From the NCBI GenBank assembly GCA_028699085.1, contig JAQVVF010000003.1, positions 25,721 through 89,720 on the forward strand: a DNA stretch of 64,000 nucleotides. Reading direction: 5' to 3'. Position numbers and translations under genes: made by a program. Below the pieces are notes generated by a model that ran no database searches, was not told where the DNA came from, and saw nothing but the letters and a program-made list of their open reading frames with translations. Positions 1-64,000 of the stretch are shown one piece after another; position 1 is the first letter of the stretch; each line of letters opens with the position of its first letter. The DNA is from Patescibacteria group bacterium (GTDB taxonomy: Bacteria; Patescibacteriota; JABMPQ01; JAQVVF01).

Positions 1-1692
<1,692 letters not shown>

Positions 1693-1733
1693 TTATAAGT
1701 TTTAATTAATAAGTTACTCAAAATAATATTCAA

Positions 1734-2030
1734 TTATTTTTCAATTACCGCCAAAATATCATTAATACTGCCAACTAGATAATCTTCATCATCCATTTTA
1801 ATCTCATCCAACCCATACTTTTTATATAATACGCTATCGCCTACTTTAACGCCCATTTCTGATCTTTTGCCATTTGATAATAATTTTCCTTCTCCAACAG
1901 CAATTACTTCTGCAATTTCAGTTTTTTCTTTTACTGCTGTTTCTGGCAAGACAATTCCTGATTTGTTTTCTTCTTTTTCAACGACTGGTTTTAAAACCAC
2001 ATTGTCGCCTAATGGCTTGATTTTTGTCAT
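1734..2030 (-). CDS. groS: Co-chaperonin GroES (10 kDa)
   Basis: 98 aa. Starts MTKIKPLGDNVVLKPV and contains IVLPETAVKEK...GKVIAVGEG, the classic GroES mobile loop and fold. The gene order is groES-groEL. Confidence 0.95.
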   Translation of the reverse strand: MTKIKPLGDNVVLKPVVEKEENKSGIVLPETAVKEKTEIAEVIAVGEGKLLSNGKRSEMGVKVGDSVLYKKYGLDEIKMDDEDYLVGSINDILAVIEK

Positions 2031-2053
2031 AATTTTTTTATTAATTACTTATT

Positions 2054-2080
2054 CTAGCACTCGTATAGATTGAGTGCTAA
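2054..2080. promoter_or_regulatory. CIRCE operator (HrcA binding site) in the groES leader
   Basis: The sequence is CTAGCACTC-gtatagatt-GAGTGCTAA. This matches the consensus TTAGCACTC-N9-GAGTGCTAA at 17 of 18 positions and lies about 24 nt upstream of the groES start. Confidence 0.85.
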
Positions 2081-2083
2081 ATC

Positions 2084-2112
2084 ATCTTATAAAATCAAAA
2101 TTTTTCTGTCAA
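2084..2112 (-). promoter_or_regulatory. Sigma-70-like groES promoter. On the minus strand it reads TTGACA, a 17-nt spacer, then TAAGAT.
   Basis: The reverse complement of 2084-2112 reads TTGACAgaaaaattttgattttaTAAGAT, immediately upstream of CIRCE. Confidence 0.5.
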
Positions 2113-2262
2113 GAAAAAATATCCACATCTCATTAGTTTAGTCATTCTAAGAACAAAAGTCAATACTTATGCACTTCAATTTTACTTAATTTATGCTATA
2201 TTAAATTTGATACAACTAAATATTATTATTTAGTTATTTAATAATAAATTAACACAAAAAAT

Positions 2263-2859
2263 ATGACCGCATTAGAACAAGGACCAGAAATGCAACAAGA
2301 AACATTAGCTTCAGAAATCGAAGCAAGATTACAAGAATCTCCAGAAATATCACAAGATCGAAACAAAATCTTTGATGGCTTATCAAGAAACAAAGAAGTC
2401 GCTTTAGCTGGTTTGTTATTAACAATTGGAACTCTAGCAAGCAGCGAAGCTCAAGCAGAATTTTATTACCAACGTCCCGAAAACGTCAAACAAAGTGAAA
2501 CTGAAATATTGCAAAATTTTAAAGATGGTGATGAAAATACAGTTTATCGCTATGGACAAGAATTAGTAGATCTAACTGCAGAGAGAGCAAAACAAGGTGA
2601 AGAAACAGCTGAAGCTGGAGAAGCAGGCCGTGCTATTATCGAACAACTTTCCAGAATGATGATGTTTTGCAAAAAACACGGAGTAGAACTAAAAGATGTC
2701 TATGATGTCTCTAAAATAAATCCTGATTTTGTCAAAGAAGCTAGAGTAAAATATGTCCAAGCTGTTATGATAAGTGAAAAAGAAGGTCAAAAACCAGGTC
2801 AAGAAAAATTCGCAAAAACTACAGTAAAAAGCGAAACTCTAAAAAGAACTGGCCGTTAA
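2263..2859 (+). CDS. Hypothetical protein, 198 aa, acidic, no recognisable motif
   Basis: A long ORF transcribed divergently from groES. It is probably co-transcribed with the 95-aa ORF that follows it. Confidence 0.5.
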   Translation: MTALEQGPEMQQETLASEIEARLQESPEISQDRNKIFDGLSRNKEVALAGLLLTIGTLASSEAQAEFYYQRPENVKQSETEILQNFKDGDENTVYRYGQELVDLTAERAKQGEETAEAGEAGRAIIEQLSRMMMFCKKHGVELKDVYDVSKINPDFVKEARVKYVQAVMISEKEGQKPGQEKFAKTTVKSETLKRTGR

Positions 2860-2888
2860 TTTATTATTAATTAAATTTTAAAATAAAA

Positions 2889-3176
2889 ATGTTAGAACAA
2901 ACTAAAAATATATTGCAAAATTTGGGAATTACTAACAAAATCGCACCAGAAACGCGTGAAAAATTATTACCAAAAATTGGCGAACTTTTAGAAAAAAGAA
3001 TGCTTATTGCTTTAACATTAGCAATCCCAGAAGACAAAAAACAAGAAGCTCAAGACAAGATTTCTAAAAATGAACCAGGCTTAGTAGAATATTTACAGTC
3101 AATCGTTCCAGATTGTGATGAAATATTAAAAAGAACAATTGACAAATTCAAAGCAGAAATCGATCAAATGCTTTAA
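2889..3176 (+). CDS. Hypothetical small protein, 95 aa
   Basis: The ORF starts 30 nt after the previous gene and is followed by a strong intrinsic terminator. Confidence 0.4.
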   Translation: MLEQTKNILQNLGITNKIAPETREKLLPKIGELLEKRMLIALTLAIPEDKKQEAQDKISKNEPGLVEYLQSIVPDCDEILKRTIDKFKAEIDQML

Positions 3177-3194
3177 AAAATTTCAAGAATATAA

Positions 3195-3220
3195 AAACGA
3201 GATATCAAATCTCGTTTTTT
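3195..3220. terminator. Bidirectional rho-independent terminator (AAACGAGAT-atcaa-ATCTCGTTT, flanked by an A-tract and a T-tract)
   Basis: It forms a 9-bp perfect stem with a T8 run downstream and an A5 run upstream. It lies between the converging genes 2889..3176 (+) and 3286..4731 (-). Confidence 0.65.
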
Positions 3221-3285
3221 TTATTCGTGTAATCCCTGCCTGCCGAGAGGCAGGAGTGCCTCATAGGCATTTGTGAGATTAGTAT

Positions 3286-4731
3286 TTACCGGATTGTTAT
3301 TGCAAAATAATTTTTTGTTTTTTTAAAATATGTATATGATGCAATAAATTTTTTATTCTTTTTTTTGTAAACCACATTATTCATGCTTTCCCACTTCTTA
3401 GATTTTCCTTTTCTAAAAACTAATTTTAGTTTTCTTTTTTTGTATTGAAAAGTTTTTGTTCTATCGAGAAGTCTAACTTCGCTATTCTTAAATTTAAATT
3501 TTAATTTTAATTTAAAGCCTGATCTAAGATTTGTAGTCAATTTCCAATAATAAGGAAAAGTATTTTTTGATAAAAGATTTACAGGCTTTTTGCTAACTTT
3601 TTTTACTTTAATATAGTATTTGCTAGCACTATCCGGCAATTGCTGAAAAATTATGACTACATCTTTACCAATAATTGGCTGATTTTTATCGCTATCATCT
3701 AATTTTTTCTTATCGATATCTTGATTTTCTTTTTTATCTAAACCAATTTGCTGATCACCAGTTGTTCTAAAAACTCCATTATTAGTTGCCACTAATAATG
3801 AATTATTAGATGTAAAAAGTAAATTATAGGCCCAAGATACGCCATTCAAAATAGCTGTTTTTGACCATAATTGACCAGAATTAACAGTTTTAAAAATATC
3901 ACCGCTACTTGCAGTTGCACTAAATACTGAACCCAAAGGAAGTTGAAGCAAATGTTCAACTATCCAAGCATCTGACAAGTTTCCAGTTATTCCCCAAATA
4001 TGGCCATCATCAACAGACTTATATACTCTGCCAACCGTATCACCACGCGCTCCAGCATACAAAACTCCTGCCGCAGTTTCTAACAAACTATCAACATAAG
4101 AAGCACCAGTCAATGTTCCAGTTGCCGTCCAATTCTTGCCTAAATCAACAGATTTAAAAACTTTGCCATTTGGGAATGTCCCCGCATATAAGGCACCACT
4201 CGAAGCTTGAATAATTGTGTAAACATTTTCTGCACCTGCTAAATTTCCTGTATCTTGCCAATTTAAACCAGCATCTTCTGATTTATAAATATTTCCATCA
4301 TGATCAGTTGCTGCAAAAATTGAACCATCACTCGTTTGAATAATTCTATATACATTTGACCCACCAACAAATGTCTTTAATTTTGTCCAAGTTACTCCAT
4401 TATCCGCAGATTTAAACAAATCACTATTCGGAGAGGTACCAGCATATATAAAACCTTCTGAATCTACCATTAAAGAATGAACGCCAGTAGCATTTAATAA
4501 ATCACCTGTATTCGTCCATGTTAATCCATCATCAACTGATTTGAACACATCGCCATCTGGATACGTTCCTGCATATATTGCCCCATCTATTCCTTGAGCT
4601 AAACAGTAAACTGTAGTTGCTCCATCTAAATCCCCTGTTTTTGTCCATGTATCTCCCAAATTTGCAGCAAAACAAAAACCTCCCAAAAATAATCCAACAA
4701 TCAAAACAAAACCACCAATTATTTTTTTCAT
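3286..4731 (-). CDS. Secreted BNR/Asp-box repeat protein with a C-terminal lysine-rich module (family member A)
   Basis: The signal peptide is MKKIIGGFVLIVGLFLGGFCFAA. It carries at least six S-x-D-x-G-x-(T/N)-W Asp-box repeats (SVDDGLTWT, SADNGVTWT, SEDAGLNWQ, SVDLGKNWT, SVDDGHIWG, TVNSGQLWS), each followed by an xYAGT motif. The C-terminal tail contains LPDSASKYYIKVKKVSKKPVNLLSKNTFPYYWKLTTNL...KLKFKFK. Confidence 0.7.
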   Translation of the reverse strand: MKKIIGGFVLIVGLFLGGFCFAANLGDTWTKTGDLDGATTVYCLAQGIDGAIYAGTYPDGDVFKSVDDGLTWTNTGDLLNATGVHSLMVDSEGFIYAGTSPNSDLFKSADNGVTWTKLKTFVGGSNVYRIIQTSDGSIFAATDHDGNIYKSEDAGLNWQDTGNLAGAENVYTIIQASSGALYAGTFPNGKVFKSVDLGKNWTATGTLTGASYVDSLLETAAGVLYAGARGDTVGRVYKSVDDGHIWGITGNLSDAWIVEHLLQLPLGSVFSATASSGDIFKTVNSGQLWSKTAILNGVSWAYNLLFTSNNSLLVATNNGVFRTTGDQQIGLDKKENQDIDKKKLDDSDKNQPIIGKDVVIIFQQLPDSASKYYIKVKKVSKKPVNLLSKNTFPYYWKLTTNLRSGFKLKLKFKFKNSEVRLLDRTKTFQYKKRKLKLVFRKGKSKKWESMNNVVYKKKNKKFIASYTYFKKTKNYFAITIR

Positions 4732-4743
4732 ATTTTATTTTTA

Positions 4744-5232
4744 TTATTTAACTTTTGCAAATAAAATTGCATCAACATTTTTTCCTTGATTTATAATTCT
4801 TTTTTTCAGAACACCTTCTTTTTCATAACCACATTTTTTTGCTACTCTCTGACTTTGTTCGTTTTTAACATCTGTCAAAATTTCTATTCTCTTCAAATCT
4901 AATTCTTTAAAAGCAATCTCCTCAACCAATCTTACAGCTTCACAAGTTATCCCCTTACCCCAATATTTTTCATCTAAAAAATAACCAATTTCGCCAACAA
5001 ATTTACAATGCTGATTAATCTTTATTCCGATACCACCTACTACTTTATTATCATAAAGAATCGTATAATTATGCTCATAATTGTTTTTCACTTTTTTCTG
5101 TACTTCTTTTAACCACTTAATCTCTTCATTAAGCGTTGGTTTAGCATTAAAATAAATAAAATTTGGATTATTTAAAATTTCACAAAACCTTTCTGCATCA
5201 GATAATTTCTGATACCTCAATTTTATTTTCAT
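4744..5232 (-). CDS. GNAT family N-acetyltransferase (RimJ/RimL-like)
   Basis: 162 aa containing ...VVGGIGIK...GEIGYFLDEKYWGKGITCEAV...LKRIEILTDVKNEQSQRVAKKCGYEKEG, the typical GNAT acetyl-CoA binding motifs. Confidence 0.75.
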   Translation of the reverse strand: MKIKLRYQKLSDAERFCEILNNPNFIYFNAKPTLNEEIKWLKEVQKKVKNNYEHNYTILYDNKVVGGIGIKINQHCKFVGEIGYFLDEKYWGKGITCEAVRLVEEIAFKELDLKRIEILTDVKNEQSQRVAKKCGYEKEGVLKKRIINQGKNVDAILFAKVK

Positions 5233-5236
5233 AATA

Positions 5237-6175
5237 TTAGCTAACTCCTATAACTTTATTTAAATTAATTTCAAATTTTTCTCTAAATTCATTTCGCCTA
5301 TCAACTTCATGAAACTTCAACATTTTATCAGAAATAATAACATCAAGTCCCTTGCCTCGCATCTTCCCTATTTGTATTTTTTTAAATATTTTTTCAAAAC
5401 TATTTCCTAATTTACCACTTAATATTCTTTCACAAATAATCCTTAGCCAATCTAAAAACAATATTTTTTTAATTTTTCTTTCATAACCAACAGGCAGATA
5501 AGACAAAGCATTGGGCACAGAATCTTTAGTCCAACTATTTTCTAACATAAACTTTGTGTATATTCCTCGATCTAATAATGGCGCTGTCAAAAGAATCCAA
5601 TTGTTTAAATAGATATCATAAGGTTTTTTAGAAATCTTTTTCAAATTCAAATTATCGTCTGTTACAAAAAAAGATAAACATAATTTTCCAGAAATTCTAT
5701 CTTTATGCCTCCATTGCCCCAACAAACTAACCAAGCTAGTCACTAAAAATCTAGTTATCCACATACGGCCTGATTTTACCACTATAAAAACATCAATATC
5801 TGATTCTGGCTTGATGTTATTAATTAACAAATTGTTACAGCCAGCAATCATTTTTATAAAAGGAATAACCTGCAAAATAGTTGTAATTCTTTGTAACTTT
5901 TTCCATCTTTTCTGCGCCAACAGATATCTTTGTCTTCTTGTCTCAACGATATCTTTTCTGCCTTTCAAAAAATAAAAACCGTTCTTCTGCTGCAAAGATT
6001 TTTTTAAAATATTAGAACTTACCAAAATATTATGTACATCCGAAACTTTATTTTTCATATTTCCCATATCACATTTCCCATATCCAAATTTAAAAATCTC
6101 CCAGCTTGTCAGTGGATATTCAAAAATATCATAATAAGAAACAGCCGCTAAAACAGCTTTTTCTAGATTCTTCAT
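5237..6175 (-). CDS. Hypothetical protein with a minimal nucleotidyltransferase-like motif
   Basis: 312 aa. The segment GCNNLLINNIKPESDIDVFIV fits the Pol-beta superfamily pattern G[SC]-x(n)-[DE]-h-[DE]-h. No further assignment is possible. Confidence 0.4.
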   Translation of the reverse strand: MKNLEKAVLAAVSYYDIFEYPLTSWEIFKFGYGKCDMGNMKNKVSDVHNILVSSNILKKSLQQKNGFYFLKGRKDIVETRRQRYLLAQKRWKKLQRITTILQVIPFIKMIAGCNNLLINNIKPESDIDVFIVVKSGRMWITRFLVTSLVSLLGQWRHKDRISGKLCLSFFVTDDNLNLKKISKKPYDIYLNNWILLTAPLLDRGIYTKFMLENSWTKDSVPNALSYLPVGYERKIKKILFLDWLRIICERILSGKLGNSFEKIFKKIQIGKMRGKGLDVIISDKMLKFHEVDRRNEFREKFEINLNKVIGVS

Positions 6176-6208
6176 TGAATTTTATAATTTTATTTTGCGA
6201 TCACCAAA

Positions 6209-7987
6209 CTATTTTTTCTTCAAAAAATCAAAAAGTTTATCTACGGAATAAGTATTGATAATATCTTTCTTTTCCGCCCAACCACGCCTTGATGTTAAAA
6301 TTCCAAAATCCAAAACATCAAGCTGATCAACACTATGCGAATCTAAACCTATTGCCAATTTTACACCATGCTCAATGGCACTTTTTATATTTATATCATT
6401 CAAATCCAAACGATCAGGGAAAGCATTAATTTCCAAACAAGTTTTTGTTTCCTTTGCTATTTTTATCACTTGTTCGACATCCAATTCATATTCATCTCTT
6501 CTCCCTAACAATTTGCCAGTTGGATGACTAATTATATCAATATGCTTATTTTTCATTGCTTTGCATAATCTTTCTGTCATTTCTTTCTTTGACATTTTAA
6601 AAACAGAATGAATGCCAGCCACAACAACATCAAGTTTGGCTAGAATATTATCTGGCACATCAATCGTCCCATCTCGCAAAATATTTGCCTCCACACCAGA
6701 CAAAATTCTAAAATCAGATATTTTTTTATTTAAGCTTTCAATATATTTTATATAATCTAAAATATCTTTACCTTCCATTTTTGCAGCAATTTTTAAACTT
6801 CCAACATGATCGCCCATCACTAAATATTTTAAGCCCATTTTCTGACATTTTTTCACCAAGTCAGAAATACTGCCTACAGCATCTAAACTAAAATCGCTAT
6901 GAACATGAAAAACTCCCAAAATATCTTTTCTATCGACGAGCTTAGGCAATTTATGGCTTAATGAAGCCTCAATCTCACCACGGTCTTCACGAAGTTCAGG
7001 CTCAATATAATCCATTCCAAATTTTTGATAAATTTCTTTTTCAGTTTCACCAGCAATTTTAGTTTTTGTTTCGTTACTTTTTACTTTTAACTTGTCACTT
7101 TTAACTTTTAAATTTTGACTTTTTACTTTATACAAACCATACTCATTCAAAGACAAGCCCTTAGCCATGGCCATTTTCCGCAATTTTATATTATGCAATT
7201 TCGATCCAGTAAAATATAAAAGTCCAGCACCATAACTTTCTTTTTTAAAAACTCGCAAGTCACAATCAAATCCTGATTTTAATCTAACCAATGCCTTATC
7301 AGCACCTCTTGCATAAATTTTTTCAACTTGACGTAAACTGCAAAAAGCATCAATTAATTTTTTTGAATTATTCGATACTGCCAGCAAATCAATATCACCT
7401 ATTGTCTCCTTACCTCGTCTAATTGATCCTACTAACTCAATATTTTTATCGTTTGTAAAATTAATCAAATCTTGTTTTATATCTAAAGCTTCCGGCAAGA
7501 TATAACCCAATAATTTTCGACCTTTATTCTTTTCTAAAAATTTAATGCCCGACAAAATATTTTCTTCAGTCTTTTCACCCATGCCTTTAAGTTTACTAAT
7601 TTTTCCTTTTTCTGCTGCCTCTTCTAATTGCTTCACGGTCTTTATGCCTAATTTTTCATAAACTTTTTTAACTAATTTTGGACCTACTCCTTCAATTACA
7701 GTCATTTCTTCTACTTTAGCTGGCATTTTTTTCTTCATTTTTTTGTACTCTTTAATTCTGCCAGTCTTAATTATCTCTTCAATTTTCAAAGCCATAGATT
7801 CTCCAATTCCAGAAATTTCATTCAAAGCTTTTAATCCACCTTCCTTATAAATATCTTTAACATCACGATTCAAAGAACGTAAAGAAATAGCTGCTTTTTG
7901 ATAAGCTCTTGGTTTAAATTGAATATTTTCCATTGCATACATATCAGCTATTTCATCAAAAATATCGGCAATTTTTTCATTTAACAT
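6209..7987 (-). CDS. polX: DNA polymerase X family protein with a C-terminal PHP (histidinol-phosphatase) domain
   Basis: The N-terminus has helix-hairpin-helix motifs and a Pol-beta palm (GSIRRGKETIGDIDLL...GLLYFTGS). The C-terminus has PHP motifs (FHVHSDFSLD...GDHVGS...IISHP). This matches the bacterial PolX architecture. Confidence 0.85.
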   Translation of the reverse strand: MLNEKIADIFDEIADMYAMENIQFKPRAYQKAAISLRSLNRDVKDIYKEGGLKALNEISGIGESMALKIEEIIKTGRIKEYKKMKKKMPAKVEEMTVIEGVGPKLVKKVYEKLGIKTVKQLEEAAEKGKISKLKGMGEKTEENILSGIKFLEKNKGRKLLGYILPEALDIKQDLINFTNDKNIELVGSIRRGKETIGDIDLLAVSNNSKKLIDAFCSLRQVEKIYARGADKALVRLKSGFDCDLRVFKKESYGAGLLYFTGSKLHNIKLRKMAMAKGLSLNEYGLYKVKSQNLKVKSDKLKVKSNETKTKIAGETEKEIYQKFGMDYIEPELREDRGEIEASLSHKLPKLVDRKDILGVFHVHSDFSLDAVGSISDLVKKCQKMGLKYLVMGDHVGSLKIAAKMEGKDILDYIKYIESLNKKISDFRILSGVEANILRDGTIDVPDNILAKLDVVVAGIHSVFKMSKKEMTERLCKAMKNKHIDIISHPTGKLLGRRDEYELDVEQVIKIAKETKTCLEINAFPDRLDLNDINIKSAIEHGVKLAIGLDSHSVDQLDVLDFGILTSRRGWAEKKDIINTYSVDKLFDFLKKK

Positions 7988-8103
7988 TTTAATAAAATTA
8001 TCTTATATCTATTTATTTTACCAAATTTTATTGTAAAAACCAAACTAAAATGCTAATCTAACTTAACAGTTTTCTGCCTCAAAATCAGAAAAAGGAGGTC
8101 AAA

Positions 8104-8673
8104 ATGGCAGGCAAAATGACACGCGCTAACAAAATTACAACAATGCGAATGGTCACCTGCCCTATCGTTTTCTTCTCTATTATGTATTTCTGGCCAAACA
8201 ACACAGTCGCCATGTTAATTGCATTAATTGTGATGGTTCTCTCTGAATCTCTCGACATCTTAGACGGATACGTTGCCAGAAAATATAATGAAGTGAGTCA
8301 AATTGGTAAACTTCTTGATCCGCTTAGTGATTGTTTTTGGCACGGAACTGTTTATTTCTGCTTGATCCAACATAATCTTGCAAATCCCTGGTTGCTCTTT
8401 TTAATGGTTAGTCGAGAAATTGCAGTCATGTGTATTCGCTACAAATCTTTGATTACCGGTACTGTACTTTCAGCCAGATTTTCTGGGAAACTAAAATGTC
8501 ATGCAATCGCTTGGTATGGAGCATTGATTATGTTTTTCTATCTATTCAAACTCTACAACGTTTTCGACATCATTCCTTATTTCATTCATGTACAATGGCT
8601 AGTTGCTGCAATAATTATCTATTCTCTTTACGATTACTACCAGTCCAACAAAAAAATTGTCCTTTCAGACTAA
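8104..8673 (+). CDS. pgsA: CDP-alcohol phosphatidyltransferase (probable CDP-diacylglycerol--glycerol-3-phosphate 3-phosphatidyltransferase)
   Basis: The motif DGYVARKYNEVSQIGKLLDPLSD matches D-G-x2-A-R-x8-G-x3-D-x3-D. The protein has several TM segments and a strong Shine-Dalgarno sequence (aaaaaGGAGGtcaaaATG). Confidence 0.8.
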   Translation: MAGKMTRANKITTMRMVTCPIVFFSIMYFWPNNTVAMLIALIVMVLSESLDILDGYVARKYNEVSQIGKLLDPLSDCFWHGTVYFCLIQHNLANPWLLFLMVSREIAVMCIRYKSLITGTVLSARFSGKLKCHAIAWYGALIMFFYLFKLYNVFDIIPYFIHVQWLVAAIIIYSLYDYYQSNKKIVLSD

Positions 8674-8702
8674 AGACCAACTCAAGGTCTTTTTTTTATT
8701 CA
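8674..8702 (+). terminator. Intrinsic terminator after pgsA (AAGACC-aactca-AGGTCTTTTTTTT)
   Basis: A hairpin followed by a T8 run, immediately after the pgsA stop codon. Confidence 0.6.
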
Positions 8703-8773
8703 ACAAAAAAATCACAAATCTATTACAATTTGTGATTTTAAATTTGTCTATTATATAAAAATATAAAATTATT

Positions 8774-11617
8774 TTAATAAAGAATTTTTTTAAGATATTG
8801 TCCAGTATAGCTTCTCTTTATTTTAACTACATCCCTTGGCGTTCCAGCAACCACAACCTCTCCACCCTTATCTCCACCTTCTGGACCAAGATCAACAATC
8901 CAATCCGCGCATTTTATAACATCCAAATTATGTTCAATAACTAAAACTGTGTTTTTTTTATCAACTAATCTATTCAAAACTTTCAATAATCTATTAACAT
9001 CTTCAAAATGAAGTCCAGTTGTTGGCTCATCTAAAATGTATAATGTTTTACCAGTTGCTCTTCTAGACAATTCAGTCGCTAATTTAATTCTTTGGGCTTC
9101 TCCACCAGACAATGTTGTCGCTGATTGACCTAGTTGCAGATATCCTAATCCGACATCCTGCAAAATTTCTAGTTTTTGTTTCAAAGCTGGAACATGTCTA
9201 AAAAACATCATTGCTTCATCGATTGTCAAACTCAAAACTTCAGAAATATTTTTTCCTTTATAATGTATTTCTAATGCCTGTTTATTATATCTCTGACCTT
9301 TGCATTCTTCACATTCTACATAAACATCTGGCAAAAAATGCATTTCGATTTTCACTAAACCGTCTCCTTGGCATGCCTCGCATCTTCCGCCTTTTACATT
9401 AAAACTAAATCTGCCTGCTTTATAGCCTCTCATCCTTGCTTCTGGTGTTTCGGCAAAAAGATCTCTAATATATGTGAATACTCCAGTATACGTTGCTGGA
9501 TTTGATCTTGGAGTTCTGCCAATCGGAGATTGATCAATTCTTATTACCTTATCAATATTCTCGATTCCTTCTATTTTTTTATAATCTCCAGGTAAATCTT
9601 TAGCGCCATAAAATTTATTTGCCAACGCTTTACCCAAAATTTCGTCCATCAAAGTTGATTTTCCAGAGCCAGATACTCCAGTAATACAAACAAATTTACC
9701 TAATGGAATTGATACATTGATATTTTTTAAATTAAATTCAGATGCACCAATTATTTTTAATTCCTTACCATTGCCTTTGCGATATTTTTTTGGAGCTTCA
9801 ATTTTTCTTTTTCCAGATAAATATAATCCTGTTAATGATTTTTTATCTTGCTTAATTTTCAAAGGCGACCCAGAAAAAATTAATTCACCTCCATGTTTTC
9901 CCGCACCAGGTCCAATATCAATCACGTAATCGGATTCCAAAATTGTCTGCTCATCATGCTCAACAACAATTACCGTATTTCCCATATCTCTAAGACTTTT
10001 TAAAGTTTGAATCAGTCGATCATTATCCCGAGCATGCAATCCGATTGATGGTTCATCTAAAATATAAACTACTCCGACCAAGCCAGAACCTATCTGCGTT
10101 GCCAATCTAATTCTTTGCGCTTCACCACCAGATAACGTATGAGCAGCCCGATCTAAAGTAATATATTCCAAACCAACATTCTGTAAAAATTTTAAACGAT
10201 CTCCGATTTCTTTTATAATTTGTTCAGCTATTTTCAAATCTTTTGTACTCAAAATATTTTTATCATTAGCTAATTCCTCAAACCATGGCACTAATTTATC
10301 AACAGTCATTTCTGTAACATCAGATATCGATTTTTCATTAACTTTAACAGCTAAAACTTCCGGCCTTAATCTTTTTCCATGGCATCTTGGACATACTTGT
10401 ATTCTCATATATCTTTCAATTTCAGATCTAATATAATCAGAATTAGTTTCCTTATATCTTCTTTCTAAATTTGGAACGACACCTTCAAAAGTTGTTTTAA
10501 TACTTTTCATTCCATCGCTAACTTCTATTAATTTACTACCTGTACCATATAATACTTTTTCTAAATCTTTTTCCGAAAGATCTTTAACAGGAGTATCTAA
10601 AGAAAAATCGTAAGAATCAGCCAATGCCTCCAAAATTCTAGAAAACCAAGTTTGTCTCATAGAAACTGAGGAAGACCATGGCCTAATTGCACCTTGAGCT
10701 AAAGTTAATTTTTTATTTGGAATAACTAAATTTTCATAAACTTCAAGCTTTGTTCCTAATCCTGTGCATTCTTTACAAGCGCCATGAGGCGAATTAAAAG
10801 AAAAATTTCTTGGTTCTAAATCTCGCAAATTAATTCCACATTTTGGACAAGCAAAAAGCTGGCTAAAAAGAATATCTTTTTTTTCATCAGCTAAGTTAGC
10901 AATCACAATGCCATTTCCTAAATCTAAAGCAGTTTCTAAAGAATCAGCGACCCTAATCTTATCACCACTATTTCCAGTTATTTCAATTCTATCTACAACC
11001 ACTTCAACATTATGTCTTTTATTCTTATCTACATCCATATCTAATGCTTCTTCCATCGAATATATTTGACCATCAAACCTGACTCTAACATAACCAGCTC
11101 TTAAAATTTCTTGTAAAACATGCTGATGCTCGCCTTTTTTATCTGAAATTATTGGCGCTAATAAATTAATTTTGGTTCCTTTTTTTAATTTTATAATTTG
11201 ATCCAAAATCTGATTAATTGTCTGTTTTGTAACTAATCTTCCACATTTTGGACAATGAGGTTTTCCAATTCTGGCATACAACAATCTTAAATAATCATAA
11301 ATTTCAGTAATTGTTCCAACTGTAGATCTTGGATTTTTAGAAACAGTTTTTTGATCAATCGAAATTGCTGGACTCATTCCATCAATTCTTTCAACATCTG
11401 GCTTGTCCATCATTCCCAAAAACTGCCGAGCATAAGCAGACAAACTTTCAACGTATCTTCTTTGTCCTTCAGCATAAATTGTATCAAAAGCCAAAGACGA
11501 TTTTCCTGATCCAGAAATTCCAGTAATTACAACCATTTTATCTCTTGGAATCTCTACATCAATATTTTTTAAATTATGAACTTTTGCCCCTTTTATTACG
11601 ATTTTTTCGTTCTTCAT
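8774..11617 (-). CDS. uvrA: Excinuclease ABC subunit A
   Basis: 947 aa. It has two ABC ATPase modules ([19 protein letters not shown] and the LSGGE signature twice) and zinc-finger cysteines. This is the canonical UvrA architecture. Confidence 0.95.
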
Positions 11618-11748
11618 AAAATAATTATTTTATTATCTATAAACAGTTAATGATAAGTATAACCAATTATTTTAATACTTGCAAGCTTAACAATTACAAA
11701 AAAGGCTTGTCTTTACGACAAGCCTCAATCAAATTATTTAATTAATAT

Positions 11749-12447
11749 CTATTTGATGTTAAATGATTGGACAATCTTCTCAAAAGTCCCATTACTTTGA
11801 TATTTATTAGTTAAATCAGAAATCTCAACATATCCGCCATTTGTTTTTACTGAAATCACGGTTGAATTTGAATAACCTGCTACATTTTTAAATTTATATG
11901 CATCCAAACCATTTACTTTTAATTTTTCAAAACCACCTGAAGAATCAGAAAAATAATTAACATCATTTAAACCATCATAGAATCGATCAAAATCATAGCT
12001 TTGTTTATTGCTCTTAAATGTAAAAACAATATTACCTTTATTATTTGCTGTGCTATCCAACAAATCAACTAAGCCAACCTTATTTTTTTCTGTTTCATTA
12101 ATTTGAAAGCCATCTAAAACAATAAAAGAAAACTTTTGTCCATTAAATGTATCAGTATATTCTTCTCCACCAACATCTTCTTTATTAAGTTCATTAACAT
12201 TAGAATTCTCATTTGCTTCATTAATATTTGCATTTATAGAATTTTCATTTATTACTACTACTTCATTCGGTCGATACGTTTCAACAAAACTATTTTCATT
12301 GCTAATTTCAATATCTTTTTTATCATCCTTGCCACATCTACTAAATAAAAAAATGATACCAAATAAAATCGATGAGACAACAAATCCCACAATAATTCCT
12401 TTTACCAAATTATTGTTACCAACATTAGTTTTATACATAATTTTCAA
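11749..12447 (-). CDS. Hypothetical membrane-anchored, Asn-rich protein
   Basis: 232 aa. There is one N-terminal TM helix (GIIVGFVVSSILFGIIFLFS) and a low-complexity N/E-rich segment. No known motif. Confidence 0.45.
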   Translation of the reverse strand: MKIMYKTNVGNNNLVKGIIVGFVVSSILFGIIFLFSRCGKDDKKDIEISNENSFVETYRPNEVVVINENSINANINEANENSNVNELNKEDVGGEEYTDTFNGQKFSFIVLDGFQINETEKNKVGLVDLLDSTANNKGNIVFTFKSNKQSYDFDRFYDGLNDVNYFSDSSGGFEKLKVNGLDAYKFKNVAGYSNSTVISVKTNGGYVEISDLTNKYQSNGTFEKIVQSFNIK

Positions 12448-12491
12448 AATTAACTAATATAACATATTATTATACAAAAATACCTATTTTT

Positions 12492-12520
12492 AAGCAAACA
12501 AAAAGACCCTATCCTGGGTC
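12492..12520 (-). terminator. Intrinsic terminator on the minus strand (GACCC-aggata-GGGTC followed by T5)
   Basis: On the minus strand the sequence reads gacccaggatagggtctttttgtttgc. It is the last of four consecutive hairpins in a GC-enriched stretch. Confidence 0.5.
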
Positions 12521-12631
12521 TATGCGAAAAGTGCATGCCTCCATTCTCCTTACCTCTCTAGATATCGTTTCGTTTTCTAAAATTTTTGCTTCCATTTTGG
12601 AAGCTAAAATTAGGCTCCCTCCTTCTCTTTC

Positions 12632-13345
12632 CTAGGGAGCAACATTGCGGCTTTTGTTTGCCGCAAGATCTTGTGAAACAAGAACGCCTTGAATACTTCT
12701 ATAGCAAGTATATATATTATCAGCCAATCTTTCAATATCATCTGCATCAATACCATGCTTATTAAACATTGCTTTTCTCAAATTACCAGTACTAGAAAAA
12801 ATGCGTTTATCCTTCAACAAAAGTGCTAATTTCCGATTTAAAAATATATTAGTTCCCGTCTGATCAATAAAGAATCTCCACACTGATACAGCCCCCTGAA
12901 CATGAACGCAAGCGCTATATCCATCATCTCCAATTTTCAACACTTGCCAATAATCACTGCCAAATCCACTAAAATTTTGTTTTTCAACAATTTCTAATTC
13001 ATTATCTCCAATATGGAATCCTAAAAGCTCATAACCTCTTTTTTGCAAAGACCACTTTTTACAAGCGGTAACTACACATAATGAAGACAGTTTCACTATT
13101 CCTAACAAAAAAGATAAATCTACGATTACAGAACCAGTCCTAAAAGGAAGAACAATTCTTCGTTCTTCATCCCAAAAACGAACACTGTCAATTGCTAATT
13201 TTCTATCGCTATTACTAGTAGCAAAAGCAAATATTTCATTTCTTAAATTTAATAATCGTTTTGTAGAACCGATCTCAACCAAATCTGCCTCTATCCATAG
13301 CATCTTCGCCTCCTTTTTTCTTCTTGAAAATTGTTCAAAGAACAT
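12632..13345 (-). CDS. Hypothetical protein. The true start is probably the internal Met (MLWIEADL...), near 13303.
   Basis: 237-aa ORF with no recognisable family. Its 3' end overlaps a GC-rich hairpin-forming region. Confidence 0.45.
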   Translation of the reverse strand: MFFEQFSRRKKEAKMLWIEADLVEIGSTKRLLNLRNEIFAFATSNSDRKLAIDSVRFWDEERRIVLPFRTGSVIVDLSFLLGIVKLSSLCVVTACKKWSLQKRGYELLGFHIGDNELEIVEKQNFSGFGSDYWQVLKIGDDGYSACVHVQGAVSVWRFFIDQTGTNIFLNRKLALLLKDKRIFSSTGNLRKAMFNKHGIDADDIERLADNIYTCYRSIQGVLVSQDLAANKSRNVAP

Positions 13346-13383
13346 TTATAATTAACCAATATCATACTATAATGTAGTTAAAC

Positions 13384-15147
13384 ATGTCTGTCAATAAAGC
13401 CACAATTAAAAATATCCCTAATAAACCTGGTGTTTATCTTTTTAGAGATGCAAAAAAACAGATACTCTATGTTGGAAAAGCAAAAGATCTCAAAAAAAGG
13501 CTAAATTCATACTTTCAAAACGCGAATAGTTTAGCTTTAGATAAGATAAAAATGGTTAATCAAGCCAAAACAATTGATTATATTTTAACAACAAATGAAT
13601 TAGAAGCATTGTTGCTAGAATCAAATTTAATTAAACAACATCGTCCTAAATATAATGTCATTCTCAAAGATGACAAAAACTATAAATATATCAAAATCGA
13701 CTATCAAGACAACTTTCCAAAAATTTATTCTGTACGAAAGATTGAAAAAGGCCCTGCACAATATTTTGGCCCATTTACCGACGGCTACGCTGTAAATCAA
13801 ACTCTTGATCTATTACAAAAGATATTTAAATATCGAGATTGCGAAAAAGACCTGAACAAAAAATTTGGACAAAGAGAATGTCTTAAATATCATATCAAAA
13901 GATGCCTTGCTCCATGTATTGGCAAAGTAACAAAAGAAGAATACGATCAAACAATTAGACAATGCGAACTATTTCTAAAGGGAAAACAAAATCAGATCGC
14001 CAAAAATCTTGAAGAAAAAATGAAACAAGAATCAGCGAATAAAAATTTTGAACGAGCTGCAAAATTAAGAGATCGCCTAAAAGATATTAATACAATCATT
14101 AAAAAACAAATTATTATCTCAACAAAACAAGAAAACCAAGATTATATCTCACTTTATCGAAAAGATACTGACTTTATTATTAATCTTTTTATAGTTCGTG
14201 AGGGCAAGCTAATTGGCAAAGAAGATTTTCTACTTAAAGCCGATTTTAATACCAATAACTCAGAATTGCTAGAATCATTTATCAAACAATATTATCAAAA
14301 ACAAACTGACCGACCAAAAGAACTGATCTTACCAGAAACAATCAATGATCAAGATTTAATTGAAAAATGGTTAAAATTGACCATAACTATTCCAAGCATT
14401 GGCAAAAAAAAGCAAATGCTTGATTTAGGAATAAAAAATGCAATTGAATATTCTAAGCGAAAATTTGATAATTCTGCTGTTGGAGAAAAAATATCAATTC
14501 TTAGCAATCTTCAGAAAATATTGAATTTGAATAGCCTGCCTAATCGGATTGAATGTTATGATATTAGCAATATTCAAGGCAAAGAGGCTACCGGCTCAAT
14601 GGTTGTTTTCCAAAATGGCTTTCCTAGTAAAAAAGAATATCGCCTCTTCAAGATTAAAACTGTTTTTCAAGCCAATGATGTTGCTATGATCAAAGAAGTT
14701 TTAGAAAGAAGAGTTCACAACAGCTGGCCAAGTCCAAACCTTATTATCATTGATGGCGGAAAACCACAAATCAATGCTGCTTTACAGGTTTTAGGCGAAC
14801 ATAATTGGCAAACATCCTTGATTTCATTAGCCAAAAGATTTGAAGAAATTCATACCTTAAATAACCAAGATCCTATAAAATTACCAGCCGAATCTAAAGA
14901 ACTTCATTTGCTTCAACAAATTAGAGACGAAGCTCATCGTTTTGCAATTACCTATCATAAAAAACTTCGATCTAAAAAATCGATTATCTCCTCTTTAGAC
15001 GAAATACAAGGTTTAGGTCCAAAATATAAAAAATCATTACTTTTAAAATTCGGAAATATTGAAAATATTAAAAATGCCAGCCTTGAAGAATTGACAAAAG
15101 CCTCGAACAAAAAAATTGCTCAACTAATAAAACAAAACTTATCTTAA
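13384..15147 (+). CDS. uvrC: Excinuclease ABC subunit C
   Basis: The N-terminal GIY-YIG domain reads PGVYLFRDAKKQILYVGKAKDLKKRLNSY. It also has a UvrBC-interaction region and C-terminal RNaseH-like and HhH domains. 587 aa. Confidence 0.9.
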   Translation: MSVNKATIKNIPNKPGVYLFRDAKKQILYVGKAKDLKKRLNSYFQNANSLALDKIKMVNQAKTIDYILTTNELEALLLESNLIKQHRPKYNVILKDDKNYKYIKIDYQDNFPKIYSVRKIEKGPAQYFGPFTDGYAVNQTLDLLQKIFKYRDCEKDLNKKFGQRECLKYHIKRCLAPCIGKVTKEEYDQTIRQCELFLKGKQNQIAKNLEEKMKQESANKNFERAAKLRDRLKDINTIIKKQIIISTKQENQDYISLYRKDTDFIINLFIVREGKLIGKEDFLLKADFNTNNSELLESFIKQYYQKQTDRPKELILPETINDQDLIEKWLKLTITIPSIGKKKQMLDLGIKNAIEYSKRKFDNSAVGEKISILSNLQKILNLNSLPNRIECYDISNIQGKEATGSMVVFQNGFPSKKEYRLFKIKTVFQANDVAMIKEVLERRVHNSWPSPNLIIIDGGKPQINAALQVLGEHNWQTSLISLAKRFEEIHTLNNQDPIKLPAESKELHLLQQIRDEAHRFAITYHKKLRSKKSIISSLDEIQGLGPKYKKSLLLKFGNIENIKNASLEELTKASNKKIAQLIKQNLS

Positions 15148-15151
15148 ATTT

Positions 15152-15301
15152 ATGACCAACAACCATTACAACCACATCCAAGAAGAACTAGAAAAAAAAG
15201 CAGAAAAAAAGGAAAACCGCAAAGACAAAATGAAAATTTCCGGCCAAAGCGTTAGGAAATTAGCCAAAATTATTAAAGAAAAAGGCCAAAAAAAATCCTA
15301 A
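15152..15301 (+). CDS. Possible small basic protein of 49 aa (MTNNHYNHIQEELEKKAEKKENRKDKMKISGQSVRKLAKIIKEKGQKKS). It is not in the supplied ORF track.
   Basis: An ATG sits 5 nt after the uvrC stop. The protein is K/E-rich. Low-complexity AT-rich DNA could produce such an ORF by chance. Confidence 0.2.
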   Translation: MTNNHYNHIQEELEKKAEKKENRKDKMKISGQSVRKLAKIIKEKGQKKS

Positions 15302-15342
15302 ATAAAACTTAGGAAATAAAGATCAAATTCTTAAAATATAAA

Positions 15343-15780
15343 CTACCAAGTACGCGAATTTGGATGGCCTACAGCTCGCGCTTGCGCATTATGATCATCC
15401 CAGTTCACGCTCAACCTCATCAATTCATCAAATTCAGCCTGATTAGAACCAATTTCTTCCAAGGTCGCACCAGAAATTTTCAGATGCTCCTTCACACGAT
15501 TCAGATATCCAGTTGCACCTTTCTTGTGAGCTCGCAACCGCGCAGCATCCAAATCAGCAAGTGCCAATGTCTTGTGCTTTCGTTTCTGCAATTCACCAAT
15601 TTCCAAAACCAAATCCACACTTGAAGATTCTTCAGCCAACTTCAATGCTGCACTGCATTCTTCCCAATAGTCACGATACACATGAAAACCTTTTTCAATG
15701 CCTACAGAATGACAAAAATTTCCAACATTAACATGTTTACGCAAAAATTCCATTCTTTCTGACAAAGTTTCTGGACCCAT
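15343..15780 (-). CDS. Hypothetical protein, 145 aa, of atypical (higher GC) composition
   Basis: The ORF has roughly 45% GC against roughly 32% in its surroundings. There is a strong Shine-Dalgarno sequence (GGAGG 8 nt upstream of ATG) and a canonical promoter upstream. No family was recognised. Confidence 0.5.
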   Translation of the reverse strand: MGPETLSERMEFLRKHVNVGNFCHSVGIEKGFHVYRDYWEECSAALKLAEESSSVDLVLEIGELQKRKHKTLALADLDAARLRAHKKGATGYLNRVKEHLKISGATLEEIGSNQAEFDELMRLSVNWDDHNAQARAVGHPNSRTW

Positions 15781-15816
15781 CCCAGACCTCCTCTCTCTGC
15801 CCTAGTGGCTAGTTAT

Positions 15817-15879
15817 ATTATACTATATTAACAAAAAAGTCAACAATTGATTGACAGTATTTTGCCAGATTGCTAAAAT
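15817..15879. promoter_or_regulatory. Divergent sigma-70 promoters
   Basis: Leftward promoter for 15343..15780: -35 TTGACT (reverse complement of 15838-15843), then a 15-nt spacer (short, possibly miscounted), then -10 TATAAT (reverse complement of 15817-15822). Rightward promoter for 15900..17057: TTGACA at 15851-15856, a 17-nt spacer, then TAAAAT at 15874-15879. Confidence 0.55.
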
Positions 15880-15899
15880 GTAAAATACAGTTTAAAAAA

Positions 15900-17057
15900 A
15901 TGAATCCCACAAAACCAAACAAAATTCGTTTTATTATTTTGATTGTAATTCTAATTATTACCGTTGTCTTTGGTACCCTAATAATTACCGATAAAAATCA
16001 TGTTCTTTTAGCAAAAATTACTCGCACACCTCAACAAAAAAACACAACTAAGATTATTGTTAATGATAAAGATCAAAAAAAAGAATTTACTTCCGAAAAA
16101 GAATCATTGCAAGAAGCTTTGAAAGATAATAATATTTCTATTTTTCAACATGACATTGTAACACCAAAATTAGACACTAATATCAAAAAATACAGTCTAC
16201 TTATAGTTGATATTCAAAGGAAATACGCTGTTACAATTATTGATAAAAAAAATAAACAAGAAATTGTTACTGACAAAAATATTATTAAGGATATTCTAAA
16301 AGAGCAAAAAATTAAGCTAATTAAAGAAGACACGATTATTCCAAATTTGAATGACAAAATCGAACACAACGGAAAAATAATAATCTCCAGAGCAAATTCT
16401 GTAAATATCATAGTCGATGGTCAGGAAAGAAATATCAAGACTCATTTAAAAAAAGTTGACAAAATCATCGCTCAAGCTGGTATTAAATTGGACAAAGATG
16501 ATTATTCTATCCCAGACAAAAACTCTAAAATAAAAAATAATGCTAGTATCGAAATTATTCGAGTTACCAAAAAAACTGAAACAACAAAAGATGAAATTGC
16601 TTTTGAAACAGAAACAGAATATTCAGATCAGATGTACGAAGATGAACAAAAAGTCACCCAAGAAGGTGCAAACGGAATTCTTGAGAAAATCTATGAAATT
16701 AAGTTGGAGAATAATAAAGAAATCAGCAGAAAACTAGTTTCAGAAAAAAACACCCTAGAACCACAAAACAAAATTATTGTTTACGGCACAAAAAAACACC
16801 CTATTGGAAAAATAATTACTGGCGGCCGCGCAACTTATTATTATGGACCAACGATTGCAGCCTGTAACCTCTTTCCAGCCGGAACAAGGCTAAAAGTCAC
16901 AAATACAAGTACTGGTCAGAGTATTGAAGTCACAGTTGACGATACTGGTGGGTTCGGCTGGCCAACAGTAATCGATTTACGTTATGATTATTTCGAAAAA
17001 ATCGGTGGCACAGTCAGTGCCGGCGTAATTAATGTCACAATTGAAGAAATACTTTAA
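15900..17057 (+). CDS. Cell-wall-associated protein with a DUF348-like domain, a G5-like domain and a C-terminal 3D (MltA-like DPBB) domain; YabE/Rpf-type
   Basis: There is an N-terminal TM helix. The C-terminus reads GRATYYYGP...CNLFPAGTRLKVTNTSTGQSIEVTVDDTGGFGWPTVIDLRYDYF, typical of 3D-domain lytic-transglycosylase-like proteins. The track ORF begins at a TTG at 15870; the ATG at 15900 is preferred. Confidence 0.6.
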   Translation: MNPTKPNKIRFIILIVILIITVVFGTLIITDKNHVLLAKITRTPQQKNTTKIIVNDKDQKKEFTSEKESLQEALKDNNISIFQHDIVTPKLDTNIKKYSLLIVDIQRKYAVTIIDKKNKQEIVTDKNIIKDILKEQKIKLIKEDTIIPNLNDKIEHNGKIIISRANSVNIIVDGQERNIKTHLKKVDKIIAQAGIKLDKDDYSIPDKNSKIKNNASIEIIRVTKKTETTKDEIAFETETEYSDQMYEDEQKVTQEGANGILEKIYEIKLENNKEISRKLVSEKNTLEPQNKIIVYGTKKHPIGKIITGGRATYYYGPTIAACNLFPAGTRLKVTNTSTGQSIEVTVDDTGGFGWPTVIDLRYDYFEKIGGTVSAGVINVTIEEIL

Positions 17058-17133
17058 AAATACCAAATCTATTGCCAAATTGCTAATCCTATGCTAAAAT
17101 CAAAGAACTAGAATAAATTTTTTAAAATAAACA

Positions 17134-17152
17134 TTGTTCAACAATTGAACAA
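17134..17152. promoter_or_regulatory. Perfect inverted repeat TTGTTCAAcaaTTGAACAA upstream of secG (candidate operator)
   Basis: The arms are 8 bp and perfect with a 3-nt spacer. It lies about 60 nt upstream of the secG ATG. Confidence 0.35.
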
Positions 17153-17160
17153 TCGAACAT

Positions 17161-17196
17161 ATCTAACCTATCTAACTAGTCTAACTAGTTTAACTC
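17161..17196 (+). repeat. Four tandem 9-bp repeats (ATATCTAAC, CTATCTAAC, TAGTCTAAC, TAGTTTAAC) in the secG promoter region
   Basis: The tandem arrangement is read directly from the sequence. A related array lies at 41363-41398 and a partial copy at 8055-8066. Confidence 0.6.
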
Positions 17197-17211
17197 ATAA
17201 ATCAAAAACGC

Positions 17212-17427
17212 ATGTCCAATATTTTAAGCATTATCCAAATTGTTATCTCGGTTTTTCTGATGATCACTATTTTAATTCAAAATAAAGGCGTCGGATTATC
17301 TGCCACCTTTGGCGGTGAAGGCAATGTTTACCGTACCAAAAGAGGTGCAGAACGAGCCATTTTTATAACTACAATAGTTTTGGCTGTACTTTTTCTAGTT
17401 ACGGCAATGCTAAATCTGTTTTTCTAA
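17212..17427 (+). CDS. secG: Preprotein translocase subunit SecG
   Basis: 71 aa with two TM helices and the central motif LIQNKGVGLSATFGG typical of SecG. Confidence 0.8.
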   Translation: MSNILSIIQIVISVFLMITILIQNKGVGLSATFGGEGNVYRTKRGAERAIFITTIVLAVLFLVTAMLNLFF

Positions 17428-17441
17428 ACCAAACTAGCTAA

Positions 17442-19163
17442 ATGAACAAATTTAACCAGGAGGACAAAAAACAAACATTTCCTCGTTTTTCGCAGCTTAA
17501 ATATCTTCCAAAAGCCTTAAACAAAAAAGAAAAAATCCTAAGTTTATGCTTAATCATAATTTTGATTCTTAGTTTAGGATTTTTGAGTTATCAGCAATAT
17601 ACAAAAAGAATTGAGGTAATTGCGAAAGATGGCGGTAAATATACTGAAGGCGTTGTTGGTACGCCAAAATTTATTAATCCAATCTATTCTCAAACCAATG
17701 ATGTTGACTCGGATTTAACCAAATTGATTTATCGCGGATTAATGAAGTATAACAATAATCAAGAACTTGTACCTGACCTTGCTGAATCTTACGAGATTTC
17801 CAAAGATAAAAAAATATATACTTTCAAATTAAAAAATAATATCAAATGGCACAACAATGAACCATTTACTACTGATGATGTTATTTTTACAGTATCTGCA
17901 ATTAAGAATCCTGAATATCAAAGTCCTTTGCAAATTAATTTTGAAGGTGTTGAAGTCAGCAAAATCGACGACTATACCGTTCAATTTACATTATTAAAAG
18001 ATAAATATTCTCCATTTCTAACTGAAAACACTCTTTTTGGCATAATCCCTAAAAAAGTTTGGGAAAGCATTCCACCAAAAAATGCTCCTTTTTCTGAACA
18101 AAATTTAGTTCCAGTAGGATCAGGCCCTTTCAAATTTAAAGAATATAAAAAAGATAAAACTAGTGGTCAAATTATTTCTTACACTCTAGAAAAATTTAAT
18201 GATTATTATGGCAAAAAACCATATCTTTCTGAAATAATTTTCAAATTCTACAATGATTATCCTGATCTTATAACTGCTTATAATAAAAAACAAATTGATG
18301 CTATCAGCTATGTTCCATTTGAAGAACAGCAAAATATTAAAAAAGAAATTAACTCTTTTAGCTTAAATTTACCACATTATTATGCTATCTTTTTTAATAC
18401 CAATGAAAATGATGCATTAAAATATAAACCTGTTCGACAAGCTTTGAGCTATGCAGTTGATCGCGAAAAAATCGTCAACGAAATTTTAAACAAACAAGCA
18501 ATTCAAATTGATTCTCCCATTCTTCCAAATTATCAAGAATATAACCCAGACAGTAAAAAATATAATTTGGATTTAGAGAAAGCAAAAAAGACTTTAAAAA
18601 AAGGTGGCTGGAATAAAAAAGAAAATGTTTTATCTTTTGAAGATACAAAATTAGAAGTAACTTTAACCATAATCAATCAACCAGAATTCCAAAAAATTGC
18701 TGAAATTATTAAATCAAATTGGGAAAGCATAGGCGCTAAAGTGAACATCGAAGCTTTAGAAGCTACTGATCTTCAATCTAACTATATTCGTCCTAGAAAA
18801 TATCAAGCTCTTCTTTATGGACAATTGTTAGGTCATGATCCAGATCCTTATCCTTTTTGGCATTCTTCACAAACTAAAGATCCAGGTCTAAATCTTTCTT
18901 CTCTAGAAAGAGATAATATTGATAAACTTTTAGAAACTGCTCGCCAGCAAATCAATCCTGAAGAAAGAAAAAAAACCTATCAGAAATTTCAAGAACTTTT
19001 AATTAACGAAGCTCCTGCAATATTTTTATACAGTCCTACTTATTTGTATGGACAGAATAAAAAAATCAAAGGCTTCAATCAAAAATTTACTTTTGTTCCA
19101 TCAGACCGATTTTCAGATGTGGAAAATTGGTACATCAAAACAAAATTAAAAATAAAAAATTAA
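17442..19163 (+). CDS. ABC transporter substrate-binding protein, family 5 (oligopeptide/dipeptide/nickel type)
   Basis: 573 aa with a signal-anchor and an SBP_bac_5-like organisation (…LAESYEISKDKKIYTFKLKNNIKWHNNEPFTTDDV…). No permease or ATPase gene is adjacent in the window. Confidence 0.7.
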   Translation: MNKFNQEDKKQTFPRFSQLKYLPKALNKKEKILSLCLIIILILSLGFLSYQQYTKRIEVIAKDGGKYTEGVVGTPKFINPIYSQTNDVDSDLTKLIYRGLMKYNNNQELVPDLAESYEISKDKKIYTFKLKNNIKWHNNEPFTTDDVIFTVSAIKNPEYQSPLQINFEGVEVSKIDDYTVQFTLLKDKYSPFLTENTLFGIIPKKVWESIPPKNAPFSEQNLVPVGSGPFKFKEYKKDKTSGQIISYTLEKFNDYYGKKPYLSEIIFKFYNDYPDLITAYNKKQIDAISYVPFEEQQNIKKEINSFSLNLPHYYAIFFNTNENDALKYKPVRQALSYAVDREKIVNEILNKQAIQIDSPILPNYQEYNPDSKKYNLDLEKAKKTLKKGGWNKKENVLSFEDTKLEVTLTIINQPEFQKIAEIIKSNWESIGAKVNIEALEATDLQSNYIRPRKYQALLYGQLLGHDPDPYPFWHSSQTKDPGLNLSSLERDNIDKLLETARQQINPEERKKTYQKFQELLINEAPAIFLYSPTYLYGQNKKIKGFNQKFTFVPSDRFSDVENWYIKTKLKIKN

Positions 19164-19187
19164 TTCTCCAAAATTTTATTTTATCTA

Positions 19188-19271
19188 GCCCTGGTGCTGG
19201 AACTGGCATACAGGCTAGCTTCAGGAGCTAGTGCCCTCACGGGCGTGAGAGTTCAAATCTCTCTCAGGGCA
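19188..19271 (+). tRNA. tRNA-Leu (anticodon CAG), class II with a long variable arm
   Basis: The hand-folded structure is: acceptor GCCCTGG/TCAGGGC (one G-U pair); D-arm CTG-(11 nt)-CAG; anticodon stem CTAGC/GCTAG with loop TTCAGGA (anticodon CAG, G37); variable hairpin GCCC-tcac-GGGC; T-arm GAGAG-TTCAAAT-CTCTC; discriminator A. CCA is not encoded. Confidence 0.85.
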
Positions 19272-19293
19272 TTTACGAAAACCACCAAATTTT

Positions 19294-19890
19294 ATGATAA
19301 AAAATGTTATCTTTGACATTGATGGCATGATTATTAAGAGAGAAATGTATTTTAGCCAATATTATTCACAAAAATTCAATGTTCCTTCAGAAATAATGCT
19401 TCCCTTTTTTAATAATGAATTTCAGCTTTGTCTAATTGGAAAAGCTGATCTAAAAAAAGAAATAGCCAAATATCTTAATTCATGGAAATGGAAAAAATCA
19501 GTCGATGATTTTCTCTTACTTTGGTTCGAATACGAAAGTAATCTAGATAATAGAGTTTTAGAAAGCATAAAAAAGCTAAGAAAGAAAAAGATTAATTGTT
19601 ATATCGGTACTGACAATGAAAAATATCGAGTCAATTATCTTCTTAATAATCTGAAATTAGCAAAACATTTTGATGGAATTTTTGCTTCTTCCAAAATTGG
19701 TTACCAAAAAACACAACAAGAGTTTTGGTCAAAAGTTTACGAAAGCCTAAAACAACCTAACAAATCAGAAGTCTTATTTTGGGACGATGATAAAAAAAAT
19801 GTAAAGTCAGCACAAGATTTTGGTTTTAATGCTAAAATCTATACTAACTTTTCGAATTACGAAAACAAAATAAAATTATTAATTAATTAA
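19294..19890 (+). CDS. HAD superfamily hydrolase
   Basis: Motif I is FDIDGMII (DxDG) at the N-terminus. GTDNEK and FWDDD fit motifs III and IV. Confidence 0.65.
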   Translation: MIKNVIFDIDGMIIKREMYFSQYYSQKFNVPSEIMLPFFNNEFQLCLIGKADLKKEIAKYLNSWKWKKSVDDFLLLWFEYESNLDNRVLESIKKLRKKKINCYIGTDNEKYRVNYLLNNLKLAKHFDGIFASSKIGYQKTQQEFWSKVYESLKQPNKSEVLFWDDDKKNVKSAQDFGFNAKIYTNFSNYENKIKLLIN

Positions 19891-19969
19891 CAAACAATTT
19901 AACATTTAACAAACAAAAAAATAAAACATTTTAAAATAAATTTTTATTTTACTTACAAATTAAACTTAT

Positions 19970-21661
19970 ATGAACAACAAATTTATACCGAAATTAAAAA
20001 TTATTCCGCTAGGCGGATTAGAAGAAATAGGTCGAAATATGACCTTAATTGAATATGCAAGAGACATTATCATTATTGATATGGGCTTGCAATTTCCAGA
20101 AGAAAATATGCCTGGAATTGATTATATCATTCCAAACATCGCCTATTTAAAAGGCAAAGAAAACTATATTAGAGGCGTTATTATTACTCATGGTCATTTT
20201 GACCACATTGGCGCTATCCCTCACATTATGGATCGCATTGGCAATCCGACTATTTTCACTGCCAAATTGACAAGAGCAATGATTGAAAAACGCCAAGAAG
20301 AATTTGATAAAAAAGAAAAATTATCAATTTATACAATTAATGAACAAGACCAAATTCAACTTGGTCAATTTAAAGTTGAATTTTTTAAAGTCAATCACAA
20401 TATTCCAGATGGCTATGGAGTAATCGTCCACTCACCTGTTGGCACTGTAATTCATACCGGCGATTTTAAATTTGACCCAACTCCTATTGGCGATTTACCA
20501 GCCAATAAAGAAAAATTAGCAAAAATGGGAAAACAAGGTGTCTTAGCTTTGATGTCAGATAGCACTGGTGCTGAAAGTCCTGGCCATTCCATTTCTGAAA
20601 AAACAATCATGGAAACTTTAGGAAAAATTATTGCTGAAGCTAAGGGCAGAATTATTTTAGCCACTTTCTCATCACTAATTTCTCGTATTCAACAAGTTAT
20701 TTTTATTGCTGAAAAATTAGGCAAAAAAGTTGCCATTGAGGGTTTCTCCATGAAAACTAATGTTGAAATCTGTAGAAAATTAGGATATCTAAAAACTGGT
20801 AAAAAGATTTTAATCAGCACTAAACAAGCTCTAAAATTACCAAAAGATAAAATAATTATTCTCTGCACTGGTGCTCAAGGTGAAGAAGCAGCTGTTTTAA
20901 TGCGCATCGCCAATCAAGACCACAAGGAAATTGAAATTGAAAAAGGAGACTCTGTCATCTTTTCTTCATCAGTAATTCCAGGTAATGAACGAAGTGTTCA
21001 AAGATTAAAAGATAATTTGACAAGATTAGGCGCTGATATTTTTCATGTTAAAATGATGGATGTCCATGCCGGCGGACACGGTTTTGTTGATGATCTTACT
21101 GAAATGATCACCTTAACAAAACCAAAATATTTTATTCCAGTTCACGGCAATCACTTCATGTTAAAACTACATGGAGATATTGCTAAAAACACCAATTTAG
21201 TACCAGAAAAAAATATTTTTATTTGCGACAATGGCCAAATTATGGAATATCATAAGCAAGACGAAACTATAGTTGGTGAACTAACAAAACGAAAAGTCCC
21301 AGCTGGACACGTTATGGTTGATGGACTTGGAGTTGGCGATGTTTCTAATGTTGTATTAAGAGATCGTCAAGCAATGGCCGAAGATGGCATGTTTGTAATA
21401 ATCTTAACCATGGATGGCAAGACTGGAAAATTAGTCAGTGATCCTGATATTATTTCTCGAGGCTTTGTCTTTATGAAAGAATCAAAAAGATTAATTGGCC
21501 AAACAAAAGAAAGAATCAAAAGAATTGTTATCGATCATGATCCAAGAACTTCATCAAATGATACTTATATCAGAAACAAAGTCCGTGATCAAATTGGTCA
21601 ATTTTTATTTACTAAGACTCAAAGAAGACCAATGATCTTGCCAGTTATCATCGAAATATAA
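19970..21661 (+). CDS. rnj: Ribonuclease J (metallo-beta-lactamase / beta-CASP family)
   Basis: The HGHFDHIG zinc motif is present. The layout is an MBL domain, a beta-CASP domain and a C-terminal domain, starting LKIIPLGGLEEIGRNMTLIE, which is typical of RNase J. 563 aa. Confidence 0.85.
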   Translation: MNNKFIPKLKIIPLGGLEEIGRNMTLIEYARDIIIIDMGLQFPEENMPGIDYIIPNIAYLKGKENYIRGVIITHGHFDHIGAIPHIMDRIGNPTIFTAKLTRAMIEKRQEEFDKKEKLSIYTINEQDQIQLGQFKVEFFKVNHNIPDGYGVIVHSPVGTVIHTGDFKFDPTPIGDLPANKEKLAKMGKQGVLALMSDSTGAESPGHSISEKTIMETLGKIIAEAKGRIILATFSSLISRIQQVIFIAEKLGKKVAIEGFSMKTNVEICRKLGYLKTGKKILISTKQALKLPKDKIIILCTGAQGEEAAVLMRIANQDHKEIEIEKGDSVIFSSSVIPGNERSVQRLKDNLTRLGADIFHVKMMDVHAGGHGFVDDLTEMITLTKPKYFIPVHGNHFMLKLHGDIAKNTNLVPEKNIFICDNGQIMEYHKQDETIVGELTKRKVPAGHVMVDGLGVGDVSNVVLRDRQAMAEDGMFVIILTMDGKTGKLVSDPDIISRGFVFMKESKRLIGQTKERIKRIVIDHDPRTSSNDTYIRNKVRDQIGQFLFTKTQRRPMILPVIIEI

Positions 21662-21677
21662 TAATTAATTTTAAAAT

Positions 21678-22667
21678 ATGCCTAAAATAGTTTTTTCTGG
21701 TATTCAACCAACAGGTTCCTTACATATTGGTAATTACTTTGGTGCTTTAAAAAATTGGTTGGAATTTCAAAAACAAGGAGACCTTTGTTATTTCTGCGTT
21801 GTTGATTTACATGCCATTACGATTGATTACGATCCAAAACAATTTCAAGACAAAATATTAGACACAATTGCAACCTACATTGCTTGTGGAATTAATCCGG
21901 AAAAATCAATTATTTTTATTCAATCAAAAATCAAAGAGCATTCAGAATTAGCTTGGCTTTTAAATTCTATTACACCAGTTTCCGAACTTGAAAGAATGAC
22001 TCAATACAAGGACAAAAAAATCCAACATGCTAAAAACATTAATGCTGGCTTATTAGATTATCCTGTTTTGATGGCTGCTGATGTTTTACTTTATAATACA
22101 AATACAATTCCTGTTGGCTATGATCAAAAACAACATGTTGAACTAGCTAGAACAATTGCTAATAAATTTAATGCTAAATTTGGCCAGACTTTTACAATTC
22201 CAGAACATTTTATTCCAGAAGTTGGTGCTAAAATAATGTCGCTGTTAGAGCCAACTAAAAAAATGTCAAAATCACATAATCCAAAATCATATATTTCTTT
22301 ATCTGATTCCAAGCAAGATATTGAGAAAAAAATTATGTCTGCTGTTACTGATTCTGATAATAAAATATTCTTTGATCCAGAGAAAAAACCAGCTATCTCA
22401 AATTTGTTATCAATCTATCATCTTGCAACTGGTTGGACTTTGCAACAAATCCAAGATAAATATAAAGATTCAACTAGCTATGCTCAATTCAAAAAAGATT
22501 TAGCTAACGAATTAGTGAAATTATTAAAACCAATTCAAGATAAAAAACAAGAATTACTAAAAGATAAAACAAAACTCTTAGAAATTCTACAAGCCAGTAC
22601 AAATAAAGCCCAAGAACAAGCCAAAAAAACAATGGAAAAAGTTAAACAAAAAATGGGATTAATTTAA
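21678..22667 (+). CDS. trpS: Tryptophan--tRNA ligase
   Basis: Class I synthetase motifs are present: PTGSLHIGNY (HIGH-like) and KMSKS. 329 aa. Confidence 0.9.
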   Translation: MPKIVFSGIQPTGSLHIGNYFGALKNWLEFQKQGDLCYFCVVDLHAITIDYDPKQFQDKILDTIATYIACGINPEKSIIFIQSKIKEHSELAWLLNSITPVSELERMTQYKDKKIQHAKNINAGLLDYPVLMAADVLLYNTNTIPVGYDQKQHVELARTIANKFNAKFGQTFTIPEHFIPEVGAKIMSLLEPTKKMSKSHNPKSYISLSDSKQDIEKKIMSAVTDSDNKIFFDPEKKPAISNLLSIYHLATGWTLQQIQDKYKDSTSYAQFKKDLANELVKLLKPIQDKKQELLKDKTKLLEILQASTNKAQEQAKKTMEKVKQKMGLI

Positions 22668-22713
22668 TTTCCCATCTACCGGTAAACAAGAAAATAACTA
22701 AATTATAAATAAA

Positions 22714-22745
22714 AAAACGAGATTTCAAAAACTCGTTTTTTTTAA
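22714..22745. terminator. Bidirectional intrinsic terminator (A7-CGAG-atttcaaaaa-CTCGT-T8)
   Basis: It lies between trpS (+) and the phosphohexomutase gene (-), which converge here. The hairpin is flanked by A and T tracts. Confidence 0.6.
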
Positions 22746-22764
22746 CAATTTATCTTTTTAAAAT

Positions 22765-24618
22765 TTATCCTAATATTTCGAACCTCTCCCCGCCTTCAGA
22801 AATATTTTCCGCTCTCAAAACAAAATCTTCCAATATTTCATGTACTAGTTTATCACATTTTGATCTTATCTCATCGTATTCCTTTTCTGATTTTTCTTCG
22901 CCTACTTCCATCCCAGAAGCTGCATAAAACTTAATTTTTGGCTCAGTTCCAGATGGCCTGACCACTACCCTAATTGTCTTTTCTTTATTCAAATAAAATA
23001 TTAAAGCATTATCTGGAAAACCTATATATTTTCCTACAACTTTATTTGTTTTTGGATCAATAAATTTTTTATTTAATTGATCCAAAACTGTAAAAACTTC
23101 TTTGCCTGCAACTTTTGTCGGCAATTTTTCACGCATTTTATCCATAATTTTTTTCATCTTATCCATTCCGTCCATACCTTTATAAAAAACAGCTTGCAAC
23201 AATTCACGATAATAACCATATTTTTTCTTAATAATCTCTAGTTGCTCAAACAAAGTTTTATTTTCTATTTTTAATAAGGCTGCATATTCACAAATTAATA
23301 ATGCTGCAATTGCCCCATCTTTATCCCGAGCATAATCGCCATACAAATAACCATGGCTTTCCTCCGCTCCAAACAAAAATTTATTGCCAGAAAGTCTAGT
23401 ATCAATGGCATTACCAATATATTTAAATCCAACTGGCAGATCAGTAATCACTTTACAGCCATTATCAACCGCAATTTTTGTTAACAAATCAGTTGTTACA
23501 GCAGTCTTGATTACCATCGTCTTTTTCAAATCAATTTTCTTACTTTGCATTTTAGTAATATAATCCAAAAGCAAAACGCCAATCTGATTTCCATTCAAAA
23601 ATACATATTCTTGTTTTTTAATATTCTTTGGACTTACCACGCCAATTCTATCAGCATCAGGATCAGCTGCTACTAATACATCAACTTTGTCTTTTTTAGC
23701 TTGTTTAGTTGCAATTTCTAAAGAAATTGGCACTTCTGGATTTGGAATTTGTTTTGCCACGCCTTTAAAATCTGGATCAAATGGCATTTGACTTTTCACA
23801 GTTTCTACTTTTTTAAAGCCAACATTTTTTAAAACCGGTAAAAAAGAAGTACTTGCACAACCATTCAAAGGAGTAAATAAAATATGCGCATCTCGATAAT
23901 TTCCTAATGATAACTTGCTGACAGTATTAACAAAATCATTATCTAATTTCTTACCTAAAATTTTTATTTTACCTATTTTTTTAGCTTCTTTGAAATTAAT
24001 CGTCTTAATCTCCTTTACCGCCATCACTTCTTTAATGATGTTTTTATCATGAGGTGACACAATCTGTCCGCCATTATCAAAATAGACTTTAATACCATTA
24101 TCAGAAGGAGGATTATGGCTAGCGCTAATCATAGCCCCGCCAATTGCTTTCATTTTTCTAATCGTAAAAGAAATTTGCGGAGTTGACCTAACTCCGTCAT
24201 AAAAATAAACTTTAAATCCATTACCAGCAAAAACAGATGCTGCTGTCTCGGCAAACAAACGCGAATTATGACGAATATCATACGTCACTACGATTCCTTG
24301 CTTACAAGATTTTATACCAAAACATTTTTTCAAATATTGAACAAAACCTTGAGCTGATTCAGAAATTGTTCGAATATTAATTCTGTTAGAACCAACCCCC
24401 ATCATTCCTCTTCTCCCTCCAGTACCAAACGGAATAACCTGAAAAAAAGCATTATTTAAATCTTCTATTTTTTCTTTATTAATCAAAGATTCAATTTCAA
24501 CCCAAAAATTACTACATTCATCGCTTTCTAGCCAAATCTTGATATTTTTAAAAGCAGAAGGAACTAAACCTTTTTTCTTTAAACTAATTAGCTTAGCAAT
24601 CATTTCAGTTTTTTTCAT
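22765..24618 (-). CDS. Phosphoglucomutase/phosphomannomutase family protein (alpha-D-phosphohexomutase)
   Basis: The active-site phosphoserine loop GGAMISASHNPPSDNGIKVY is present. 617 aa with four domains. Confidence 0.85.
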   Translation of the reverse strand: MKKTEMIAKLISLKKKGLVPSAFKNIKIWLESDECSNFWVEIESLINKEKIEDLNNAFFQVIPFGTGGRRGMMGVGSNRINIRTISESAQGFVQYLKKCFGIKSCKQGIVVTYDIRHNSRLFAETAASVFAGNGFKVYFYDGVRSTPQISFTIRKMKAIGGAMISASHNPPSDNGIKVYFDNGGQIVSPHDKNIIKEVMAVKEIKTINFKEAKKIGKIKILGKKLDNDFVNTVSKLSLGNYRDAHILFTPLNGCASTSFLPVLKNVGFKKVETVKSQMPFDPDFKGVAKQIPNPEVPISLEIATKQAKKDKVDVLVAADPDADRIGVVSPKNIKKQEYVFLNGNQIGVLLLDYITKMQSKKIDLKKTMVIKTAVTTDLLTKIAVDNGCKVITDLPVGFKYIGNAIDTRLSGNKFLFGAEESHGYLYGDYARDKDGAIAALLICEYAALLKIENKTLFEQLEIIKKKYGYYRELLQAVFYKGMDGMDKMKKIMDKMREKLPTKVAGKEVFTVLDQLNKKFIDPKTNKVVGKYIGFPDNALIFYLNKEKTIRVVVRPSGTEPKIKFYAASGMEVGEEKSEKEYDEIRSKCDKLVHEILEDFVLRAENISEGGERFEILG

Positions 24619-24683
24619 ATTTATTTTTAATTATTTTTTATATTAATAAAAAAATGCCGAAGCTTCCTTCGACATTATATTTA

Positions 24684-24899
24684 TTATCTTACAAAAGTAA
24701 GCAATCCCAATACTCTTGCTCTTTTAATTGCTTTAGCAACCATTCTTTGGTGTCTTGCGCAATTTCCTGATCTTCTAGTTGAAGCAATCTTTGAATAAGG
24801 AGTCAAAAATCTTTTCAAAAAATTAATGTCTCGATAATTGATTGTTTCAATTTTTTCCGCACAGAGCATACACGGTTTTCTAAAAATAGTCTCTGCCAT
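24684..24899 (-). CDS. rpsR: 30S ribosomal protein S18
   Basis: 71 aa containing ...CAEKIETINYRDINFLKRFLTPYSKIASTRRSGNCARHQR..., the canonical S18 sequence. Confidence 0.9.
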   Translation of the reverse strand: MAETIFRKPCMLCAEKIETINYRDINFLKRFLTPYSKIASTRRSGNCARHQRMVAKAIKRARVLGLLTFVR

Positions 24900-24925
24900 A
24901 AATAAAATATTATGAATTAAATAAT

Positions 24926-25537
24926 CTAAAATGGAATATCCTCAACTTTAATTTCCTCATCTTTCTTAACGGCTGTTACTGGATTTGGCATTGCCTGCGA
25001 TGCTCCATCGTCTGCTGGCATAGCCGTCGGCATTACAGAATTAGCTGGCTCCTCTAATGATATCGATGGTAAACTTTCTGCTGACTTGGAAACGGCGCCA
25101 AAACTTTCAGAATTTTGGTTAACTGGCCTAACTGCAGGCTGCACTTGTGGTTGAGCTTGCACTGGATTCTGATTAACAAAATTTCCTGTACTTGCAGGCT
25201 GACTCATACCTCTTGAATCAAGCATAATCATATTTTCTGCAACTATTTCTGTTCTGTTGCGTCTTACACCATCTTGCCCAATCCAATCGCGAGTTTGGAT
25301 TCTGCCTTCGATATAAACTTTTTTGCCTTTTGTTAAATATTGACTGCAGATATCAGCTAATTTTCTCCAAGTAACAATATTATGATATTCAACTTTTTCT
25401 TGTTTCTGTCCTGATGCATCTTTCCACATCAAGTTAGTTGCAATTCCGAATGTACAAACATTAGATCCTGAAGGAATAGTTCTTGTTTCTGGATCACGGG
25501 TCAATCTTCCAATGATCATTGCTTTGTTCAAATCCAT
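24926..25537 (-). CDS. ssb: Single-stranded DNA-binding protein
   Basis: An OB-fold N-terminus (MDLNKAMIIGRLTRDPETR), a Q/P-rich linker and the acidic tip ...EDIPF. It sits in the conserved rpsF-ssb-rpsR arrangement. Confidence 0.9.
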   Translation of the reverse strand: MDLNKAMIIGRLTRDPETRTIPSGSNVCTFGIATNLMWKDASGQKQEKVEYHNIVTWRKLADICSQYLTKGKKVYIEGRIQTRDWIGQDGVRRNRTEIVAENMIMLDSRGMSQPASTGNFVNQNPVQAQPQVQPAVRPVNQNSESFGAVSKSAESLPSISLEEPANSVMPTAMPADDGASQAMPNPVTAVKKDEEIKVEDIPF

Positions 25538-25683
25538 AGTTTTTTAAAGCTCTACTCCTTATCCGCCAAAATCCCGAAAATTTCGGGAATCGGCAGAGTT
25601 CCCTAATGCTTAAGCTTATATAAGCTAAGGGCAAGGATGAACTCACAATTATTTATTTTTATTAAAGACATTCTCTTAAAAAA

Positions 25684-26229
25684 TTAATCAACGATATCTT
25701 CTTCCAATATCTTATCCAATTTCTTATCCAAATCTGTTTCCTTTTCTTCCTTTTTCTTCAAAACTGGTTTTTTTTCTTCTATCTCTTCTTTTTCTTCTTT
25801 GACTTCTTCTTTCGCAACCTCAGTTTTTTCTTCAATCTCTGATGCCTTTTCTTCAATTTTTTGTGCTTTTGTGGTTATAACCTTCTCATCTTTAATTTCT
25901 TCTTCTCCCTCAGCCTTTTCTTTGTGTTCTGCCTCTAATTTAACATCTTTTTCTTGTTTTGTTACCAATAATCTAACAACATCCATTTCATCAGCAACTT
26001 GATATCTAATCTTTTTTATCTTTATTGGATCAGCTTCAATTTTAGCAATAAAATAATATCCTTGGCTAAAATGTTTTATTTGATAAGCCAAATCTTTCAT
26101 TCCTAAAAAATTTGAATCCAAAACTTTTGCGTCATACTTTTCTAAAATCTTTCCTAACTCTTGAGCCTTTTTTTCGGCTTGTTCATCAGTCATTTTAGGA
26201 GACAAGAACATTGATAATTCGTACTTCAT
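25684..26229 (-). CDS. rpsF: 30S ribosomal protein S6 with an E/K-rich C-terminal extension of about 85 aa
   Basis: The N-terminal 95 aa read MKYELSMFL...LAYQIKHFSQGYYFIAKIEADP...VVRLLV and match S6. The tail is a low-complexity EEK repeat. Confidence 0.85.
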   Translation of the reverse strand: MKYELSMFLSPKMTDEQAEKKAQELGKILEKYDAKVLDSNFLGMKDLAYQIKHFSQGYYFIAKIEADPIKIKKIRYQVADEMDVVRLLVTKQEKDVKLEAEHKEKAEGEEEIKDEKVITTKAQKIEEKASEIEEKTEVAKEEVKEEKEEIEEKKPVLKKKEEKETDLDKKLDKILEEDIVD

Positions 26230-26385
26230 AAATGTATTAAATTTAAAAATTTGTATTTCTTATCTTATCACAAAAATCTAAATAATGCAAGGAAATTCAT
26301 AACTTTTTTATCTATCCATTAATCAACACTTTTAAAAGCAAAATTAATTAATACTTTGCCTAAAATAAGCCATTTTATTATTTAG

Positions 26386-26420
26386 CAAAAAAGTCCTTCA
26401 ATAGACGAAGGACAAAAAAT
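26386..26420. terminator. Bidirectional terminator hairpin GTCCTTC-aatagac-GAAGGAC flanked by A6 and A8 (T-tract on the opposite strand)
   Basis: A 7-bp perfect stem between the rpsF upstream region and the 26431..27183 gene. Confidence 0.5.
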
Positions 26421-26430
26421 AAAGAACAAG

Positions 26431-27183
26431 CTAATCGCTCGAGAATGGAGTGCATTTTGGCTTTGCTTTAACAATTCTATCAACAATACTACTTCTTTTT
26501 ATCTCATCAATCCTTTCTTGACCTTTGCTCCAAACATACACTTTCATCTTACTTATCCTATCGAATCCATTAATTGAAACATCAGATCTAAAAATCAACT
26601 TATATTTTTTATCATCTAAAACAATTTCAAATGAAACAGTGCAAAAATAATCTCGACCTTTACAAGCTACATCAACACGTTTATTCCAATTTGAATTACA
26701 CTTATATCTCATTTGCGACAATTCTTCTATCCATCGCATTTCTTCTGGATCAAATAATTTATCATTCATAACAAAAAACTCTCTCCAATAATCATTTCTA
26801 ATCTTTTTCTTTTCTTTTTGTTTTATAACCTTTTTATCTAAAACAGCAACTTGTTCTTCCTGTTTTTGCAAATCAACATCAGACATCAACAAAACCACAC
26901 CTAGATCATCTGCAATACCAATATCATGTTCATCATAACTAAAGATTTTTTGCCCTGCATCAATATTAAAACCTTTTTGCTGATTGCTAAAATCAACGCT
27001 AAACAAAAACAACATTGACAAACAAATCAACAATGGACTTCCAATAAATATTTTCTGAAATTGAAAATTTATAATTTTGTGTTTCAATTTAGAAATTTGA
27101 GAATTAGATAACTCTCTTGCTATCGGAATAAAATTATTAATTACAACTTTTAACAATTCAATTGCGTTCTTTATTCTCGACAT
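26431..27183 (-). CDS. Hypothetical protein with one N-proximal TM helix. The preferred start is MSRIKNAIELL, behind a strong Shine-Dalgarno sequence (AAGGAGGAGcagaaATG).
   Basis: The track ORF runs to 27228, but the internal ATG at 27181-27183 has a canonical RBS. No known domain. It is adjacent to the RAYT-like gene. Confidence 0.45.
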   Translation of the reverse strand: MSRIKNAIELLKVVINNFIPIARELSNSQISKLKHKIINFQFQKIFIGSPLLICLSMLFLFSVDFSNQQKGFNIDAGQKIFSYDEHDIGIADDLGVVLLMSDVDLQKQEEQVAVLDKKVIKQKEKKKIRNDYWREFFVMNDKLFDPEEMRWIEELSQMRYKCNSNWNKRVDVACKGRDYFCTVSFEIVLDDKKYKLIFRSDVSINGFDRISKMKVYVWSKGQERIDEIKRSSIVDRIVKAKPKCTPFSSD

Positions 27184-27200
27184 TTCTGCTCCTCCTTTTT

Positions 27201-27785
27201 TCAAAGAACGTTCTTTTGCTTTATACAAATCTTATTATTGACAGAAATATTATTTCTATCACAATGCCAATTTTGCGAATTTAAAATTATGTATGAACGA
27301 ATAGAATCTAACGATTTTTCATTACGAATGACATGATCATAATATCGTGATTGCCAAGCAAAATCACAATTATTCTTTAAAATTTCAATTGTGCAAATAC
27401 GTTTATATTGATTTATAATCAAGCCCAAACATCCAGATTTCCATTTTTTTATAGACGTAGAGACGCCCAACTTGGGCGTCTCTACGCAATCATTAAAATT
27501 ACTATTTTTATTTATAATCAAAATTCCATGAATATGATTAGGCATTACTATAAAATTATCTAAATGAACACCAGAAAAATGCTTTGGAATTTCATGCCAA
27601 AATTTCCTAACAATTTTTCCAATCTCTGACAGATAGATTTTACCGTCAACAACATTACCAAAATATTGTATACGATTCTGCGTACAGATCGTAATAAAAT
27701 AAGCGCCATCTGAAGAATAATCAAAATCTTTCAAACGTGCGCTTTGAATTCTATATCTGTTTAAAAATTTATGCCCTCCATTCAT
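27201..27785 (-). CDS. IS200/IS605-family-like HUH tyrosine transposase, RAYT type (TnpA_REP-like)
   Basis: The HUH motif is VMPNHIHGILI. The catalytic-Tyr region WQSRYYDHVIRNEKSLDSIRSYIILN matches W-Q-x-R-[FY]-[YH]-[DE]-H-x-I-R. The size (194 aa) fits a RAYT. No TnpB is present and no terminal inverted repeats flank the gene. Confidence 0.7.
   Translation of the reverse strand: MNGGHKFLNRYRIQSARLKDFDYSSDGAYFITICTQNRIQYFGNVVDGKIYLSEIGKIVRKFWHEIPKHFSGVHLDNFIVMPNHIHGILIINKNSNFNDCVETPKLGVSTSIKKWKSGCLGLIINQYKRICTIEILKNNCDFAWQSRYYDHVIRNEKSLDSIRSYIILNSQNWHCDRNNISVNNKICIKQKNVL
27457..27485. repeat. GC-rich perfect palindrome GTAGAGACGCCCAA-c-TTGGGCGTCTCTAC inside the RAYT coding sequence
   Basis: 13-14-bp arms with GTAG/CTAC ends. 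It encodes VETPKLGVST in the RAYT and is strongly GC-biased against an AT-rich background. Confidence 0.6.
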
Positions 27786-27902
27786 AAATTTTATATTTTA
27801 TTATATAAATTATATTATTTTAATAAATTTATGTCGAGAAAGAATGTCTTCTCTTGCAAAAAACCTGATTTCAGCCTATAATTAAGCCTGATAATTATTT
27901 TT

Positions 27903-28961
27903 ATGAAAGTCGGAATCGTTGGTCTTCCAAACGTTGGCAAGTCAACACTTTTCAACGCTTTGACCAAAAAACAAGTTGATGCTTCTAACTATCCTTTTTG
28001 CACAATCGACCCAAATGTCGGAATTGTTAGCGTGCCTGATGAAAGAATTGATCAATTAGTAAAAATTGATCATCCAGCAAAAATAGTTCCTGCTGTTGTT
28101 GAATTTGTTGATATCGCTGGCTTGGTTCGTGGTGCTCATAAAGGTGAAGGACTAGGTAACAAATTTTTAACTCACATCAAAGAGGTTGATGCAATTGTTC
28201 ATGTTTTAAGGAATTTTACTGACAAAAATGTTACTCATGTTCACGGAAAAATTGATCCTAAAGAAGATGCTGATACTGTTGAGTTAGAACTAATTTTAGC
28301 TGACTTAGATCTTGTCACAAAATTACACGAACAAGCAAAAAGAAATTCAAAATCAGGCGACAAAGAAATAATTGCAAGAGCTTCTGCATTAGAAAAAATA
28401 AAAAATGCTTTAGAAAAAAATCAATTAGCCAGGACTGTTGAATTAGAAAAAGATGAAAAAAATTCAATTCGCGATGTTCAACTTTTGACTACCAAACCAA
28501 TTCTCTATGTTTTAAATATCGATGAAAACGAGATTGGTAAAAAAATAAATTGTCCGAAACAACCATGCATTCCAATTGCTGCCAAAATTGAATCTGAACT
28601 GGTTCAATTATCACCAGAAGAAGTCAAAGAATACTTGCAAGAATATAATCTAAAAGAAACAAGCCTAAACAAATTTATTAAAGCTTCCTACAACCTTTTA
28701 GGCTTAATTACTTTTTTCACTTCAGGCCAAACTGAAACTCACGCTTGGACAATTAAAAATGGCAGTAATGCACAACAAGCAGCTAGCAGAATCCATACCG
28801 ATTTTTATAACAAATTTATTCGCGCTGAAATTATTTCATTTAACGATTACATCACATCAGGCGGAGAAACAAAAGCCAAAGAAAAAGGCAAAATGCGCGT
28901 TGAAGGCAAAGAATACATTATTAAAGATGGAGACGTTGCTTATTTTAGAATTGGACAATGA
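27903..28961 (+). CDS. ychF: Ribosome-binding ATPase YchF (Obg-like GTPase family)
   Basis: The G1 motif GIVGLPNVGKSTLFNAL is present, with a coiled-coil insert and a C-terminal TGS domain. 352 aa. Confidence 0.9.
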   Translation: MKVGIVGLPNVGKSTLFNALTKKQVDASNYPFCTIDPNVGIVSVPDERIDQLVKIDHPAKIVPAVVEFVDIAGLVRGAHKGEGLGNKFLTHIKEVDAIVHVLRNFTDKNVTHVHGKIDPKEDADTVELELILADLDLVTKLHEQAKRNSKSGDKEIIARASALEKIKNALEKNQLARTVELEKDEKNSIRDVQLLTTKPILYVLNIDENEIGKKINCPKQPCIPIAAKIESELVQLSPEEVKEYLQEYNLKETSLNKFIKASYNLLGLITFFTSGQTETHAWTIKNGSNAQQAASRIHTDFYNKFIRAEIISFNDYITSGGETKAKEKGKMRVEGKEYIIKDGDVAYFRIGQ

Positions 28962-29069
28962 TAATTAAAAATGAAAATATCACAGTTTAAAATGACAATG
29001 TAAAATTAAAAATTTTAAACTTTTAATTGTCATTTTACATTTTGATTTTTACATTTTAATTTTATTATT

Positions 29070-29627
29070 ATGCTATCAATGAACGACCTGAAGTTTGGAA
29101 CAATTATCGATTATGAAGATCAACCTTATGAAGTTCTATCAAAAGAATTTGTTAAAAATGCTCAAAGACGTCCAGTTATGTTTACAAAATTAAAAAACCT
29201 GATTTCTGGAAAAATTATTGAACATTCTTTCCAACAAAGTGATCGTTTAAAAGAATCAGATGTTGTTAGAAAAGATGCTCAATACATGTACGAAGATAAC
29301 GGAAATTACAATTTCATGGATAGCGAAAATTACGAACAATTCTCTTTATCTAAAGATATTTTAGGATCAAAAACAGATTTTCTTCTTGAAGATAATACAG
29401 TCAAAATTGTTTATTATAACAATGATCCAATCAACATTGAATTACCAATCAAAATGGATTTCAAAATAATTGAAACGGCTCCTGGTGTTAAAGGAAATTC
29501 TGCTACTAACGCTATGAAAGAAGCAACAATTCAGACTGGCAAGAAAATTCAAGTTCCACTTTTTGTTAAAGAAGGAGATTCTATTACAATTGACACTCGA
29601 ACTTCAGAATATTTAGAAAGAGTCTAA
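29070..29627 (+). CDS. efp: Elongation factor P
   Basis: 185 aa. Starts MLSMNDLKFGTIIDYEDQPYEVL... and has the three-OB/KOW-like domain organisation typical of EF-P. Confidence 0.9.
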   Translation: MLSMNDLKFGTIIDYEDQPYEVLSKEFVKNAQRRPVMFTKLKNLISGKIIEHSFQQSDRLKESDVVRKDAQYMYEDNGNYNFMDSENYEQFSLSKDILGSKTDFLLEDNTVKIVYYNNDPINIELPIKMDFKIIETAPGVKGNSATNAMKEATIQTGKKIQVPLFVKEGDSITIDTRTSEYLERV

Positions 29628-29710
29628 ATTCGCTGACGAAAGTTTCCTGACTTTCGACACGCAAAATACATCAGCATAAAAAAATCAGAGACTTTCTTAA
29701 GCACAAAAAC

Positions 29711-29745
29711 ACAAAAAACGAGCTTCAACGCTCGTTTTATATTTT
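29711..29745. terminator. Bidirectional intrinsic terminator (A6-CGAGC-ttcaac-GCTCG-TTTTaTaTTTT)
   Basis: A 7-bp stem AACGAGC/GCTCGTT. It lies between efp (+) and the small ftsK-5'-like ORF (-). Confidence 0.55.
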
Positions 29746-29749
29746 AATA

Positions 29750-29887
29750 TTACTTTAAACCCATTGAACCTTTTCTTTTTCGTCCATGCAATTTTGGCGG
29801 TCTGCCTGGTTTTCTCTTTTGTTGCCCTTTTAAAATTGAAGTTGTAACCAAATTTTTTGCTTTTGGCGATCGTCCTCTTTGTGCCAT
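29750..29887 (-). CDS. Free-standing 45-aa basic ORF (MAQRGRSPKAKNLVTTSILKGQQKRKPGRPPKLHGRKRKGSMGLK). It is a paralogous copy of the AT-hook-like N-terminus of ftsK.
   Basis: 128 nt are about 95% identical to ftsK codons 1-43. Five of the six nucleotide differences are synonymous. The ORF has its own terminator and an upstream 28-bp palindrome. It is not in the ORF track because it is shorter than 60 aa. Confidence 0.4.
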   Translation of the reverse strand: MAQRGRSPKAKNLVTTSILKGQQKRKPGRPPKLHGRKRKGSMGLK

Positions 29888-29888
29888 T
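29761..29888 (-). repeat. Direct repeat copy 1 (128 bp) of the ftsK 5' end
   Basis: It aligns without gaps to 37197-37324 with 6 mismatches. Confidence 0.9.
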
Positions 29889-29916
29889 TATTTATATTTA
29901 TTTTCTGTTTTTCACT

Positions 29917-29944
29917 GTAGGGACACAATATATTGTGTCCCTAC
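29917..29944. repeat. Perfect 28-bp palindrome GTAGGGACACAATAT|ATTGTGTCCCTAC (REP-like or operator-like)
   Basis: The 14-bp arms have no spacer. It lies 30 bp upstream of the small ORF start. Its GTAG...CTAC ends match the conserved tetranucleotide of REP elements. Confidence 0.7.
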
Positions 29945-30054
29945 CATAAAATTTCCTAACAAATAGGTTACTTTAATTATACTATAAATAAAGTTTTGCA
30001 ACAATAAAAAAAGACAAGCTGTTTTTTGCTCGTCTTTAAATTAACCAAATGTTA

Positions 30055-32712
30055 TTATTCCTGAAGTTTAGATCCTCTAGCTATATAATTAATTGATATT
30101 CCGCCAATTTTTTTAAAGGATCCTCCTGCATATAATTCTCCATTATAGTCCGCTAATGTTAAAACTTTTCTAATTTCAAATATTGGGGCAGCTACTGAGT
30201 TAAGATTAAGCCAAGTCACACCATTCAATACAGCAACATTATAAAACTCATTTGTACCTGATCTAAAAAATTGTCCACCAATATATATCTTATTATTGTA
30301 TTCTGACAAAGCATAAATCGAACCTGGTATCCATGACCCCAACATACTTAAAGAATTACCATTCCATTTATAGACGTACGAATGCAATTCTTCAGAACCA
30401 TTTTCTAATGCTTGTCCTGTAATATATAACTTATTATTATGTGCATATAATCGACCCCAACCAATACGATTGTTGTCAATGTGCCGTCGGTATAGTTCGC
30501 TCCGAAACGACACTTTGCTCCAAACCGAACCATTCCACTTTGCCAAGTTATTAGACTCATAACCATCAATACTATTAAATAATCCTAAAATATACAATTC
30601 ATTATCATATACAGCCATAGAATTAATATAACCATTAAAACCTACACCATCTCCTGCAACCCCTTCCCAAGACACACCATCCCATACCATAATACCACTA
30701 TGATTATCAAGATAACCATCTCTTAAATAGTTCAAAGTAAAGTCTCCTCCAGCATATAATTTATTTCTATAAACTACTAGAGAAGTAATGTTGCTGTCAC
30801 CTATAACATTTGCTACTTGCATACCAGTCCTAGTCCACGACACACCATCCCACTTCATAACTGTATAACCCACAGCTGCATACAATTCAGTTCGAAATGA
30901 AGCCAAAGCAGTAACAGTACCATTAAGCCCAAGCCCAGAACCAAGCGGAATCCAAGAATTCTCGTACCACATAGCTATATTGCTCATTCTGGAACCATTA
31001 ATTACCATTTCAAAATTCCCTCCAATTATTAAACTCTCATTGTGAACAACTGAAGAAGTAACATAAAAAGCACGACCGGGAACTTCCTCAAAAACAACAG
31101 AGTCGTCGAGAGCGCTCCAATTCCAATTAACTGCAACTGCAAACTGCATTTCCATTTTAGGTATCTTATTAAAATAGACTGTAAATTTATTATCAATTAT
31201 ATTTAATCTAACTTTTGCGTTTTTCCAATAATTTGCTAGAGAAATCCACCTGCCCGACTTTTCACGCACAATCAATGCCATATTACTTTCTTTAACTAAT
31301 GAATTTTTCCTCTTCAATGCTTTAAATTCTGCCTGCGTATATTGAAAAGTGACTTTCACCTGATATTTTTGCTTCTTCTTTTTTGCTTTGTATTCTTTTA
31401 GATTACTTTTTAAGGTCCAAACTTTCTTTAAAGTTGTTTTTTTAGTGTTTTTAAATTTAGCTGGATGTTTTTCAGACTTTCTCCACTTCATATAATACTT
31501 GCTGCCTTTTGTTAATTTCGTTGGCAACTTTTTAAAGTATAACTTTAAATCTTGTCCAGAAATTGTTTCTTTCTTTAATGCTTTTTTTAATTTGACTTTC
31601 TTTCCATCAACTAAATTTTGTTGTTGTATTTCAACTGTAGTAGGCTCTGGAGTTGGAGTTGGAGTAGATTCAACCCATTTGGAAATATAATTAGCAGAAC
31701 TGCCACTAGCAACTGTAAAATTACCACCAGCATAAAGCTCGCTGTTGTATACTGCTAAAGCCAAGACTGTACTATTCATTCCAGAACTTAATGCACTCCA
31801 AGATGTACCATTCCATTTTGCAATATAGTTAGCAGAACTGCTATCAGCAGTTGTAAAACTTCCCCCAGCATATAGTTCACTATTAAAAAATACTAATGAA
31901 TAAACTGCTCCATTCATTCCAGATCCAATAGCACTCCAAGAGGAACCATCCCATCTTGCAATATAGTTAGCAAAACTGCCACCAGCAGTTGTATAATTAC
32001 CGCCTACGTATAAATAACTGCTATCTGCTGTCAATGACAAAACCGAACCATTCATGCCAGAACTTAATGTCTGCCAGCCTAAAGAAGTATCTAATTTAGC
32101 AATATGTGCTCCAATATTTGTAAAATCTCCGCCTGCATACAATTTATCATTAAAAACCGTTAATGCGCTTACTTTTTGATCTGGATCTGTAGACCAAGCG
32201 TGATCCCAAATACTGCCATTCCATTTTGCAAGATTACTCATCGCAAAACCACCAGCAGTAGTAAATTCTCCGCCAGCATATAAAACACTGCTATGAACAG
32301 CCAAAGAATAAATTGGACCATTCATTCCAGTACCAACAGCGCTCCAAGATGTACCATTCCATTTGGCAATATAGTTAGCCGAGCTACCATCAGCAGTTGT
32401 AAAAGTTCCTCCAGCATACAAATAAGTGCTATCAACTGCTAAAGCATGGACTGCTCCATTCATTCCTGATCCAACTGCACTCCAAGATGTACCATTCCAT
32501 TTGGCAATATAACTAGTGGAAGTTCCTCCAGCAGTTGTAAAACTGCCTCCGGCATACAATTCATTATTGTATACTGCCAAAGCATTAATTCCGCTATTTG
32601 TTCCAGTACTAACTGCGTTCCAACTTCCAGCCAAACTTTCGTTTGCTAATCCCAAAATACCAAATACCAAAAACGCCACACAAAACAAAAGCTTCGATAA
32701 ATACTTTTTCAT
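30055..32712 (-). CDS. Large secreted repeat protein (Kelch-like repeat beta-propeller), with the lysine-rich module inserted internally (family member B)
   Basis: The signal peptide is MKKYLSKLLFCVAFLVFGILGLA. There are at least 12 repeats of LYAGG(S/N)FTTA.G.S.NYIAKWNGTSWSA(V/L)G.GMNG.V.ALAV. A TPTPTPEPTT linker precedes the lysine-rich module KKLPTKLTKGSKYYMKWRKSEKHPAKF...VWTLKSNL...VKVTFQYTQ, which is followed by a second set of repeats. Confidence 0.7.
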   Translation of the reverse strand: MKKYLSKLLFCVAFLVFGILGLANESLAGSWNAVSTGTNSGINALAVYNNELYAGGSFTTAGGTSTSYIAKWNGTSWSAVGSGMNGAVHALAVDSTYLYAGGTFTTADGSSANYIAKWNGTSWSAVGTGMNGPIYSLAVHSSVLYAGGEFTTAGGFAMSNLAKWNGSIWDHAWSTDPDQKVSALTVFNDKLYAGGDFTNIGAHIAKLDTSLGWQTLSSGMNGSVLSLTADSSYLYVGGNYTTAGGSFANYIARWDGSSWSAIGSGMNGAVYSLVFFNSELYAGGSFTTADSSSANYIAKWNGTSWSALSSGMNSTVLALAVYNSELYAGGNFTVASGSSANYISKWVESTPTPTPEPTTVEIQQQNLVDGKKVKLKKALKKETISGQDLKLYFKKLPTKLTKGSKYYMKWRKSEKHPAKFKNTKKTTLKKVWTLKSNLKEYKAKKKKQKYQVKVTFQYTQAEFKALKRKNSLVKESNMALIVREKSGRWISLANYWKNAKVRLNIIDNKFTVYFNKIPKMEMQFAVAVNWNWSALDDSVVFEEVPGRAFYVTSSVVHNESLIIGGNFEMVINGSRMSNIAMWYENSWIPLGSGLGLNGTVTALASFRTELYAAVGYTVMKWDGVSWTRTGMQVANVIGDSNITSLVVYRNKLYAGGDFTLNYLRDGYLDNHSGIMVWDGVSWEGVAGDGVGFNGYINSMAVYDNELYILGLFNSIDGYESNNLAKWNGSVWSKVSFRSELYRRHIDNNRIGWGRLYAHNNKLYITGQALENGSEELHSYVYKWNGNSLSMLGSWIPGSIYALSEYNNKIYIGGQFFRSGTNEFYNVAVLNGVTWLNLNSVAAPIFEIRKVLTLADYNGELYAGGSFKKIGGISINYIARGSKLQE

Positions 32713-32800
32713 AATTTAATTTTATTTTTATATAATAAATTTTATTACATAAATTATAACACAAAAGAAGAAGAAGAAGAAAGTTATACACACAAAAAAA

Positions 32801-32826
32801 TAGGGGCATAAAATTTTATGCCCCTA
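32801..32826. terminator. Perfect 26-bp palindrome TAGGGGCATAAAAT|TTTATGCCCCTA. It probably acts as the bidirectional terminator after recA and is related in sequence to the palindrome at 29917.
   Basis: It is flanked by A7 and A5/T tracts. 11 of 14 arm positions are identical to the 29917-29944 palindrome. Confidence 0.6.
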
Positions 32827-32888
32827 CAAAAATAATTTTTTAATTTCCGTCAGTACTTTATAACTTTAAGAACTTTACAACTTTCGTA

Positions 32889-33911
32889 CTAGTCAACCTT
32901 TGCTGCTTTCACAATTTCCCAAATTTTCTTTTCAATCGTATTAGTTACTTTTGGATTATCTCTCAAAAATTGTTTTGAAGCTTCTCTACCTTGGCCAAGT
33001 TGAGCATCAGCAAAAGTGTACCAAGATCCAGACTTGCCCAAAACTTTATAGGCAACTCCAGTATCCAACAAATCGCCAACTCTTGAAATTCCTTCATTAT
33101 ACATAATATCAAATTCAGTTGTCTGAAAAGGAGGAGCAACTTTATTTTTAACAATTTTTACTTTGACACGATTTCCAATGATCTTGTCATTCATTTTTAT
33201 TTGAGCAGCGCGTCTCAATTCGATTCTGACTGAAGAATAAAATTTCAATGCTTTGCCACCAGTTGTTTCTTCTGGATTACCAAACATCACACCAATCTTC
33301 ATTCTTATTTGATTTAAAAATATCACTGTTGTTTTAGAACTAGAAATTGCTGCTGTCAATTTTCGGAGAGCTTGTGACATTAATCTTGCATGCAAACCCA
33401 TATGAGAATCACCCATGTCTCCTTCAATTTCAGCGCGAGGTGTCAAAGCTGCTACAGAGTCAATCACTATTACATCAACAGCATTTGATCGAACTAATGT
33501 TTCTACAATTTCCAAAGCTTGTTCGCCTGTCTCTGGCTGAGAAATCAGCATATCATTAATATTGATACCAATCTTTTTGGCATAATCAGGATCTAAAGCA
33601 TGTTCAGCATCAATAAAAGCAGCCAGTCCGCCTTTTTTCTGAACATTAGCAATAATATGCTGGGCCAATGTTGTCTTACCTGAACTTTCCATGCCAAATA
33701 TTTCAATAACTCTGCCTCTTGGCACTCCGCCAACTCCCAAAGCAATATCCAAAGAAATTGATCCAGTAGTAATTGCATCAATTTCCATTGTTTTTACTTC
33801 TCCCAACTTCATAATCGCTCCCTCGCCAAAACGATCCTTAATCTGGTCAATCGCTGATTCAACAGCTTTATTCTTTCCCTCCATCGCTTCTTTTTTAGCA
33901 TCTTTTGCCAT
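32889..33911 (-). CDS. recA: Recombinase RecA
   Basis: Walker A is [11 protein letters not shown]. Also present are ...[10 protein letters not shown]... and the loops L1 and L2. 340 aa, the canonical RecA. Confidence 0.95.
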
Positions 33912-34026
33912 AAAATTAAATTACTTTTTTAAAAATTTACAAATCCCAAATTCCAAACAAATTACAATTAACAAAAATCCGACTTTGTAATTTGTAATTT
34001 GGTTTTTGTTTGGAATTTGGAATTTG

Positions 34027-35064
34027 TTACTTTATCTCTTTATCACGTACAACCTCCCCTTCTTTACCCAAAAATCCCAAATCTTTTCCATTCAAAACCG
34101 CTTTAGTTTTGTCAGCTTTTCCTGATGACACAAGGAATTTCTCTTTTGCTTTGAATGTCTGCGACGCATCAGGCAACATCATTCCAGAATAAATTAATCT
34201 ATCATCAGCTTTCACTTGTATCCATGCTGCTTTATCAACAACTGTTATAACTAACATTGATTCTGGCTTTATAGTTGTCTTATTCTTATCCTTTGCATTC
34301 TTATCTTTTGCTGGCTCTTCTGCTTTGTATTCTCCTTTCAAGGCTAGTTTTTCATTTTCTTTTTGTCTTTCCAAATCACCAGTTAATTCAACCATAATAT
34401 TTCTTTTTACTTCTGTACTTTTGCCAAACTTATTATTCGCAGTAATTTTTAGAACATTTAATCCATCTTGCAGAGCAATGGTTTCTTTAAATTTTCCACT
34501 ACCATCAACTTGAATTGGCTGATCATTAATTTTTACCTCTGCTTCTAAATCAGTTTCACCAACCAATACAATTACATCGTCATTGATTGTTTTATCCTCT
34601 GATGGATCTAGAATAGTTAATACTGGCGGTTTTGAAAGACCACTTAATTGAAACCAAATATACAAAAACATTACAAAAACAGCCAAGCCTGCTAAACAAA
34701 TCTTTATCAGTCTTGGCGTAATCACAAACGAATTAGATCTATACGACGACAAAGGAGCAGGTTCCTTTGACTTTTTAATATTCTCTTGAATTCCTCGCTC
34801 GTTTTTATACAAATTCAATGCTCCTTGAAAATCTATTCCAACATAATTACAATAGCTCCTCAAAAAACCTCTCACATAAACATCAGCTGGCAATTCACTA
34901 TATCTTCCTTCTTCCAAATATCTGATATATGTTTCTCGAACTCTAATGCTTTGTGAAATTTCTTTTAATGTCAAATTAGCCTCTTCTCTTGCGTTCTGCA
35001 ATCTTTCGCCTAAAGTCTCTGCACTCTTCAGGCGATGAGTGGTAAAACCTTCACCTAATTTCAT
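34027..35064 (-). CDS. rodZ: RodZ-like cytoskeleton protein (HTH_XRE, TM helix, C-terminal DUF4115-like domain)
   Basis: The N-terminus reads LGERLQNAREEANLTLKEISQSIRVRETYIRYLEEGRYSELPADVYVRGFLRSYCNYVGID, followed by a single TM helix (ICLAGLAVFVMFLYIWF) and an extracytoplasmic domain. Its stop overlaps ftsK by 4 bp. Confidence 0.6.
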   Translation of the reverse strand: MKLGEGFTTHRLKSAETLGERLQNAREEANLTLKEISQSIRVRETYIRYLEEGRYSELPADVYVRGFLRSYCNYVGIDFQGALNLYKNERGIQENIKKSKEPAPLSSYRSNSFVITPRLIKICLAGLAVFVMFLYIWFQLSGLSKPPVLTILDPSEDKTINDDVIVLVGETDLEAEVKINDQPIQVDGSGKFKETIALQDGLNVLKITANNKFGKSTEVKRNIMVELTGDLERQKENEKLALKGEYKAEEPAKDKNAKDKNKTTIKPESMLVITVVDKAAWIQVKADDRLIYSGMMLPDASQTFKAKEKFLVSSGKADKTKAVLNGKDLGFLGKEGEVVRDKEIK

Positions 35065-37319
35065 AACTGATTGTTATTAAACTGTTTATTGGCTAATTCT
35101 TCTTTACTTGGCAGTCCCAAAGTATCGCCTGGCGCAACCAAAATTTCTCTCGGCTTTGCTCCATCTGCCTGACCAACAATTCCCCGTTCTTCCAAAATAT
35201 CTAAAAGCCGAGCTGCTCTTGCATAACCAACTCTTAATCTTCTTTGCAACAATGATGCTGATGCTTTTCCAGACATAATTACTGTTTCTTTTGCTTCCTC
35301 ATATAATTCATCATCAACTTCTCCTTCAACCGCTACCCCATTGGCCATCATTTTTTGCTGTCTTTGAACAATTGATTCATCATATTCAGGCTCGCCTTTA
35401 TCTTTCAAGAATTTAGTAACAGAATGAATATCTTTTTCAGTTACAAAAGATCCTTGGACTCTTCTTGGCTTGCCTAAATCAGGAGATATAAATAACATAT
35501 CGCCATTGCCCAATAATCTTTCCGCACCACCAACATCGATAATCGTTCTAGAATCAATTTGTGATGCTACTGCAAAAGCAATTCTCGCTGTAATATTAGC
35601 CTTGATTAAACCTGTAATAACATTCACTGAAGGTCTTTGTGTTGCCAAAATCAAATGAATACCAGTTGCACGAGCCATTTGTGATAATCTAACAATCGCT
35701 GCCTCAACTTCTTTCGAAGCAACTGCCATAAGATCAGCCAACTCATCAATGACTACTACAATAAATGGCAGTCGATCTTTTCCAGCTGATGCATTATAAG
35801 AATGAATATCTCTCTTTTTGCATTCTGCAAATAAAGTAAAACGTTTCTCCATTTCTGATACTGTCCATCGCAAAGCATTAACAGTTTTATCAACTTCAGT
35901 AATTACTGGCGTTAATAAATGCGGAATGCCTTCATAATTTGTCATTTCTACTTTTTTTGGATCAACTAGAATCAATCTCAAATCATCAGGAGAATTCTGA
36001 TATAACAAACTCATAATAATTGTATTCAAACAAATTGACTTTCCAGAACCTGTTGCTCCAGAAATCAAAAGATGAGGCATTTTATCAAGCTCGCAAACTG
36101 TTGGACTACCGGCAACATTTCTACCTAAGACCATCGTTAAAGAAGACTTTGAATTAGTGAATTCCTTGCTTTCTAAAATTTCTCTTAACCTAACTAAAGC
36201 GACTTTCTGGTTTGGCACTTCCACTCCAACCAAGGATTTGCCTGGAATCGGCGCTTCAATTCTTATTGGATGCGCAGCTAAAGACAATGCTAAATCATTA
36301 TTTAATGTTACAATCTGACTTAATTTTACACCTTCCATTGGTTTAAATGTATATTGAGTTACAGTTGGACCGACATTAACTTCTTGCATTTTTACGTTAA
36401 TGTTGAAACTTTTTAAAGTCTGCTGAATTACTCTCGCATTATTTTTAACATCGCCAGCCATCGGCGTAGTACTTTGATTATTCAAAAGCTCCAAAGGAAA
36501 AGGCTTCCAATCTCCCCATTTTTTCGAGCGTATTACACTTTTTTTTGCCTTTCCATCTTCCATATCTTTGACATGCAATTCCGAATTTCCTTCAGCTTCA
36601 ACAGGTACAGCTGATCTTTCATTCATTCCCTTGATAGTTAGCTCTCCTTCAATCGGTTGTTTGTGTAATAATTTCAAAATAAATAATCTCAATTGCTTAA
36701 AGCCTTCAATTACATCTTTCAAAGAAATATTAAAAGTCATGATCGATCCTATAACGAAAACTGCCAACAATATTACGCCTGCAGCCCAAAATCCCATAAA
36801 TAACTGCATTGGATAAGCAAAAGCATAACCCAAATATCCTCCGCCAACTCCATCCTTTATCACTCCTAAAGCTGTTTCTCCATTATATTTCACATGGAAA
36901 ATACCGCATAAACCAATCAAAAACATTGTTGCCCCAATCAAATTATACTTGCTGAAATTAGGCTCTTCCAATCTTTCTGATCGAAATATCGCAATAGCTA
37001 AACCAATTAACAAAAATGGAAAAATATAAGCTGGTCTTCCCATAGCTTGCCTCAAACCCATACTCATAAATTCACCCATTTTTCCTGCTAATCCAATCAA
37101 TGACAAAAGACTTAAAATTCCAACAATAAAAAAGACAACAAGCATAATACCTCTAACAACTTCTGGTTGCATGCCAATATTAAACAAAAAACCCATTGAA
37201 CCTTTTCTTTTTCGTCCATGCAATTTTGGCGGCCTGCCTGGTTTTCTTTTTTGTTGTCCTTTTAAAATCGAAGTTGTAACCAAATTTTTTGCTTTTGGCG
37301 GTCTTCCTCTTTGTGCCAT
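35061..37319 (-). CDS. ftsK: DNA translocase FtsK/SpoIIIE with an unusual N-terminal AT-hook-like basic extension
   Basis: The N-terminus is MAQRGRPPKAKNL...KPGRPPKLHGRKRKG (RGRP and GRP cores). It is followed by 4-5 TM helices, a linker, and the motor domain with Walker A LISGATGSGKS plus alpha, beta and gamma domains. 752 aa. Confidence 0.9.
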   Translation of the reverse strand: MAQRGRPPKAKNLVTTSILKGQQKRKPGRPPKLHGRKRKGSMGFLFNIGMQPEVVRGIMLVVFFIVGILSLLSLIGLAGKMGEFMSMGLRQAMGRPAYIFPFLLIGLAIAIFRSERLEEPNFSKYNLIGATMFLIGLCGIFHVKYNGETALGVIKDGVGGGYLGYAFAYPMQLFMGFWAAGVILLAVFVIGSIMTFNISLKDVIEGFKQLRLFILKLLHKQPIEGELTIKGMNERSAVPVEAEGNSELHVKDMEDGKAKKSVIRSKKWGDWKPFPLELLNNQSTTPMAGDVKNNARVIQQTLKSFNINVKMQEVNVGPTVTQYTFKPMEGVKLSQIVTLNNDLALSLAAHPIRIEAPIPGKSLVGVEVPNQKVALVRLREILESKEFTNSKSSLTMVLGRNVAGSPTVCELDKMPHLLISGATGSGKSICLNTIIMSLLYQNSPDDLRLILVDPKKVEMTNYEGIPHLLTPVITEVDKTVNALRWTVSEMEKRFTLFAECKKRDIHSYNASAGKDRLPFIVVVIDELADLMAVASKEVEAAIVRLSQMARATGIHLILATQRPSVNVITGLIKANITARIAFAVASQIDSRTIIDVGGAERLLGNGDMLFISPDLGKPRRVQGSFVTEKDIHSVTKFLKDKGEPEYDESIVQRQQKMMANGVAVEGEVDDELYEEAKETVIMSGKASASLLQRRLRVGYARAARLLDILEERGIVGQADGAKPREILVAPGDTLGLPSKEELANKQFNNNQL

Positions 37320-37324
37320 TTATT
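37197..37324 (-). repeat. Direct repeat copy 2 (128 bp), the authentic ftsK 5' end
   Basis: See the entry for 29761-29888. Confidence 0.9.
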
Positions 37325-37456
37325 TTTGTTTATTTGTATTTAAAATTTCAAAAAAATCCTAAAAATCTAGGTCATAATTATTATACTATAATTAAACTTA
37401 ATTACAATAAAAAAAGAAGGCTTAATATAAGCCTTCTTTCTATATTTTCAATCTTT

Positions 37457-40400
37457 TTATACTTTTCTTACGTATCCAGTACCAGCTGGAATTAATTTAC
37501 CAAGAATTACATTTTCTTTCAGGCCCTTAAGTTCATCAACTTTACCTGTGATAGAAGCATCAATCAAGACTCTTGCAGTTTCTTGGAAAGAAGCAGCAGA
37601 TAAGAAGCTATCAGTTGATAATGAAGATTTAGTAATACCTAATAATAATTCGTCAGCCTCTGGCAATTCTTTTCCATCTTTTTTTAATTGATCGCGAACT
37701 GCCAAAAATTTTACTCTATTCATAACATCACCAGCAATAAGATCACTCTTGCCAGCTTTTCTAACTCTCACCCAATTCAACATCTGTCTGATAATCAATT
37801 CAACATGTTTATCATCTACATCCTGACCTTGGCTTGAGTAAATATATTGTACTTCTTTCAAAATATATTTTTGGATTGCTTCACGTCCGCAAGATTTAAA
37901 TAGATTTTGCAAATCCAATGCGCCTTCTGTCAATTGCTGTCCTTTGCTAACCAAATCTTTATTTTTAACCCATAATACAGCATTGTTTGGCAAAATATAT
38001 TCTTTTTCAACATCGCCTTCTTTGACGATTATTAAATTTTGTCCATCAATTTTCACAAAACCAGAAGCTTTTGCTTTAACATCTTTGCCTTTTTCTGTTT
38101 TAATCAATACATCGCCTTTATTAACATCAGTTGCATCTTTAACAACAAGCTTATCATTTGCCCCAAATTGATATAAATCTTTGCTGACATTTGAAGCAAC
38201 TATTCTTAAAATCTTTCTATCTTTTTCTTCTTCAATCGATGCAATACCATCTAATTCGGCAAAAATTGCTGGTTTTTTGATTCCTCTGGCTTCAAATAGT
38301 TCTTCAACTCTAGGCAAACCTTGAATAATATCTCCTTCGGAAGCTACACCACCAGTATGGAAAGTTCTCATAGTCAACTGTGTTCCAGGCTCACCAATTG
38401 ATTGAGCAGCAATAATACCAACTGCCTGTCCTATTGCTACTTTTTCATTTTTACCTAAATCCCAGCCATAACATTTTTGACAGATACCTCTTTCCATTTT
38501 ACATGTTATTACTGAAAAAATTCTAACAGAATCTAAATCTAAACTATCGATTAATTTTCCATATGCTCTTGTAACAATTTCACCTTTTTTAATAACAATT
38601 TTTCCAGACTGATCTTTTATATCAGAAGCTAATGTTCTGCCTAATATTCTATCGCCAATAGTCGTATTCATTTCAGTGCTATCTTTCTTAGTTATTTCAA
38701 GGCCTTTTGTATCACTACATTCTTCTGCTTGAATAATAATATCTTGAGATACATCAATCAATCTTCTTGTTAAATAACCAGCATTAGCAGTACGCAAAGC
38801 TGTATCAGTTAAACCTTTTCTAGCACCGTGAGTAGAAATAAAATATTCCAAAACACCTAAGCCTTCTTTAAAACTATTTTTAACAGGCAACTCAATAGTC
38901 TTACCTGATGGAGCAGCCATTAATCCTCTCATACCCATCATCTGAACAATTTGTGGCCATGAACCTCTAGCGCCAGATTCAACCATTGCGAAAACTGGAC
39001 CAAATTCTTCAACTGTATTTCTTGTTACATCTGTAATTTTATCTTTTACATTTGCCCAAGTTTCAATTACTTTAACATAACGTTCATGATCAGTTAAAAG
39101 TCCTGATTTATATTGTTGCCTAATTTCTTCAATTTTCTTTGTTGCTTCTAGCATCATGCCTGCTTTTTCTTTTGGCAATTTCAAATCATCCATACCCCAA
39201 GAAAGTCCAGATCTAGTCAAATATTCAAAACCAATTTCTTTAATCGCATCAACTAATTTAACAGTTGTTTCTCCACCATGTTTATGCAAACATTCACCGA
39301 TTAATTCTCTTAATGCTTTTTTATCAAAAACACTATTTCTAAAACCAAAATCTTCAGGCAGTACTCTGTTAAAAATGATTCTACCAACACAAGTCTCTGT
39401 TATTTCATTATCAATTCTAACTTTAATTTTTGCTCTGATATCAACTAAATCGTTTTCATAAGCTAATATTGCTTCTTCAGCATCAGAAAAAATCTTTCCT
39501 TCCCCTTTCATTCCAACGCGCATATTAGAAATATAATAGCAACCCAAAACAATGTCTTGAGAAGGGACAGTAATTGGAACACCAGTAGCTGGTTTTAACA
39601 AATTATGTGTTGCAGACATGATTTCTTTAGCTTCCTTTTGCGCCATGGAAGTAAGAGGAACATGAACAGCCATCTGATCGCCATCAAAGTCAGCATTGAA
39701 AGCAGAACATACCATTGGATGAATTTGCAAAGCCTTGCCTTCAATCAAAATTGGTTTGAAAGCTTGAATACCTAATCTATGCAGGGTCGGAGCACGATTT
39801 AACAAGACATATTTATCAGCAATAGTTTCTTCCAAAGCATCCCAAACTTCTGATCTGCCTTCTTCAATTAATTTTCCAGCAGATCTAACATTATGGGCAA
39901 ATTCACTTTTTATTAAGCTATGAATAACAAATGGTTTAAACAATTCCAAGGCCATTGTTTTTGGAATACCACACTCGCCTAATTTCAAATGAGGTCCAAT
40001 AACAATTACTGAACGTCCTGAATAATCAACACGCTTGCCTAAAAGATTCTGTCTGAAACGTCCTTGCTTGCCTTTCAACATATCAGCCAAAGATTTTAAT
40101 AATCTCTTCTGTCCGGTTGAAGCAGCAGTTACCTTGCCAGATCTTGCTGAATTATCTAATAATGCATCGACAGCTTCTTGCAACATTCTTTTTTCATTTC
40201 TACAAATAACTTCTGGTGCATTTAATTCAATCAACCTTTTTAAACGATTATTACGATTGATAACTCTTCTATATAAATCATTTAAATCAGAAGCAGCATA
40301 TCTACCACCATCCAATTGAACCATCGGACGCAAATCTGGAGGAATAACAGGAAGAACAGTCAATATTGTATATTCAGGTCTAATTCCAACCTTAATTAAA

Positions 40401-41281
40401 TTTTTAACTAATTTCAGTCTTCTCTTAATTTTTTTCTTAATTTGAGCTGGCGCGTTGATTACTTCTTTCTCCAAATCAACTGCCATTTTTTCCAAATTAA
40501 TTTCAGCTAAAACTTTTCTTACTGCTTCAGCGCCAATAGAAGCTTTAAAAACATGTCCGTATTTCAAAGATAAATTTCTATACTTCAATTCAGAAATAAC
40601 ACTTAATTTCTTAATATCTTTGACTTCATCTTTTTCAAAGTTAAAAACTTTATTCAATTTTTGTTGTTCTTTTTCTTTTTCTGAATACAAAGCTTTTAAT
40701 CTTTTTTCCGCATCAGCAGAATTTCCTTTTTCGGACTTTTGTTTTACTTTTAATTGCTTTAATTCTGAAGCTAAATTTTTATACTTATCATCGATTGTTC
40801 TTTTCTTGGTCTTAAATTCATCTTCCAATTCATTCAAAGTTTCTACTTTTGCTTTCTCATCAACAGAAGTTATTAAATAACTAGCAAAATAAACAACCTT
40901 TTCCAAACTTTTTGCAGACAAATCCAAAATCAATCCAACTTTAGATGGAACACCTCTAAGAAACCAGATATGAGAAACAGGAGCTGCTAATTCAATGTGG
41001 CCCATTCTTTCACGTCTCACAATTGATCTCGTAACTTCGACACCGCATTTATCGCAGATTATTCCTTTATATCTGATTCTTTTATATTTTCCGCAATAAC
41101 ATTCCCAATCTTTTGTTGGACCAAAAATTCTTTCCGAAAACAGACCATCTTTTTCCGGACGTTGGGTACGATAGTTGATTGTCTCTGGTTTTTTAACTTC
41201 TCCATAAGACCAATCTAAAATTTCATCCGGAGAAGCCAGTTTTAATCTTATCGCATTAAAATCAGTTGTAATATTTGCCAT
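37457..41281 (-). CDS. rpoC: DNA-directed RNA polymerase subunit beta'
   Basis: 1274 aa with zinc-binding cysteines near the N-terminus (CYCGKY...CDKCGVEV) and the NADFDGD catalytic motif. Confidence 0.95.
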   Translation of the reverse strand: MANITTDFNAIRLKLASPDEILDWSYGEVKKPETINYRTQRPEKDGLFSERIFGPTKDWECYCGKYKRIRYKGIICDKCGVEVTRSIVRRERMGHIELAAPVSHIWFLRGVPSKVGLILDLSAKSLEKVVYFASYLITSVDEKAKVETLNELEDEFKTKKRTIDDKYKNLASELKQLKVKQKSEKGNSADAEKRLKALYSEKEKEQQKLNKVFNFEKDEVKDIKKLSVISELKYRNLSLKYGHVFKASIGAEAVRKVLAEINLEKMAVDLEKEVINAPAQIKKKIKRRLKLVKNLIKVGIRPEYTILTVLPVIPPDLRPMVQLDGGRYAASDLNDLYRRVINRNNRLKRLIELNAPEVICRNEKRMLQEAVDALLDNSARSGKVTAASTGQKRLLKSLADMLKGKQGRFRQNLLGKRVDYSGRSVIVIGPHLKLGECGIPKTMALELFKPFVIHSLIKSEFAHNVRSAGKLIEEGRSEVWDALEETIADKYVLLNRAPTLHRLGIQAFKPILIEGKALQIHPMVCSAFNADFDGDQMAVHVPLTSMAQKEAKEIMSATHNLLKPATGVPITVPSQDIVLGCYYISNMRVGMKGEGKIFSDAEEAILAYENDLVDIRAKIKVRIDNEITETCVGRIIFNRVLPEDFGFRNSVFDKKALRELIGECLHKHGGETTVKLVDAIKEIGFEYLTRSGLSWGMDDLKLPKEKAGMMLEATKKIEEIRQQYKSGLLTDHERYVKVIETWANVKDKITDVTRNTVEEFGPVFAMVESGARGSWPQIVQMMGMRGLMAAPSGKTIELPVKNSFKEGLGVLEYFISTHGARKGLTDTALRTANAGYLTRRLIDVSQDIIIQAEECSDTKGLEITKKDSTEMNTTIGDRILGRTLASDIKDQSGKIVIKKGEIVTRAYGKLIDSLDLDSVRIFSVITCKMERGICQKCYGWDLGKNEKVAIGQAVGIIAAQSIGEPGTQLTMRTFHTGGVASEGDIIQGLPRVEELFEARGIKKPAIFAELDGIASIEEEKDRKILRIVASNVSKDLYQFGANDKLVVKDATDVNKGDVLIKTEKGKDVKAKASGFVKIDGQNLIIVKEGDVEKEYILPNNAVLWVKNKDLVSKGQQLTEGALDLQNLFKSCGREAIQKYILKEVQYIYSSQGQDVDDKHVELIIRQMLNWVRVRKAGKSDLIAGDVMNRVKFLAVRDQLKKDGKELPEADELLLGITKSSLSTDSFLSAASFQETARVLIDASITGKVDELKGLKENVILGKLIPAGTGYVRKV

Positions 41282-41305
41282 TGATTTATATTAGTAAATT
41301 TGTAA

Positions 41306-41398
41306 TTAGTGACTAGTAACTAGTTAAACGTTAACAATGAAACAATTTAGCAATGGAACAATTAGTTAACTTATCTAACCAGTCTAACTTATTTAACT
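41306..41398 (+). repeat. Two clusters of phased 7-9-bp repeats in the rpoB-rpoC intergenic region
   Basis: The first cluster is TAGTGAC TAGTAAC TAGTTAAAC GTTAAC (41306-41336). The second is TAGTTAAC TTATCTAAC CAGTCTAAC TTATTTAAC (41363-41398). The second cluster closely resembles the array at 17161-17196. Confidence 0.6.
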
Positions 41399-41432
41399 TG
41401 CCAATATCCGTAATATCACAATATCCGAAATA

Positions 41433-44400
41433 TTATTTCCGTTCGTACTTCTTTTCTTCAGTTTCAAGAATATTTCCAGATTTATCCAAAATTTCAACAT
41501 TCAAAGCTAAGCTTTTTAATTCTTTAACTAAAACACTGAATGATTCTGGAACGTTTGGTTGTCTAATCGTTTCACCTTTAATAATTGCTTCATAAGTCTT
41601 AGAACGTCCAATAACATCATCTGATTTTATTGTTAATAATTCCTGTAGAACATGAGAAGCGCCATAAGCTTCAATTGCCCATACTTCCATTTCACCAAAT
41701 CTTTGTCCACCGAATTGTGCTTTACCGCCTAATGGCTGTTGAGTAACCAAAGAGTACGGTCCGATTGATCTTTGGTGAATCTTGTCTTCAACTAAGTGAT
41801 AAAGTTTCAAGATATACATCACACCAACTGTTGTTTTTTCTGCAAATGGACTGCCTGTTCTGCCATCATAAAGTTGAACTTTGCCATTTTCTGGCCAATT
41901 TGCTCTTTTTAGTTCAGATTTAATTGTTTCTTCTTTTACACCATCCAAAACAGGAGTTGCGACTTTATAGCCTAATAATTTTGCAGCCATGCCCAAGTGT
42001 ACTTCCAAAATCTGGCCTTGATTCATACGAGAAGGCACGCCTAATGGATTCAAAATAATATCAACTGTTCTGCCATCAGGTAAATATGGCATATCTTCTT
42101 GAGGAACAATCTTTGAGATAACACCTTTATTACCATGACGACCAGCCAATTTGTCACCAACTTGGATTTTTCGAAGTTGAGCAACAGAAACCTGAATTGT
42201 TTTTATTACACCAGTTGGCAATTTATCACCTTTTTCTCTAGAAAATATTTTTACATCTACAACCTTGCCATGTTCGCCATGTTGTAGATATAAAGAAGTA
42301 TCTTTTACATCTCTAGCTTTTTCACCAAAAATTGCTCTTAGTAATCTCTCTTCTGCAGTCAATTCAGTCTCACCTTTTGGAGTAATTTTGCCTACTAGAA
42401 TATCAGAAGAAGTAACTTGAGCTCCAACTCTGACAATTCCTTCTTCATCCAAATCTTTTAATTTTTCTTCACCAACATTTGGAATATCGCGAGTTACTAA
42501 CTCTGAACCTAATTTTGTATCACGAACATCAATTGAAAAATCCTCAATATGAATTGAGCTATAAACATCTTCTCGAACAAGTCTATCAGAAATCAACATC
42601 GCATCTTCAAAATTACCACCTTGCCATGCCATAAATGCAACAACAACATTTTTACCTAAAGCTAATTCACCTTTGTCAGTTGAAGATCCATCAGCAATAA
42701 TCTGACCTTTCTTTACTTTTTCACCCATCGACACAATTGGTCTCTGATCAATACAAGTTGAAGTATTTGATCTTAAAAAATTTAATAATTTATATTCTCT
42801 AATATTTTTGTTAGCTTCTAATACCTTTATTCTTTTTCCTGATACTTCAATAATCTCACCATCTTTTTTACAAACAATTACTACGCCAGAATCTTTAGCA
42901 GCTCTTTCTTCACAACCTGTTCCAACGATTGGTGAATCAGGATTAATACAAGGGACAGCCTGACGTTGCATATTTGAACCCATCAAAGCACGATTCGCAT
43001 CATCATGTTCCAAAAACGGAATCAAAGCTGTTGTAATAGAAACAATTTGTTTTGGAGAAATATCCATATATTCAATTTTACCAGTTGCTTCCATTAAAGG
43101 TTCACCTGCAATAATAACTTCCGCTCTTTTACCAGTAAAATATCCCTTTTCATCAATCGGAATTGTAGCTGGAGCTGTTACGTGTTTTTCTTCTTCAATT
43201 GCATCTAAATATTCAATGTCTTCTGTTACTCTTGACCTGATTTGGATAACTTTCAAGCCAGCATTCTTGATTTTGTCAATATCTTTTTTATCAATTAATT
43301 TATCAGCTGGTATGATTGTTTTTCCTTTTTCATCCAAAATTCCTGCTTTATAAGAAATTTCACCAATTGCTTTTTCGGCCTGTTCGATAGGAATCTCTCT
43401 CAAAACCTTTCTATAAGGAGTTTCAATAAAACCATATTCATTAATTCTCGCATAAGAAGAAAGATGGCCAACCAAACCAATGTTTGGACCTTCAGGAGTC
43501 GAAATTGGACAAATTCTACCATAGTGAGTTCTGTGTACATCACGAACATCAAAACCTGCTCTCTCACGAGACAAACCGCCAGGACCCATTGCTGATAGTC
43601 TTCTCTTATGCTCTAACTCGGACAATGGATTTGTCTGATCCATAAATTGAGAAAGTTGAGAAGACATAAAGAATTCTCTGATTGAAGAGATAACTGGTCT
43701 AGCATTAATCAATTGAGCTGGAGTAGAAGTATTAATATCCAAAGTACTCATTCTATCTCTAATAATTCTTTCCATTCTCATTAAACCAACTCTCATCTTA
43801 TTCTGGACTAGTTCACCAATAGCTCTCACTCTTCTATTGCCTAGATGATCAATATCATCAGGATTACCTTGATTAATATTTAATTTAATCAATTCCTTGA
43901 TAACATTAACAAGATCTTCTTTTCTTAAAACTCTATTTTGCTTGTTAATAACAATTTTTTCACCCAATCTTTTGTTCATTTTAAAACGTCCGACTTTGCC
44001 AAAATCGTATCTTTCAAAATTAAAAAACATTGCTTCAATCAATGATCTTGCATTATCTGCCGTAGCTAAATCACCAGGTCTGATTCTTTTATAAACTTCA
44101 ATAAAACCTTCAGCTTGATTTTTTGCAATGTCTTTTTCTAATGTATTTTTAATGAATTTTCTATCAGGCAAAGTATCAACATCTTTGAATTGAGCTAAAA
44201 TTTCTTCGTCAGAAGAAAAACCAAAAGCCCTTAACAATGATGTTACAGGTACTTTTCTCTTACGATCAATTTTTGCATAAATAACACTTTTTGAATCTGT
44301 TTCAATTTCAATCCAAGCGCCACGATTAGGAATAATTTTTGCTCCAAATAATTTTTCGCCTTTTGTTAATTCAGCAGTAAAGAAAACACCAGGAGATCTG

Positions 44401-44798
44401 ATTAATTGAGAAACAACTACTCTTTCAACACCATTAATAATAAATGTTCCTCGATCAGTCATTAATGGAAATTCACCTAAATATACTTCTTGTTCTTTTA
44501 TTTCCCCAGTTTGCTTGTTAACTAATTGGACCTTACAACGAACAGAAGCCTCATAAGTTGCATTTCTAGATTTTGCTGCTACTTCATCAACTTTCGGTTC
44601 GTCAATAATATAATCAACAAAACTTAATTCTAGATTTTTTTCTGTAAAATCCTTGATTGGTGAGATTTCATCAAACAATTCTTTCAAGCCTTCTTTAAAA
44701 AACCAATCATAAGAATCAGTTTGAACTCTGATTAAATCAGGAAGTTCAATAACATCATGCAATTTAGTGAAAAATTTTCTTTTTTGCTTTTGAGGCAT
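41433..44798 (-). CDS. rpoB: DNA-directed RNA polymerase subunit beta. The start is taken at [10 protein letters not shown]..., that is Met19 of the track ORF.
   Basis: Canonical beta-subunit motifs run throughout the protein. The 18-codon 5' extension in the ORF track ([18 protein letters not shown]) looks like untranslated leader. Confidence 0.95.
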
Positions 44799-45099
44799 AA
44801 GTTTAAAAATATGAAAAAAATAAAAATATAAAAATATTTCTCTATATATCAACCTTTAAGACAAATGCCTGAGTTATCCACAGCTCTAGGAGATACAAAA
44901 AAATAGCCAAAAAATGACTTATTTGGCTTATTTAAAGTCTTTTATAAATATCACGCCCGAGGTAATTAACCTCTGCTTTGAATATCATACTTCCAGTATA
45001 AGCGTTTTATTTAAAAAGTCAAGCTTTTTTTAATTACAAACACTATTATGGCTAACATTAAGCAAAATATAACATATATGCTCTTTTTATCCACAACGC

Positions 45100-46359
45100 T
45101 TATCCTTCAATTCCAGTAATTATATCTCGTAATTTTAATAATCCTTCATTTTCGTCTTTACCAGACTCTTTAGTAGATAGCTCTCGATTCATTTTTCGTC
45201 CTATCTTCTCTCTTTGTTTTTCTAATTTTCTTTCTTTATGAGATGTTGCCAAAAAATGCTCTACTTCCTCGCTAACAACCATTACTGCTCCAGCAATTCT
45301 TGACAAATTTGATTCAGTCATTTTTTTTGATCTTGCTAAAATATTTGCCAATTTACCTCCAAGTTTTTCCAAACCAGATAATTTTCTAAGTTCGTCAGGC
45401 TTATAACCAAGCTCGCTTGCAATTCCACCAATCTTTTTTGCAATTTCATCAATTCTTTTAAATGACTTTTCCGATATCTTTTTACTTGCAGAAAATTGAC
45501 TTACAGCAATAGCATCAACCTTTGCTTCAAAATGCTTAAAAGCCGGAATTTCTGCTGTTTCAGTTCTCTCAGATAAAAATTTTGCCTTAGATTCCTCTGT
45601 AGTTGGCGGATCCCAATCATCATAAGGTGCTTTTTCAAAAGGAACATGAGTTATTCCTTCTTGTTTCCTTGTTTCTTGCCTAGCTAGATCTTCCGTTACT
45701 GCTTTCCACATTGCTTCTACATCAGAAGCTTCGCCTTCATCTTCATGACCATCTTGCAACCAAATCGGCAATTCAGTTTTTGTCTGTTCTACTTCTGCTC
45801 TCGATTTAGCTACCCATCTACCATTTTTATATTCTGCTGGAATTACCTCTATAATATCTATAATATCTTTATCCTCAAGAGGAGACCATTCTTCTTCCAA
45901 TGCAGGAGCTTCTTGAACTTTTTGCCCATAATAAGCTTCTTTAGCAGTTGGCACTTCTTCTGGATATATCTCTTTATGTGTCGGCAATTCTTCATGAAAA
46001 AATTGCTCGCGATCAGCAGCGTCTAATTTTTTATTCCACTCCTGCCAAACCCTTTTTTCTTCAGCTGTCTTTGGCATTCTCGGCAAATCTTCTTTTTTAA
46101 GAGGCAAAATATCCTCAAAATTAATCAAATTGCCTTCTTCAAAAATTTGTTCCGGTTCAACTTCCATTTCTGGCTCTTCAACTGTTTTTATATTTTCCTC
46201 ATGCAATTCTCTCTCTTTATTTTTTAAAAAATTTTTTTCTTCATCTGTTGCTTCACCAGATTGAACTTCAGTAATTTCATGAGTCCTTTTAACACCAGTT
46301 TTTTGCCGACTCAGACTCTCTTCATCTGCAAAATTATTACTCGCTTCTCTTTGTGCCAT
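45100..46359 (-). CDS. Hypothetical, highly acidic protein, 419 aa (paralog P3)
   Basis: It is E/D-rich. It shares the segments HEITEVQSGEATDEEKNFL and GYKPDELRKLSGLEKLGG with the 46839..47933 product. Confidence 0.55.
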   Translation of the reverse strand: MAQREASNNFADEESLSRQKTGVKRTHEITEVQSGEATDEEKNFLKNKERELHEENIKTVEEPEMEVEPEQIFEEGNLINFEDILPLKKEDLPRMPKTAEEKRVWQEWNKKLDAADREQFFHEELPTHKEIYPEEVPTAKEAYYGQKVQEAPALEEEWSPLEDKDIIDIIEVIPAEYKNGRWVAKSRAEVEQTKTELPIWLQDGHEDEGEASDVEAMWKAVTEDLARQETRKQEGITHVPFEKAPYDDWDPPTTEESKAKFLSERTETAEIPAFKHFEAKVDAIAVSQFSASKKISEKSFKRIDEIAKKIGGIASELGYKPDELRKLSGLEKLGGKLANILARSKKMTESNLSRIAGAVMVVSEEVEHFLATSHKERKLEKQREKIGRKMNRELSTKESGKDENEGLLKLRDIITGIEG

Positions 46360-46415
46360 ATTTTTAAAAAATTAATTTTTAGTTCTATCAAGACATTATA
46401 TACAATTCCTCAATA

Positions 46416-46805
46416 TTATTTAATCTGTTCTTTTATTCTTCTTTTTTTATCTTCTTCAACCATTTTTACCGCATCTTGAAAAACACTATCAAGCCTTCCA
46501 TCTAACTTTTCAATTCCTTTTTGATATTCATCATAAGCATATTTCATTCTCTTCAACATTCTAAAATAAATCAAATCCAAAACTAATTTGTCTTGATGAA
46601 TTTCAGTACCCAAATTTTCTTTTGTTTTTTCTTTATCTTTAATTCCTTTTTGCACTTTTTTGATATGATTATCAATTGCCTTGATAATATTATCGCGCAC
46701 TTTTTTACTTAGACCTTCAGTTTCTATCTTTTTGATCAAGCTATTTTTTTCACGAGTTGTTAAATCAGATTGTTTGATTAATTCGATTGCTTTTTTTGTT
46801 TCCAT
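46416..46805 (-). CDS. Hypothetical small charged protein (P2), probably coiled-coil, 129 aa
   Basis: The ORF lies between the two acidic paralogs and is K/E-rich. Confidence 0.45.
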   Translation of the reverse strand: METKKAIELIKQSDLTTREKNSLIKKIETEGLSKKVRDNIIKAIDNHIKKVQKGIKDKEKTKENLGTEIHQDKLVLDLIYFRMLKRMKYAYDEYQKGIEKLDGRLDSVFQDAVKMVEEDKKRRIKEQIK

Positions 46806-46838
46806 ATTTTTATTATTTAAAATATTTTTTAAAAAAAA

Positions 46839-47933
46839 TTATTCGCTAGGACTTACTTCAAATTTAGCTCTCAATTGTTCAAAACGCTCTCTTTGTTTTA
46901 ATAATTTTTCATATTCTTTTCTTTCACTTTTTTCTTTTCTTTTTTCTTCCCATGCTTTAATTTTTTCTTTTGTTCTTTTTATTTCTGCTGGAAAATCTTT
47001 TGCTATTTCTTCATAAGCTTTTTGAGCCTCAGTAGAAATATCTCTTAAACCATCGTCCATTTTTTTTATCGCCAATTTTGGTAAATTTTCTCCAGCTGCA
47101 ACAGTACCATATCCCAAATCACGCATCGTTCTTCCAAACATTGATAAACCATTTTTTATTCGCCCACTAAACAAACCCTTTAGCAATCCTCCAGCATTAC
47201 TCAAACCTTTCTTAGCATATTTCGTTAACTTTTCTACTGTTTGTCTACCTTGTTCAACATTCCAAATCTTTGCATCAGCTACTGTTTGAGCATCAAAATT
47301 TTTCTCAACATCAGACACTAAAAGATTCGTATCTTCATCAAATGACGTATCAGTATTCCCAATCAGATTATCAACCGTTTGACTAAAGGAATCTTCAGGC
47401 CAATATTTTGCAAAAAGATTTTCAACCTCTGGATTATCATATACTTCTTCCTCTGCAGTCTTCAAAACTTCTTCCACTTCCGCAGTTTTTACACCACCAC
47501 GTCCTTCATTTTTTCTAATCTCTTCAGCAATTTGTGCCAAGATGTCTTCTCCTTCCATTTCTAATGGAGAAGGAGGCGCTTCCACTTCTTCAAATTTAGC
47601 TCTTTCTAAAAAAGCTTTTTCTTCTTCTGTTGCTTCACCCTCTTCAACTTCAGTAACTTTATGCTCTTTTTTTACACCTGTAGCACTTGATTTTTTCTTG
47701 CCATTCTCATCAACTTCTTGGATATCTTTATCAGCGACTTCTAACTCTTTAACAGTTGATGCTTCTTTTACTGTAGGTGCGGCTTCTTCTGCCACAGTTG
47801 GTACATCAACCTCTGCTATTGTTGGCGCATCTTCAACAACAACGCCTTTTCTTTTTCTAGTTCTCTTTCCAGATTTTGCTTGTTCTTTATAAAACTCTTC
47901 TTGATCTGGAACATCAATATTTCTTCTTGCCAT
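46839..47933 (-). CDS. Hypothetical, highly acidic protein, 364 aa (paralog P1), with a basic N-terminal patch (KSGKRTRKRKG)
   Basis: It shares HKVTEVEEGEATEEEKAFL and other segments with the 45100..46359 product. Confidence 0.55.
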   Translation of the reverse strand: MARRNIDVPDQEEFYKEQAKSGKRTRKRKGVVVEDAPTIAEVDVPTVAEEAAPTVKEASTVKELEVADKDIQEVDENGKKKSSATGVKKEHKVTEVEEGEATEEEKAFLERAKFEEVEAPPSPLEMEGEDILAQIAEEIRKNEGRGGVKTAEVEEVLKTAEEEVYDNPEVENLFAKYWPEDSFSQTVDNLIGNTDTSFDEDTNLLVSDVEKNFDAQTVADAKIWNVEQGRQTVEKLTKYAKKGLSNAGGLLKGLFSGRIKNGLSMFGRTMRDLGYGTVAAGENLPKLAIKKMDDGLRDISTEAQKAYEEIAKDFPAEIKRTKEKIKAWEEKRKEKSERKEYEKLLKQRERFEQLRAKFEVSPSE

Positions 47934-48001
47934 AAATTTTAATTTAGTTTTTTACAAAAAATATCCTTATTTAAATATAACACAAAATAATATTTTCTGC
48001 A

Positions 48002-48673
48002 TTATTTTTTTGGCTTTGTAATATGTGGCTCTCTTAAATAATAAGGCACGACAATATTATTTTGTTCTTCATTATTCAAACGTTCATTGCCAATTTTAAA
48101 TAAATTTTCTAATACATCATTATCAAAATCATCTTTTATCTTAATATCCAAAACTTTATCTTTCAATTTTTCTCTAATTATTTTTTCTTTTTCAGAATCA
48201 ATTTGTCCAATAAAATGGCAAGGAGTATTTATCTTTTTACACAAGTCATCTAAATTTAACACTCCTCTATCTTCCAGTTTATTATTTTTGGTTTCAAAAT
48301 AAATCAAATCGCTAATATTTTCCAAAATAATCACCATATCATGTTCTTCAATTCTGGCAGTTTGACGTTCCGACTCTCCGATGCTCTGACGCTCCATTGT
48401 CTCAAATCTATCCACGCCAACTACTTTGCAATTCCAGCCAAAAGCTAAAGCATTCGCAGTCGCAATACCAACTCGCAATCCAGTATAAGATCCAGGACCT
48501 GTCACAACAATAATTCCATCGATCTTATTATTACCAACTAATTTTTTAATAATTGGCAATAAATCTTCTGATTGCCTTAAATTTGCTTCCCAAATTTTTT
48601 TCTTAATAATCTTTTTTTCGTGAGCAATACCCACAAAAGATATATAAGTTGCCGTATTTATTAATAATATCAT
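48002..48673 (-). CDS. tsaB: tRNA threonylcarbamoyladenosine biosynthesis protein TsaB (YeaZ), with a C-terminal extension of about 90 aa
   Basis: The motif VVTGPGSYTGLRVGIATANALAFG is present. The inactive Kae1/TsaD-like fold is about 130 aa and is followed by a charged extension. Confidence 0.7.
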   Translation of the reverse strand: MILLINTATYISFVGIAHEKKIIKKKIWEANLRQSEDLLPIIKKLVGNNKIDGIIVVTGPGSYTGLRVGIATANALAFGWNCKVVGVDRFETMERQSIGESERQTARIEEHDMVIILENISDLIYFETKNNKLEDRGVLNLDDLCKKINTPCHFIGQIDSEKEKIIREKLKDKVLDIKIKDDFDNDVLENLFKIGNERLNNEEQNNIVVPYYLREPHITKPKK

Positions 48674-48760
48674 TTTAAAAAAATAAATTTTATGTTATAT
48701 TTTCTATATTAAGTTCAACTTTATGAACTTTAAAAACTTTATAACTTCATAACTAATAAC

Positions 48761-49216
48761 ATGTTTATTGTTCCAAAAATATTAATCATTGCACTCGTTG
48801 CCGGTGTTCTCGTCCAAATCATAAAAGTTTTTGTCATGTCCTGGCAGAATAAAGAGCTATTCAATATCCATTATTTATCACGTTATGGAGGCATGCCATC
48901 TACTCATTCTGCCTTTTTAGCTTCTTTAACATCAGCTGTTTTTTTGGAAGACGGCTATGCATCAACATCTTTCGCAATTTGTTTAATCTTTTCCATTATT
49001 ATTATTAGAGATGCCTTTGGTTTTAGAATGCTTTTAGAAAATCAAGGAAAAACATTGCTTAGAATGATTGAAAATCATAGACAAGAATTCAAAGAAGTTG
49101 AAAAATATCGAAGATTTAAAACTTTAGGTCTAAGAGTCGGCCATACTTTGCCTGAAATATTTGTTGGCGCGATGATTGGAATATTAGTTACGCTCTCTCT
49201 ATTCTTCATAATCTAA
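48761..49216 (+). CDS. Divergent PAP2 family membrane protein (DUF212-like)
   Basis: 151 aa and 4 TM helices. The motifs GGMPSTHSAF and GHTLPEIFVGAMIG resemble the divergent PAP2 / acid-phosphatase-related family. Confidence 0.5.
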   Translation: MFIVPKILIIALVAGVLVQIIKVFVMSWQNKELFNIHYLSRYGGMPSTHSAFLASLTSAVFLEDGYASTSFAICLIFSIIIIRDAFGFRMLLENQGKTLLRMIENHRQEFKEVEKYRRFKTLGLRVGHTLPEIFVGAMIGILVTLSLFFII

Positions 49217-49297
49217 TCTGCAAAAAGACAAATCCCAAACAACAAACAAATTCCAAAAAGGCTTAAGTTTCGACATTTGAACTTTAACATTCATTTG

Positions 49298-50731
49298 TCA
49301 TTTGACATTTTTAATTTGTAATTTCTTGAGCTCTTCTTTCGCTACCTTTCGATCATCCCATTCTATTCCTTTTCCAGATCCAACAGGTCCAGTCATTATC
49401 ATTTGCTCACAACCTTTGCCAGTTATCAAAATCACATCATTTGCATGTGCTTTTTTTATTGCCAAAGCAATTGCCTCTCGTCTATTTAAAATCTTAAACA
49501 AATTCTCATCCAATCGTTTTGGCAAAGCATTAGAGATTCTATTAGATTTATTAGAGATAGTATTCGAGAAATCAATAGCACCCTGCGCCACATCATCAAT
49601 AATTTTCTGCGGGTCATCATCGTAAGGATCTTCATTAGTCACAATAACGATATCAGCAAATTTTGCTGCTAAAGCTCCTAATTTTGGCCGTCTCGCCACA
49701 TCTCTTCCTCCTCCTGTCGATCCAAGCACTGAAATTAGCTTGCCTATTTTATTTTTATCTTCCGCTTCTTCAAATTTCCGATTTTCTGACGTTCCGATTA
49801 TCTGACGCACTGTTTTATAAACATTCTCGAGAGCTACTGGCTCAAAAGCATAATCAACAATTACTTTAAAATTCTGCCCTTCTTCTATAAATTCCATTTT
49901 ACCCAAATGCAATTTTACAGTTTTCAAAATCTCAGCCGATTTTTTTAAATCGATTCCATATAGAAAAGCAACAGCGATTGCAGACAACGCATTATACACG
50001 TTATACTCGCCAAGCATATTCAAAGTAAAATCAACATTTTTTTCAACATTAGTCATTTGACATTGGTCATTCATTTGGCATTTGTAATTTGTAATTTGAA
50101 ATTTAACCTGCAATCCTTCAGTTTTAATATCGATTGCGTGCAAATTACAGTTTCCATTTTTAATTCCAAAAGTTAATTTTTCTCTAACTAAAAAATCTAA
50201 AAACTCTGGCGCATATTTGCTATCAGCATTTGCAACGATTTTATTTTTTACAACTCTGAAAAATTTTAGCTTTGCTTTTTTATAATTTTCAAAACCACCA
50301 TGCGCCTCAACATGTTCAAAAAATAAATTCGTAAACACCCCACAATCAAAATCAATTCCTTTATGGCGATATTGTTCAATTCCTTGTGACGTTACTTCAA
50401 TTACGCAAAAATTACAACCTGCTTGAACAGCCTTTTTCAAAAATTTTTGTGTTTTAAACCTTCCTAACATTGTCTGTTTGTATTTGCTAATCCACCCATC
50501 TTCTTTAATCGCAAAATTTGATGTCGACATCATTGCGCAATTTTTTCCAGATTTTTGCAAAATTTGATAAATCAAATTACAAGTTGTTGTTTTTCCAGTC
50601 GTACCAGTCACGCCAATTACAGTCAGCTTTTTAGATGGATGTCCGTACAAAAAAGCAGCCAGTTCAGCCAATATAAAGTGGTAAAGCCTTAAAATCGGTT
50701 TTGGTATAATTTTTCGTAAAATATTCATCAT
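49298..50731 (-). CDS. murE: Mur ligase family protein, probably UDP-N-acetylmuramoyl-tripeptide synthetase MurE
   Basis: The P-loop is GVTGTTGKTTT. The Mur ligase middle and C-terminal domains are present (…DVILITGKGCEQ…). There is an odd in-frame insert, NYKCQMNDQCQMTN. The gene ends with a TGA stop. Confidence 0.75.
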   Translation of the reverse strand: MMNILRKIIPKPILRLYHFILAELAAFLYGHPSKKLTVIGVTGTTGKTTTCNLIYQILQKSGKNCAMMSTSNFAIKEDGWISKYKQTMLGRFKTQKFLKKAVQAGCNFCVIEVTSQGIEQYRHKGIDFDCGVFTNLFFEHVEAHGGFENYKKAKLKFFRVVKNKIVANADSKYAPEFLDFLVREKLTFGIKNGNCNLHAIDIKTEGLQVKFQITNYKCQMNDQCQMTNVEKNVDFTLNMLGEYNVYNALSAIAVAFLYGIDLKKSAEILKTVKLHLGKMEFIEEGQNFKVIVDYAFEPVALENVYKTVRQIIGTSENRKFEEAEDKNKIGKLISVLGSTGGGRDVARRPKLGALAAKFADIVIVTNEDPYDDDPQKIIDDVAQGAIDFSNTISNKSNRISNALPKRLDENLFKILNRREAIALAIKKAHANDVILITGKGCEQMIMTGPVGSGKGIEWDDRKVAKEELKKLQIKNVK

Positions 50732-50797
50732 GAATCTAAAATAACATAGAAAACATGTTTTTTCAACTTTGCCTTCAATGATATAAACAAAAATTAA

Positions 50798-50834
50798 TCC
50801 AAAAAAATACGGCTAGACAAAATCTAGCCGTATT
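50798..50834 (-). terminator. Intrinsic terminator for the 50875..52857 gene. On the minus strand it reads ATACGGCTAGA-tttt-GTCTAGCCGTAT followed by T7.
   Basis: An 11-12-bp stem followed by a T-run on the minus strand. Confidence 0.65.
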
Positions 50835-50874
50835 TGTAATATTTGTGGCCTTAAGGCATTCGTGAGATTCGCAA

Positions 50875-52857
50875 TTACTTCACGCCAATCGTAAACAAAG
50901 TATCTTTCTGTTTAAAATATCTAATATCAGTCGCAAAAGTATTCTTCTTGGTATTTTGTTTCGTATTAGTAATCAACTTTAACCTATTAGCATTATACCA
51001 AGTTTTTGTGCCTTTGTCATAAAATTTCAACCACAACTTTTTCTCTGCCTGTTTTTTAGTTAGCTTCTTCAAATCAGAATTTTTTAATCTTAATCTGTTT
51101 GATAATTTTTGAGTGTAATAGAATTTTACTTTGACTCTGAACATCTTTTTTTGATATTTTTCTACTTTGTTTTTGTATGACTTCGATGTTTCATCGCTAC
51201 AAGCTGGATTATAATAGCAAGTTACATAATTGCTTTCTGCCTTTATTAATTTGCTTCTCGATTTTTTATGATAGCTATATAAATTCGTTTTAATTTTCCA
51301 ATATCTTTTTATTGCTTGCTTTTTTACATTTGCATAGTTTTTTGCATATTTTTTGTATCTGTATGTTTGCATCCAATAATTCTCTGAATTATTAGGCAGT
51401 TTTTTCCAGATATATGATAAATCATAGTTAACTACCTCAACATCTTCCTGCGGAATTACTTTGTCTGATGAATTATCATCAGTTGAAGTTAAAGTAGTTG
51501 ACGATACATTTCCAGCCCAATCTGAGACTCTGAAATATACAGTTTTAACTGTTGAGCCTGAAGCATTATGAATACCAGTCAAAGTTGCTGAAGTCAATGC
51601 TGTTCCTGCTGTCAAAGGATCGCAAGTATTGCTTTCATCAATACAATAATATTTAGCTCCACCCATTTTTGCATAATCAGATGCTGACAGGTTGTAGCTG
51701 AATTGATCGCCTGATTTGCCAGTTAATGCGACTGTTGCTGTTGGAACAACGCTATCAAGTAAAACGAAATTAGTATTCTGGCTAGCAGTATTGTAATAAG
51801 CAATAAAATCGTTATTATTGCCATGAGCAATTGAATTCAGAGTTGAATTCTCCATTCCGACTATTGAAGAAATAATTCCTGAAGCGCTATTATATGCATA
51901 ACCTAAATAATTATTGCCAAAATAATAGTGTGAAAGATGTTCATAATTTTGGCTATCCAAGGCAATTGATGGAGAAAAACCAGGATATCCTCCAGTAGAT
52001 GATACATAGGCAGAAGATGTAAACCCTGAAAGATTACCACTTGCTACTTGCAAAGAAGAACTACTAACATCAACATATGTGTATGCAATCTTAACAACAT
52101 CATCACTTCCTACTGAAATTGAATTTCCGTAATAATTTCCCCCTGCAGCTGTAACAATACCAGACAATGTGCCATTTGCATAATTTACAGCATATTTTGT
52201 AGATAAATTAGTTCTGTCAGAATAAGAAACATGAATATTATCCTGCAAATCAACAGCTGATGATATATCATAAATATTACCTGCCAAAAGTGTTCCAACA
52301 ACCCAATTAGAACCAGTCCAATGAGCATATTTCAATCGATTATCAGTATCGCCTGCATGATACTGATAATAAATATGTGGAGTACCATCAGATCTCAATA
52401 CCATTGAAGTCTGCAAACCAGTATCTCCAGTTGTATCAATTGCCTCCTGCCCAGCCCACAAATCATTACTCTTTTTCACATATCTTAAATCACCATTATA
52501 ATAATAACTAATATGAACATCATCGTTGCTCTTATTAATAGCGATTGAACAATATTTACCATATCCAGAACCAATTTCTTTAAATAAAGAATCAGTTGCC
52601 CAAAAACTTCCATTCCAATAGATATGGCGCAAACCAGAAATAGTAGTACCACCAACTTCTTCATAATAAGCACAAATATGCGGATAATCATTACTATCAA
52701 GTGTTATAGAACGATCTCCTTTATAATTTCCCCCATAACTCATAATATTTCTAAAAAATACTTTTCCGCTTTCATTTGTTTGCGTATAAGCTTGCGCAAA
52801 TTGAAAACACAATAAACTAAAAAATACGACTAAAAAACTTGTTAATGCTTTCTTCAT
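50875..52857 (-). CDS. Secreted protein with an N-terminal beta-propeller-like region and the C-terminal lysine-rich module (family member C)
   Basis: The signal peptide is MKKALTSFLVVFFSLLCFQFAQA. The C-terminus reads WKKLPNNSENYWMQTYRYKKYAKNY...KRYWKIKTNL...FRVKVKFYYTQK. Confidence 0.65.
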   Translation of the reverse strand: MKKALTSFLVVFFSLLCFQFAQAYTQTNESGKVFFRNIMSYGGNYKGDRSITLDSNDYPHICAYYEEVGGTTISGLRHIYWNGSFWATDSLFKEIGSGYGKYCSIAINKSNDDVHISYYYNGDLRYVKKSNDLWAGQEAIDTTGDTGLQTSMVLRSDGTPHIYYQYHAGDTDNRLKYAHWTGSNWVVGTLLAGNIYDISSAVDLQDNIHVSYSDRTNLSTKYAVNYANGTLSGIVTAAGGNYYGNSISVGSDDVVKIAYTYVDVSSSSLQVASGNLSGFTSSAYVSSTGGYPGFSPSIALDSQNYEHLSHYYFGNNYLGYAYNSASGIISSIVGMENSTLNSIAHGNNNDFIAYYNTASQNTNFVLLDSVVPTATVALTGKSGDQFSYNLSASDYAKMGGAKYYCIDESNTCDPLTAGTALTSATLTGIHNASGSTVKTVYFRVSDWAGNVSSTTLTSTDDNSSDKVIPQEDVEVVNYDLSYIWKKLPNNSENYWMQTYRYKKYAKNYANVKKQAIKRYWKIKTNLYSYHKKSRSKLIKAESNYVTCYYNPACSDETSKSYKNKVEKYQKKMFRVKVKFYYTQKLSNRLRLKNSDLKKLTKKQAEKKLWLKFYDKGTKTWYNANRLKLITNTKQNTKKNTFATDIRYFKQKDTLFTIGVK

Positions 52858-52921
52858 TTTTTTATTTTATTTTTTATTAAAAATTTTATTAAATATATTA
52901 TAACACAAAATAATTTCAAAT

Positions 52922-54076
52922 CTAATTGATCTTTGCTACAACATTATAAAAAATCTGATACGCAATTCCTCCGCCAAAAATAATATACAAAATATAAATT
53001 AAAAATTTTGGTATTTTCAATGAATAAGCGGGCTTTAATTGTCCTTTTTTCTTTGCTTTCAAAAACATTCTCAAGATCATAATGCCTTGTAAACCGCCAG
53101 TCACTGTCCCTACTATCTCAATGACTGAAATAAAACTTCTTGCTCCCAAAAGAAAGATAATCAATGGTACAGAAACAACAATCAACCAAGAAACAAAATT
53201 ATTTATCTTATAATCAAATTTAAACATGTCCTTTAAAGACAATCCTAAACTAAAAAAAGAAGTTGCCACAGTCAAAACACCCAAAACCGCACCCATTATT
53301 ACCACTTTTCTACCCAATATTTTGCTGACACCTACGATTGCTTCTTCACTTGTTTGACCACCAGAAATTCCAACAATTGTTAAAGTAAAAAACAAATAAA
53401 CAATCAGAGAAATCAACATACCGCCAATAATTGCCATCTTTAATCTTTTCCTATTTTTTACCAATAGATCTGCCATTCTTGGTACGATAGAAGCACCTTC
53501 AAAAGAAAACAAAATTACTCCATATGGCAAAAACAAAAATGACCAAGAAAAACCACCTAAATTAGTATAATTAATTTCTTTAGCTCCTACAATAAATATC
53601 AATCCTACTATTATCAACAATAAAACAACAGAAATGTTTTCCAATTTTTTAATAACCTTCAAACCAAAAAGAATTGCAAAACTCGCCAATAAATAAAAAA
53701 TAACAGAATATATAAACGAAGTACCTCCAAAGTATTGTTTTAAGATAATTGACAAAAAATTACCTATCCCAATTGTATACGCCAAAAGAGCTCCAAAAAC
53801 TCCAAATATCATCGAAAAGGAAATTACTCTCTCTCCCCATTTGCCAGCATATCTCTTTGCATATCCAACCATTTGATGTCTCCCTTTTGTTCTTAACACA
53901 ATCTCACCAAAAGCTAGAGTCACAATACAAACCATCAAACCTAAAAATATCAAATATATAATGCCAATTAAAAAACCAACCTTCGAAACTACATAAGGAA
54001 TACCAAACATACCAGCTCCGATAATCGTTCCGACAAGTATCGCTACAGCACTAAAAAAATTACCTTGTATTTTCAT
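52922..54076 (-). CDS. Amino acid permease, HAAAP/aromatic-amino-acid permease-like, with about 11 TM helices
   Basis: It starts MKIQGNFFSAVAILVGTIIGAGMFGIPYVVSKVG..., typical of Mtr/TnaB/TyrP/SdaC-type transporters. 384 aa. Confidence 0.5.
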   Translation of the reverse strand: MKIQGNFFSAVAILVGTIIGAGMFGIPYVVSKVGFLIGIIYLIFLGLMVCIVTLAFGEIVLRTKGRHQMVGYAKRYAGKWGERVISFSMIFGVFGALLAYTIGIGNFLSIILKQYFGGTSFIYSVIFYLLASFAILFGLKVIKKLENISVVLLLIIVGLIFIVGAKEINYTNLGGFSWSFLFLPYGVILFSFEGASIVPRMADLLVKNRKRLKMAIIGGMLISLIVYLFFTLTIVGISGGQTSEEAIVGVSKILGRKVVIMGAVLGVLTVATSFFSLGLSLKDMFKFDYKINNFVSWLIVVSVPLIIFLLGARSFISVIEIVGTVTGGLQGIMILRMFLKAKKKGQLKPAYSLKIPKFLIYILYIIFGGGIAYQIFYNVVAKIN

Positions 54077-54093
54077 CTAATTTAATAAACACA

Positions 54094-55026
54094 TTATAAT
54101 TTTCGAAAAAAAATTTCTGTCGCAACGAAAACAAAATAAAACAATAACAAAAAAAATGCTTCTCTCTTCGTTAATATTCTTTCTGTCTTCATAAAAATAA
54201 ACAACAATATCATTGCAAACAACATAAAAAATCCAGTCACAAATATTAATCTAGCATCAAAGCTAAAAGGCATAATAACAACAGTTATTCCTAATACTAT
54301 TGTCGCATCAGTTATAACGGTTCCCAATATATCTCCCAAAGCCAATCCTTCTGCTTTGTTTCGCACTGCTTTAATCGAAAAAAATAATTCTGGCAAAGTA
54401 GTTCCTAAAGCTACAAAAAACATTCCAATAATTATTGGATTAATTTTAAAACCATTTGCTAACAATATCCCAAATTTCACTGTAAAATTTGAAGCAACTA
54501 ACAAAAATAATAAACTTATAATTAAAAAAAATAAGTTCTTATACGAAAAATTATAGCTTACTTTTTTATTTTTTTTCGTGCTCTTTTTAAAAATTAAAAT
54601 ATAAAATAACAATCCAGACAAAATCAACAATACTCCCTCCCAGCGAGCATAATATCCATTTAAACCAAAAAACAAAGGAATTAATATTATAAAAATATAT
54701 TTAAGATTATCTTTCAAAATTTTACTTTCTACCTTCACGCCTTTTTTCGAAAAGAAAACTACTATAGCAATTATTAAAGACAAATCCGCAACATTCGATC
54801 CAAACAAGGTACCTAAACCAAAAGCAGGTATGCCTTGTATAGCAGAAGAAACAGAAACCAATAATTCCGGCAATACAGATACTGCTGCCACTACTAAAAA
54901 ACCCAAAATATATTTTGAAAATCTAAAACTGCTAGCAACATTAGAAGAATACTTTATTGCCATATCAGCACTCTTAATTACCACAAACAATGAAAATAAA
55001 AAAACTAATCCATAGGTTATCACCAT
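54094..55026 (-). CDS. Ca2+/cation antiporter (CaCA family, YrbG-like Na+/Ca2+ exchanger)
   Basis: It has two alpha-repeats: SVLPELLVSVSSAIQG...GTLFGSNVADLSLII and GTTLPELFFSIKAVRNKAEGLALGDILGTVITDATIVLGI. About 10 TM helices. Confidence 0.7.
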   Translation of the reverse strand: MVITYGLVFLFSLFVVIKSADMAIKYSSNVASSFRFSKYILGFLVVAAVSVLPELLVSVSSAIQGIPAFGLGTLFGSNVADLSLIIAIVVFFSKKGVKVESKILKDNLKYIFIILIPLFFGLNGYYARWEGVLLILSGLLFYILIFKKSTKKNKKVSYNFSYKNLFFLIISLLFLLVASNFTVKFGILLANGFKINPIIIGMFFVALGTTLPELFFSIKAVRNKAEGLALGDILGTVITDATIVLGITVVIMPFSFDARLIFVTGFFMLFAMILLFIFMKTERILTKREAFFLLLFYFVFVATEIFFRKL

Positions 55027-55051
55027 AAAAATGACTTAAATAATAACTTAT

Positions 55052-55291
55052 CTATTTCCAAAATTCCCACCACTTTTTTTGTGTCTGTTCCTCTTTTTTA
55101 AATTCCTTCTCTCTCATCTTTTCTGCGATATCTTCCTGCTCATCAGGTCGTAAATTCAATTTATTTTCTCCATTCATTTCTTTGCGTTGTTTATCAATCG
55201 TTTTTTCTTGCATTCTGTTTGCAAAACCAGATTCTCGCGCATTTTCTCGCGTTTTTTCCACTCGATCAAAAGGATTTTGTTGGTCTACCAT
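55052..55291 (-). CDS. Hypothetical small charged protein, 79 aa
   Basis: A short ORF between a transporter gene and the GH18-like gene, with no motif. It could be spurious. Confidence 0.3.
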   Translation of the reverse strand: MVDQQNPFDRVEKTRENARESGFANRMQEKTIDKQRKEMNGENKLNLRPDEQEDIAEKMREKEFKKEEQTQKKWWEFWK

Positions 55292-55309
55292 AAAATTAAA
55301 ATTATTTTT

Positions 55310-57112
55310 TTAAACTGCACTAATTGCAAACATATTATTTTTCCAATCAAAATTTTCAATCCAAATTCTAAATTTCTTTTCCTTTCTTAAATATACTGCT
55401 GGCATTGTCTGCCAAGACCTACTATTATAATTATAAAATTTTAATTTCAAATCTTTTTTCTTCAATCCATGCAATAATTTATTTCTAAACTTAAAAACCA
55501 TTTTAATTTTAAATTTTCTATCACTTTTTATTTTGTTTAAATTTGATTCTATTCGCCAATAGCCCTTTAATGTTTTAGACTTTTCTAAACCACTCGGTTT
55601 TTTTGCAATTCTCGTTATTTTAAACCAATAATCAGTTGGCTTGCTAGGTAATTTTTTGAATTTAAAATCCAATAATTTTCCTTGTAAATTAAGATTTTTT
55701 AATCCTTTTCTTAAATCAAATTTTTTATCATTATAAATGATATTATAATTTTCCGTTCTGACAATTTCCTGATTTCCCAAATTATCAATTGAAAAGAACT
55801 TCAATACTTTATCATTAAAAATTCGAAACGGACTTGAATATTTTGTTGAACTAATAGTTGGAGTTGAACCATCAAGAGTATAATAAATCCCAGAAATTCC
55901 ATCACTATCAGTTGCAGTTAAAACAATCTTTTTATATTTTTTATAATCTCCTCCAGCAGGTGTTGCTATGGTTCTTGGTTCAAGAAAATTTTCTGAAATT
56001 TTATCCCACAATTCAGTATATGTCCCATCATATCCCAAGGCCCAAATCCCAATGCCTAACAAGTTATTATCATTCACTAAATCATACTTGTATTGCAAAC
56101 TTTCGGCATCTTCATACCAAGTCTGCTGAAAACTGCCATATTTATAATACGGCGTTTTCGAATCATTGTCCCAAATTCTCGAATAGTTTAATAATGCTAA
56201 CCTATTTTCAGCATAAGTTTTTGCCTCACCATCAGCAGTTGTATTTGCTGGAATAATATCCGCTGTAACTGGCCAATCATAGCCATAATATGGCACTCCT
56301 AAAATTAATTTTTGTCGATTAGTATTTGTTAAATTAAAATAAGTATCCAAAGTACTTTTCACATTATAATTGCCCCAAGTGCTACTATCATCATATGGCG
56401 AAATCGGCCCAGCTTCTGGACCTGTTTGCCAATGATAATCATAAGCCATGATCATTAATCCATCTGAATTTTGTGCCAAGGAATTTTCATCAAAAGAATT
56501 TGACCAATCAACTGCTGGCACATCAATTGCAATATGATAAGAAGAATTGGAAGCTTTAAAAGCATTATTTAAATCAGTAATAAAAGTAGTCAAATTTTCT
56601 TTCATCGAAGAATCAACATTTTCAAAATCAATATTTACTCCATCAGCAGATGTGTTTTTAACTTCATTCAATAAATTATTAATTAAATTATTTCTGTTTG
56701 TCGCGCTTGATAATAAAGTTGAAAGATCTGATGCATTAAAATTTTGTGCTGTTAAAACTACCTTAACGCCATTTTGATGAGCCAAATCCAACAACGTATT
56801 ATTCGGCCAACCATGTTTATCACCTAGACTTCCATTGCCATTAACTTCAATCGAAAAATAAGCAACATGAGTCAATAAATCCCATTGAAAATTAGTATAC
56901 GCATCTCCCATCCAATATGGATAAAAACCATAAACAACCTTAGATACGCTTGGCGTTGAACTTATGCTTCCATGGCTAACAATTCCAACATTATCTTGCA
57001 CTTTGTAGTCTCTATTTTTTTCCAATTCGATTTGATGGATACTTTTTCCGAAAACAAAATTTCCAGAAAACAGAAATGAACAAACAATTAATAGATAAAA
57101 TATTTTTTTCAT
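55310..57112 (-). CDS. Secreted glycoside hydrolase family 18-like protein with the C-terminal lysine-rich module (family member D)
   Basis: There is a signal peptide. GH18 motifs are VVYGFYPYW, DGVNIDFE (the DxxDxDxE catalytic motif with the Glu present) and MAYDYHW. The C-terminus reads FKKLPSKPTDYWFKITRIAKKPSGL...LKGYWRIESNL...FKIKMVFKF. Confidence 0.7.
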   Translation of the reverse strand: MKKIFYLLIVCSFLFSGNFVFGKSIHQIELEKNRDYKVQDNVGIVSHGSISSTPSVSKVVYGFYPYWMGDAYTNFQWDLLTHVAYFSIEVNGNGSLGDKHGWPNNTLLDLAHQNGVKVVLTAQNFNASDLSTLLSSATNRNNLINNLLNEVKNTSADGVNIDFENVDSSMKENLTTFITDLNNAFKASNSSYHIAIDVPAVDWSNSFDENSLAQNSDGLMIMAYDYHWQTGPEAGPISPYDDSSTWGNYNVKSTLDTYFNLTNTNRQKLILGVPYYGYDWPVTADIIPANTTADGEAKTYAENRLALLNYSRIWDNDSKTPYYKYGSFQQTWYEDAESLQYKYDLVNDNNLLGIGIWALGYDGTYTELWDKISENFLEPRTIATPAGGDYKKYKKIVLTATDSDGISGIYYTLDGSTPTISSTKYSSPFRIFNDKVLKFFSIDNLGNQEIVRTENYNIIYNDKKFDLRKGLKNLNLQGKLLDFKFKKLPSKPTDYWFKITRIAKKPSGLEKSKTLKGYWRIESNLNKIKSDRKFKIKMVFKFRNKLLHGLKKKDLKLKFYNYNSRSWQTMPAVYLRKEKKFRIWIENFDWKNNMFAISAV

Positions 57113-57122
57113 TATATATATT

Positions 57123-59090
57123 TTATTTTTCCGCTATCACAAACCAATTTTTCATCTTCGAAAACAATCTAATATCTGATACTAATAGATTCTTATTTTT
57201 TTTCAAAATCGTTTTATCTTTCTTTTTCCAATAATTAACATAGCTTTCTTGTTTTGAATATAAGACTAAATTCTTTTCTTTTATTCCAGCTTTTTTAATT
57301 TTCTTGCTTTTGTATGGAAAATAAATTTTTACTCGATATTTTCCTGCTGTTTTTTTGTACAAATTTGTCCTCAATTTCCAAAAATATTTTAATGATTTTT
57401 CATTCTTTAAAAAATTAGGCTTTTTTTTCACTTTATCAATTTGCATCCACATCTTTGTTGGATTGTCTGGCAAATCTAAAAATTTTATTCCAATGCCAGT
57501 TCTGCTCGAAACATATTTTGTTCCCAAAGAATCATCATTGAATCTTATATAATTATCAAAGGTTTTCACTGCAATTTTAGAAAATAATCCTACACTTGCT
57601 TCCGGCTCAATTTCCGTATATTTCCTTTCTCCAAAAGTTTTAACTAACCAATCACTATCAGAAGTTCCAGTTGAAAAACCAACTAATGCGAAATCATCAT
57701 TCTCATTAAAATCTATTCCAAAATACGTTTCATTATTACTTTCATTTTCCAGTAATGAATAAAGCAAATTACCATTGCTATCATATTTTCTAAGTGATAG
57801 ATCATTGCCACTTGCAACTTTAGAATCACCAACTAAAATTACTTGATTCAAGGAATTTATTGCCAAACCATACAAATAATCATTTCCTAATTCACTATCA
57901 AATAATCTATCCCATACTAAATTTCCTTCAGAATCAACTTTCCTTAACAACCAATTATTATCAGTCTCATTATAATATCCGCCTAAATAAATATTATTAT
58001 TTGAATCAACTTCTACTGCTCTAAAATAATTTGCTGTTCCTTTTTCATAACTCGTATTCCAATCTTCCACCAAATTATTAGTATATTTAATGGTATAAAA
58101 TTCTAAGCTCTCATCAGTTGCTCTATTTCCAGTAGCAATAATATTATTTTCTGAATCAACTGCTAAATCATACAAAATATCATCACCTAAAGCTGAATCG
58201 TAATCTTGATCAGTAATAATATTTCCATCTGCATCGTATTTTCTTAGATACCAATTTTTAGTTCCGCTTGTCCTATAGCCTCCAGCAATAACATTATCAT
58301 CGTTATCGACAATTACTGCATTTGCTTCATCATTTCCTCCAGAATCATAAGTCTTGCTCCACAAAATATTGCCATCACTATCGTATTTTCTAATATACCA
58401 GTCTTTATCACCAAGCGCTTCAGAATAACCAATTGCAATAATATTATCAAAACTATCAATTGCTAAATCTTTAACCTCGCCATTATCAAAATCAAAAGTT
58501 TCTGACCAAATTGATTCTCCATCTTCACTATATTTTTCTAATAACCAATCATAACCACCAGTTTCGTTTGCATAATTTCCCGCCACAACCAAATCGTTAG
58601 TTGACAAAAATTTTACGCTTTTTGCTTGATCATGACCGTTTTCACTATCATAATTTTTAACAAAAAAATTAACTGGCTCTAATTCCATAGTTTGATCAAA
58701 AGAACTAGCAGATTGCGCTTCTGAATTTCCAAAATATAGATAAATGTTTTTAATACTTTCAGCCAAAAGTTCCGGAACTTCTACCCAAATCGTTGCCAAA
58801 TTTTCTTCATAATCAAAACTTTTCAACCAAAAATCAAGCGAGGTTGAATCATTTGAATCAACGAATCTAATATCTGATCCATCACTTTTTATTCTTGACC
58901 AAAAATCAGTCTGTTCTTCATCTAAAACTATTTTTATTTGATGATTGCTTAGGTTTTCTGAATTCAAAGTATTATCCAATTCAATTGGCAAGCGATAATC
59001 ATAATCATTACTATACCAAGCCTTGGCATCTGAATTAAAAATAACAAAATAACCAAATAACAAAATTATGCCAATAAAAAATCGTTTCAT
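57123..59090 (-). CDS. Secreted beta-propeller repeat protein (SBBP-like repeats) with the C-terminal lysine-rich module (family member E)
   Basis: There is a signal peptide. It carries at least six repeats of the form DWY(I/L)RKYDSDGNxxW...D.G.D.A..V..D.DNN(I/V)I..GY. The C-terminus reads LDLPDNPTKMWMQIDKVKKKPNFL...LKYFWKLRTNL...YRVKIYFPY. Confidence 0.65.
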   Translation of the reverse strand: MKRFFIGIILLFGYFVIFNSDAKAWYSNDYDYRLPIELDNTLNSENLSNHQIKIVLDEEQTDFWSRIKSDGSDIRFVDSNDSTSLDFWLKSFDYEENLATIWVEVPELLAESIKNIYLYFGNSEAQSASSFDQTMELEPVNFFVKNYDSENGHDQAKSVKFLSTNDLVVAGNYANETGGYDWLLEKYSEDGESIWSETFDFDNGEVKDLAIDSFDNIIAIGYSEALGDKDWYIRKYDSDGNILWSKTYDSGGNDEANAVIVDNDDNVIAGGYRTSGTKNWYLRKYDADGNIITDQDYDSALGDDILYDLAVDSENNIIATGNRATDESLEFYTIKYTNNLVEDWNTSYEKGTANYFRAVEVDSNNNIYLGGYYNETDNNWLLRKVDSEGNLVWDRLFDSELGNDYLYGLAINSLNQVILVGDSKVASGNDLSLRKYDSNGNLLYSLLENESNNETYFGIDFNENDDFALVGFSTGTSDSDWLVKTFGERKYTEIEPEASVGLFSKIAVKTFDNYIRFNDDSLGTKYVSSRTGIGIKFLDLPDNPTKMWMQIDKVKKKPNFLKNEKSLKYFWKLRTNLYKKTAGKYRVKIYFPYKSKKIKKAGIKEKNLVLYSKQESYVNYWKKKDKTILKKNKNLLVSDIRLFSKMKNWFVIAEK

Positions 59091-59145
59091 TTTAGTTTTT
59101 ATTTTAAAATACTTATTCGAAAATTAATTCTTTTTATTCGAAAAA

Positions 59146-59607
59146 TTATTCAAGAGTTTTCAATATTTCAACTGCATTTTCCACGATCTTTTCCATATTC
59201 TTGTAGCTCGTCATTTCGCTCAATTCTTTCACACTTACCCATTTTAATTCTGCAATTCCTTCTGCATCTTGTAGCTCAATATTAACATCTTCTTGAGCTT
59301 CCATCAAATACCAATAAACCACTTTATGTATCAAATCCTTGCCTCCTGGCTTACCTTTAGAATCTGCTTTAAACCAATAGTCCATTTCACCAAGTTTTTC
59401 CTTTAATTTCAGCCCATACATGCCTGTTTCTTCAGCAACTTCTCTTAAAGCTGCCCTTTCAACTCTCTCGCCTTCTTCAACATGACCTTTTGCAAAAGTC
59501 CATTTGTTAAAAGGATCCAAAATCAAGGCAATTCTAATGCCTTCTTTCGTTTTTTTAAAAACAATGCCACCAGCTGAAAATTCTAGTTTTGTTGACATAT
59601 AAAACAT
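59146..59607 (-). CDS. NUDIX hydrolase
   Basis: The Nudix box is GHVEEGERVERAALREVAEETG (G-x5-E-x7-REVxEExG). 153 aa. Confidence 0.8.
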   Translation of the reverse strand: MFYMSTKLEFSAGGIVFKKTKEGIRIALILDPFNKWTFAKGHVEEGERVERAALREVAEETGMYGLKLKEKLGEMDYWFKADSKGKPGGKDLIHKVVYWYLMEAQEDVNIELQDAEGIAELKWVSVKELSEMTSYKNMEKIVENAVEILKTLE

Positions 59608-59695
59608 TATAACAGAAATTTTCTATATAAAAAAGACTGCAGATTAGTCCTTTTTACTTTTACCCTGCAACTTTTACCTTTTCAATTTTGACTTT

Positions 59696-60250
59696 TTACT
59701 TCTCACGTATCTTCACATCATATAGAATCTCTTCTAATCTTTTCAAATTTCTCTTCGCTTCATCGAACTTTACTCTCAATTTTCCAGTCAAATCAAATTT
59801 AATTAATTCGCCAACAACATCATCAATTCCTTGCTTATAATCAGAAATTTTTTCTGCCTCGCCTTTTGTTACCAAAATTACTGCCATTCTCACCATCTCT
59901 CCAGTCAAATCACAAATTCCAGAAATCATTGTTTCAAAACCGAATTTCAATTCTGATTTAAAATCAATATCGCCACTCTTCAAAAATTCAAAAAACATTT
60001 TTGCTTCTACAAATTCTTCTGCAGCTTCATAATATGCACCAACACCAGACGAATTGCCCAAAGATATTAATTTCTGTTCTGTGCTAGTTAAAACTTCTTC
60101 AGCCTTTTTTAAATCATCACGATGCATTAAAAAAATCGCCTGTTTTGACATTTTTAAAACAACTCTTGCTTCACCAATAATTTTTTCGCGCATTAAACTA
60201 TGTTCCTGATTTTCCACCAATAATTTTTCAAATAATTCTTTGTTTAACAT
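59696..60250 (-). CDS. Hypothetical protein, all-alpha by composition, 184 aa
   Basis: No confident family. A translin-like or PhoU-like helical bundle is possible but not demonstrable from the sequence. Confidence 0.4.
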   Translation of the reverse strand: MLNKELFEKLLVENQEHSLMREKIIGEARVVLKMSKQAIFLMHRDDLKKAEEVLTSTEQKLISLGNSSGVGAYYEAAEEFVEAKMFFEFLKSGDIDFKSELKFGFETMISGICDLTGEMVRMAVILVTKGEAEKISDYKQGIDDVVGELIKFDLTGKLRVKFDEAKRNLKRLEEILYDVKIREK

Positions 60251-60299
60251 ATATTTTTTTACTTTTAAATTGTAACTTTTGAATTTTTACTTTTTACTT

Positions 60300-60836
60300 T
60301 TACCTTATCGAATATTCACATCCACAATATTTTTGTCGATAAATTCCATTCTCCTTACACAATACAATGCTTCGCTTATATAATGCTGAGAAATCTTCTT
60401 CCAAAAATTTAACTCCATATTTTTTCTCTAATTCAAGGCCAATTCTATTTGTCATCATTGTATTCTTATATGGTGAAATAGACAAGGTTGTTCCAAAAAT
60501 ATCAAAAGAATGCTGCACTGCAAAAATTGCTGTTTTTTCTAATCTTATTTTTATACAAACCTCGCATCTTTTTCCGCCTTCTTTTTCCTTTTCTAATCCT
60601 TTAATTTTTTCCTGCCAATTCTTAACATTATATTTTTCAACTTTTAAATTATTTTTTTTTAATTTAATCAATTTTTCTAGATTCTCTAATCTCAGATTAT
60701 ATTCGCTTTCTGGATATATATTTGGATTATAAAAATAACCAGTCACATCATATTCTGGCATTATTTTTTCCAATACTGCACTCACACACGGAGCACAACA
60801 AATATGTAATAATAGTCTATCTATCATGTCTTCCAA
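60300..60836 (-). CDS. queH: Epoxyqueuosine reductase QueH (DUF208)
   Basis: The N-terminal motif is LLLHICCAPC. Further Cys residues (CEVC, CGC) fit the QueH Fe-S ligands. 178 aa. Confidence 0.8.
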   Translation of the reverse strand: MEDMIDRLLLHICCAPCVSAVLEKIMPEYDVTGYFYNPNIYPESEYNLRLENLEKLIKLKKNNLKVEKYNVKNWQEKIKGLEKEKEGGKRCEVCIKIRLEKTAIFAVQHSFDIFGTTLSISPYKNTMMTNRIGLELEKKYGVKFLEEDFSALYKRSIVLCKENGIYRQKYCGCEYSIR

Positions 60837-60871
60837 TTTTAAATTTTTTTTAGTATTTTGTCAATCTTGAC

Positions 60872-60900
60872 ATTTTTTCACAACAATCCTATACTCTTGA
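60872..60900 (+). promoter_or_regulatory. Sigma-70 promoter (TTGACA, 17-nt spacer, TATACT) overlapping a small palindrome TGTCAAtcTTGACA
   Basis: It lies upstream of the lipoprotein gene 60940..61452. The 5'UTR carries a strong AAGGAGG Shine-Dalgarno sequence. Confidence 0.5.
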
Positions 60901-60939
60901 AAACCTGCAAGATGCTCTCTCACAACCAAGGAGGAAGGC

Positions 60940-61452
60940 ATGAAGAAAACAATTCTATTTTGTTTAGCTTTATTTTTTACATCATGTGCAATCGACAAAG
61001 AAGACAAATGTGAAATCTGCGTACAAACTGTGTCATGCGAAAACATCGGCTGGCTAAATTTTGGAGACAGAGACAACATTGATTTAATCAATGAATGTGG
61101 TTTTGAATATAATAATGGTGAAAAGGGCGGATATGGCCATACACTTCAAGAAAAAGGCTGTAATGAAAGCATGTTATTGATCTGGGCAAATGGTGGCTTA
61201 AAAAACGCTTATCTTTCAGCTGACTGGGCTGGAGAAACAAACCGCGGTACAAAGATTAATGATTCCCTTGCCGAATTCCGAAAAGCCTATCCAGAAGCAG
61301 TAAAAAGTGATTTTGAAAGCAATAACGAATACGAATTATGGAAAGTAATCACTTACAAACCCTATCCCGAATCATTAGACTACTGTAGCATGCATTTCAT
61401 CTTTGATCGTCAAACAATAAAATTAGTCAGCATCAGAATCTATAGTTACTAA
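60940..61452 (+). CDS. Putative lipoprotein (the signal peptide ends in the lipobox-like FFTSC)
   Basis: It starts MKKTILFCLALFFTSCAIDKE. It is cysteine-rich, is paralogous to the next ORF, and has a strong RBS. Confidence 0.55.
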   Translation: MKKTILFCLALFFTSCAIDKEDKCEICVQTVSCENIGWLNFGDRDNIDLINECGFEYNNGEKGGYGHTLQEKGCNESMLLIWANGGLKNAYLSADWAGETNRGTKINDSLAEFRKAYPEAVKSDFESNNEYELWKVITYKPYPESLDYCSMHFIFDRQTIKLVSIRIYSY

Positions 61453-61466
61453 AGGAGGAAAAAAAG

Positions 61467-61955
61467 ATGAATAGAAAACTATGTCTTCCAATTTTCCTTG
61501 CATTCTTCAACTTCGAATGCGGAGATCAGTGCGTAAATATAGATGAGCAGCTAGAATGCAATGGGCTTGAAAATATTAAGTTTGGAGACAGCGTCACTTC
61601 TACTCTTGACGAAGAGTGTTTCCATAGTTACGGTCGAGGCAATTTCACTATTTACGAAAAATATGGTATTTCTATTTTCACACTTGGTGACGCAGATAAT
61701 AGCAACTATATTGTCTATTCTTTTCATCTGACAACCGGCTGGATTGGACAAACTGATCGAGGACTAAAACTAGGAGATCCAATCGAAAAATTCAACACTC
61801 TATATCCCAAATCAGAATCCTATCCCGGTTCAGTACCTTCTCTCATAAATCCTGATGTCTATCTCGAAGCAGAACAAGCAACTTGTGACACACATACGCA
61901 TCTTCAAGTTTACCCTGACGAACAAGGAAATATTTTTTACATGATTTTATGGTAG
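61467..61955 (+). CDS. Putative secreted or lipoprotein paralog of 60940..61452
   Basis: Shared segments include ENIGWLNFGD/ENIKFGDS and WAGETNRGTKINDSLAEFRKAYP/WIGQTDRGLKLGDPIEKFNTLYP. The RBS is AAGGAGGaaaaaaagATG. Confidence 0.5.
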   Translation: MNRKLCLPIFLAFFNFECGDQCVNIDEQLECNGLENIKFGDSVTSTLDEECFHSYGRGNFTIYEKYGISIFTLGDADNSNYIVYSFHLTTGWIGQTDRGLKLGDPIEKFNTLYPKSESYPGSVPSLINPDVYLEAEQATCDTHTHLQVYPDEQGNIFYMILW

Positions 61956-61994
61956 CACTTTTTAACCGTTTTAGACGGTTTTTTTATTTACAAA

Positions 61995-62030
61995 AAAGCC
62001 CTCTTTTTCAAGAAGGCTTTTTATTATTTA
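61995..62030. terminator. Bidirectional terminator hairpin (AGCCCTCTT-tttca-AAGAAGGCT with a T-run on both sides) between the lipoprotein pair and lon
   Basis: 8 of 9 bp pair in the stem. T5 follows on the plus strand and T6 on the minus strand. Confidence 0.5.
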
Positions 62031-62042
62031 ACTTTTTGTTTT

Positions 62043-64000
62043 TTATTTCACGATTGCATTTTCCAAAGCATTTTTTACTACATCATCCATTGTTTTTACA
62101 AAAACAATTTTTAAATCTTTCTGAATATTCTTTGGAATATCTGCCAAATTCGGTCTGTTTTCTTCTGGCAACAATACAGTTTTTACTCCAGCTTGTTTTG
62201 CAGCCAAAACTTTTTCTTTTACTCCGCCAATTGGCAAAACCTTTCCTCTCAAAGTTACCTCTCCAGTCATAGCCACATCTTTTTTGATCTTTCGACCTGA
62301 CAAAACTGAAACTAAGACAGTTGCCATTGCTGTTCCTGCTGAAGGGCCATCTTTTGGAATACCGCCAGCTGGAACATGAATGTGAATATCATCATTTTTG
62401 TAAAACTTTTCTTCAACACCTAATTGGCTTGCAATTGATCTCGCATAAGAATAAGCAGCTTCAGCTGATTCTTTCATTACTTTGCCTAATTGACCTGTTA
62501 AACGTAATTCTCCTTTGCCAGGCATGCGAGACGCTTCAATATGCAAAATATCACCACCAGCAGGAGTCCAGGCAAGTCCCGTTACAACTCCAACTTCATC
62601 TTTCTTTTCAGTTTTTTCTTGAGTAAATGTTGCAGGCCCTAAATATTTATTCAAATCAGCAATCGTCACGTTATTATCACCTTTACCGCCTGATGCAACA
62701 GACTTTGCCATTTTTCTACAAATTGCTGCAATTTGTCTTTCTAAATTTCTCACACCAGCTTCCTTTACATATTCAGAAATAATATGTCTAATTGCAGGAT
62801 CGGAAAAAAGACATTGTTCTTTTTTTAAACCATTTTCTTTTAATTGTCTTGGAATCAAATATTTCTTAGTAATATGAAATTTTTCTTCTTCTGTATAGCC
62901 TAAAAATTCAATTATTTCCATTCTATCTCGTAATGCCGGAGGAATTGTATCCAAAACATTTGCTGTTGTAATAAACATTACATCTGACAAATCAAATGGC
63001 ACTGCCAAATAATTATCCACAAATTCTTTGTTTTGAGCTGGATCTAATGCTTCAAGCAAAGCTGAAGACGGATCGCCTCGATAATCATTTCCCACCTTAT
63101 CAATTTCATCAAGCATAAAAACTGGATTTCTAGATTTTACGGTATTTATACCTTGAATAATTCTGCCTGGCATTGCTCCGACATAAGTCCTACGATGACC
63201 TCGTATTTCTGCCTCATCTCTAATTCCACCAAGGCTCATTCTATGAAATTCACGACCTAAAGATTTTGCAATCGATTTTCCAATTGAAGTTTTTCCAACT
63301 CCAGGGGGTCCAAAAAAACAAAGAATCGGACCTTGAATCTGGTTTGTTAATTTCCTAACAGATAAATATTCCAAGATTCTTTCTTTAACTTTTTCCAAAC
63401 CATAATGATCATTATCCAAAATCTTCTTTGCTTTTTTGACATCAACTTTGCATTCGCTTCTTTTGTTCCATGGTAAATTAATCATCCAATCAATATAAGT
63501 CCTAATATAAGAGATTTCTGGAGAAAAAGATGGCATACCTTTCATTCTATTGAATTCTTTCATTACTTCTTCTTCTGTTTTCTTTGGCATTCCCACTTCT
63601 TTTATTTTCTTTTCCAAGGAAACAGTTTCATCTTCTCCGCCACCTAATTCACCTAATTCTTTCTGAATTGTCTTCATTTTTTCTCTCAAATACATTTCTT
63701 TTTGCATTTTTTCCAATTCTTTTCCAGTATTTTCTTCTAGCTTTTGTGCCATTGCAAAAACCTTTGTCTGTTTTCCCAAAAGCTCATTTAGAGTTTTTAA
63801 TTTTTCTTTAACATCTTCTATTTCTAATAATTTCTGCTTTTCTGAAACTTTTAAATCCAAATTAGAGACAATTAAATCACATAATTGCCACGGATCTTTC
63901 ATATTCAAAATAACCATCATTACATCTAAAGGCACATTAGCTCCCATAGAAACAACAGATTTGAATTGATTAATTACTGTATACATCAATGCTGTAATTT
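62043..64000 (-). CDS. lon: ATP-dependent Lon protease; the 5' end lies beyond the window
   Basis: The AAA+ Walker A is GPPGVGKTSIGKSIA. The Lon S16 peptidase domain has the catalytic Ser in PKDGPSAGTAMATVL. The ORF remains open to the window edge, so the gene is N-terminally truncated here. Confidence 0.9.
   Translation of the reverse strand, partial: ITALMYTVINQFKSVVSMGANVPLDVMMVILNMKDPWQLCDLIVSNLDLKVSEKQKLLEIEDVKEKLKTLNELLGKQTKVFAMAQKLEENTGKELEKMQKEMYLREKMKTIQKELGELGGGEDETVSLEKKIKEVGMPKKTEEEVMKEFNRMKGMPSFSPEISYIRTYIDWMINLPWNKRSECKVDVKKAKKILDNDHYGLEKVKERILEYLSVRKLTNQIQGPILCFFGPPGVGKTSIGKSIAKSLGREFHRMSLGGIRDEAEIRGHRRTYVGAMPGRIIQGINTVKSRNPVFMLDEIDKVGNDYRGDPSSALLEALDPAQNKEFVDNYLAVPFDLSDVMFITTANVLDTIPPALRDRMEIIEFLGYTEEEKFHITKKYLIPRQLKENGLKKEQCLFSDPAIRHIISEYVKEAGVRNLERQIAAICRKMAKSVASGGKGDNNVTIADLNKYLGPATFTQEKTEKKDEVGVVTGLAWTPAGGDILHIEASRMPGKGELRLTGQLGKVMKESAEAAYSYARSIASQLGVEEKFYKNDDIHIHVPAGGIPKDGPSAGTAMATVLVSVLSGRKIKKDVAMTGEVTLRGKVLPIGGVKEKVLAAKQAGVKTVLLPEENRPNLADIPKNIQKDLKIVFVKTMDDVVKNALENAIVK

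Follow-up and report, generated by a model that had tools for sequence, protein, structure and literature searches.

The cationic C-terminal domain of the product of gene A belongs to an undescribed, lineage-restricted sequence family of ~125 aa, and the kind of role it points to is already known. Homology between members, family size and distribution, C-terminal position, the asymmetry of charge between domain and passenger, signal-peptide-like N termini, and the predicted fold form the observed basis. From these we infer a binding function and a ligand, giving about an even chance to a tether that attaches secreted proteins by non-covalent binding to the anionic cell envelope. The organisms concerned are Patescibacteria (CPR), ultrasmall and mostly uncultivated episymbionts whose host attachment and surface organisation are largely unknown. 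The window—the whole stretch of 64 kb that was analysed—carries five copies of the domain, A to E, and no further copy as judged by HMM searches (Table 1).

Table 1. Positions in the window of gene A, of its parts, and of the further copies of the cationic domain
Feature	Position	Strand	Basis
Gene A, secreted protein, 481 aa	3286..4731	-	ORF list, Pfam, Asp boxes, orthologue P0019
Signal peptide of A, MKKIIGGFVLIVGLFLGGFCFA↓ANLG	4663..4731	-	N-terminal hydrophobic segment (hydropathy scan)
Asp-box beta-propeller passenger of A, ~aa 24-320	3772..4662	-	Six S/TxD/NxGxxW motifs, aa 65-289
Cationic C-terminal domain of A, aa 356-481, 126 aa	3289..3666	-	Two HMMs, composition, AlphaFold
Internal copy in protein E, aa 386-529	31126..31557	-	HMM E 5e-12; wider profile 2e-40
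C-terminal copy in protein B (660 aa, 50875..52857)	50878..51426	-	Alignments; L041 orthologue
C-terminal copy in protein C (600 aa, 55310..57112)	55313..55681	-	Pfam, HMM
C-terminal copy in protein D (655 aa, 57123..59090)	57126..57503	-	Pfam, NCBIfam, HMM

Gene A and the five copies in the window

In the product of gene A, a signal peptide is followed by a propeller with six Asp boxes, and a charged linker leads from there to the cationic C-terminal domain. The cleavage site was placed by reading the sequence and not by a dedicated predictor. The sequence-only reading had reported six Asp-box repeats in this protein, and all six are found: SVDDGLTW at aa 65, SADNGVTW at aa 108, and SEDAGLNW at aa 151 in the first half; SVDLGKNW at aa 194, SVDDGHIW at aa 239, and TVNSGQLW at aa 282 in the second. 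They are spaced by ~43–45 aa. The accompanying label of a "sialidase or Ycf48-like" propeller holds as far as the Asp boxes go, but both PSII_BNR (PF14870; 20 bits versus 27) and BNR (PF02012; 15.1 bits versus 27) stay below their Pfam thresholds. Reg_prop is the sole Pfam propeller model that passes, with 38.8 bits versus a cut-off of 20.4. The F510_1955 glycosylhydrolase model NF045728 of NCBIfam is likewise sub-threshold (56.5 versus 175), and the closest solved sequences are generic propellers, matched weakly at E 2e-5 or above. The C-terminal domain of A contains 25% Lys and has a net charge of +32 by composition. The tail reads as had been quoted, LPDSASKYYIKVKKVSKKPVNLLSKNTFPYYWKLTTNL...KLKFKFK, and its boundaries nearly match the earlier 3286–3660. 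Directly downstream of gene A lies a DUF5663 protein (2889..3176, +), and upstream a 592-aa protein (6209..7987, −) that resembles, by eye, a PolX-type polymerase with a PHP domain. The RNA content of the window amounts to a single tRNA, tRNA-Leu CAG at 19188..19271; Rfam returns nothing at gathering thresholds over the window, this tRNA-Leu included.

The tail of A is homologous to the module at 50.9–59.1 kb, as the sequence-only reading had proposed. When all 303 ORFs from the six frames of the window were searched with an HMM of the B, C, and D tails alone, the tail of A was matched significantly, with 58.4 bits and an E value of 1.5e-17. An HMM of 64 family members from outside the window gives 71.9 bits (E 9e-22), and all conserved core residues of the family are present in copy A, as seen in the alignment. 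Among 1000 shuffles of the A tail that preserve its composition, none exceeds 4.8 bits, hence lysine richness alone is insufficient for the score. The same control bears on the possibility that the tail is not a domain but lysine-rich low-complexity sequence, arising from A-rich DNA and aligning by composition. A genome GC content of 31.8%, a large composition bias term in HMMER (23 bits), and a nearly empty index-based protein search, which returned one relative with alignment A1 and none with A3, would agree with such an artefact. However, the best-conserved positions are not lysines (W41, L80, L82, W92, I123, F57, P11, and N46), the domain is given a confident AlphaFold fold, and the passengers of the same proteins contain only 5% Lys. 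The artefact was rejected on the shuffle control, and its probability is practically nil.

Three copies lie at 50.9–59.1 kb, where four had been counted, and the remaining copy besides A is internal to protein E. Protein E (30055..32712, −; 885 aa) is identical to NCBI MDD3887611.1, a "hypothetical protein"; D is MDD3887628.1, a "DUF2341 domain-containing protein"; and B is annotated as "hypothetical protein". The window genome, an NCBI MAG labelled "Patescibacteria group bacterium", has locus tags that include PHN19_02450 and PHN19_02510. The N-terminal passengers are an Asp-box/Reg_prop propeller in A, a repeat protein without Pfam or NCBIfam annotation in B, GH18 with CHB_HEX_C_1/Fn3_assoc in C, DUF2341 with delta-60 repeats in D, and a DUF5122 propeller in E. 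In E, the cationic domain sits between two propeller-like halves, both of which carry the repeat "ELYAGG.F....G....IAKWNG.SW". Two further clusters, P0021 (833 aa) and P0025 (859 aa), also have an internal domain followed by a second propeller. The three clusters (E/P0002, P0021, and P0025) share less than 50% identity with each other, so this architecture is conserved and not a read-through artefact.

The copy in B features an insertion of ~40 aa between strands 3 and 4 (~aa 535–575) with two cysteines (..TCYYNPACSDE..). The same insertion and Cys pair occur in the relatives P0012, P0023, and P0053, which suggests, at the level of sequence, a disulfide-closed loop specific to the B subfamily. 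The passenger of B (aa 25–470) has no match in Pfam or NCBIfam and repeats a "..HISYY.." motif. P0017, P0041, and P0043 have passengers with this motif too, and a repeat or propeller family that has yet to be described is probable here.

Family size, anatomy, and origin of the copies

When 1.84 billion cluster representatives were scanned exhaustively with HMMER, the family came to 75 clusters, defined at 50% identity, with 64 at E below 1e-10. All members whose source is named or whose genome is titled come from Patescibacteria-group MAGs, bar one MAG titled only "bacterium". The index-based protein search seems to be blind to this lysine-rich family. Genomes were scanned with the degenerate DNA pattern x-K-[KR]-Y-W-[KR]-x-x-T-N-L, in which the first position fixes the middle T only and admits roughly any hydrophobic residue. 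Over 185,579 species, with one genome per species, the pattern gave 44 matches, seven of which are real loci as judged by HMM. They reside in three MAGs; one is titled Patescibacteria, one "Ca. Saccharibacteria", and one "bacterium". The copies of the window itself all depart from the pattern, and the genome scan therefore under-counts. On viral contigs, the same pattern gave four chance matches and no domain. A truncated ORF at L001 (250..732, +; JGI 3300026161 contig) ends in a less basic sequence of the family's pattern, ..KFKVAIRYSQ..LKEGKLRLYYKTETGIWKGP..NVIKFKI.., whose score with the family HMM is not significant. Possibly, this is a divergent relative without the cationic character, by which the family would be connected to a broader set of C-terminal sandwiches.

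No existing family covers the domain in the collections searched. In Pfam (2025), neither the five window proteins nor, at E up to 10, a set of 34 isolated domains gives a match to it. NCBIfam (June 2026) leaves all five tails unmatched at E up to 1, and no PDB sequence matches at E up to 10. A literature search for a cationic C-terminal domain in CPR returned no relevant description.

The domain is found at the protein end in 72 of the 75 clusters, and a signal-like hydrophobic N-terminal segment is present in 57 of the 64 full-length members. Domain and passenger differ strongly in charge: the former has a median pI of 10.3, 25% Lys, and a net charge of +31, the latter a median pI of 4.8 and one-fifth of that lysine content. 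At least 18 alignment columns carry 69% or more K/R and alternate with hydrophobic or aromatic core positions in the strands. The core positions are F7, P11, Y17, W41, T45-N46-L47, F57, Y/F59, L80, L82, W92, F107, F121, and I123. The last residue is K or R in 55 of 62 C-terminal copies, following a conserved F-A-I-G-x motif. The passengers are mostly beta-propellers—FG-GAP, Reg_prop, lactonase/YNCE, DUF5122, BNR, and NHL. CHB_HEX_C_1/Fn3_assoc occurs in the passengers of 20 out of 70, and Ig-like domains, GH18, and a metallophosphoesterase are found as well. Among the window ORFs that start like a signal peptide by a crude hydropathy criterion, five out of six carry the domain.

The five genes are spread over 56 kb among housekeeping genes. 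Their neighbours encode GNAT, PolX, RecA, EF-P, Mur ligase, amino-acid permease, Na/Ca exchanger, NUDIX, Lon, and UvrA. Amino-acid identity among the five copies is 30–39%, and blastn finds nucleotide similarity between the five coding segments only in A-rich words of up to 28 nt. Homologous tails on unrelated N-terminal parts, together with this dispersal, indicate a reused protein domain and not a local tandem duplication, in line with the earlier claim. The earlier wording of a "mobile, reusable unit" keeps its second adjective, given the unrelated N-terminal parts, and loses its first, given the missing nucleotide similarity and the low identity. Mobile DNA and recent duplication were rejected on the blastn comparison.

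Whether homologues from other genomes carry the tail had been named as a check, and the domain is indeed kept there. Between A and its orthologue P0019, identity is 72.6% for the passenger and 50% for the domain. The orthologue of B at L041 has 43% and 62%, respectively, at a locus that is syntenic with the window at 44.9–51.8 kb with 73% nucleotide identity. P0003 compared with C gives 89.5% and 85.4%. The domain is thus kept about as well as the passenger in these pairs (50 versus 73%, 62 versus 43%, and 85 versus 90%). Because nucleotide similarity is missing, amino-acid identity is only 30–39%, and orthologues keep the domain, the copies go back to ancient shuffling without a sign of present mobility: this is an old, selectively maintained domain. 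Elsewhere, three consecutive genes on a 4.3-kb contig (L002, 794..4294, −; JAUWOX010000105.1, "bacterium isolate CSMAG_2461") all end in the domain, which shows that domain-bearing genes occur also in local tandem arrays. The window has a comparable arrangement in C and D, which adjoin each other (55310..59090).

Predicted fold and candidate roles

AlphaFold2 models of the domain reach a pLDDT of 85.6 with six sequences and 91.6 with 34 sequences. Both feature the same eight strands and a short helix following strand 4. The domain is hence predicted to be an eight-strand beta-sandwich with the conserved lysines at exposed positions. Foldseek finds nothing significant in the PDB, the best match being a GH66 CITase at E 0.02. 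The nearest solved fold would be ankyrin ZU5, deposited as the spectrin-binding region of ankyrin, a non-catalytic binding domain and as such a precedent for a binding role. Sequence identity to ZU5 is 13–14%, and there is no profile match. The modelled fold would be ZU5-like at the level of topology; homology is not asserted.

Such a likeness would raise the possibility of a self-cleaving domain of the ZU5/GAIN/FIIND type, cut before its last strand so that the passenger would be left non-covalently attached. The fold comparison also brings up UNC5B ZU5 (6.5–6.8), GAIN domains (5.3–6.4), and CARD8/NLRP1 FIIND (4.8–6.0). The loop before the last strand (columns 112–117), however, has the consensus F-K-F-P/K-K-K and no conserved His-Phe-Ser/Thr/Cys or CxH, and the sole frequent His (column 100, 35 of 69) is absent from window copies A to D. 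Pfam ZU5 (PF00791) matches none of 34 members at E up to 10, the Foldseek result offers no significant PDB neighbour, and the best-matching ankyrin ZU5 domains are non-catalytic themselves. Bacteria, too, have ZU5 domains, in surface proteins of large size (PMC3482391). Self-cleavage was rejected for the want of an HFS, SF↓S, HL↓T, or CxH motif before the last strand and is given a very small probability.

The explanation we favor, at even confidence, is that of a non-covalent surface anchor. The precursor would be exported by Sec via its N-terminal signal peptide; the cationic domain would then bind a polyanionic component of the envelope non-covalently and thereby keep the acidic passenger (propeller, glycosidase, or Ig-like domains, pI ~4–5) at the cell surface. 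Candidate ligands are teichoic-acid-like polymers, anionic phospholipid head groups, and an acidic surface layer, and charge repulsion may add an outward push on the passenger. The basic residues keep their positions across the family, and the passengers are typical surface modules (propellers, CHB_HEX_C_1, Ig-like, and GH18), both of which argue for an anchor. In addition, no other device that would retain the protein after signal-peptide cleavage, such as a TM helix or LPXTG, is visible in the family sequences, which makes an anchor the most economical inference. Classical wall-binding domains usually come as tandem repeats at either end of a protein. Against an anchor, therefore, count the single copy per protein, the extreme C-terminal position, and the K/R end, which a sorting signal would show as well. 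So does the lack of any Pfam or NCBIfam match to SLH, LysM, CW_binding_1/2, SH3_8/GW, WxL, or PG_binding in the five proteins and the 34 isolated domains.

These features lead to the reading of a C-terminal sorting or attachment tag for dedicated Patescibacteria machinery, possibly removed, like the T9SS CTD in Bacteroidota. The T9SS CTD (Por_Secre_tail, TIGR04183) is a beta-sandwich of ~100 aa at the very C terminus of unrelated Sec-exported proteins, usually with a basic last residue. The terminal position in nearly all clusters, the K/R that follows F-A-I-G-x, the many unrelated passengers that bear one domain, its high share among the signal-peptide-like ORFs of the window, and the size and beta-sandwich nature, which resemble those of the T9SS CTD, would all suit such a tag. 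Yet a terminal signal would serve no purpose inside a protein, which is where E, P0021, and P0025 have their conserved copies, and hence a binding module fits better than an obligatory terminal signal. A position-conserved net charge of +30 is unneeded for recognition. NCBIfam includes Por_Secre_tail and other models of C-terminal sorting domains, but neither it (E up to 1) nor Pfam has a match over the tails of the five window proteins. There is no conserved neighbour gene, the flanks being Mur ligase, permease, Na/Ca exchanger, NUDIX, GNAT, RecA, and EF-P. T9SS belongs to diderm Bacteroidota, the hosts here are Patescibacteria, and a T9SS is not expected in them. A sorting tag is considered quite improbable.

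The cationic sandwich could also face outward and bind an external polyanion instead of the producer's own envelope. Targets might be the envelope of the episymbiont's host cell, an anionic polysaccharide substrate in the manner of a CBM, or extracellular DNA; both the role and these targets are rated unlikely. Cultivated Patescibacteria are obligate episymbionts (PMC11623550), the non-significant best Foldseek match (E 0.02) is to the enzyme GH66 CITase, and one passenger is a GH18 enzyme. GW modules of InlB bind both LTA and host glycosaminoglycans (PMC4010754). A domain that binds only outward, however, would leave the protein with no visible means of staying on its producer once the signal peptide is cleaved. 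There is also no match to a CBM family profile, save for CBM65_1 at E 0.056 in one of 34 members, and since most passengers are non-enzymatic propellers, targeting to a substrate in the manner of a CBM cannot be a general role.

Significance and relation to known systems

One C-terminal domain is carried by five out of the six window proteins that start like a signal peptide, and elsewhere by propellers, Ig-like adhesin-type modules, and a GH18 enzyme. By this domain, the surface proteome of the clade can be listed from sequence in a simple way, and candidate adhesins can be chosen. In addition, an unannotated family joins the short list of bacterial surface-retention domains, with potential as a display tag. 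In a more far-reaching version, which we regard as rather doubtful, a pathway for surface display or host attachment that is specific to Patescibacteria would recognise its proteins by the domain, an "address label" for the whole surface proteome of the clade. Unknown machinery would then handle the domain, or the domain itself would make direct contact with the host envelope and dock there during episymbiosis. Since the family is small and its function only inferred, the impact is modest for now: the domain is useful for CPR surface biology, and its import would be larger only if a dedicated pathway or a host-docking function were true.

Several known domains resemble this one in part. The T9SS CTD differs from it in that the hosts here are Patescibacteria, the net charge is ~+30, internal copies are conserved, and no cognate machinery is known. 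The C-terminal beta-sandwiches of GH66 CITase/dextranase, GH2, and GH98 are not cationic and are fixed parts of enzymes, whereas this domain is common to unrelated and mostly non-enzymatic passengers. Bacterial ZU5 domains in surface proteins were noted earlier (PMC3482391). Compared with ZU5 of ankyrin, UNC5, and PIDD, the domain is extracellular, strongly cationic, and located at the extreme C terminus. Compared with the ZU5/GAIN/FIIND group as a whole, it lacks a self-cleavage motif, and the likeness is not recovered by Foldseek. The GW modules of Listeria InlB and Ami confer non-covalent retention via binding to lipoteichoic acid (PMC4010754). This domain is not homologous to GW/SH3_8, SLH, CWB2, LysM, or the choline-binding repeats, occurs as a single copy and not in tandem, is almost exclusively C-terminal, and has another fold; the role proposed for it is nevertheless like theirs, the modular retention of diverse secreted passengers.

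Follow-up and report, generated by a model that had tools for sequence, protein, structure and literature searches.

An orphan cassette of long bipolar and small helical proteins beside rpoB and rpoC in Patescibacteria

The genes P1, P2 and P3, located next to the RNA polymerase genes of a Patescibacteria genome, belong to what sequence comparison indicates is an orphan cassette family, found in about a dozen lineages and combining a long bipolar partner with a small helical protein of the P2 type. Its newness rests on the lack of matches to other families and not on a new mechanism. All three are real protein-coding genes under purifying selection, and P2 is the conserved partner, present in every version of the cassette seen. 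Within the subclade P2 is tightly constrained, and P1 and P3 evolve several-fold faster. The Patescibacteria (CPR) account for much of bacterial diversity, and many genes in their tiny genomes are of unknown function. A housekeeping function specific to the lineage is a reasonable proposal for a cassette retained next to the polymerase genes. Among close relatives P2 is as constrained as RpoB, and its partners keep an unusual layout of acidic arm and basic anchor.

The analysed stretch of DNA, here called the window, is 64,000 nucleotides long and its relevant features are listed in Table 1. The three ORFs, all on the minus strand, were recovered with exactly the coordinates and lengths originally predicted, and share the orientation of rpoB and rpoC. 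The gap to rpoB had been given as about 250 nt; it measures 301 nt to the ATG conserved among orthologues, and 248 nt only if the TTG of the longest ORF is taken as the start. A Mur ligase and FtsK are among the genes neighbouring the cassette. P1, P2 and P3 were each found only once in the window. The most acidic ORF of the window (25684-26229) has no relation to the cassette; by eye it resembles ribosomal protein S6 extended by an acidic tail.

Table 1. Positions of the cassette genes, the RNA polymerase genes and the associated sequence elements in the window
Feature	Position	Strand	Remark
P1	46839-47933	minus	364 aa ORF
P2	46416-46805	minus	129 aa ORF
P3	45100-46359	minus	419 aa ORF
rpoB	41433-44798	minus	1121 aa counted from the conserved ATG at 44798
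rpoC	37457-41281	minus	downstream of rpoB
Putative cassette promoter, extended -10-like TGTGTTATATT	47974-47984	minus	read by inspection of upstream sequences
Sigma-70-type promoter (TTGACT, 16-nt spacer, TATACT)	44995-45022	minus	P3-rpoB spacer, outside the cassette
18-codon leader ORF (MIFKAEVNYLGRDIYKRL and stop)	44932-44988	minus	translations read by hand
Terminator-like hairpin (AGCCAAA, 10-nt loop, TTTGGCT), then 7 T	44897-44928	minus	
DnaA box, perfect consensus TTATCCACA	45087-45095	plus	directly after the P3 stop codon
Second DnaA-box copy	44874-44882		

The expected conservation in relatives, in the same order and adjoining rpoB, was borne out, and orthologues of P1-P2-P3 in unchanged order were found in lineages L001, L002 and L005. 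The idea of a conserved trio holds only in a narrow subclade; elsewhere the conserved unit is a pair. With the cassette defined as a P2-like protein of 112-133 aa immediately downstream of a co-oriented longer partner with a basic helical C-domain, it was found in the window and in L001, L002, L005, L006, L007, L010, L012, L014, L015 (twice), L016 and L019, with only 1-69 nt between partner and P2. Only a P1-type partner and P2 are present in L006 and L016, and only a P3-type partner and P2 in L010; L012, L014 and L019 have a single partner with a P2-like gene, and L015 has two such pairs in tandem. The P1-type HMM matches the partners of L016 (E 1.9e-18) and L006 (E 3.2e-11), and the P3-type HMM matches the sole partner of L010 (E 1.8e-16). 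As read from the sequences, the trio is a lineage-specific elaboration of the two-gene cassette, the partner gene having apparently been duplicated so that P1 and P3 flank P2 in the window's subclade. For the distant partners, evidence of homology to P1 and P3 is suggestive: in hhalign, two of them scored 26.6 and 23.5 where the best shuffles reached 19.2 and 18.4, respectively, and a further two fell short of significance.

The family is very rare, with seven clusters in a set of 5.8 billion proteins, about 10 representatives in one of 1.84 billion, and an occurrence in a single one of 185,579 species genomes. Where a source is named, it belongs to the Patescibacteria or Parcubacteria. A GTDB genome scan and a JGI metagenome scan each returned nothing beyond one previously found locus, and the literature searched did not yield an account of this kind of cassette in the CPR.

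P2 is K/E-rich as described (26% K+R, 19% D+E, net charge +9), and its AlphaFold2 model (mean pLDDT 84) has short helices at residues 2-11 and 17-30 followed by a long helix of 95 residues (34-128) with heptad-like spacing in its C-terminal part. The protein is 97% identical to that of L001 and 92% to that of L002; at codon level 28 synonymous differences stand against 4 and 10 non-synonymous ones, respectively. Its dN/dS of 0.03-0.07 compares with 0.03-0.05 for RpoB and 0.10-0.21 for neighbouring genes. The length is exactly 129 aa in seven of seven close clusters and 112-133 aa in more distant relatives. In a deeper comparison P2 retains 40% identity, compared to 84% for RpoB, 79% for RpoC and 59% for TsaB; at depth it thus diverges faster than even TsaB, which would be unexpected for a core polymerase subunit.

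P1 and P3 had been characterized as hyper-acidic proteins with about 30% Asp plus Glu. The measured values are 22.3% and 22.4%, and the term is an overstatement, since in both proteins an acidic N-part is joined to a basic C-domain in a bipolar layout. The N-parts contain 26-27% D+E and carry net charges of -28 and -34, with lone 40-residue blocks reaching 30-33%, and the last 150 residues are net basic (+10 in P1 and +7 in P3). This polarity recurs in all 12 P1- and P3-type proteins, where the N-part ranges from -10 to -41 and the C-terminal 150 aa from +6 to +21. The PT..E motifs are strongly overrepresented (11 against 0.5 expected, and 14 against 0.9 expected). Composition and the low-confidence P1 model indicate that the N-parts are probably disordered. 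The C-domain contains a cationic amphipathic Gly-rich helix with a hydrophobic moment of 0.5-0.6 and a charge of +5 to +7. Identity of P1 and P3 is just 39-61% between genomes with 94-97% identical RpoB, and dN/dS is 0.38-0.40 for P1 and 0.32-0.64 for P3. Despite this fast change the layout is kept, with PTxxE and acidic-aromatic motifs in the N-part and a net-basic helical C-domain with a long terminal helix.

The basic patch noted in P1, KSGKRTRKRKG, is located at residues 20-30 and is followed by three [AV]PT[IV]xE motifs (residues 37-58), module A (TGVKKEHKVTEVEEGEATEEEKAFL, residues 85-109) and an acidic-aromatic stretch in which F174 and W178 are conserved. Its net-basic, helical C-domain contains the cationic amphipathic Gly-rich helix, the motif SFG..LGYG..ENLP and the long terminal helix, which ends in RFEQLRAKF. 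AlphaFold2 modelled P1 with low confidence (pLDDT 49.8): residues 1-100 contain no helix, and helices are placed at 226-255, 258-275 and 283-359, the last of these being the terminal helix with pLDDT 65-87. In P3, module A is N-terminal (residues 21-45, running on to KTVEEPE) and accompanied by Trp-rich acidic motifs (VWQEWNKKL, LPIWLQDGHEDEG and YDDWDPP) and two PTxKE motifs (126-130 and 137-141); its C-domain is likewise net-basic and helical (IGGIASELGYK, GLEKLGG, IAGAVM) and ends in LLKLRDIITG.

The proposed paralogy of P1 and P3 was confirmed as distant and colinear, with two homologous regions, the N-terminal module A and the C-domain. The shared segment TGVKxxHxxTEVxxGEATxEEKxFL is significant (17 of 25 positions identical, BLASTP E 2e-7). 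The labels of this peptide had been reversed in the original prediction: KRTHEITEV... belongs to P3 and KKEHKVTEV... to P1. The proposed pair GYKPDELRKLSGLEKLGG and GYGTVAAGENLPKLAIKK falls within the region that is homologous at the profile level, and the pair MEVEPEQIFEEG and LEMEGEDILAQI is without BLASTP support. The P3 HMM matches P1 of L007 (2e-5) and of L002 (5e-4). When the C-domains of P1 and P3 were compared by hhalign, the first pass scored 32.2 and the best of 200 column shuffles 18.5, and with more members the comparison reached a probability of 90.4% and E 1.4e-6 over 101 columns.

That none of the proteins belongs to a nameable family was corroborated by searches of Pfam, NCBIfam, PHROGs, PADLOC and the PDB. 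P1, P2 and P3 gave nothing above noise in Pfam and NCBIfam and no PADLOC or PHROGs match to anti-phage defence or phage families at E<=0.01, and no Pfam family matched 10 distant small relatives, 10 partner proteins or 16 members of the P2 family. When the P2 family and the joint P1/P3 C-domain were used for profile searches of the PDB, the matches amounted to helical and coiled-coil noise; up to E=10 they contained neither subunits of bacterial RNA polymerase nor sigma factors or stalk proteins, with uS15 and uL29 at noise level. Foldseek with the P2 model against the PDB gave no match with E<1, and the P1 model was left out of the fold search, its pLDDT being too poor. No similarity was found between the cassette proteins and known polymerase-binding proteins.

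Particular candidates were rejected on the same kind of evidence. Ribosomal L7/L12 as the identity of P2 failed, as PF00542 and PF16320 were not matched by P2 (E<=1) or by 16 family members (E<=10), and hhalign against the L12 N-terminal domain (three sequences) gave a probability of 3.9% and a score of 16.4, comparable to shuffled sequences in other hhalign comparisons, which score 11-13 with maxima of 16-22. No rplL-like ORF was found in the window. In an exhaustive search, positions 8-43 of the P2 profile matched a protein composed of seven Sigma70_r4 repeats, with a summed E of 1.4e-7 for all seven, but a Sigma-70 region 4 or LuxR-type HTH (PF04545, PF00196) was not matched in Pfam across 16 relatives, the hhalign probability against the sigma-4 repeat is 10.8%, and the P2 model has a continuous helix at 34-128 and not an HTH. 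RNA polymerase delta (RpoE) was likewise rejected for P1 and P3, which are without HARE-HTH in Pfam and NCBIfam and have an N-terminal acidic part and a basic C-terminal 150 aa.

What links the cassette to transcription is position alone. The rpoB gene lies 257-510 nt downstream of P2 in eight lineages, down to 40% P2 identity. This adjacency is limited to one shallow clade with 84-98% identical RpoB, in which the full TsaB-cassette-rpoB-rpoC-FtsK neighbourhood is syntenic, and the linkage may therefore be plain inheritance. The more distant cassettes of L012, L014, L015 and L019 are located away from rpoB beside unrelated genes. A role at RNA polymerase is possible but unsupported, and the roles as DNA mimic or chaperone raised with the original prediction are speculative. 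The cassette appears to have its own promoter, TGTGTTATATT, which precedes the P1 ATG by about 40 nt within the 68-nt spacer to TsaB and has equivalents in L001 (TTTGTTATAAT), L002 (TGTGCTATACT) and L010 (TATGGTATAAT).

The spacer between P3 and rpoB contains a further promoter, of the sigma-70 type, whose TTGAC and TATAMT do not vary among the aligned lineages and which was recovered in all eight lineages. The ATG of the leader ORF begins 7 nt past the -10 element, so that its transcript may be leaderless; the length and frame of this ORF are maintained in all eight lineages, and it overlaps a 5' hairpin showing compensatory changes. The terminator-like hairpin begins 3 nt past the stop codon of the leader ORF; the first hairpin scan covered loops up to 8 nt, and the loop here is 10 nt. 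Since a conserved promoter and a terminator-like hairpin separate P3 from rpoB, co-transcription of the cassette with rpoBC is not implied. DnaA boxes number four in the window against 0.6 expected, two of them inside this 301-nt spacer, and the one following P3 is kept as TGTGGATAA at the aligned position in six of seven lineages, with the L005 copy slightly further downstream. Rfam had no match in the window at gathering thresholds and nothing credible for the rpoB leader at E<=10. The leader elements suggest that RNA polymerase synthesis may be coupled to translation via attenuation, and the combination of promoter, 18-codon ORF and terminator element before rpoB may be more testable than the cassette itself.

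The explanation we tentatively put forward is a Patescibacteria-restricted orphan cassette whose long bipolar partner and small P2-type helical protein form a complex with a basic anchor, acidic arms, and polymerase or other nucleic-acid-binding proteins as clients. The long C-terminal helices of P1 and P3 would pack on the long helix of P2 in a heteromeric helical complex, the basic C-domains would tether it to an anionic surface, either nucleic acid or membrane, and the polyanionic, motif-bearing arms would bind basic client proteins. RNA polymerase or other nucleic-acid-binding proteins would be the likeliest clients because of the persistent position beside rpoBC; this is the weakest step, and such binding would resemble that of the acidic tails of the RNA polymerase delta subunit or SutA. 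The more specific notion of a Patescibacteria-specific RNA polymerase accessory, with P2 as a coiled-coil hub docked on the enzyme or DNA and one or two polyanionic arms, we regard as unlikely. The PTxxE and acidic-aromatic arms would then mimic nucleic acid or recruit basic factors, as do delta, omega and sigma region 1.1, and rpoBC expression would be set by the adjacent leaderless-peptide attenuator. If it were a true polymerase or nucleoid accessory, the cassette would represent a new type of bacterial transcription factor.

Somewhat unlikely, by our estimate, is a peripheral-membrane or cytoskeletal coiled-coil scaffold serving the envelope, cell division or attachment and unrelated to transcription, in which the Gly-rich cationic helix would lie on the anionic membrane, P2 and the terminal helices would form a lattice, the acidic arms would act as a repulsive or recruiting brush, and the adjacency to rpoB would be an accident of ancestry. 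The segments KKGFRGFMGGLRKRFTRF and KGKKRFKGLFGKIGSQLK are cationic and amphipathic (hydrophobic moment 0.5-0.6, charge +7), and such segments are the best-conserved partner motif over P1, P3 and the distant partners; nucleic acids are, however, bound by cationic amphipathic helices as readily as membranes. The long helices in the P2 and P1 models fit a scaffold, as do the separate apparent promoters of cassette and rpoB, the Mur ligase and FtsK among the neighbours and the distant cassettes away from rpoB, although the contexts of the latter give no consistent envelope signal. Transmembrane segments and signal peptides are absent as read from the sequences, and Pfam revealed no homology to DivIVA, SepF, PspA/Vipp1, phasins or any membrane-scaffold family. 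It is distinctly unlikely that the complex of partner and P2 is a general polyanionic chaperone, buffer or stress protein of the hydrophilin, LEA or dehydrin kind, serving basic proteins or nucleic acids without a specific target, a role that would fit a very small episymbiotic cell. The acidic character and the short motifs do persist while the sequence changes fast, and genomic context differs among distant cassettes, but the very strong constraint on P2 in the subclade and the precisely kept aromatic motifs of P3 (W105, W108, P126-T127, D248, P251-P252) argue for specific partners. The non-acidic, A/G/K-rich partner of L012 has a very weak LEA_4 match (E 0.047) that lies far below the family cut-off and is at noise level.

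An extremely diverged member of a known family, such as the stalk proteins L10 and L7/L12, RNA polymerase delta or omega, or a sigma region-4-like protein, is very improbable. P2 has about the size of L7/L12, rplJ-rplL usually precede rpoB, and the P2 profile did find the protein of seven Sigma70_r4 repeats; yet Ribosomal_L12, L10, RpoE/HARE-HTH, RNA_pol_Rpb6 and Sigma70_r4 were not matched by P1, P2, P3 or 16 P2 relatives (E to 1-10), the hhalign probabilities given above are low, and the predicted single long helix of P2 is unlike the alpha/beta C-terminal domain of L12. That P1 and P3 are fast-evolving low-complexity ORFs of little or no function, spurious or decaying, with P2 alone mattering, we consider hardly credible. 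It would agree with their low identity between genomes with near-identical RpoB, with dN/dS up to 0.64 and with their very few homologues. Against it, every lineage has uninterrupted frames of 332-419 aa, no comparison gives a dN/dS of 1 or more, many invariant positions and motifs as well as the charge layout are kept, and P2 is accompanied by a partner gene in all contexts seen, distant ones included.

With the anchored, acidic-armed complex as the tentative explanation, the cassette can be set beside known systems. The position upstream of rpoB is usually occupied by rplJ-rplL, encoding L10 and the acidic L7/L12; P2 shares this position and the approximate size of L7/L12, and its N-terminus is superficially like the two-helix L12 N-terminal domain, but P2 is net basic, one long helix is predicted, and Pfam gives no L12-domain or L10 match. 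The P2 motif SDLTTREKNSLIKKIETEGL resembles the first helix of Sigma-70 region 4 (PF04545; LTxREkxVLxxRyGL), whereas the predicted third helix of P2 extends over 95 residues without a helix-turn-helix. Alpha-synuclein, HMGB1 and dehydrin K-segments combine a cationic amphipathic or nucleic-acid-binding part with a polyanionic disordered part; these are eukaryotic, unrelated in sequence and without a P2-like partner, and serve as an analogy to P1 and P3 only. In Firmicutes, delta (RpoE) joins a structured domain to a long polyanionic disordered region that acts on RNA polymerase as a nucleic-acid mimic. P1 and P3 are similar in their structured and polyanionic disordered parts, and their cassette adjoins rpoBC; they differ in that HARE-HTH is absent, the acidic region is N-terminal and not C-terminal as in delta, and the proteins exceed delta two- to threefold in size and are invariably paired with a separate small helical protein. 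SutA of Pseudomonas aeruginosa is described as a small, acidic, intrinsically disordered RNA polymerase-binding protein whose disordered acidic tail is proposed to modulate transcription (bioRxiv 10.1101/423384). P1 and P3 likewise have acidic, probably disordered N-parts; unlike the small SutA, they carry a basic helical C-domain and come with P2 as a partner.

The cassette encoding P1, P2 and P3 is real, uncharacterised and very narrowly distributed. The three ORFs lie exactly where originally predicted and have the predicted lengths (Table), in an AT-rich window of about 31% G+C whose exact matches in public data are listed as a Patescibacteria group bacterium MAG. A further two MAGs, L001 (GCA_964574655.1, recorded as Ca. 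Saccharibacteria) and L002 (JGI 3300037810), carry orthologues of all three in unchanged order, as do the short metagenome contigs L005, L007 and L008. The window shares with L001 and L002, respectively, protein identities of 94% and 97% for RpoB, 91% and 95% for RpoC, 97% and 92% for P2, 91% and 84% for DUF212, 83% and 81% for the Mur ligase, 81% and 76% for TsaB, 48% and 54% for P1, and 61% and 39% for P3. P2 and its L001 orthologue are separated by 28 synonymous and only 4 non-synonymous codon differences, and dN/dS is 0.03-0.07 for P2, 0.03-0.05 for RpoB, 0.10-0.21 for the neighbouring housekeeping genes, 0.38-0.40 for P1 and 0.32-0.64 for P3. The low ratio and the few non-synonymous differences indicate tight constraint on P2 among close relatives, and the reading of it as a non-functional, fast-evolving ORF is refuted. 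This constraint is limited to close relatives and fails at greater depth, since identity to L010 is 84% for RpoB, 79% for RpoC and 59% for TsaB, but only 40% for P2. The same reading fits P1 and P3 in so far as both evolve fast, yet their ratios show that selection persists, and it is unlikely that they are non-functional.

Coordinates and gene layouts in the window and, where named, in the loci of relatives (L numbers)
Feature	Positions	Strand	Remark
P1	46839-47933	minus	ORF, 364 aa
P2	46416-46805	minus	ORF, 129 aa
P3	45100-46359	minus	ORF, 419 aa
rpoB	41433-44798		downstream of cassette; start taken as that conserved in orthologues
rpoC	37457-41281		downstream of cassette, beyond rpoB
TsaB, divergent DUF212 gene, Mur ligase			upstream of cassette
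Extended -10-like element TGTGTTATATT	47974-47984	minus	68-nt TsaB-P1 spacer
Spacer element (promoter, ORF, hairpins)	44897-45022	minus	P3-rpoB spacer
Sigma-70-type promoter TTGACT-16-TATACT		minus	P3-rpoB spacer; conserved
Leader ORF MIFKAEVNYLGRDIYKRL	44988-44932	minus	ATG 7 nt past -10 element
Terminator-like hairpin and T7 run	44928-44897	minus	begins 3 nt past leader ORF stop codon
Perfect DnaA-box consensus TTATCCACA	45087-45095, 44874-44882	plus	P3-rpoB spacer
Perfect DnaA-box consensus TTATCCACA	5755-5763, 63013-63021	plus	elsewhere in window
660-aa K-rich protein	50875-52857	minus	upstream neighbour
GH18 chitinase-like protein	55310-57112	minus	upstream neighbour
DUF2341 protein	57123-59090	minus	upstream neighbour
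Most acidic ORF	25684-26229	minus	181 aa, 27% Asp plus Glu
L002, SET-domain gene	16726-17085		119 aa, inserted between rpoB and rpoC
L006, L016			P1-type partner, P2, rpoB
L010			TsaB, P3-type partner, P2, rpoB, rpoC, FtsK
L018			P2, rpoB; contig begins at P2
L015	975-4481		two tandem pairs, 419+116 aa then 451+133 aa; away from rpoB
L012			non-acidic 246-aa partner + 113 aa; away from rpoB
L014			116 aa + 121 aa; away from rpoB
L019			partner truncated at contig end, 260 aa or more, + 132 aa; away from rpoB

The SET-domain insert of L002 is absent from the window and from L001, where the gap between rpoB and rpoC is about 150 nt. Among the upstream neighbours, the 660-aa protein starts like a signal peptide, is very rich in K over its C-terminal third and matched nothing in Pfam, and the GH18 chitinase-like protein carries CHB_HEX_C and Fn3_assoc domains. 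These two and the DUF2341 protein are probably secreted or displayed at the surface, which agrees with the suggestion that this genome encodes basic surface proteins. The most acidic ORF of the window resembles by eye a ribosomal protein bS6 extended at its C-terminus by a long acidic stretch rich in K and E, and matched none of the P1, P2 or P3 HMMs.

P2 has extremely few homologues: 5.8 billion proteins contained seven clusters, every one exactly 129 aa, and one of 185,579 GTDB species genomes and one JGI metagenome contig gave a hit. Ten small representatives of 112-133 aa, P2's own included, came out of an exhaustive HMM search through 1.84 billion proteins; where their source is named, it is a Patescibacteria or Parcubacteria MAG. 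Both long partners in L015, a Parcubacteria MAG contig, are acidic, the small proteins beside them are P2-like, and the 451-aa partner has repeated DKDPVFD(E/Q)G(I/V)DI(G/E) units. The most distant partners reached hhalign values of 26.6 and 23.5 against P1 (shuffle maxima 19.2 and 18.4), two of the distant partners gave no significant alignment to P1, and homology is only suggestive. Since a partner is paired with P2 outside the subclade of the window, the trio is a partner-gene duplication in a two-gene cassette. The proposed conserved trio thus holds for the subclade, where orthologues keep the same order, while the conserved unit elsewhere is a pair.

That P1 and P3 are paralogues, as originally predicted, was borne out by several comparisons. 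The sole significant BLASTP segment between the two proteins of the window is TGVKxxHxxTEVxxGEATxEEKxFL (E 2e-7); the labels of the two shared peptides had been interchanged between P1 and P3 in that prediction. The P3 HMM matches P1 of L007 (2e-5) and L002 (5e-4) across the N-terminal module, which in L007 P1 is extended (...EEKAFLRKKTEEMYEEGVKTVEEE, matching ...EEKNFLKNKERELHEENIKTVEEPE of P3). For the last 150 residues of the two families, hhalign gave a score of 32.2 (E 1.3e-4) against a mean of 11.7 and a maximum of 18.5 in 200 column shuffles, and inclusion of divergent L006, L016 and L010 members raised this to a probability of 90.4% (E 1.4e-6, 101 columns). In the joint alignment both families share the core KGF.G...FG....LGY and, at the end, a helix containing ..ELR.., and the short motif PT..E is enriched in both families (11 observed versus 0.5 expected, and 14 versus 0.9). 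The N-terminal module, the C-domain match and the common motifs together indicate colinear, distant paralogues.

The description of both proteins as hyper-acidic, with about 30% Asp plus Glu, was overstated, as the content is 22% in each, but their bipolar layout is real. Acidic residues make up 26-27% of the N-parts (net charge -28 in P1 and -34 in P3), the last 150 residues carry a net positive charge (+10 and +7), and this pattern is kept in all 12 P1- and P3-type proteins collected. The partner motif with the strongest conservation is a Gly-rich helix, cationic and amphipathic (e.g. KKGFRGFMGGLRKRFTRF), with a charge of +5 to +7 and a hydrophobic moment of 0.5-0.6. P3 has the invariant Trp-rich acidic motifs VW.EW, LP.W.QEGHEDE and YDDWEPP, and P1 retains an (E/D)FD..FD..W motif. 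The AlphaFold2 model of P1 is poor (pLDDT 49.8), with residues 1-100 non-helical and helices predicted at 226-255, 258-275 and 283-359, of which only the last has moderate confidence. P2, modelled from a seven-sequence alignment (mean pLDDT 84), is predicted to begin with two helices (2-11 and 17-30), followed by a single long one spanning 34-128; read from the sequence, its hydrophobic residues from about 87 to 116 show a coiled-coil-like 3-4 spacing.

The view that these proteins fall in no nameable family stands, as Pfam, NCBIfam, PHROGs, PADLOC and PDB profile searches gave no match for them, nor did Foldseek for the P2 model against the PDB. Two candidate identities for P2 were rejected. 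Its profile matched P0019, a 589-aa protein on a 3 kb ENA metagenome contig that is built, unusually, from seven Sigma70_r4 repeats in tandem (Pfam E 3.8e-57) and surfaced only because the profile weakly matches each repeat; the Sigma70_r4 Pfam model has no match in the P2 family, and hhalign gave only 10.8%. The L7/L12 N-terminal domain was an attractive candidate for the P2 N-terminus, given that the gene normally found ahead of rpoB is rplL, but the likeness is superficial (hhalign 3.9%, the level of shuffled controls taken from the other hhalign comparisons).

The 301-nt P3-rpoB spacer contains an element kept in eight of eight lineages (the window, L001, L002, L005, L006, L010/L011, L016 and L018), in all of which the leader ORF has exactly 18 codons. 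The 5' hairpin of the leader pairs the AUG region, 4 of 23 predicted pairs in the whole leader show compensatory changes, and Rfam had no match for it. The element could be a leader-peptide attenuator (leaderless) or a small RNA controlling rpoBC. Upstream, the extended -10-like element of the TsaB-P1 spacer is conserved, with counterparts in L001, L002 and L010; P1, P2 and P3 have no obvious Shine-Dalgarno sequence, their upstream regions being AAAATATG-like. Perfect DnaA boxes number four in the window versus 0.6 expected. The two in the spacer bracket the rpoB promoter and leader, and the first lies directly past the last cassette gene in six of seven aligned lineages. Across the window the cumulative GC skew declines with hardly a break, and so marks no obvious replication origin.

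The original prediction, partly right overall, placed the trio directly upstream of rpoB-rpoC. In eight lineages rpoB follows P2 after 257-510 nt, but these form one clade (RpoB at least 84% identical) in which the entire neighbourhood is syntenic, and cassettes beyond it are located away from rpoB. The link to RNA polymerase is positional only, and the reading of the cassette as a transcription factor is unproven. The mechanism that we consider most likely, with low confidence, is a heteromeric complex of helices in which P2 would pair with the terminal helices of its partner(s). Its attachment to nucleic acid or to membrane would be provided by the basic C-domains, and the acidic motif-bearing arms would bind basic client proteins, RNA polymerase perhaps among them, in the manner of the delta subunit and SutA. 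The main rival is a membrane-associated scaffold without relation to transcription.

Follow-up and report, generated by a model that had tools for sequence, protein, structure and literature searches.

Five genes for secreted proteins and their shared module

The 64-kb window (the whole stretch of DNA that was analysed) comes from an uncultured bacterium of the Patescibacteria (CPR) and holds five genes whose products each carry one copy of the same basic module. Three of them, genes A, B and C, were confirmed by an ORF check to encode proteins of 660, 600 and 655 aa respectively, and had been picked out in a first-pass annotation as neighbouring minus-strand genes for signal-peptide proteins with different N-terminal parts and one common C-terminal module. 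The ORFs and Sec-type N-termini agree with this, as do the domain assignments (GH18 with CHB_HEX_C_1 in protein B, DUF2341 with delta-60/DUF5122-type repeats in protein C and no Pfam match in the N-terminal part of protein A) and the position of the module at the end of all three proteins. Genes D and E lie outside the coordinates which that annotation covered and bring the number of copies to five, with lengths of 121-183 aa.

Table 1. Module-bearing genes of the window and the position of the module in each
Feature	Coordinates	Strand	Description
Gene A	50875..52857	-	signal peptide, ~7 propeller-like repeats, Ig-like spacer, module
Module of protein A	50878..51423	-	aa 479-660; HMM i-E 7.8e-42
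Gene B	55310..57112	-	signal peptide, GH18 (aa 61-362), CHB_HEX_C_1 (aa 385-452), module
Module of protein B	55313..55675	-	aa 480-600, exact C-terminus; HMM i-E 3.7e-46
Gene C	57123..59090	-	signal peptide, DUF2341 (aa 70-137), delta-60/DUF5122-type propeller repeats, module
Module of protein C	57126..57497	-	aa 532-655, exact C-terminus; HMM i-E 3.8e-43
Gene D	3286..4731	-	signal peptide, BNR/Reg_prop-like propeller, module
Module of protein D	3289..3663	-	aa 357-481, exact C-terminus; HMM i-E 6e-44
Gene E	30055..32712	-	signal peptide, DUF5122 propeller, PT-rich linker, module, second propeller
Module of protein E	31126..31551	-	aa 388-529, internal; HMM i-E 1.1e-41

The products of genes A and C are identical to NCBI entries MDD3887623.1 and MDD3887628.1. 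By eye, protein A contains about seven repeats of the form H[IV]xY...LxY, which look propeller-like, and its module is interrupted by an insert of ~45 aa with a Cys-x(5-6)-Cys pair after the TNL.KY motif (the pair being conserved in the A subfamily) and by a second, short insert. The GH18 domain of protein B was matched in Pfam with E = 2e-40. Gene B starts 10 nt past the stop codon of gene C and so the two are probably co-transcribed. In protein E the module sits between two related propellers. A motif search of the regions upstream of the five genes gave A-rich leaders as their only common feature, genes A and E also sharing an extended -10-like TGTGTTATAAT, and an Rfam scan of the window gave no match.

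A conserved, basic module in Patescibacteria

Pairwise identity among the modules is only ~30%, but comparison of the ten pairs of window modules against composition-preserving shuffles gave Smith-Waterman z-scores of 3.5-17.6, and a family HMM run against the window picked out the five copies alone, at E = 1e-23 to 1e-41. A word-index homologue search with 5- and 57-sequence module alignments returned no scoring match; an exhaustive scan with an HMM, over 1.84 billion representative proteins, then found 75 members (clusters at 50% identity), suggesting that the earlier null was a limit of the index. The scan placed 59 of the 75 at E < 1e-10, reaching 8e-27 in other metagenome-assembled genomes (MAGs), and every member with a named source is from a Patescibacteria MAG. 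The consensus of 70 sequences, F.KLP..(K)YY..KKYP..LKKYWK..TNL.KY..FK.K..FKY..L.LKYY..W..F..F..FAIG.K, agrees with the core motif that had earlier been read by eye.

The positional conservation found by these profiles bears directly on the idea that there is no domain here, merely the K-rich, low-complexity tails of an AT-rich genome. The genome is indeed of 31% GC and lysine makes up 21-26% of the module; however, W, F, Y, P, T, N, L and G are conserved in specific columns, z-scores against shuffles reach 17.6, the match at 8e-27 comes from other MAGs, a model of the module has a pLDDT of 94 (see below) and the passengers of the same proteins (the parts other than the module) have only 7% K+R. 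We regard this reading as refuted, and give it next to no chance of being correct. The similarity among the modules is positional, not compositional, and the module is a genuine domain.

Across the family the module has a mean pI of 10.4 (minimum 9.5) and 28% K+R, with K or R in at least 70% of sequences at 14 alignment columns, compared to a mean pI of 5.2 for the passengers and 14.7% K+R for the other window proteins. The window modules themselves measure 26-29% K+R, slightly below the figure of over 30% originally claimed for them. In so AT-rich a genome some of the lysine richness is background, yet the passengers of the same proteins are lysine-poor. The net positive charge is both conserved and confined to the module, as would be expected of a polyanion-binding retention module of the GW-like kind.

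There is one copy of the module per protein, and in ~70 of the 75 members it forms the exact C-terminus; in the subfamily of protein E, P0024 and P0027 it is internal and complete. Its partners are unrelated to one another: CHB_HEX_C_1 in 21 members, and elsewhere FG-GAP, Lactonase, Reg_prop, NHL and BNR propellers, HYDIN/ASH Ig-like domains, GH18, Metallophos and DUF2341. The module is thus a mobile unit on unrelated passengers, and the fusion to diverse extracellular domains that was first noticed in three proteins extends across all 75. Sec-type N-termini were recognised in 59 of 77 family proteins, most of the other 18 being fragment-like (non-ATG or internal starts), and all five window proteins have signal peptides, in which no lipobox was seen by eye. 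No TM-like segment occurs in the last 140 aa of any member (maximum 15-aa hydropathy 1.52). A tripartite sorting signal (motif, TM helix and basic tail, as in LPXTG, PEP-CTERM and others) is absent, with no match to an NCBIfam sorting-signal model, and the lack of a hydrophobic tail upholds the initial view that this is not an LPXTG protein family.

At least seven paralogues are present in the source MAG and at least five in another, MAG122. Gene E is inserted between recA and efp, a position where it is absent in two sister genomes, and module genes are rapidly gained and lost between sister genomes with 95% RecA identity, a pattern in line with a place at the surface or interface. Among more distant RecA sequences (73-82% identity), those with named sources carry the labels Parcubacteria group, Doudnabacteria, Magasanikbacteria and Torokbacteria. 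Related loci were sought in GTDB genomes with a 10-sequence subset of modules, yielding seven (L002-L008). Over 12 loci no neighbour gene recurs save a VirD4-like one in two: VirD4/TraG-like coupling proteins lie directly upstream of two module genes in MAG122 (L002 and L004). No coupling protein, sortase or peptidase adjoins the five window genes or the genes of the other five related loci.

Searches of Pfam-A 2025, NCBIfam 20.0, PHROGs and PDB sequences gave no consistent or above-threshold match to the module, and so no clear match to an already-described anchoring domain, for which a search had been proposed at the outset. At E ≤ 10 with 57 modules, SLH, LysM, CW_binding_1/2, GW/SH3_8, PG_binding and SPOR were all missing from the Pfam families listed (the 25, of 81, that matched most modules), and neither Por_Secre_tail nor TIGR04183 was among the Pfam and NCBIfam matches listed, in keeping with the first-pass view that the module is not a LysM, SLH, CW-binding or Por/T9SS C-terminal domain. 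The weak Pfam matches were scattered and inconsistent, the commonest of those listed being ORF6N (5 of 57 modules, best E 0.39). NAM, Collagen_bind_2 and GWxTD matches, equally scattered and inconsistent and seen at permissive thresholds, were rejected as chance. The module appears to be an extracellular domain that is confined to a lineage of Patescibacteria and has not been described before, a compact beta-sandwich of ~125 aa with a predicted ZU5/GAIN_B-like fold and what may be a conserved polycationic surface.

Predicted fold and its relatives

AlphaFold2 predicts a folded beta-sandwich of 120-140 aa. The model for module B (m00d9d83b442d) has 10 strands, a pLDDT of 94.1 and a pTM of 0.87, and supersedes an earlier one made from 5 sequences (pLDDT 71). 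The predicted fold is closest to ZU5/GAIN_B, the best fold matches being ZU5 domains and DNAI7, with no known nucleic-acid-binding fold or motif among them; a Foldseek search against the PDB gave nothing significant. No sequence in the PDB, GAIN and ZU5 chains included, was matched by sequence profiles at E ≤ 10. The ZU5 profile of Pfam was absent from the best 25 of 81 families listed for the 57 modules (E ≤ 10) and matched none of the five full-length window proteins at E ≤ 1. ZU5-type folds are classically protein-protein interaction domains, ZU5 domains binding spectrin and DNAI7 docking on microtubules. Compared to the ZU5 domains of ankyrin, UNC5 and the FIIND of NLRP1/CARD8 (PF00791), the module is extracellular, bacterial and polycationic.

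The GAIN-like autoproteolysis-inducing "MAIN" domains of microbial surface proteins were recently described by Brogan & Rudner (bioRxiv 10.64898/2026.05.12.724683), whose main text does not mention Patescibacteria; they follow diverse adhesion and enzymatic domains in signal-peptide proteins, the same architectural place that the module occupies, and so the module might be such a domain, releasing its passenger under shear. This is very improbable. The HX(S/T) cleavage motif is not conserved (any HX[STC] occurs in the last 45 aa of only 5 of 70 modules, none of them sharing a register at the turn that leads into the last strand, and the columns preceding the FAIG strand vary between K/T/N/D and Y/N/T/I/L). 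A surface anchor would be expected after a MAIN domain (a sortase signal, SLH, wall-binding or TM segment), whereas in ~70 of 75 members here the module is itself the C-terminus, with nothing after it that could stay anchored. The module also differs from MAIN and eukaryotic GAIN_B domains in being strongly basic, with ~125 aa, 10 strands and no similarity at the sequence level. With cleavage motif, downstream anchor and PDB match all missing, and Foldseek silent, we consider an autoproteolytic function largely refuted; the module may lie close to MAIN domains in fold, but it lacks their catalytic motif.

Surface retention and the alternatives

The first-pass annotation had suggested a surface-anchoring or sorting domain, or else one binding polyanions or nucleic acid. 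Because the module is basic and its passengers acidic, because the proteins have no other anchor element and because the fusions are so diverse, we favour a new non-covalent surface-retention or adhesion domain for a polyanionic envelope component, a reading that architecture and charge suggest and to which we give a probability of roughly 45%. The proteins would be exported by Sec and their signal peptides cleaved, so that the acidic passenger (propeller, glycosidase or Ig-like spacer) would be displayed outside the cell; the basic C-terminal domain would then bind, largely by charge, an anionic wall glycopolymer, the cell's own phospholipid head groups or the surface of the host cell on which the bacterium lives, and the passenger would thereby be kept at the cell surface or the cell-cell interface. 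A narrower version, in which the module descends from the GAIN_B/ZU5 (MAIN) fold, has lost catalysis and become polycationic, and serves a small clade of Patescibacteria as its general means of fixing a rapidly changing set of propeller and glycosidase proteins to the anionic envelope of the host bacterium, we hold to be distinctly unlikely.

Retention could instead be by protein-protein docking, with a dockerin-like logic, through a ZU5-like fold that recognises one conserved envelope receptor such as an S-layer, pilus or scaffold. The near-obligatory C-terminal position, which a simple binding domain does not need, could point to a recognition role; the single copy per protein, the interaction partners of the best fold matches, the strong conservation of aromatic and hydrophobic positions that are surface candidates (YW, TNL, FAIG) beside the lysines, and the confinement to a narrow clade expected of a lineage-specific receptor are all consistent with docking. 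However, none of the 12 loci has a recurrent neighbour as candidate receptor, no dockerin or cohesin was among the Pfam matches listed and a net charge so extreme and so well conserved is more what one expects of proteins that bind polyanions, making docking an unlikely alternative, if one to be taken seriously. That charge (pI 10.4, 14 conserved basic columns) would also suit a module that captures soluble polyanions, such as extracellular DNA and other nucleic acids or acidic polysaccharide substrates, rather than anchoring its protein. Patescibacteria rely on scavenging for nucleotides and DNA, and a Metallophos phosphoesterase and GH18 are among the passengers, but most passengers are propellers or Ig-like domains unconnected with nucleic acids, nucleic-acid-binding folds are missing from the fold matches, and the presence of the same module on very different enzymes suggests that what they share is a location, not a substrate. 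We therefore consider capture improbable.

Slightly less probable again is a C-terminal sorting or secretion signal, like the T9SS CTD or a positively charged T4SS signal, read by a dedicated machine and possibly removed. Its strict terminal position in most members, the conserved last strand (FAIG.K) and the coupling-protein genes upstream of two module genes in MAG122 would fit. Against this, the proteins already carry Sec signal peptides, hydrophobic tails are absent, no Por_Secre_tail or NCBIfam sorting-signal model was among the matches listed, and coupling protein, sortase and peptidase genes are missing beside the window genes and in five of the seven related loci. In the E subfamily the internal module is flanked by passengers, which suits a binding domain and not a signal read at the terminus. 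The sorting version of the original suggestion is thus disfavoured, the module being a folded domain, internal in some proteins, with no recurring processing gene beside it.

Surface display and host attachment of the ultrasmall CPR/Patescibacteria are largely obscure, and most of their surface proteins have no recognisable anchors. Here one 125-aa domain tags an entire group of secreted proteins within a single clade (at least seven in a genome of roughly the 1 Mb class), and even near-identical genomes differ in the members of this group through gain and loss. The domain's reach is limited to 75 clusters at 50% identity among the 1.84 billion representatives. It could be expressed alone, offering a concrete, testable handle on CPR surface biology, and it deserves a Pfam or NCBIfam entry; it may also extend the ZU5/GAIN_B-like folds, newly recognised in microbial surface proteins, by a member that is basic and not catalytic. 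Were the GAIN_B/ZU5-offshoot version true, it would be an epibiont host-attachment module linking CPR surface biology to the GAIN/MAIN lineage.

Among known systems, the T9SS CTD is also a beta-sandwich (~80-120 aa) with which many unrelated secreted proteins end, several per genome; the module differs from it in being basic, in lacking a sequence match and in that it can be internal (protein E, P0024, P0027). To our knowledge Patescibacteria are regarded as having neither an outer membrane nor a T9SS, and no T9SS component (PorU, PorV, SprA) was seen in the 64 kb and a few loci. The SLH, LysM and CW_binding_1/2 domains follow the same logic of one retention module on many extracellular enzymes, but have different folds, are usually repeated and were not among the module matches listed at E ≤ 10. 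In Listeria, InlB and Ami bind lipoteichoic acid non-covalently through GW modules (SH3_8), which are basic and C-terminal; these have an SH3-like fold and sequences unrelated to the module, and are arranged in tandem arrays where the Patescibacteria module is single-copy. The analogy with them is one of function only: both are basic, C-terminal and attached to Sec-exported proteins with neither an LPXTG nor a TM anchor, and the Patescibacteria module may hold its passengers at the surface in a comparable way.

Five copies of the module in the window

The three minus-strand open reading frames for which the first-pass annotation had proposed a common lysine-rich tail (encoding proteins A, B and C) were all present, and a tblastn search of the window with the tails gave further copies in proteins D and E, which explains why five tails had been mentioned. 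The family HMM found exactly these five copies and no degenerate ones in the window. All five proteins start with Sec-type signal peptides, as had been claimed for A, B and C. The N-terminal parts had been described as unlike one another; profile matches upheld the GH18 domain of B and the propeller of C, and A looks propeller-like by eye without a Pfam match. The start of gene B lies 10 nt past the stop of gene C, so these two genes probably form an operon. A similar stretch of about 50 nt lies upstream of both A and E and includes an extended -10-like TTTTGTGTTATAAT, after which comes an A-rich leader. Of the five leaders, four (those of A, B, D and E) have AAAAATAAAAT just 5' of the start codon.

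Features of the window and of related loci in other genomes (module limits are HMM boundaries)
Feature	Position	Strand	Length	Module (aa)	Remarks
Gene A	50875..52857	-	660 aa	479-660	N-terminal part: about 7 H[IV]xY…LxY repeats, by eye
Gene B	55310..57112	-	600 aa	480-600	N-terminal part: GH18 (2e-40) + CHB_HEX_C_1
Gene C	57123..59090	-	655 aa	532-655	N-terminal part: DUF2341 + delta-60/DUF5122-type propeller repeats
Gene D	3286..4731		481 aa	357-481	N-terminal part: BNR/Reg_prop-type propeller
Gene E	30055..32712		885 aa	388-529	DUF5122 propeller, module, second related propeller
Insert in A	51150..51290 (approx.)				Protein A aa ~525-570
Similar stretch upstream of A	52858..52980
Similar stretch upstream of E	32713..32840
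recA, gene E, efp	29070..33911
RpfB-like protein	15870..17057	+			DUF348, G5, DPBB lytic transglycosylase-like
Unannotated ORF	26431..27228		265 aa
IS200-like Y1 transposase match	27201..27785	-			Weak (Pfam Y1_Tnp, 4e-05); overlaps end of the 265-aa ORF
Mur ligase	49298..50731
Small ORF	60940..61452	+	170 aa		Adjacent to next
Small ORF	61467..61955	+	162 aa
Sister genome locus L009	10001..11716				recA adjoins efp
Sister genome locus L011	10001..11656				recA adjoins efp
Sister genome locus L009	3362..4918				Module gene + radical-SAM/SPASM gene
MAG122 locus L002	1906..3378				Coupling protein, module gene
MAG122 locus L004	1043..3571				Coupling protein, module gene

The RpfB-like protein and the Mur ligase encoded in the window indicate that the organism has a peptidoglycan wall. 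The adjacent 170 and 162 aa ORFs, neither with a Pfam match, both have hydrophobic N-termini and several cysteines, and are possibly tandem secreted proteins or lipoproteins.

An undescribed domain family and its predicted fold

Local alignment scores of all ten pairs of window modules were 3.5-17.6 z above those of 300 composition-preserving shuffles, so the possibility that the region is simply low-complexity, lysine-rich sequence is refuted, with next to no probability left to it. Eleven columns are invariant across the five copies (L, P, K, W, N, L, K, F, L, W and F), which have pIs of 10.1-10.5 and a K+R content of 26-29%, slightly below the figure of over 30% first claimed. The motif originally aligned by eye agrees with the consensus of 70 family sequences (F.KLP.KLK..KYY…KKYP…LKKYWK..TNL.KY…FK.K..FKY..KE.K.LKK.N…KEK.L.LKYY…W…H..KKN.F…F…YFAIG.K). 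No Pfam or NCBIfam model matched the module region of the window proteins at curated thresholds; the sole overlapping Pfam match, NAM on the module of protein B (E = 0.037), is far under threshold and was put down to chance. The family is undescribed in Pfam-A 2025, NCBIfam 20.0, PHROGs and the PDB, in line with the earlier view that it matched no nameable domain.

An exhaustive hmmsearch of 1.84 billion representative proteins (standing for about 15 billion) yielded 75 proteins with E<=1e-3, 59 of them with E<1e-10. Protein and module share their last residue in about 70 of the 75. An internal position is confined to E and two relatives, P0024 and P0027, in which a second propeller follows and the last strand of the module is still recognisable (…FEFMIVE or …FDFMIAD). 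Partner domains vary widely and comprise CHB_HEX_C_1/Fn3_assoc (21 members), propellers (FG-GAP, Lactonase, Reg_prop, NHL and BNR), HYDIN/ASH Ig-like domains, GH18, Metallophos and DUF2341. Sec-like N-termini were seen in 59 of 77 proteins, the remainder being mostly fragment-like, and every member checked lacked a TM-like segment in its last 140 aa. Protein A and its relatives P0005, P0006 and P0036 carry an insert of about 45 aa after the TNL.KY motif and a second of about 11 aa (KKLTKKQAEKK); a conserved Cys-x(5-6)-Cys pair in the former suggests a disulfide loop, which would agree with an extracellular location.

Structure prediction, which the first-pass annotation had recommended, gave a pLDDT of 71 with a 5-sequence alignment and of 94.1 (pTM 0.87) with 57 family sequences in AF2, the model being a ten-strand sandwich with one short helix. 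Its fold matches were DNAI7 (8.7), ankyrin ZU5 (8.1, 7.9 and 7.8), the GAIN domains of BAI3 and CD97 (7.8 and 7.7), UNC5B ZU5 (6.9) and the FIIND of CARD8 and NLRP1 (6.8 and 5.7).

Distribution and genomic setting

NCBI proteins with PHN19_ locus tags, labelled "Patescibacteria group bacterium", match proteins A, C and E exactly, and all named family members come from Patescibacteria MAGs. Placement by RecA neighbours did not reach the level of class within Patescibacteria. Module loci were found in only 3 MAGs among the GTDB species representatives scanned; copy numbers were at least 7 in this MAG, at least 5 in another Patescibacteria MAG (MAG122), at least 4 in GCA_964574655.1 and at least 3 in the WC663 MAG. 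The genes stand singly amid housekeeping genes (uvrA, polX, recA, efp, rpoBC, Mur ligase and tsaB). Gene E lies between recA and efp, but two sister genomes whose RecA is 95% identical have these two genes side by side without it. In one sister, the interval from rpoC to ftsK instead contains a module gene and a radical-SAM/SPASM gene, and in MAG122 (locus L007) a module gene also adjoins efp. Against a core-gene background, the module genes behave as insertions that vary. At two MAG122 loci the module gene immediately follows the gene for a VirD4/TraG/TrwB-like type IV coupling protein. No such gene was found beside any of the five window genes or at the other five of the seven GTDB-scan loci; a segmental duplication, the setting of an integrative element or a functional connection could each account for the pairing.

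Proposed role and comparison with MAIN domains

Among the new facts, the most telling is the split in charge between the module (mean pI 10.4, minimum 9.5, K+R 28%) and the remainder of the same proteins (mean pI 5.2, K+R 7%), other window proteins having 14.7% K+R. Despite pairwise identity of about 30%, K or R makes up at least 70% of each of 14 alignment columns, which fall mainly in strands where K alternates with hydrophobic residues (e.g. FKIKMVFKF), so these lysines are predicted to face the solvent. The best supported reading, to which we give a probability of roughly 0.45, is that the module would act as a non-covalent retention or adhesion domain binding a polyanionic component of the envelope of its own cell or of a host cell. 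This charge split, the lack of any other anchor, the single copy on unrelated partners and the internal occurrence all point to it. Docking to another protein is unlikely, and binding of eDNA or a soluble polyanion is rather less probable still; a sorting or secretion signal is slightly more doubtful again. That one retention module should be common to many secreted proteins is a well-known concept. As a new domain the module is clear-cut and open to experiment, the group that carries it is poorly understood, and its fold neighbourhood is intriguing; on the other side, it is confined to a narrow set of MAGs and its role is inferred.

GAIN_B-like "MAIN" domains, common in bacterial surface proteins, are placed between passengers and a C-terminal anchor and cleave themselves at a conserved HX(S/T) within the turn preceding their final strand (2026 preprint, 10.64898/2026.05.12.724683). 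The module holds an equivalent place in the protein architecture, but in about 70 of the 75 members nothing lies C-terminal of it where MAIN domains have an anchor, and it has no conserved HX(S/T): only 5 of 70 modules contain one anywhere in their last 45 aa, out of register. A functional MAIN domain is therefore ruled out, and release by autoproteolysis is highly improbable; a distant evolutionary link between the module and MAIN domains is possible.
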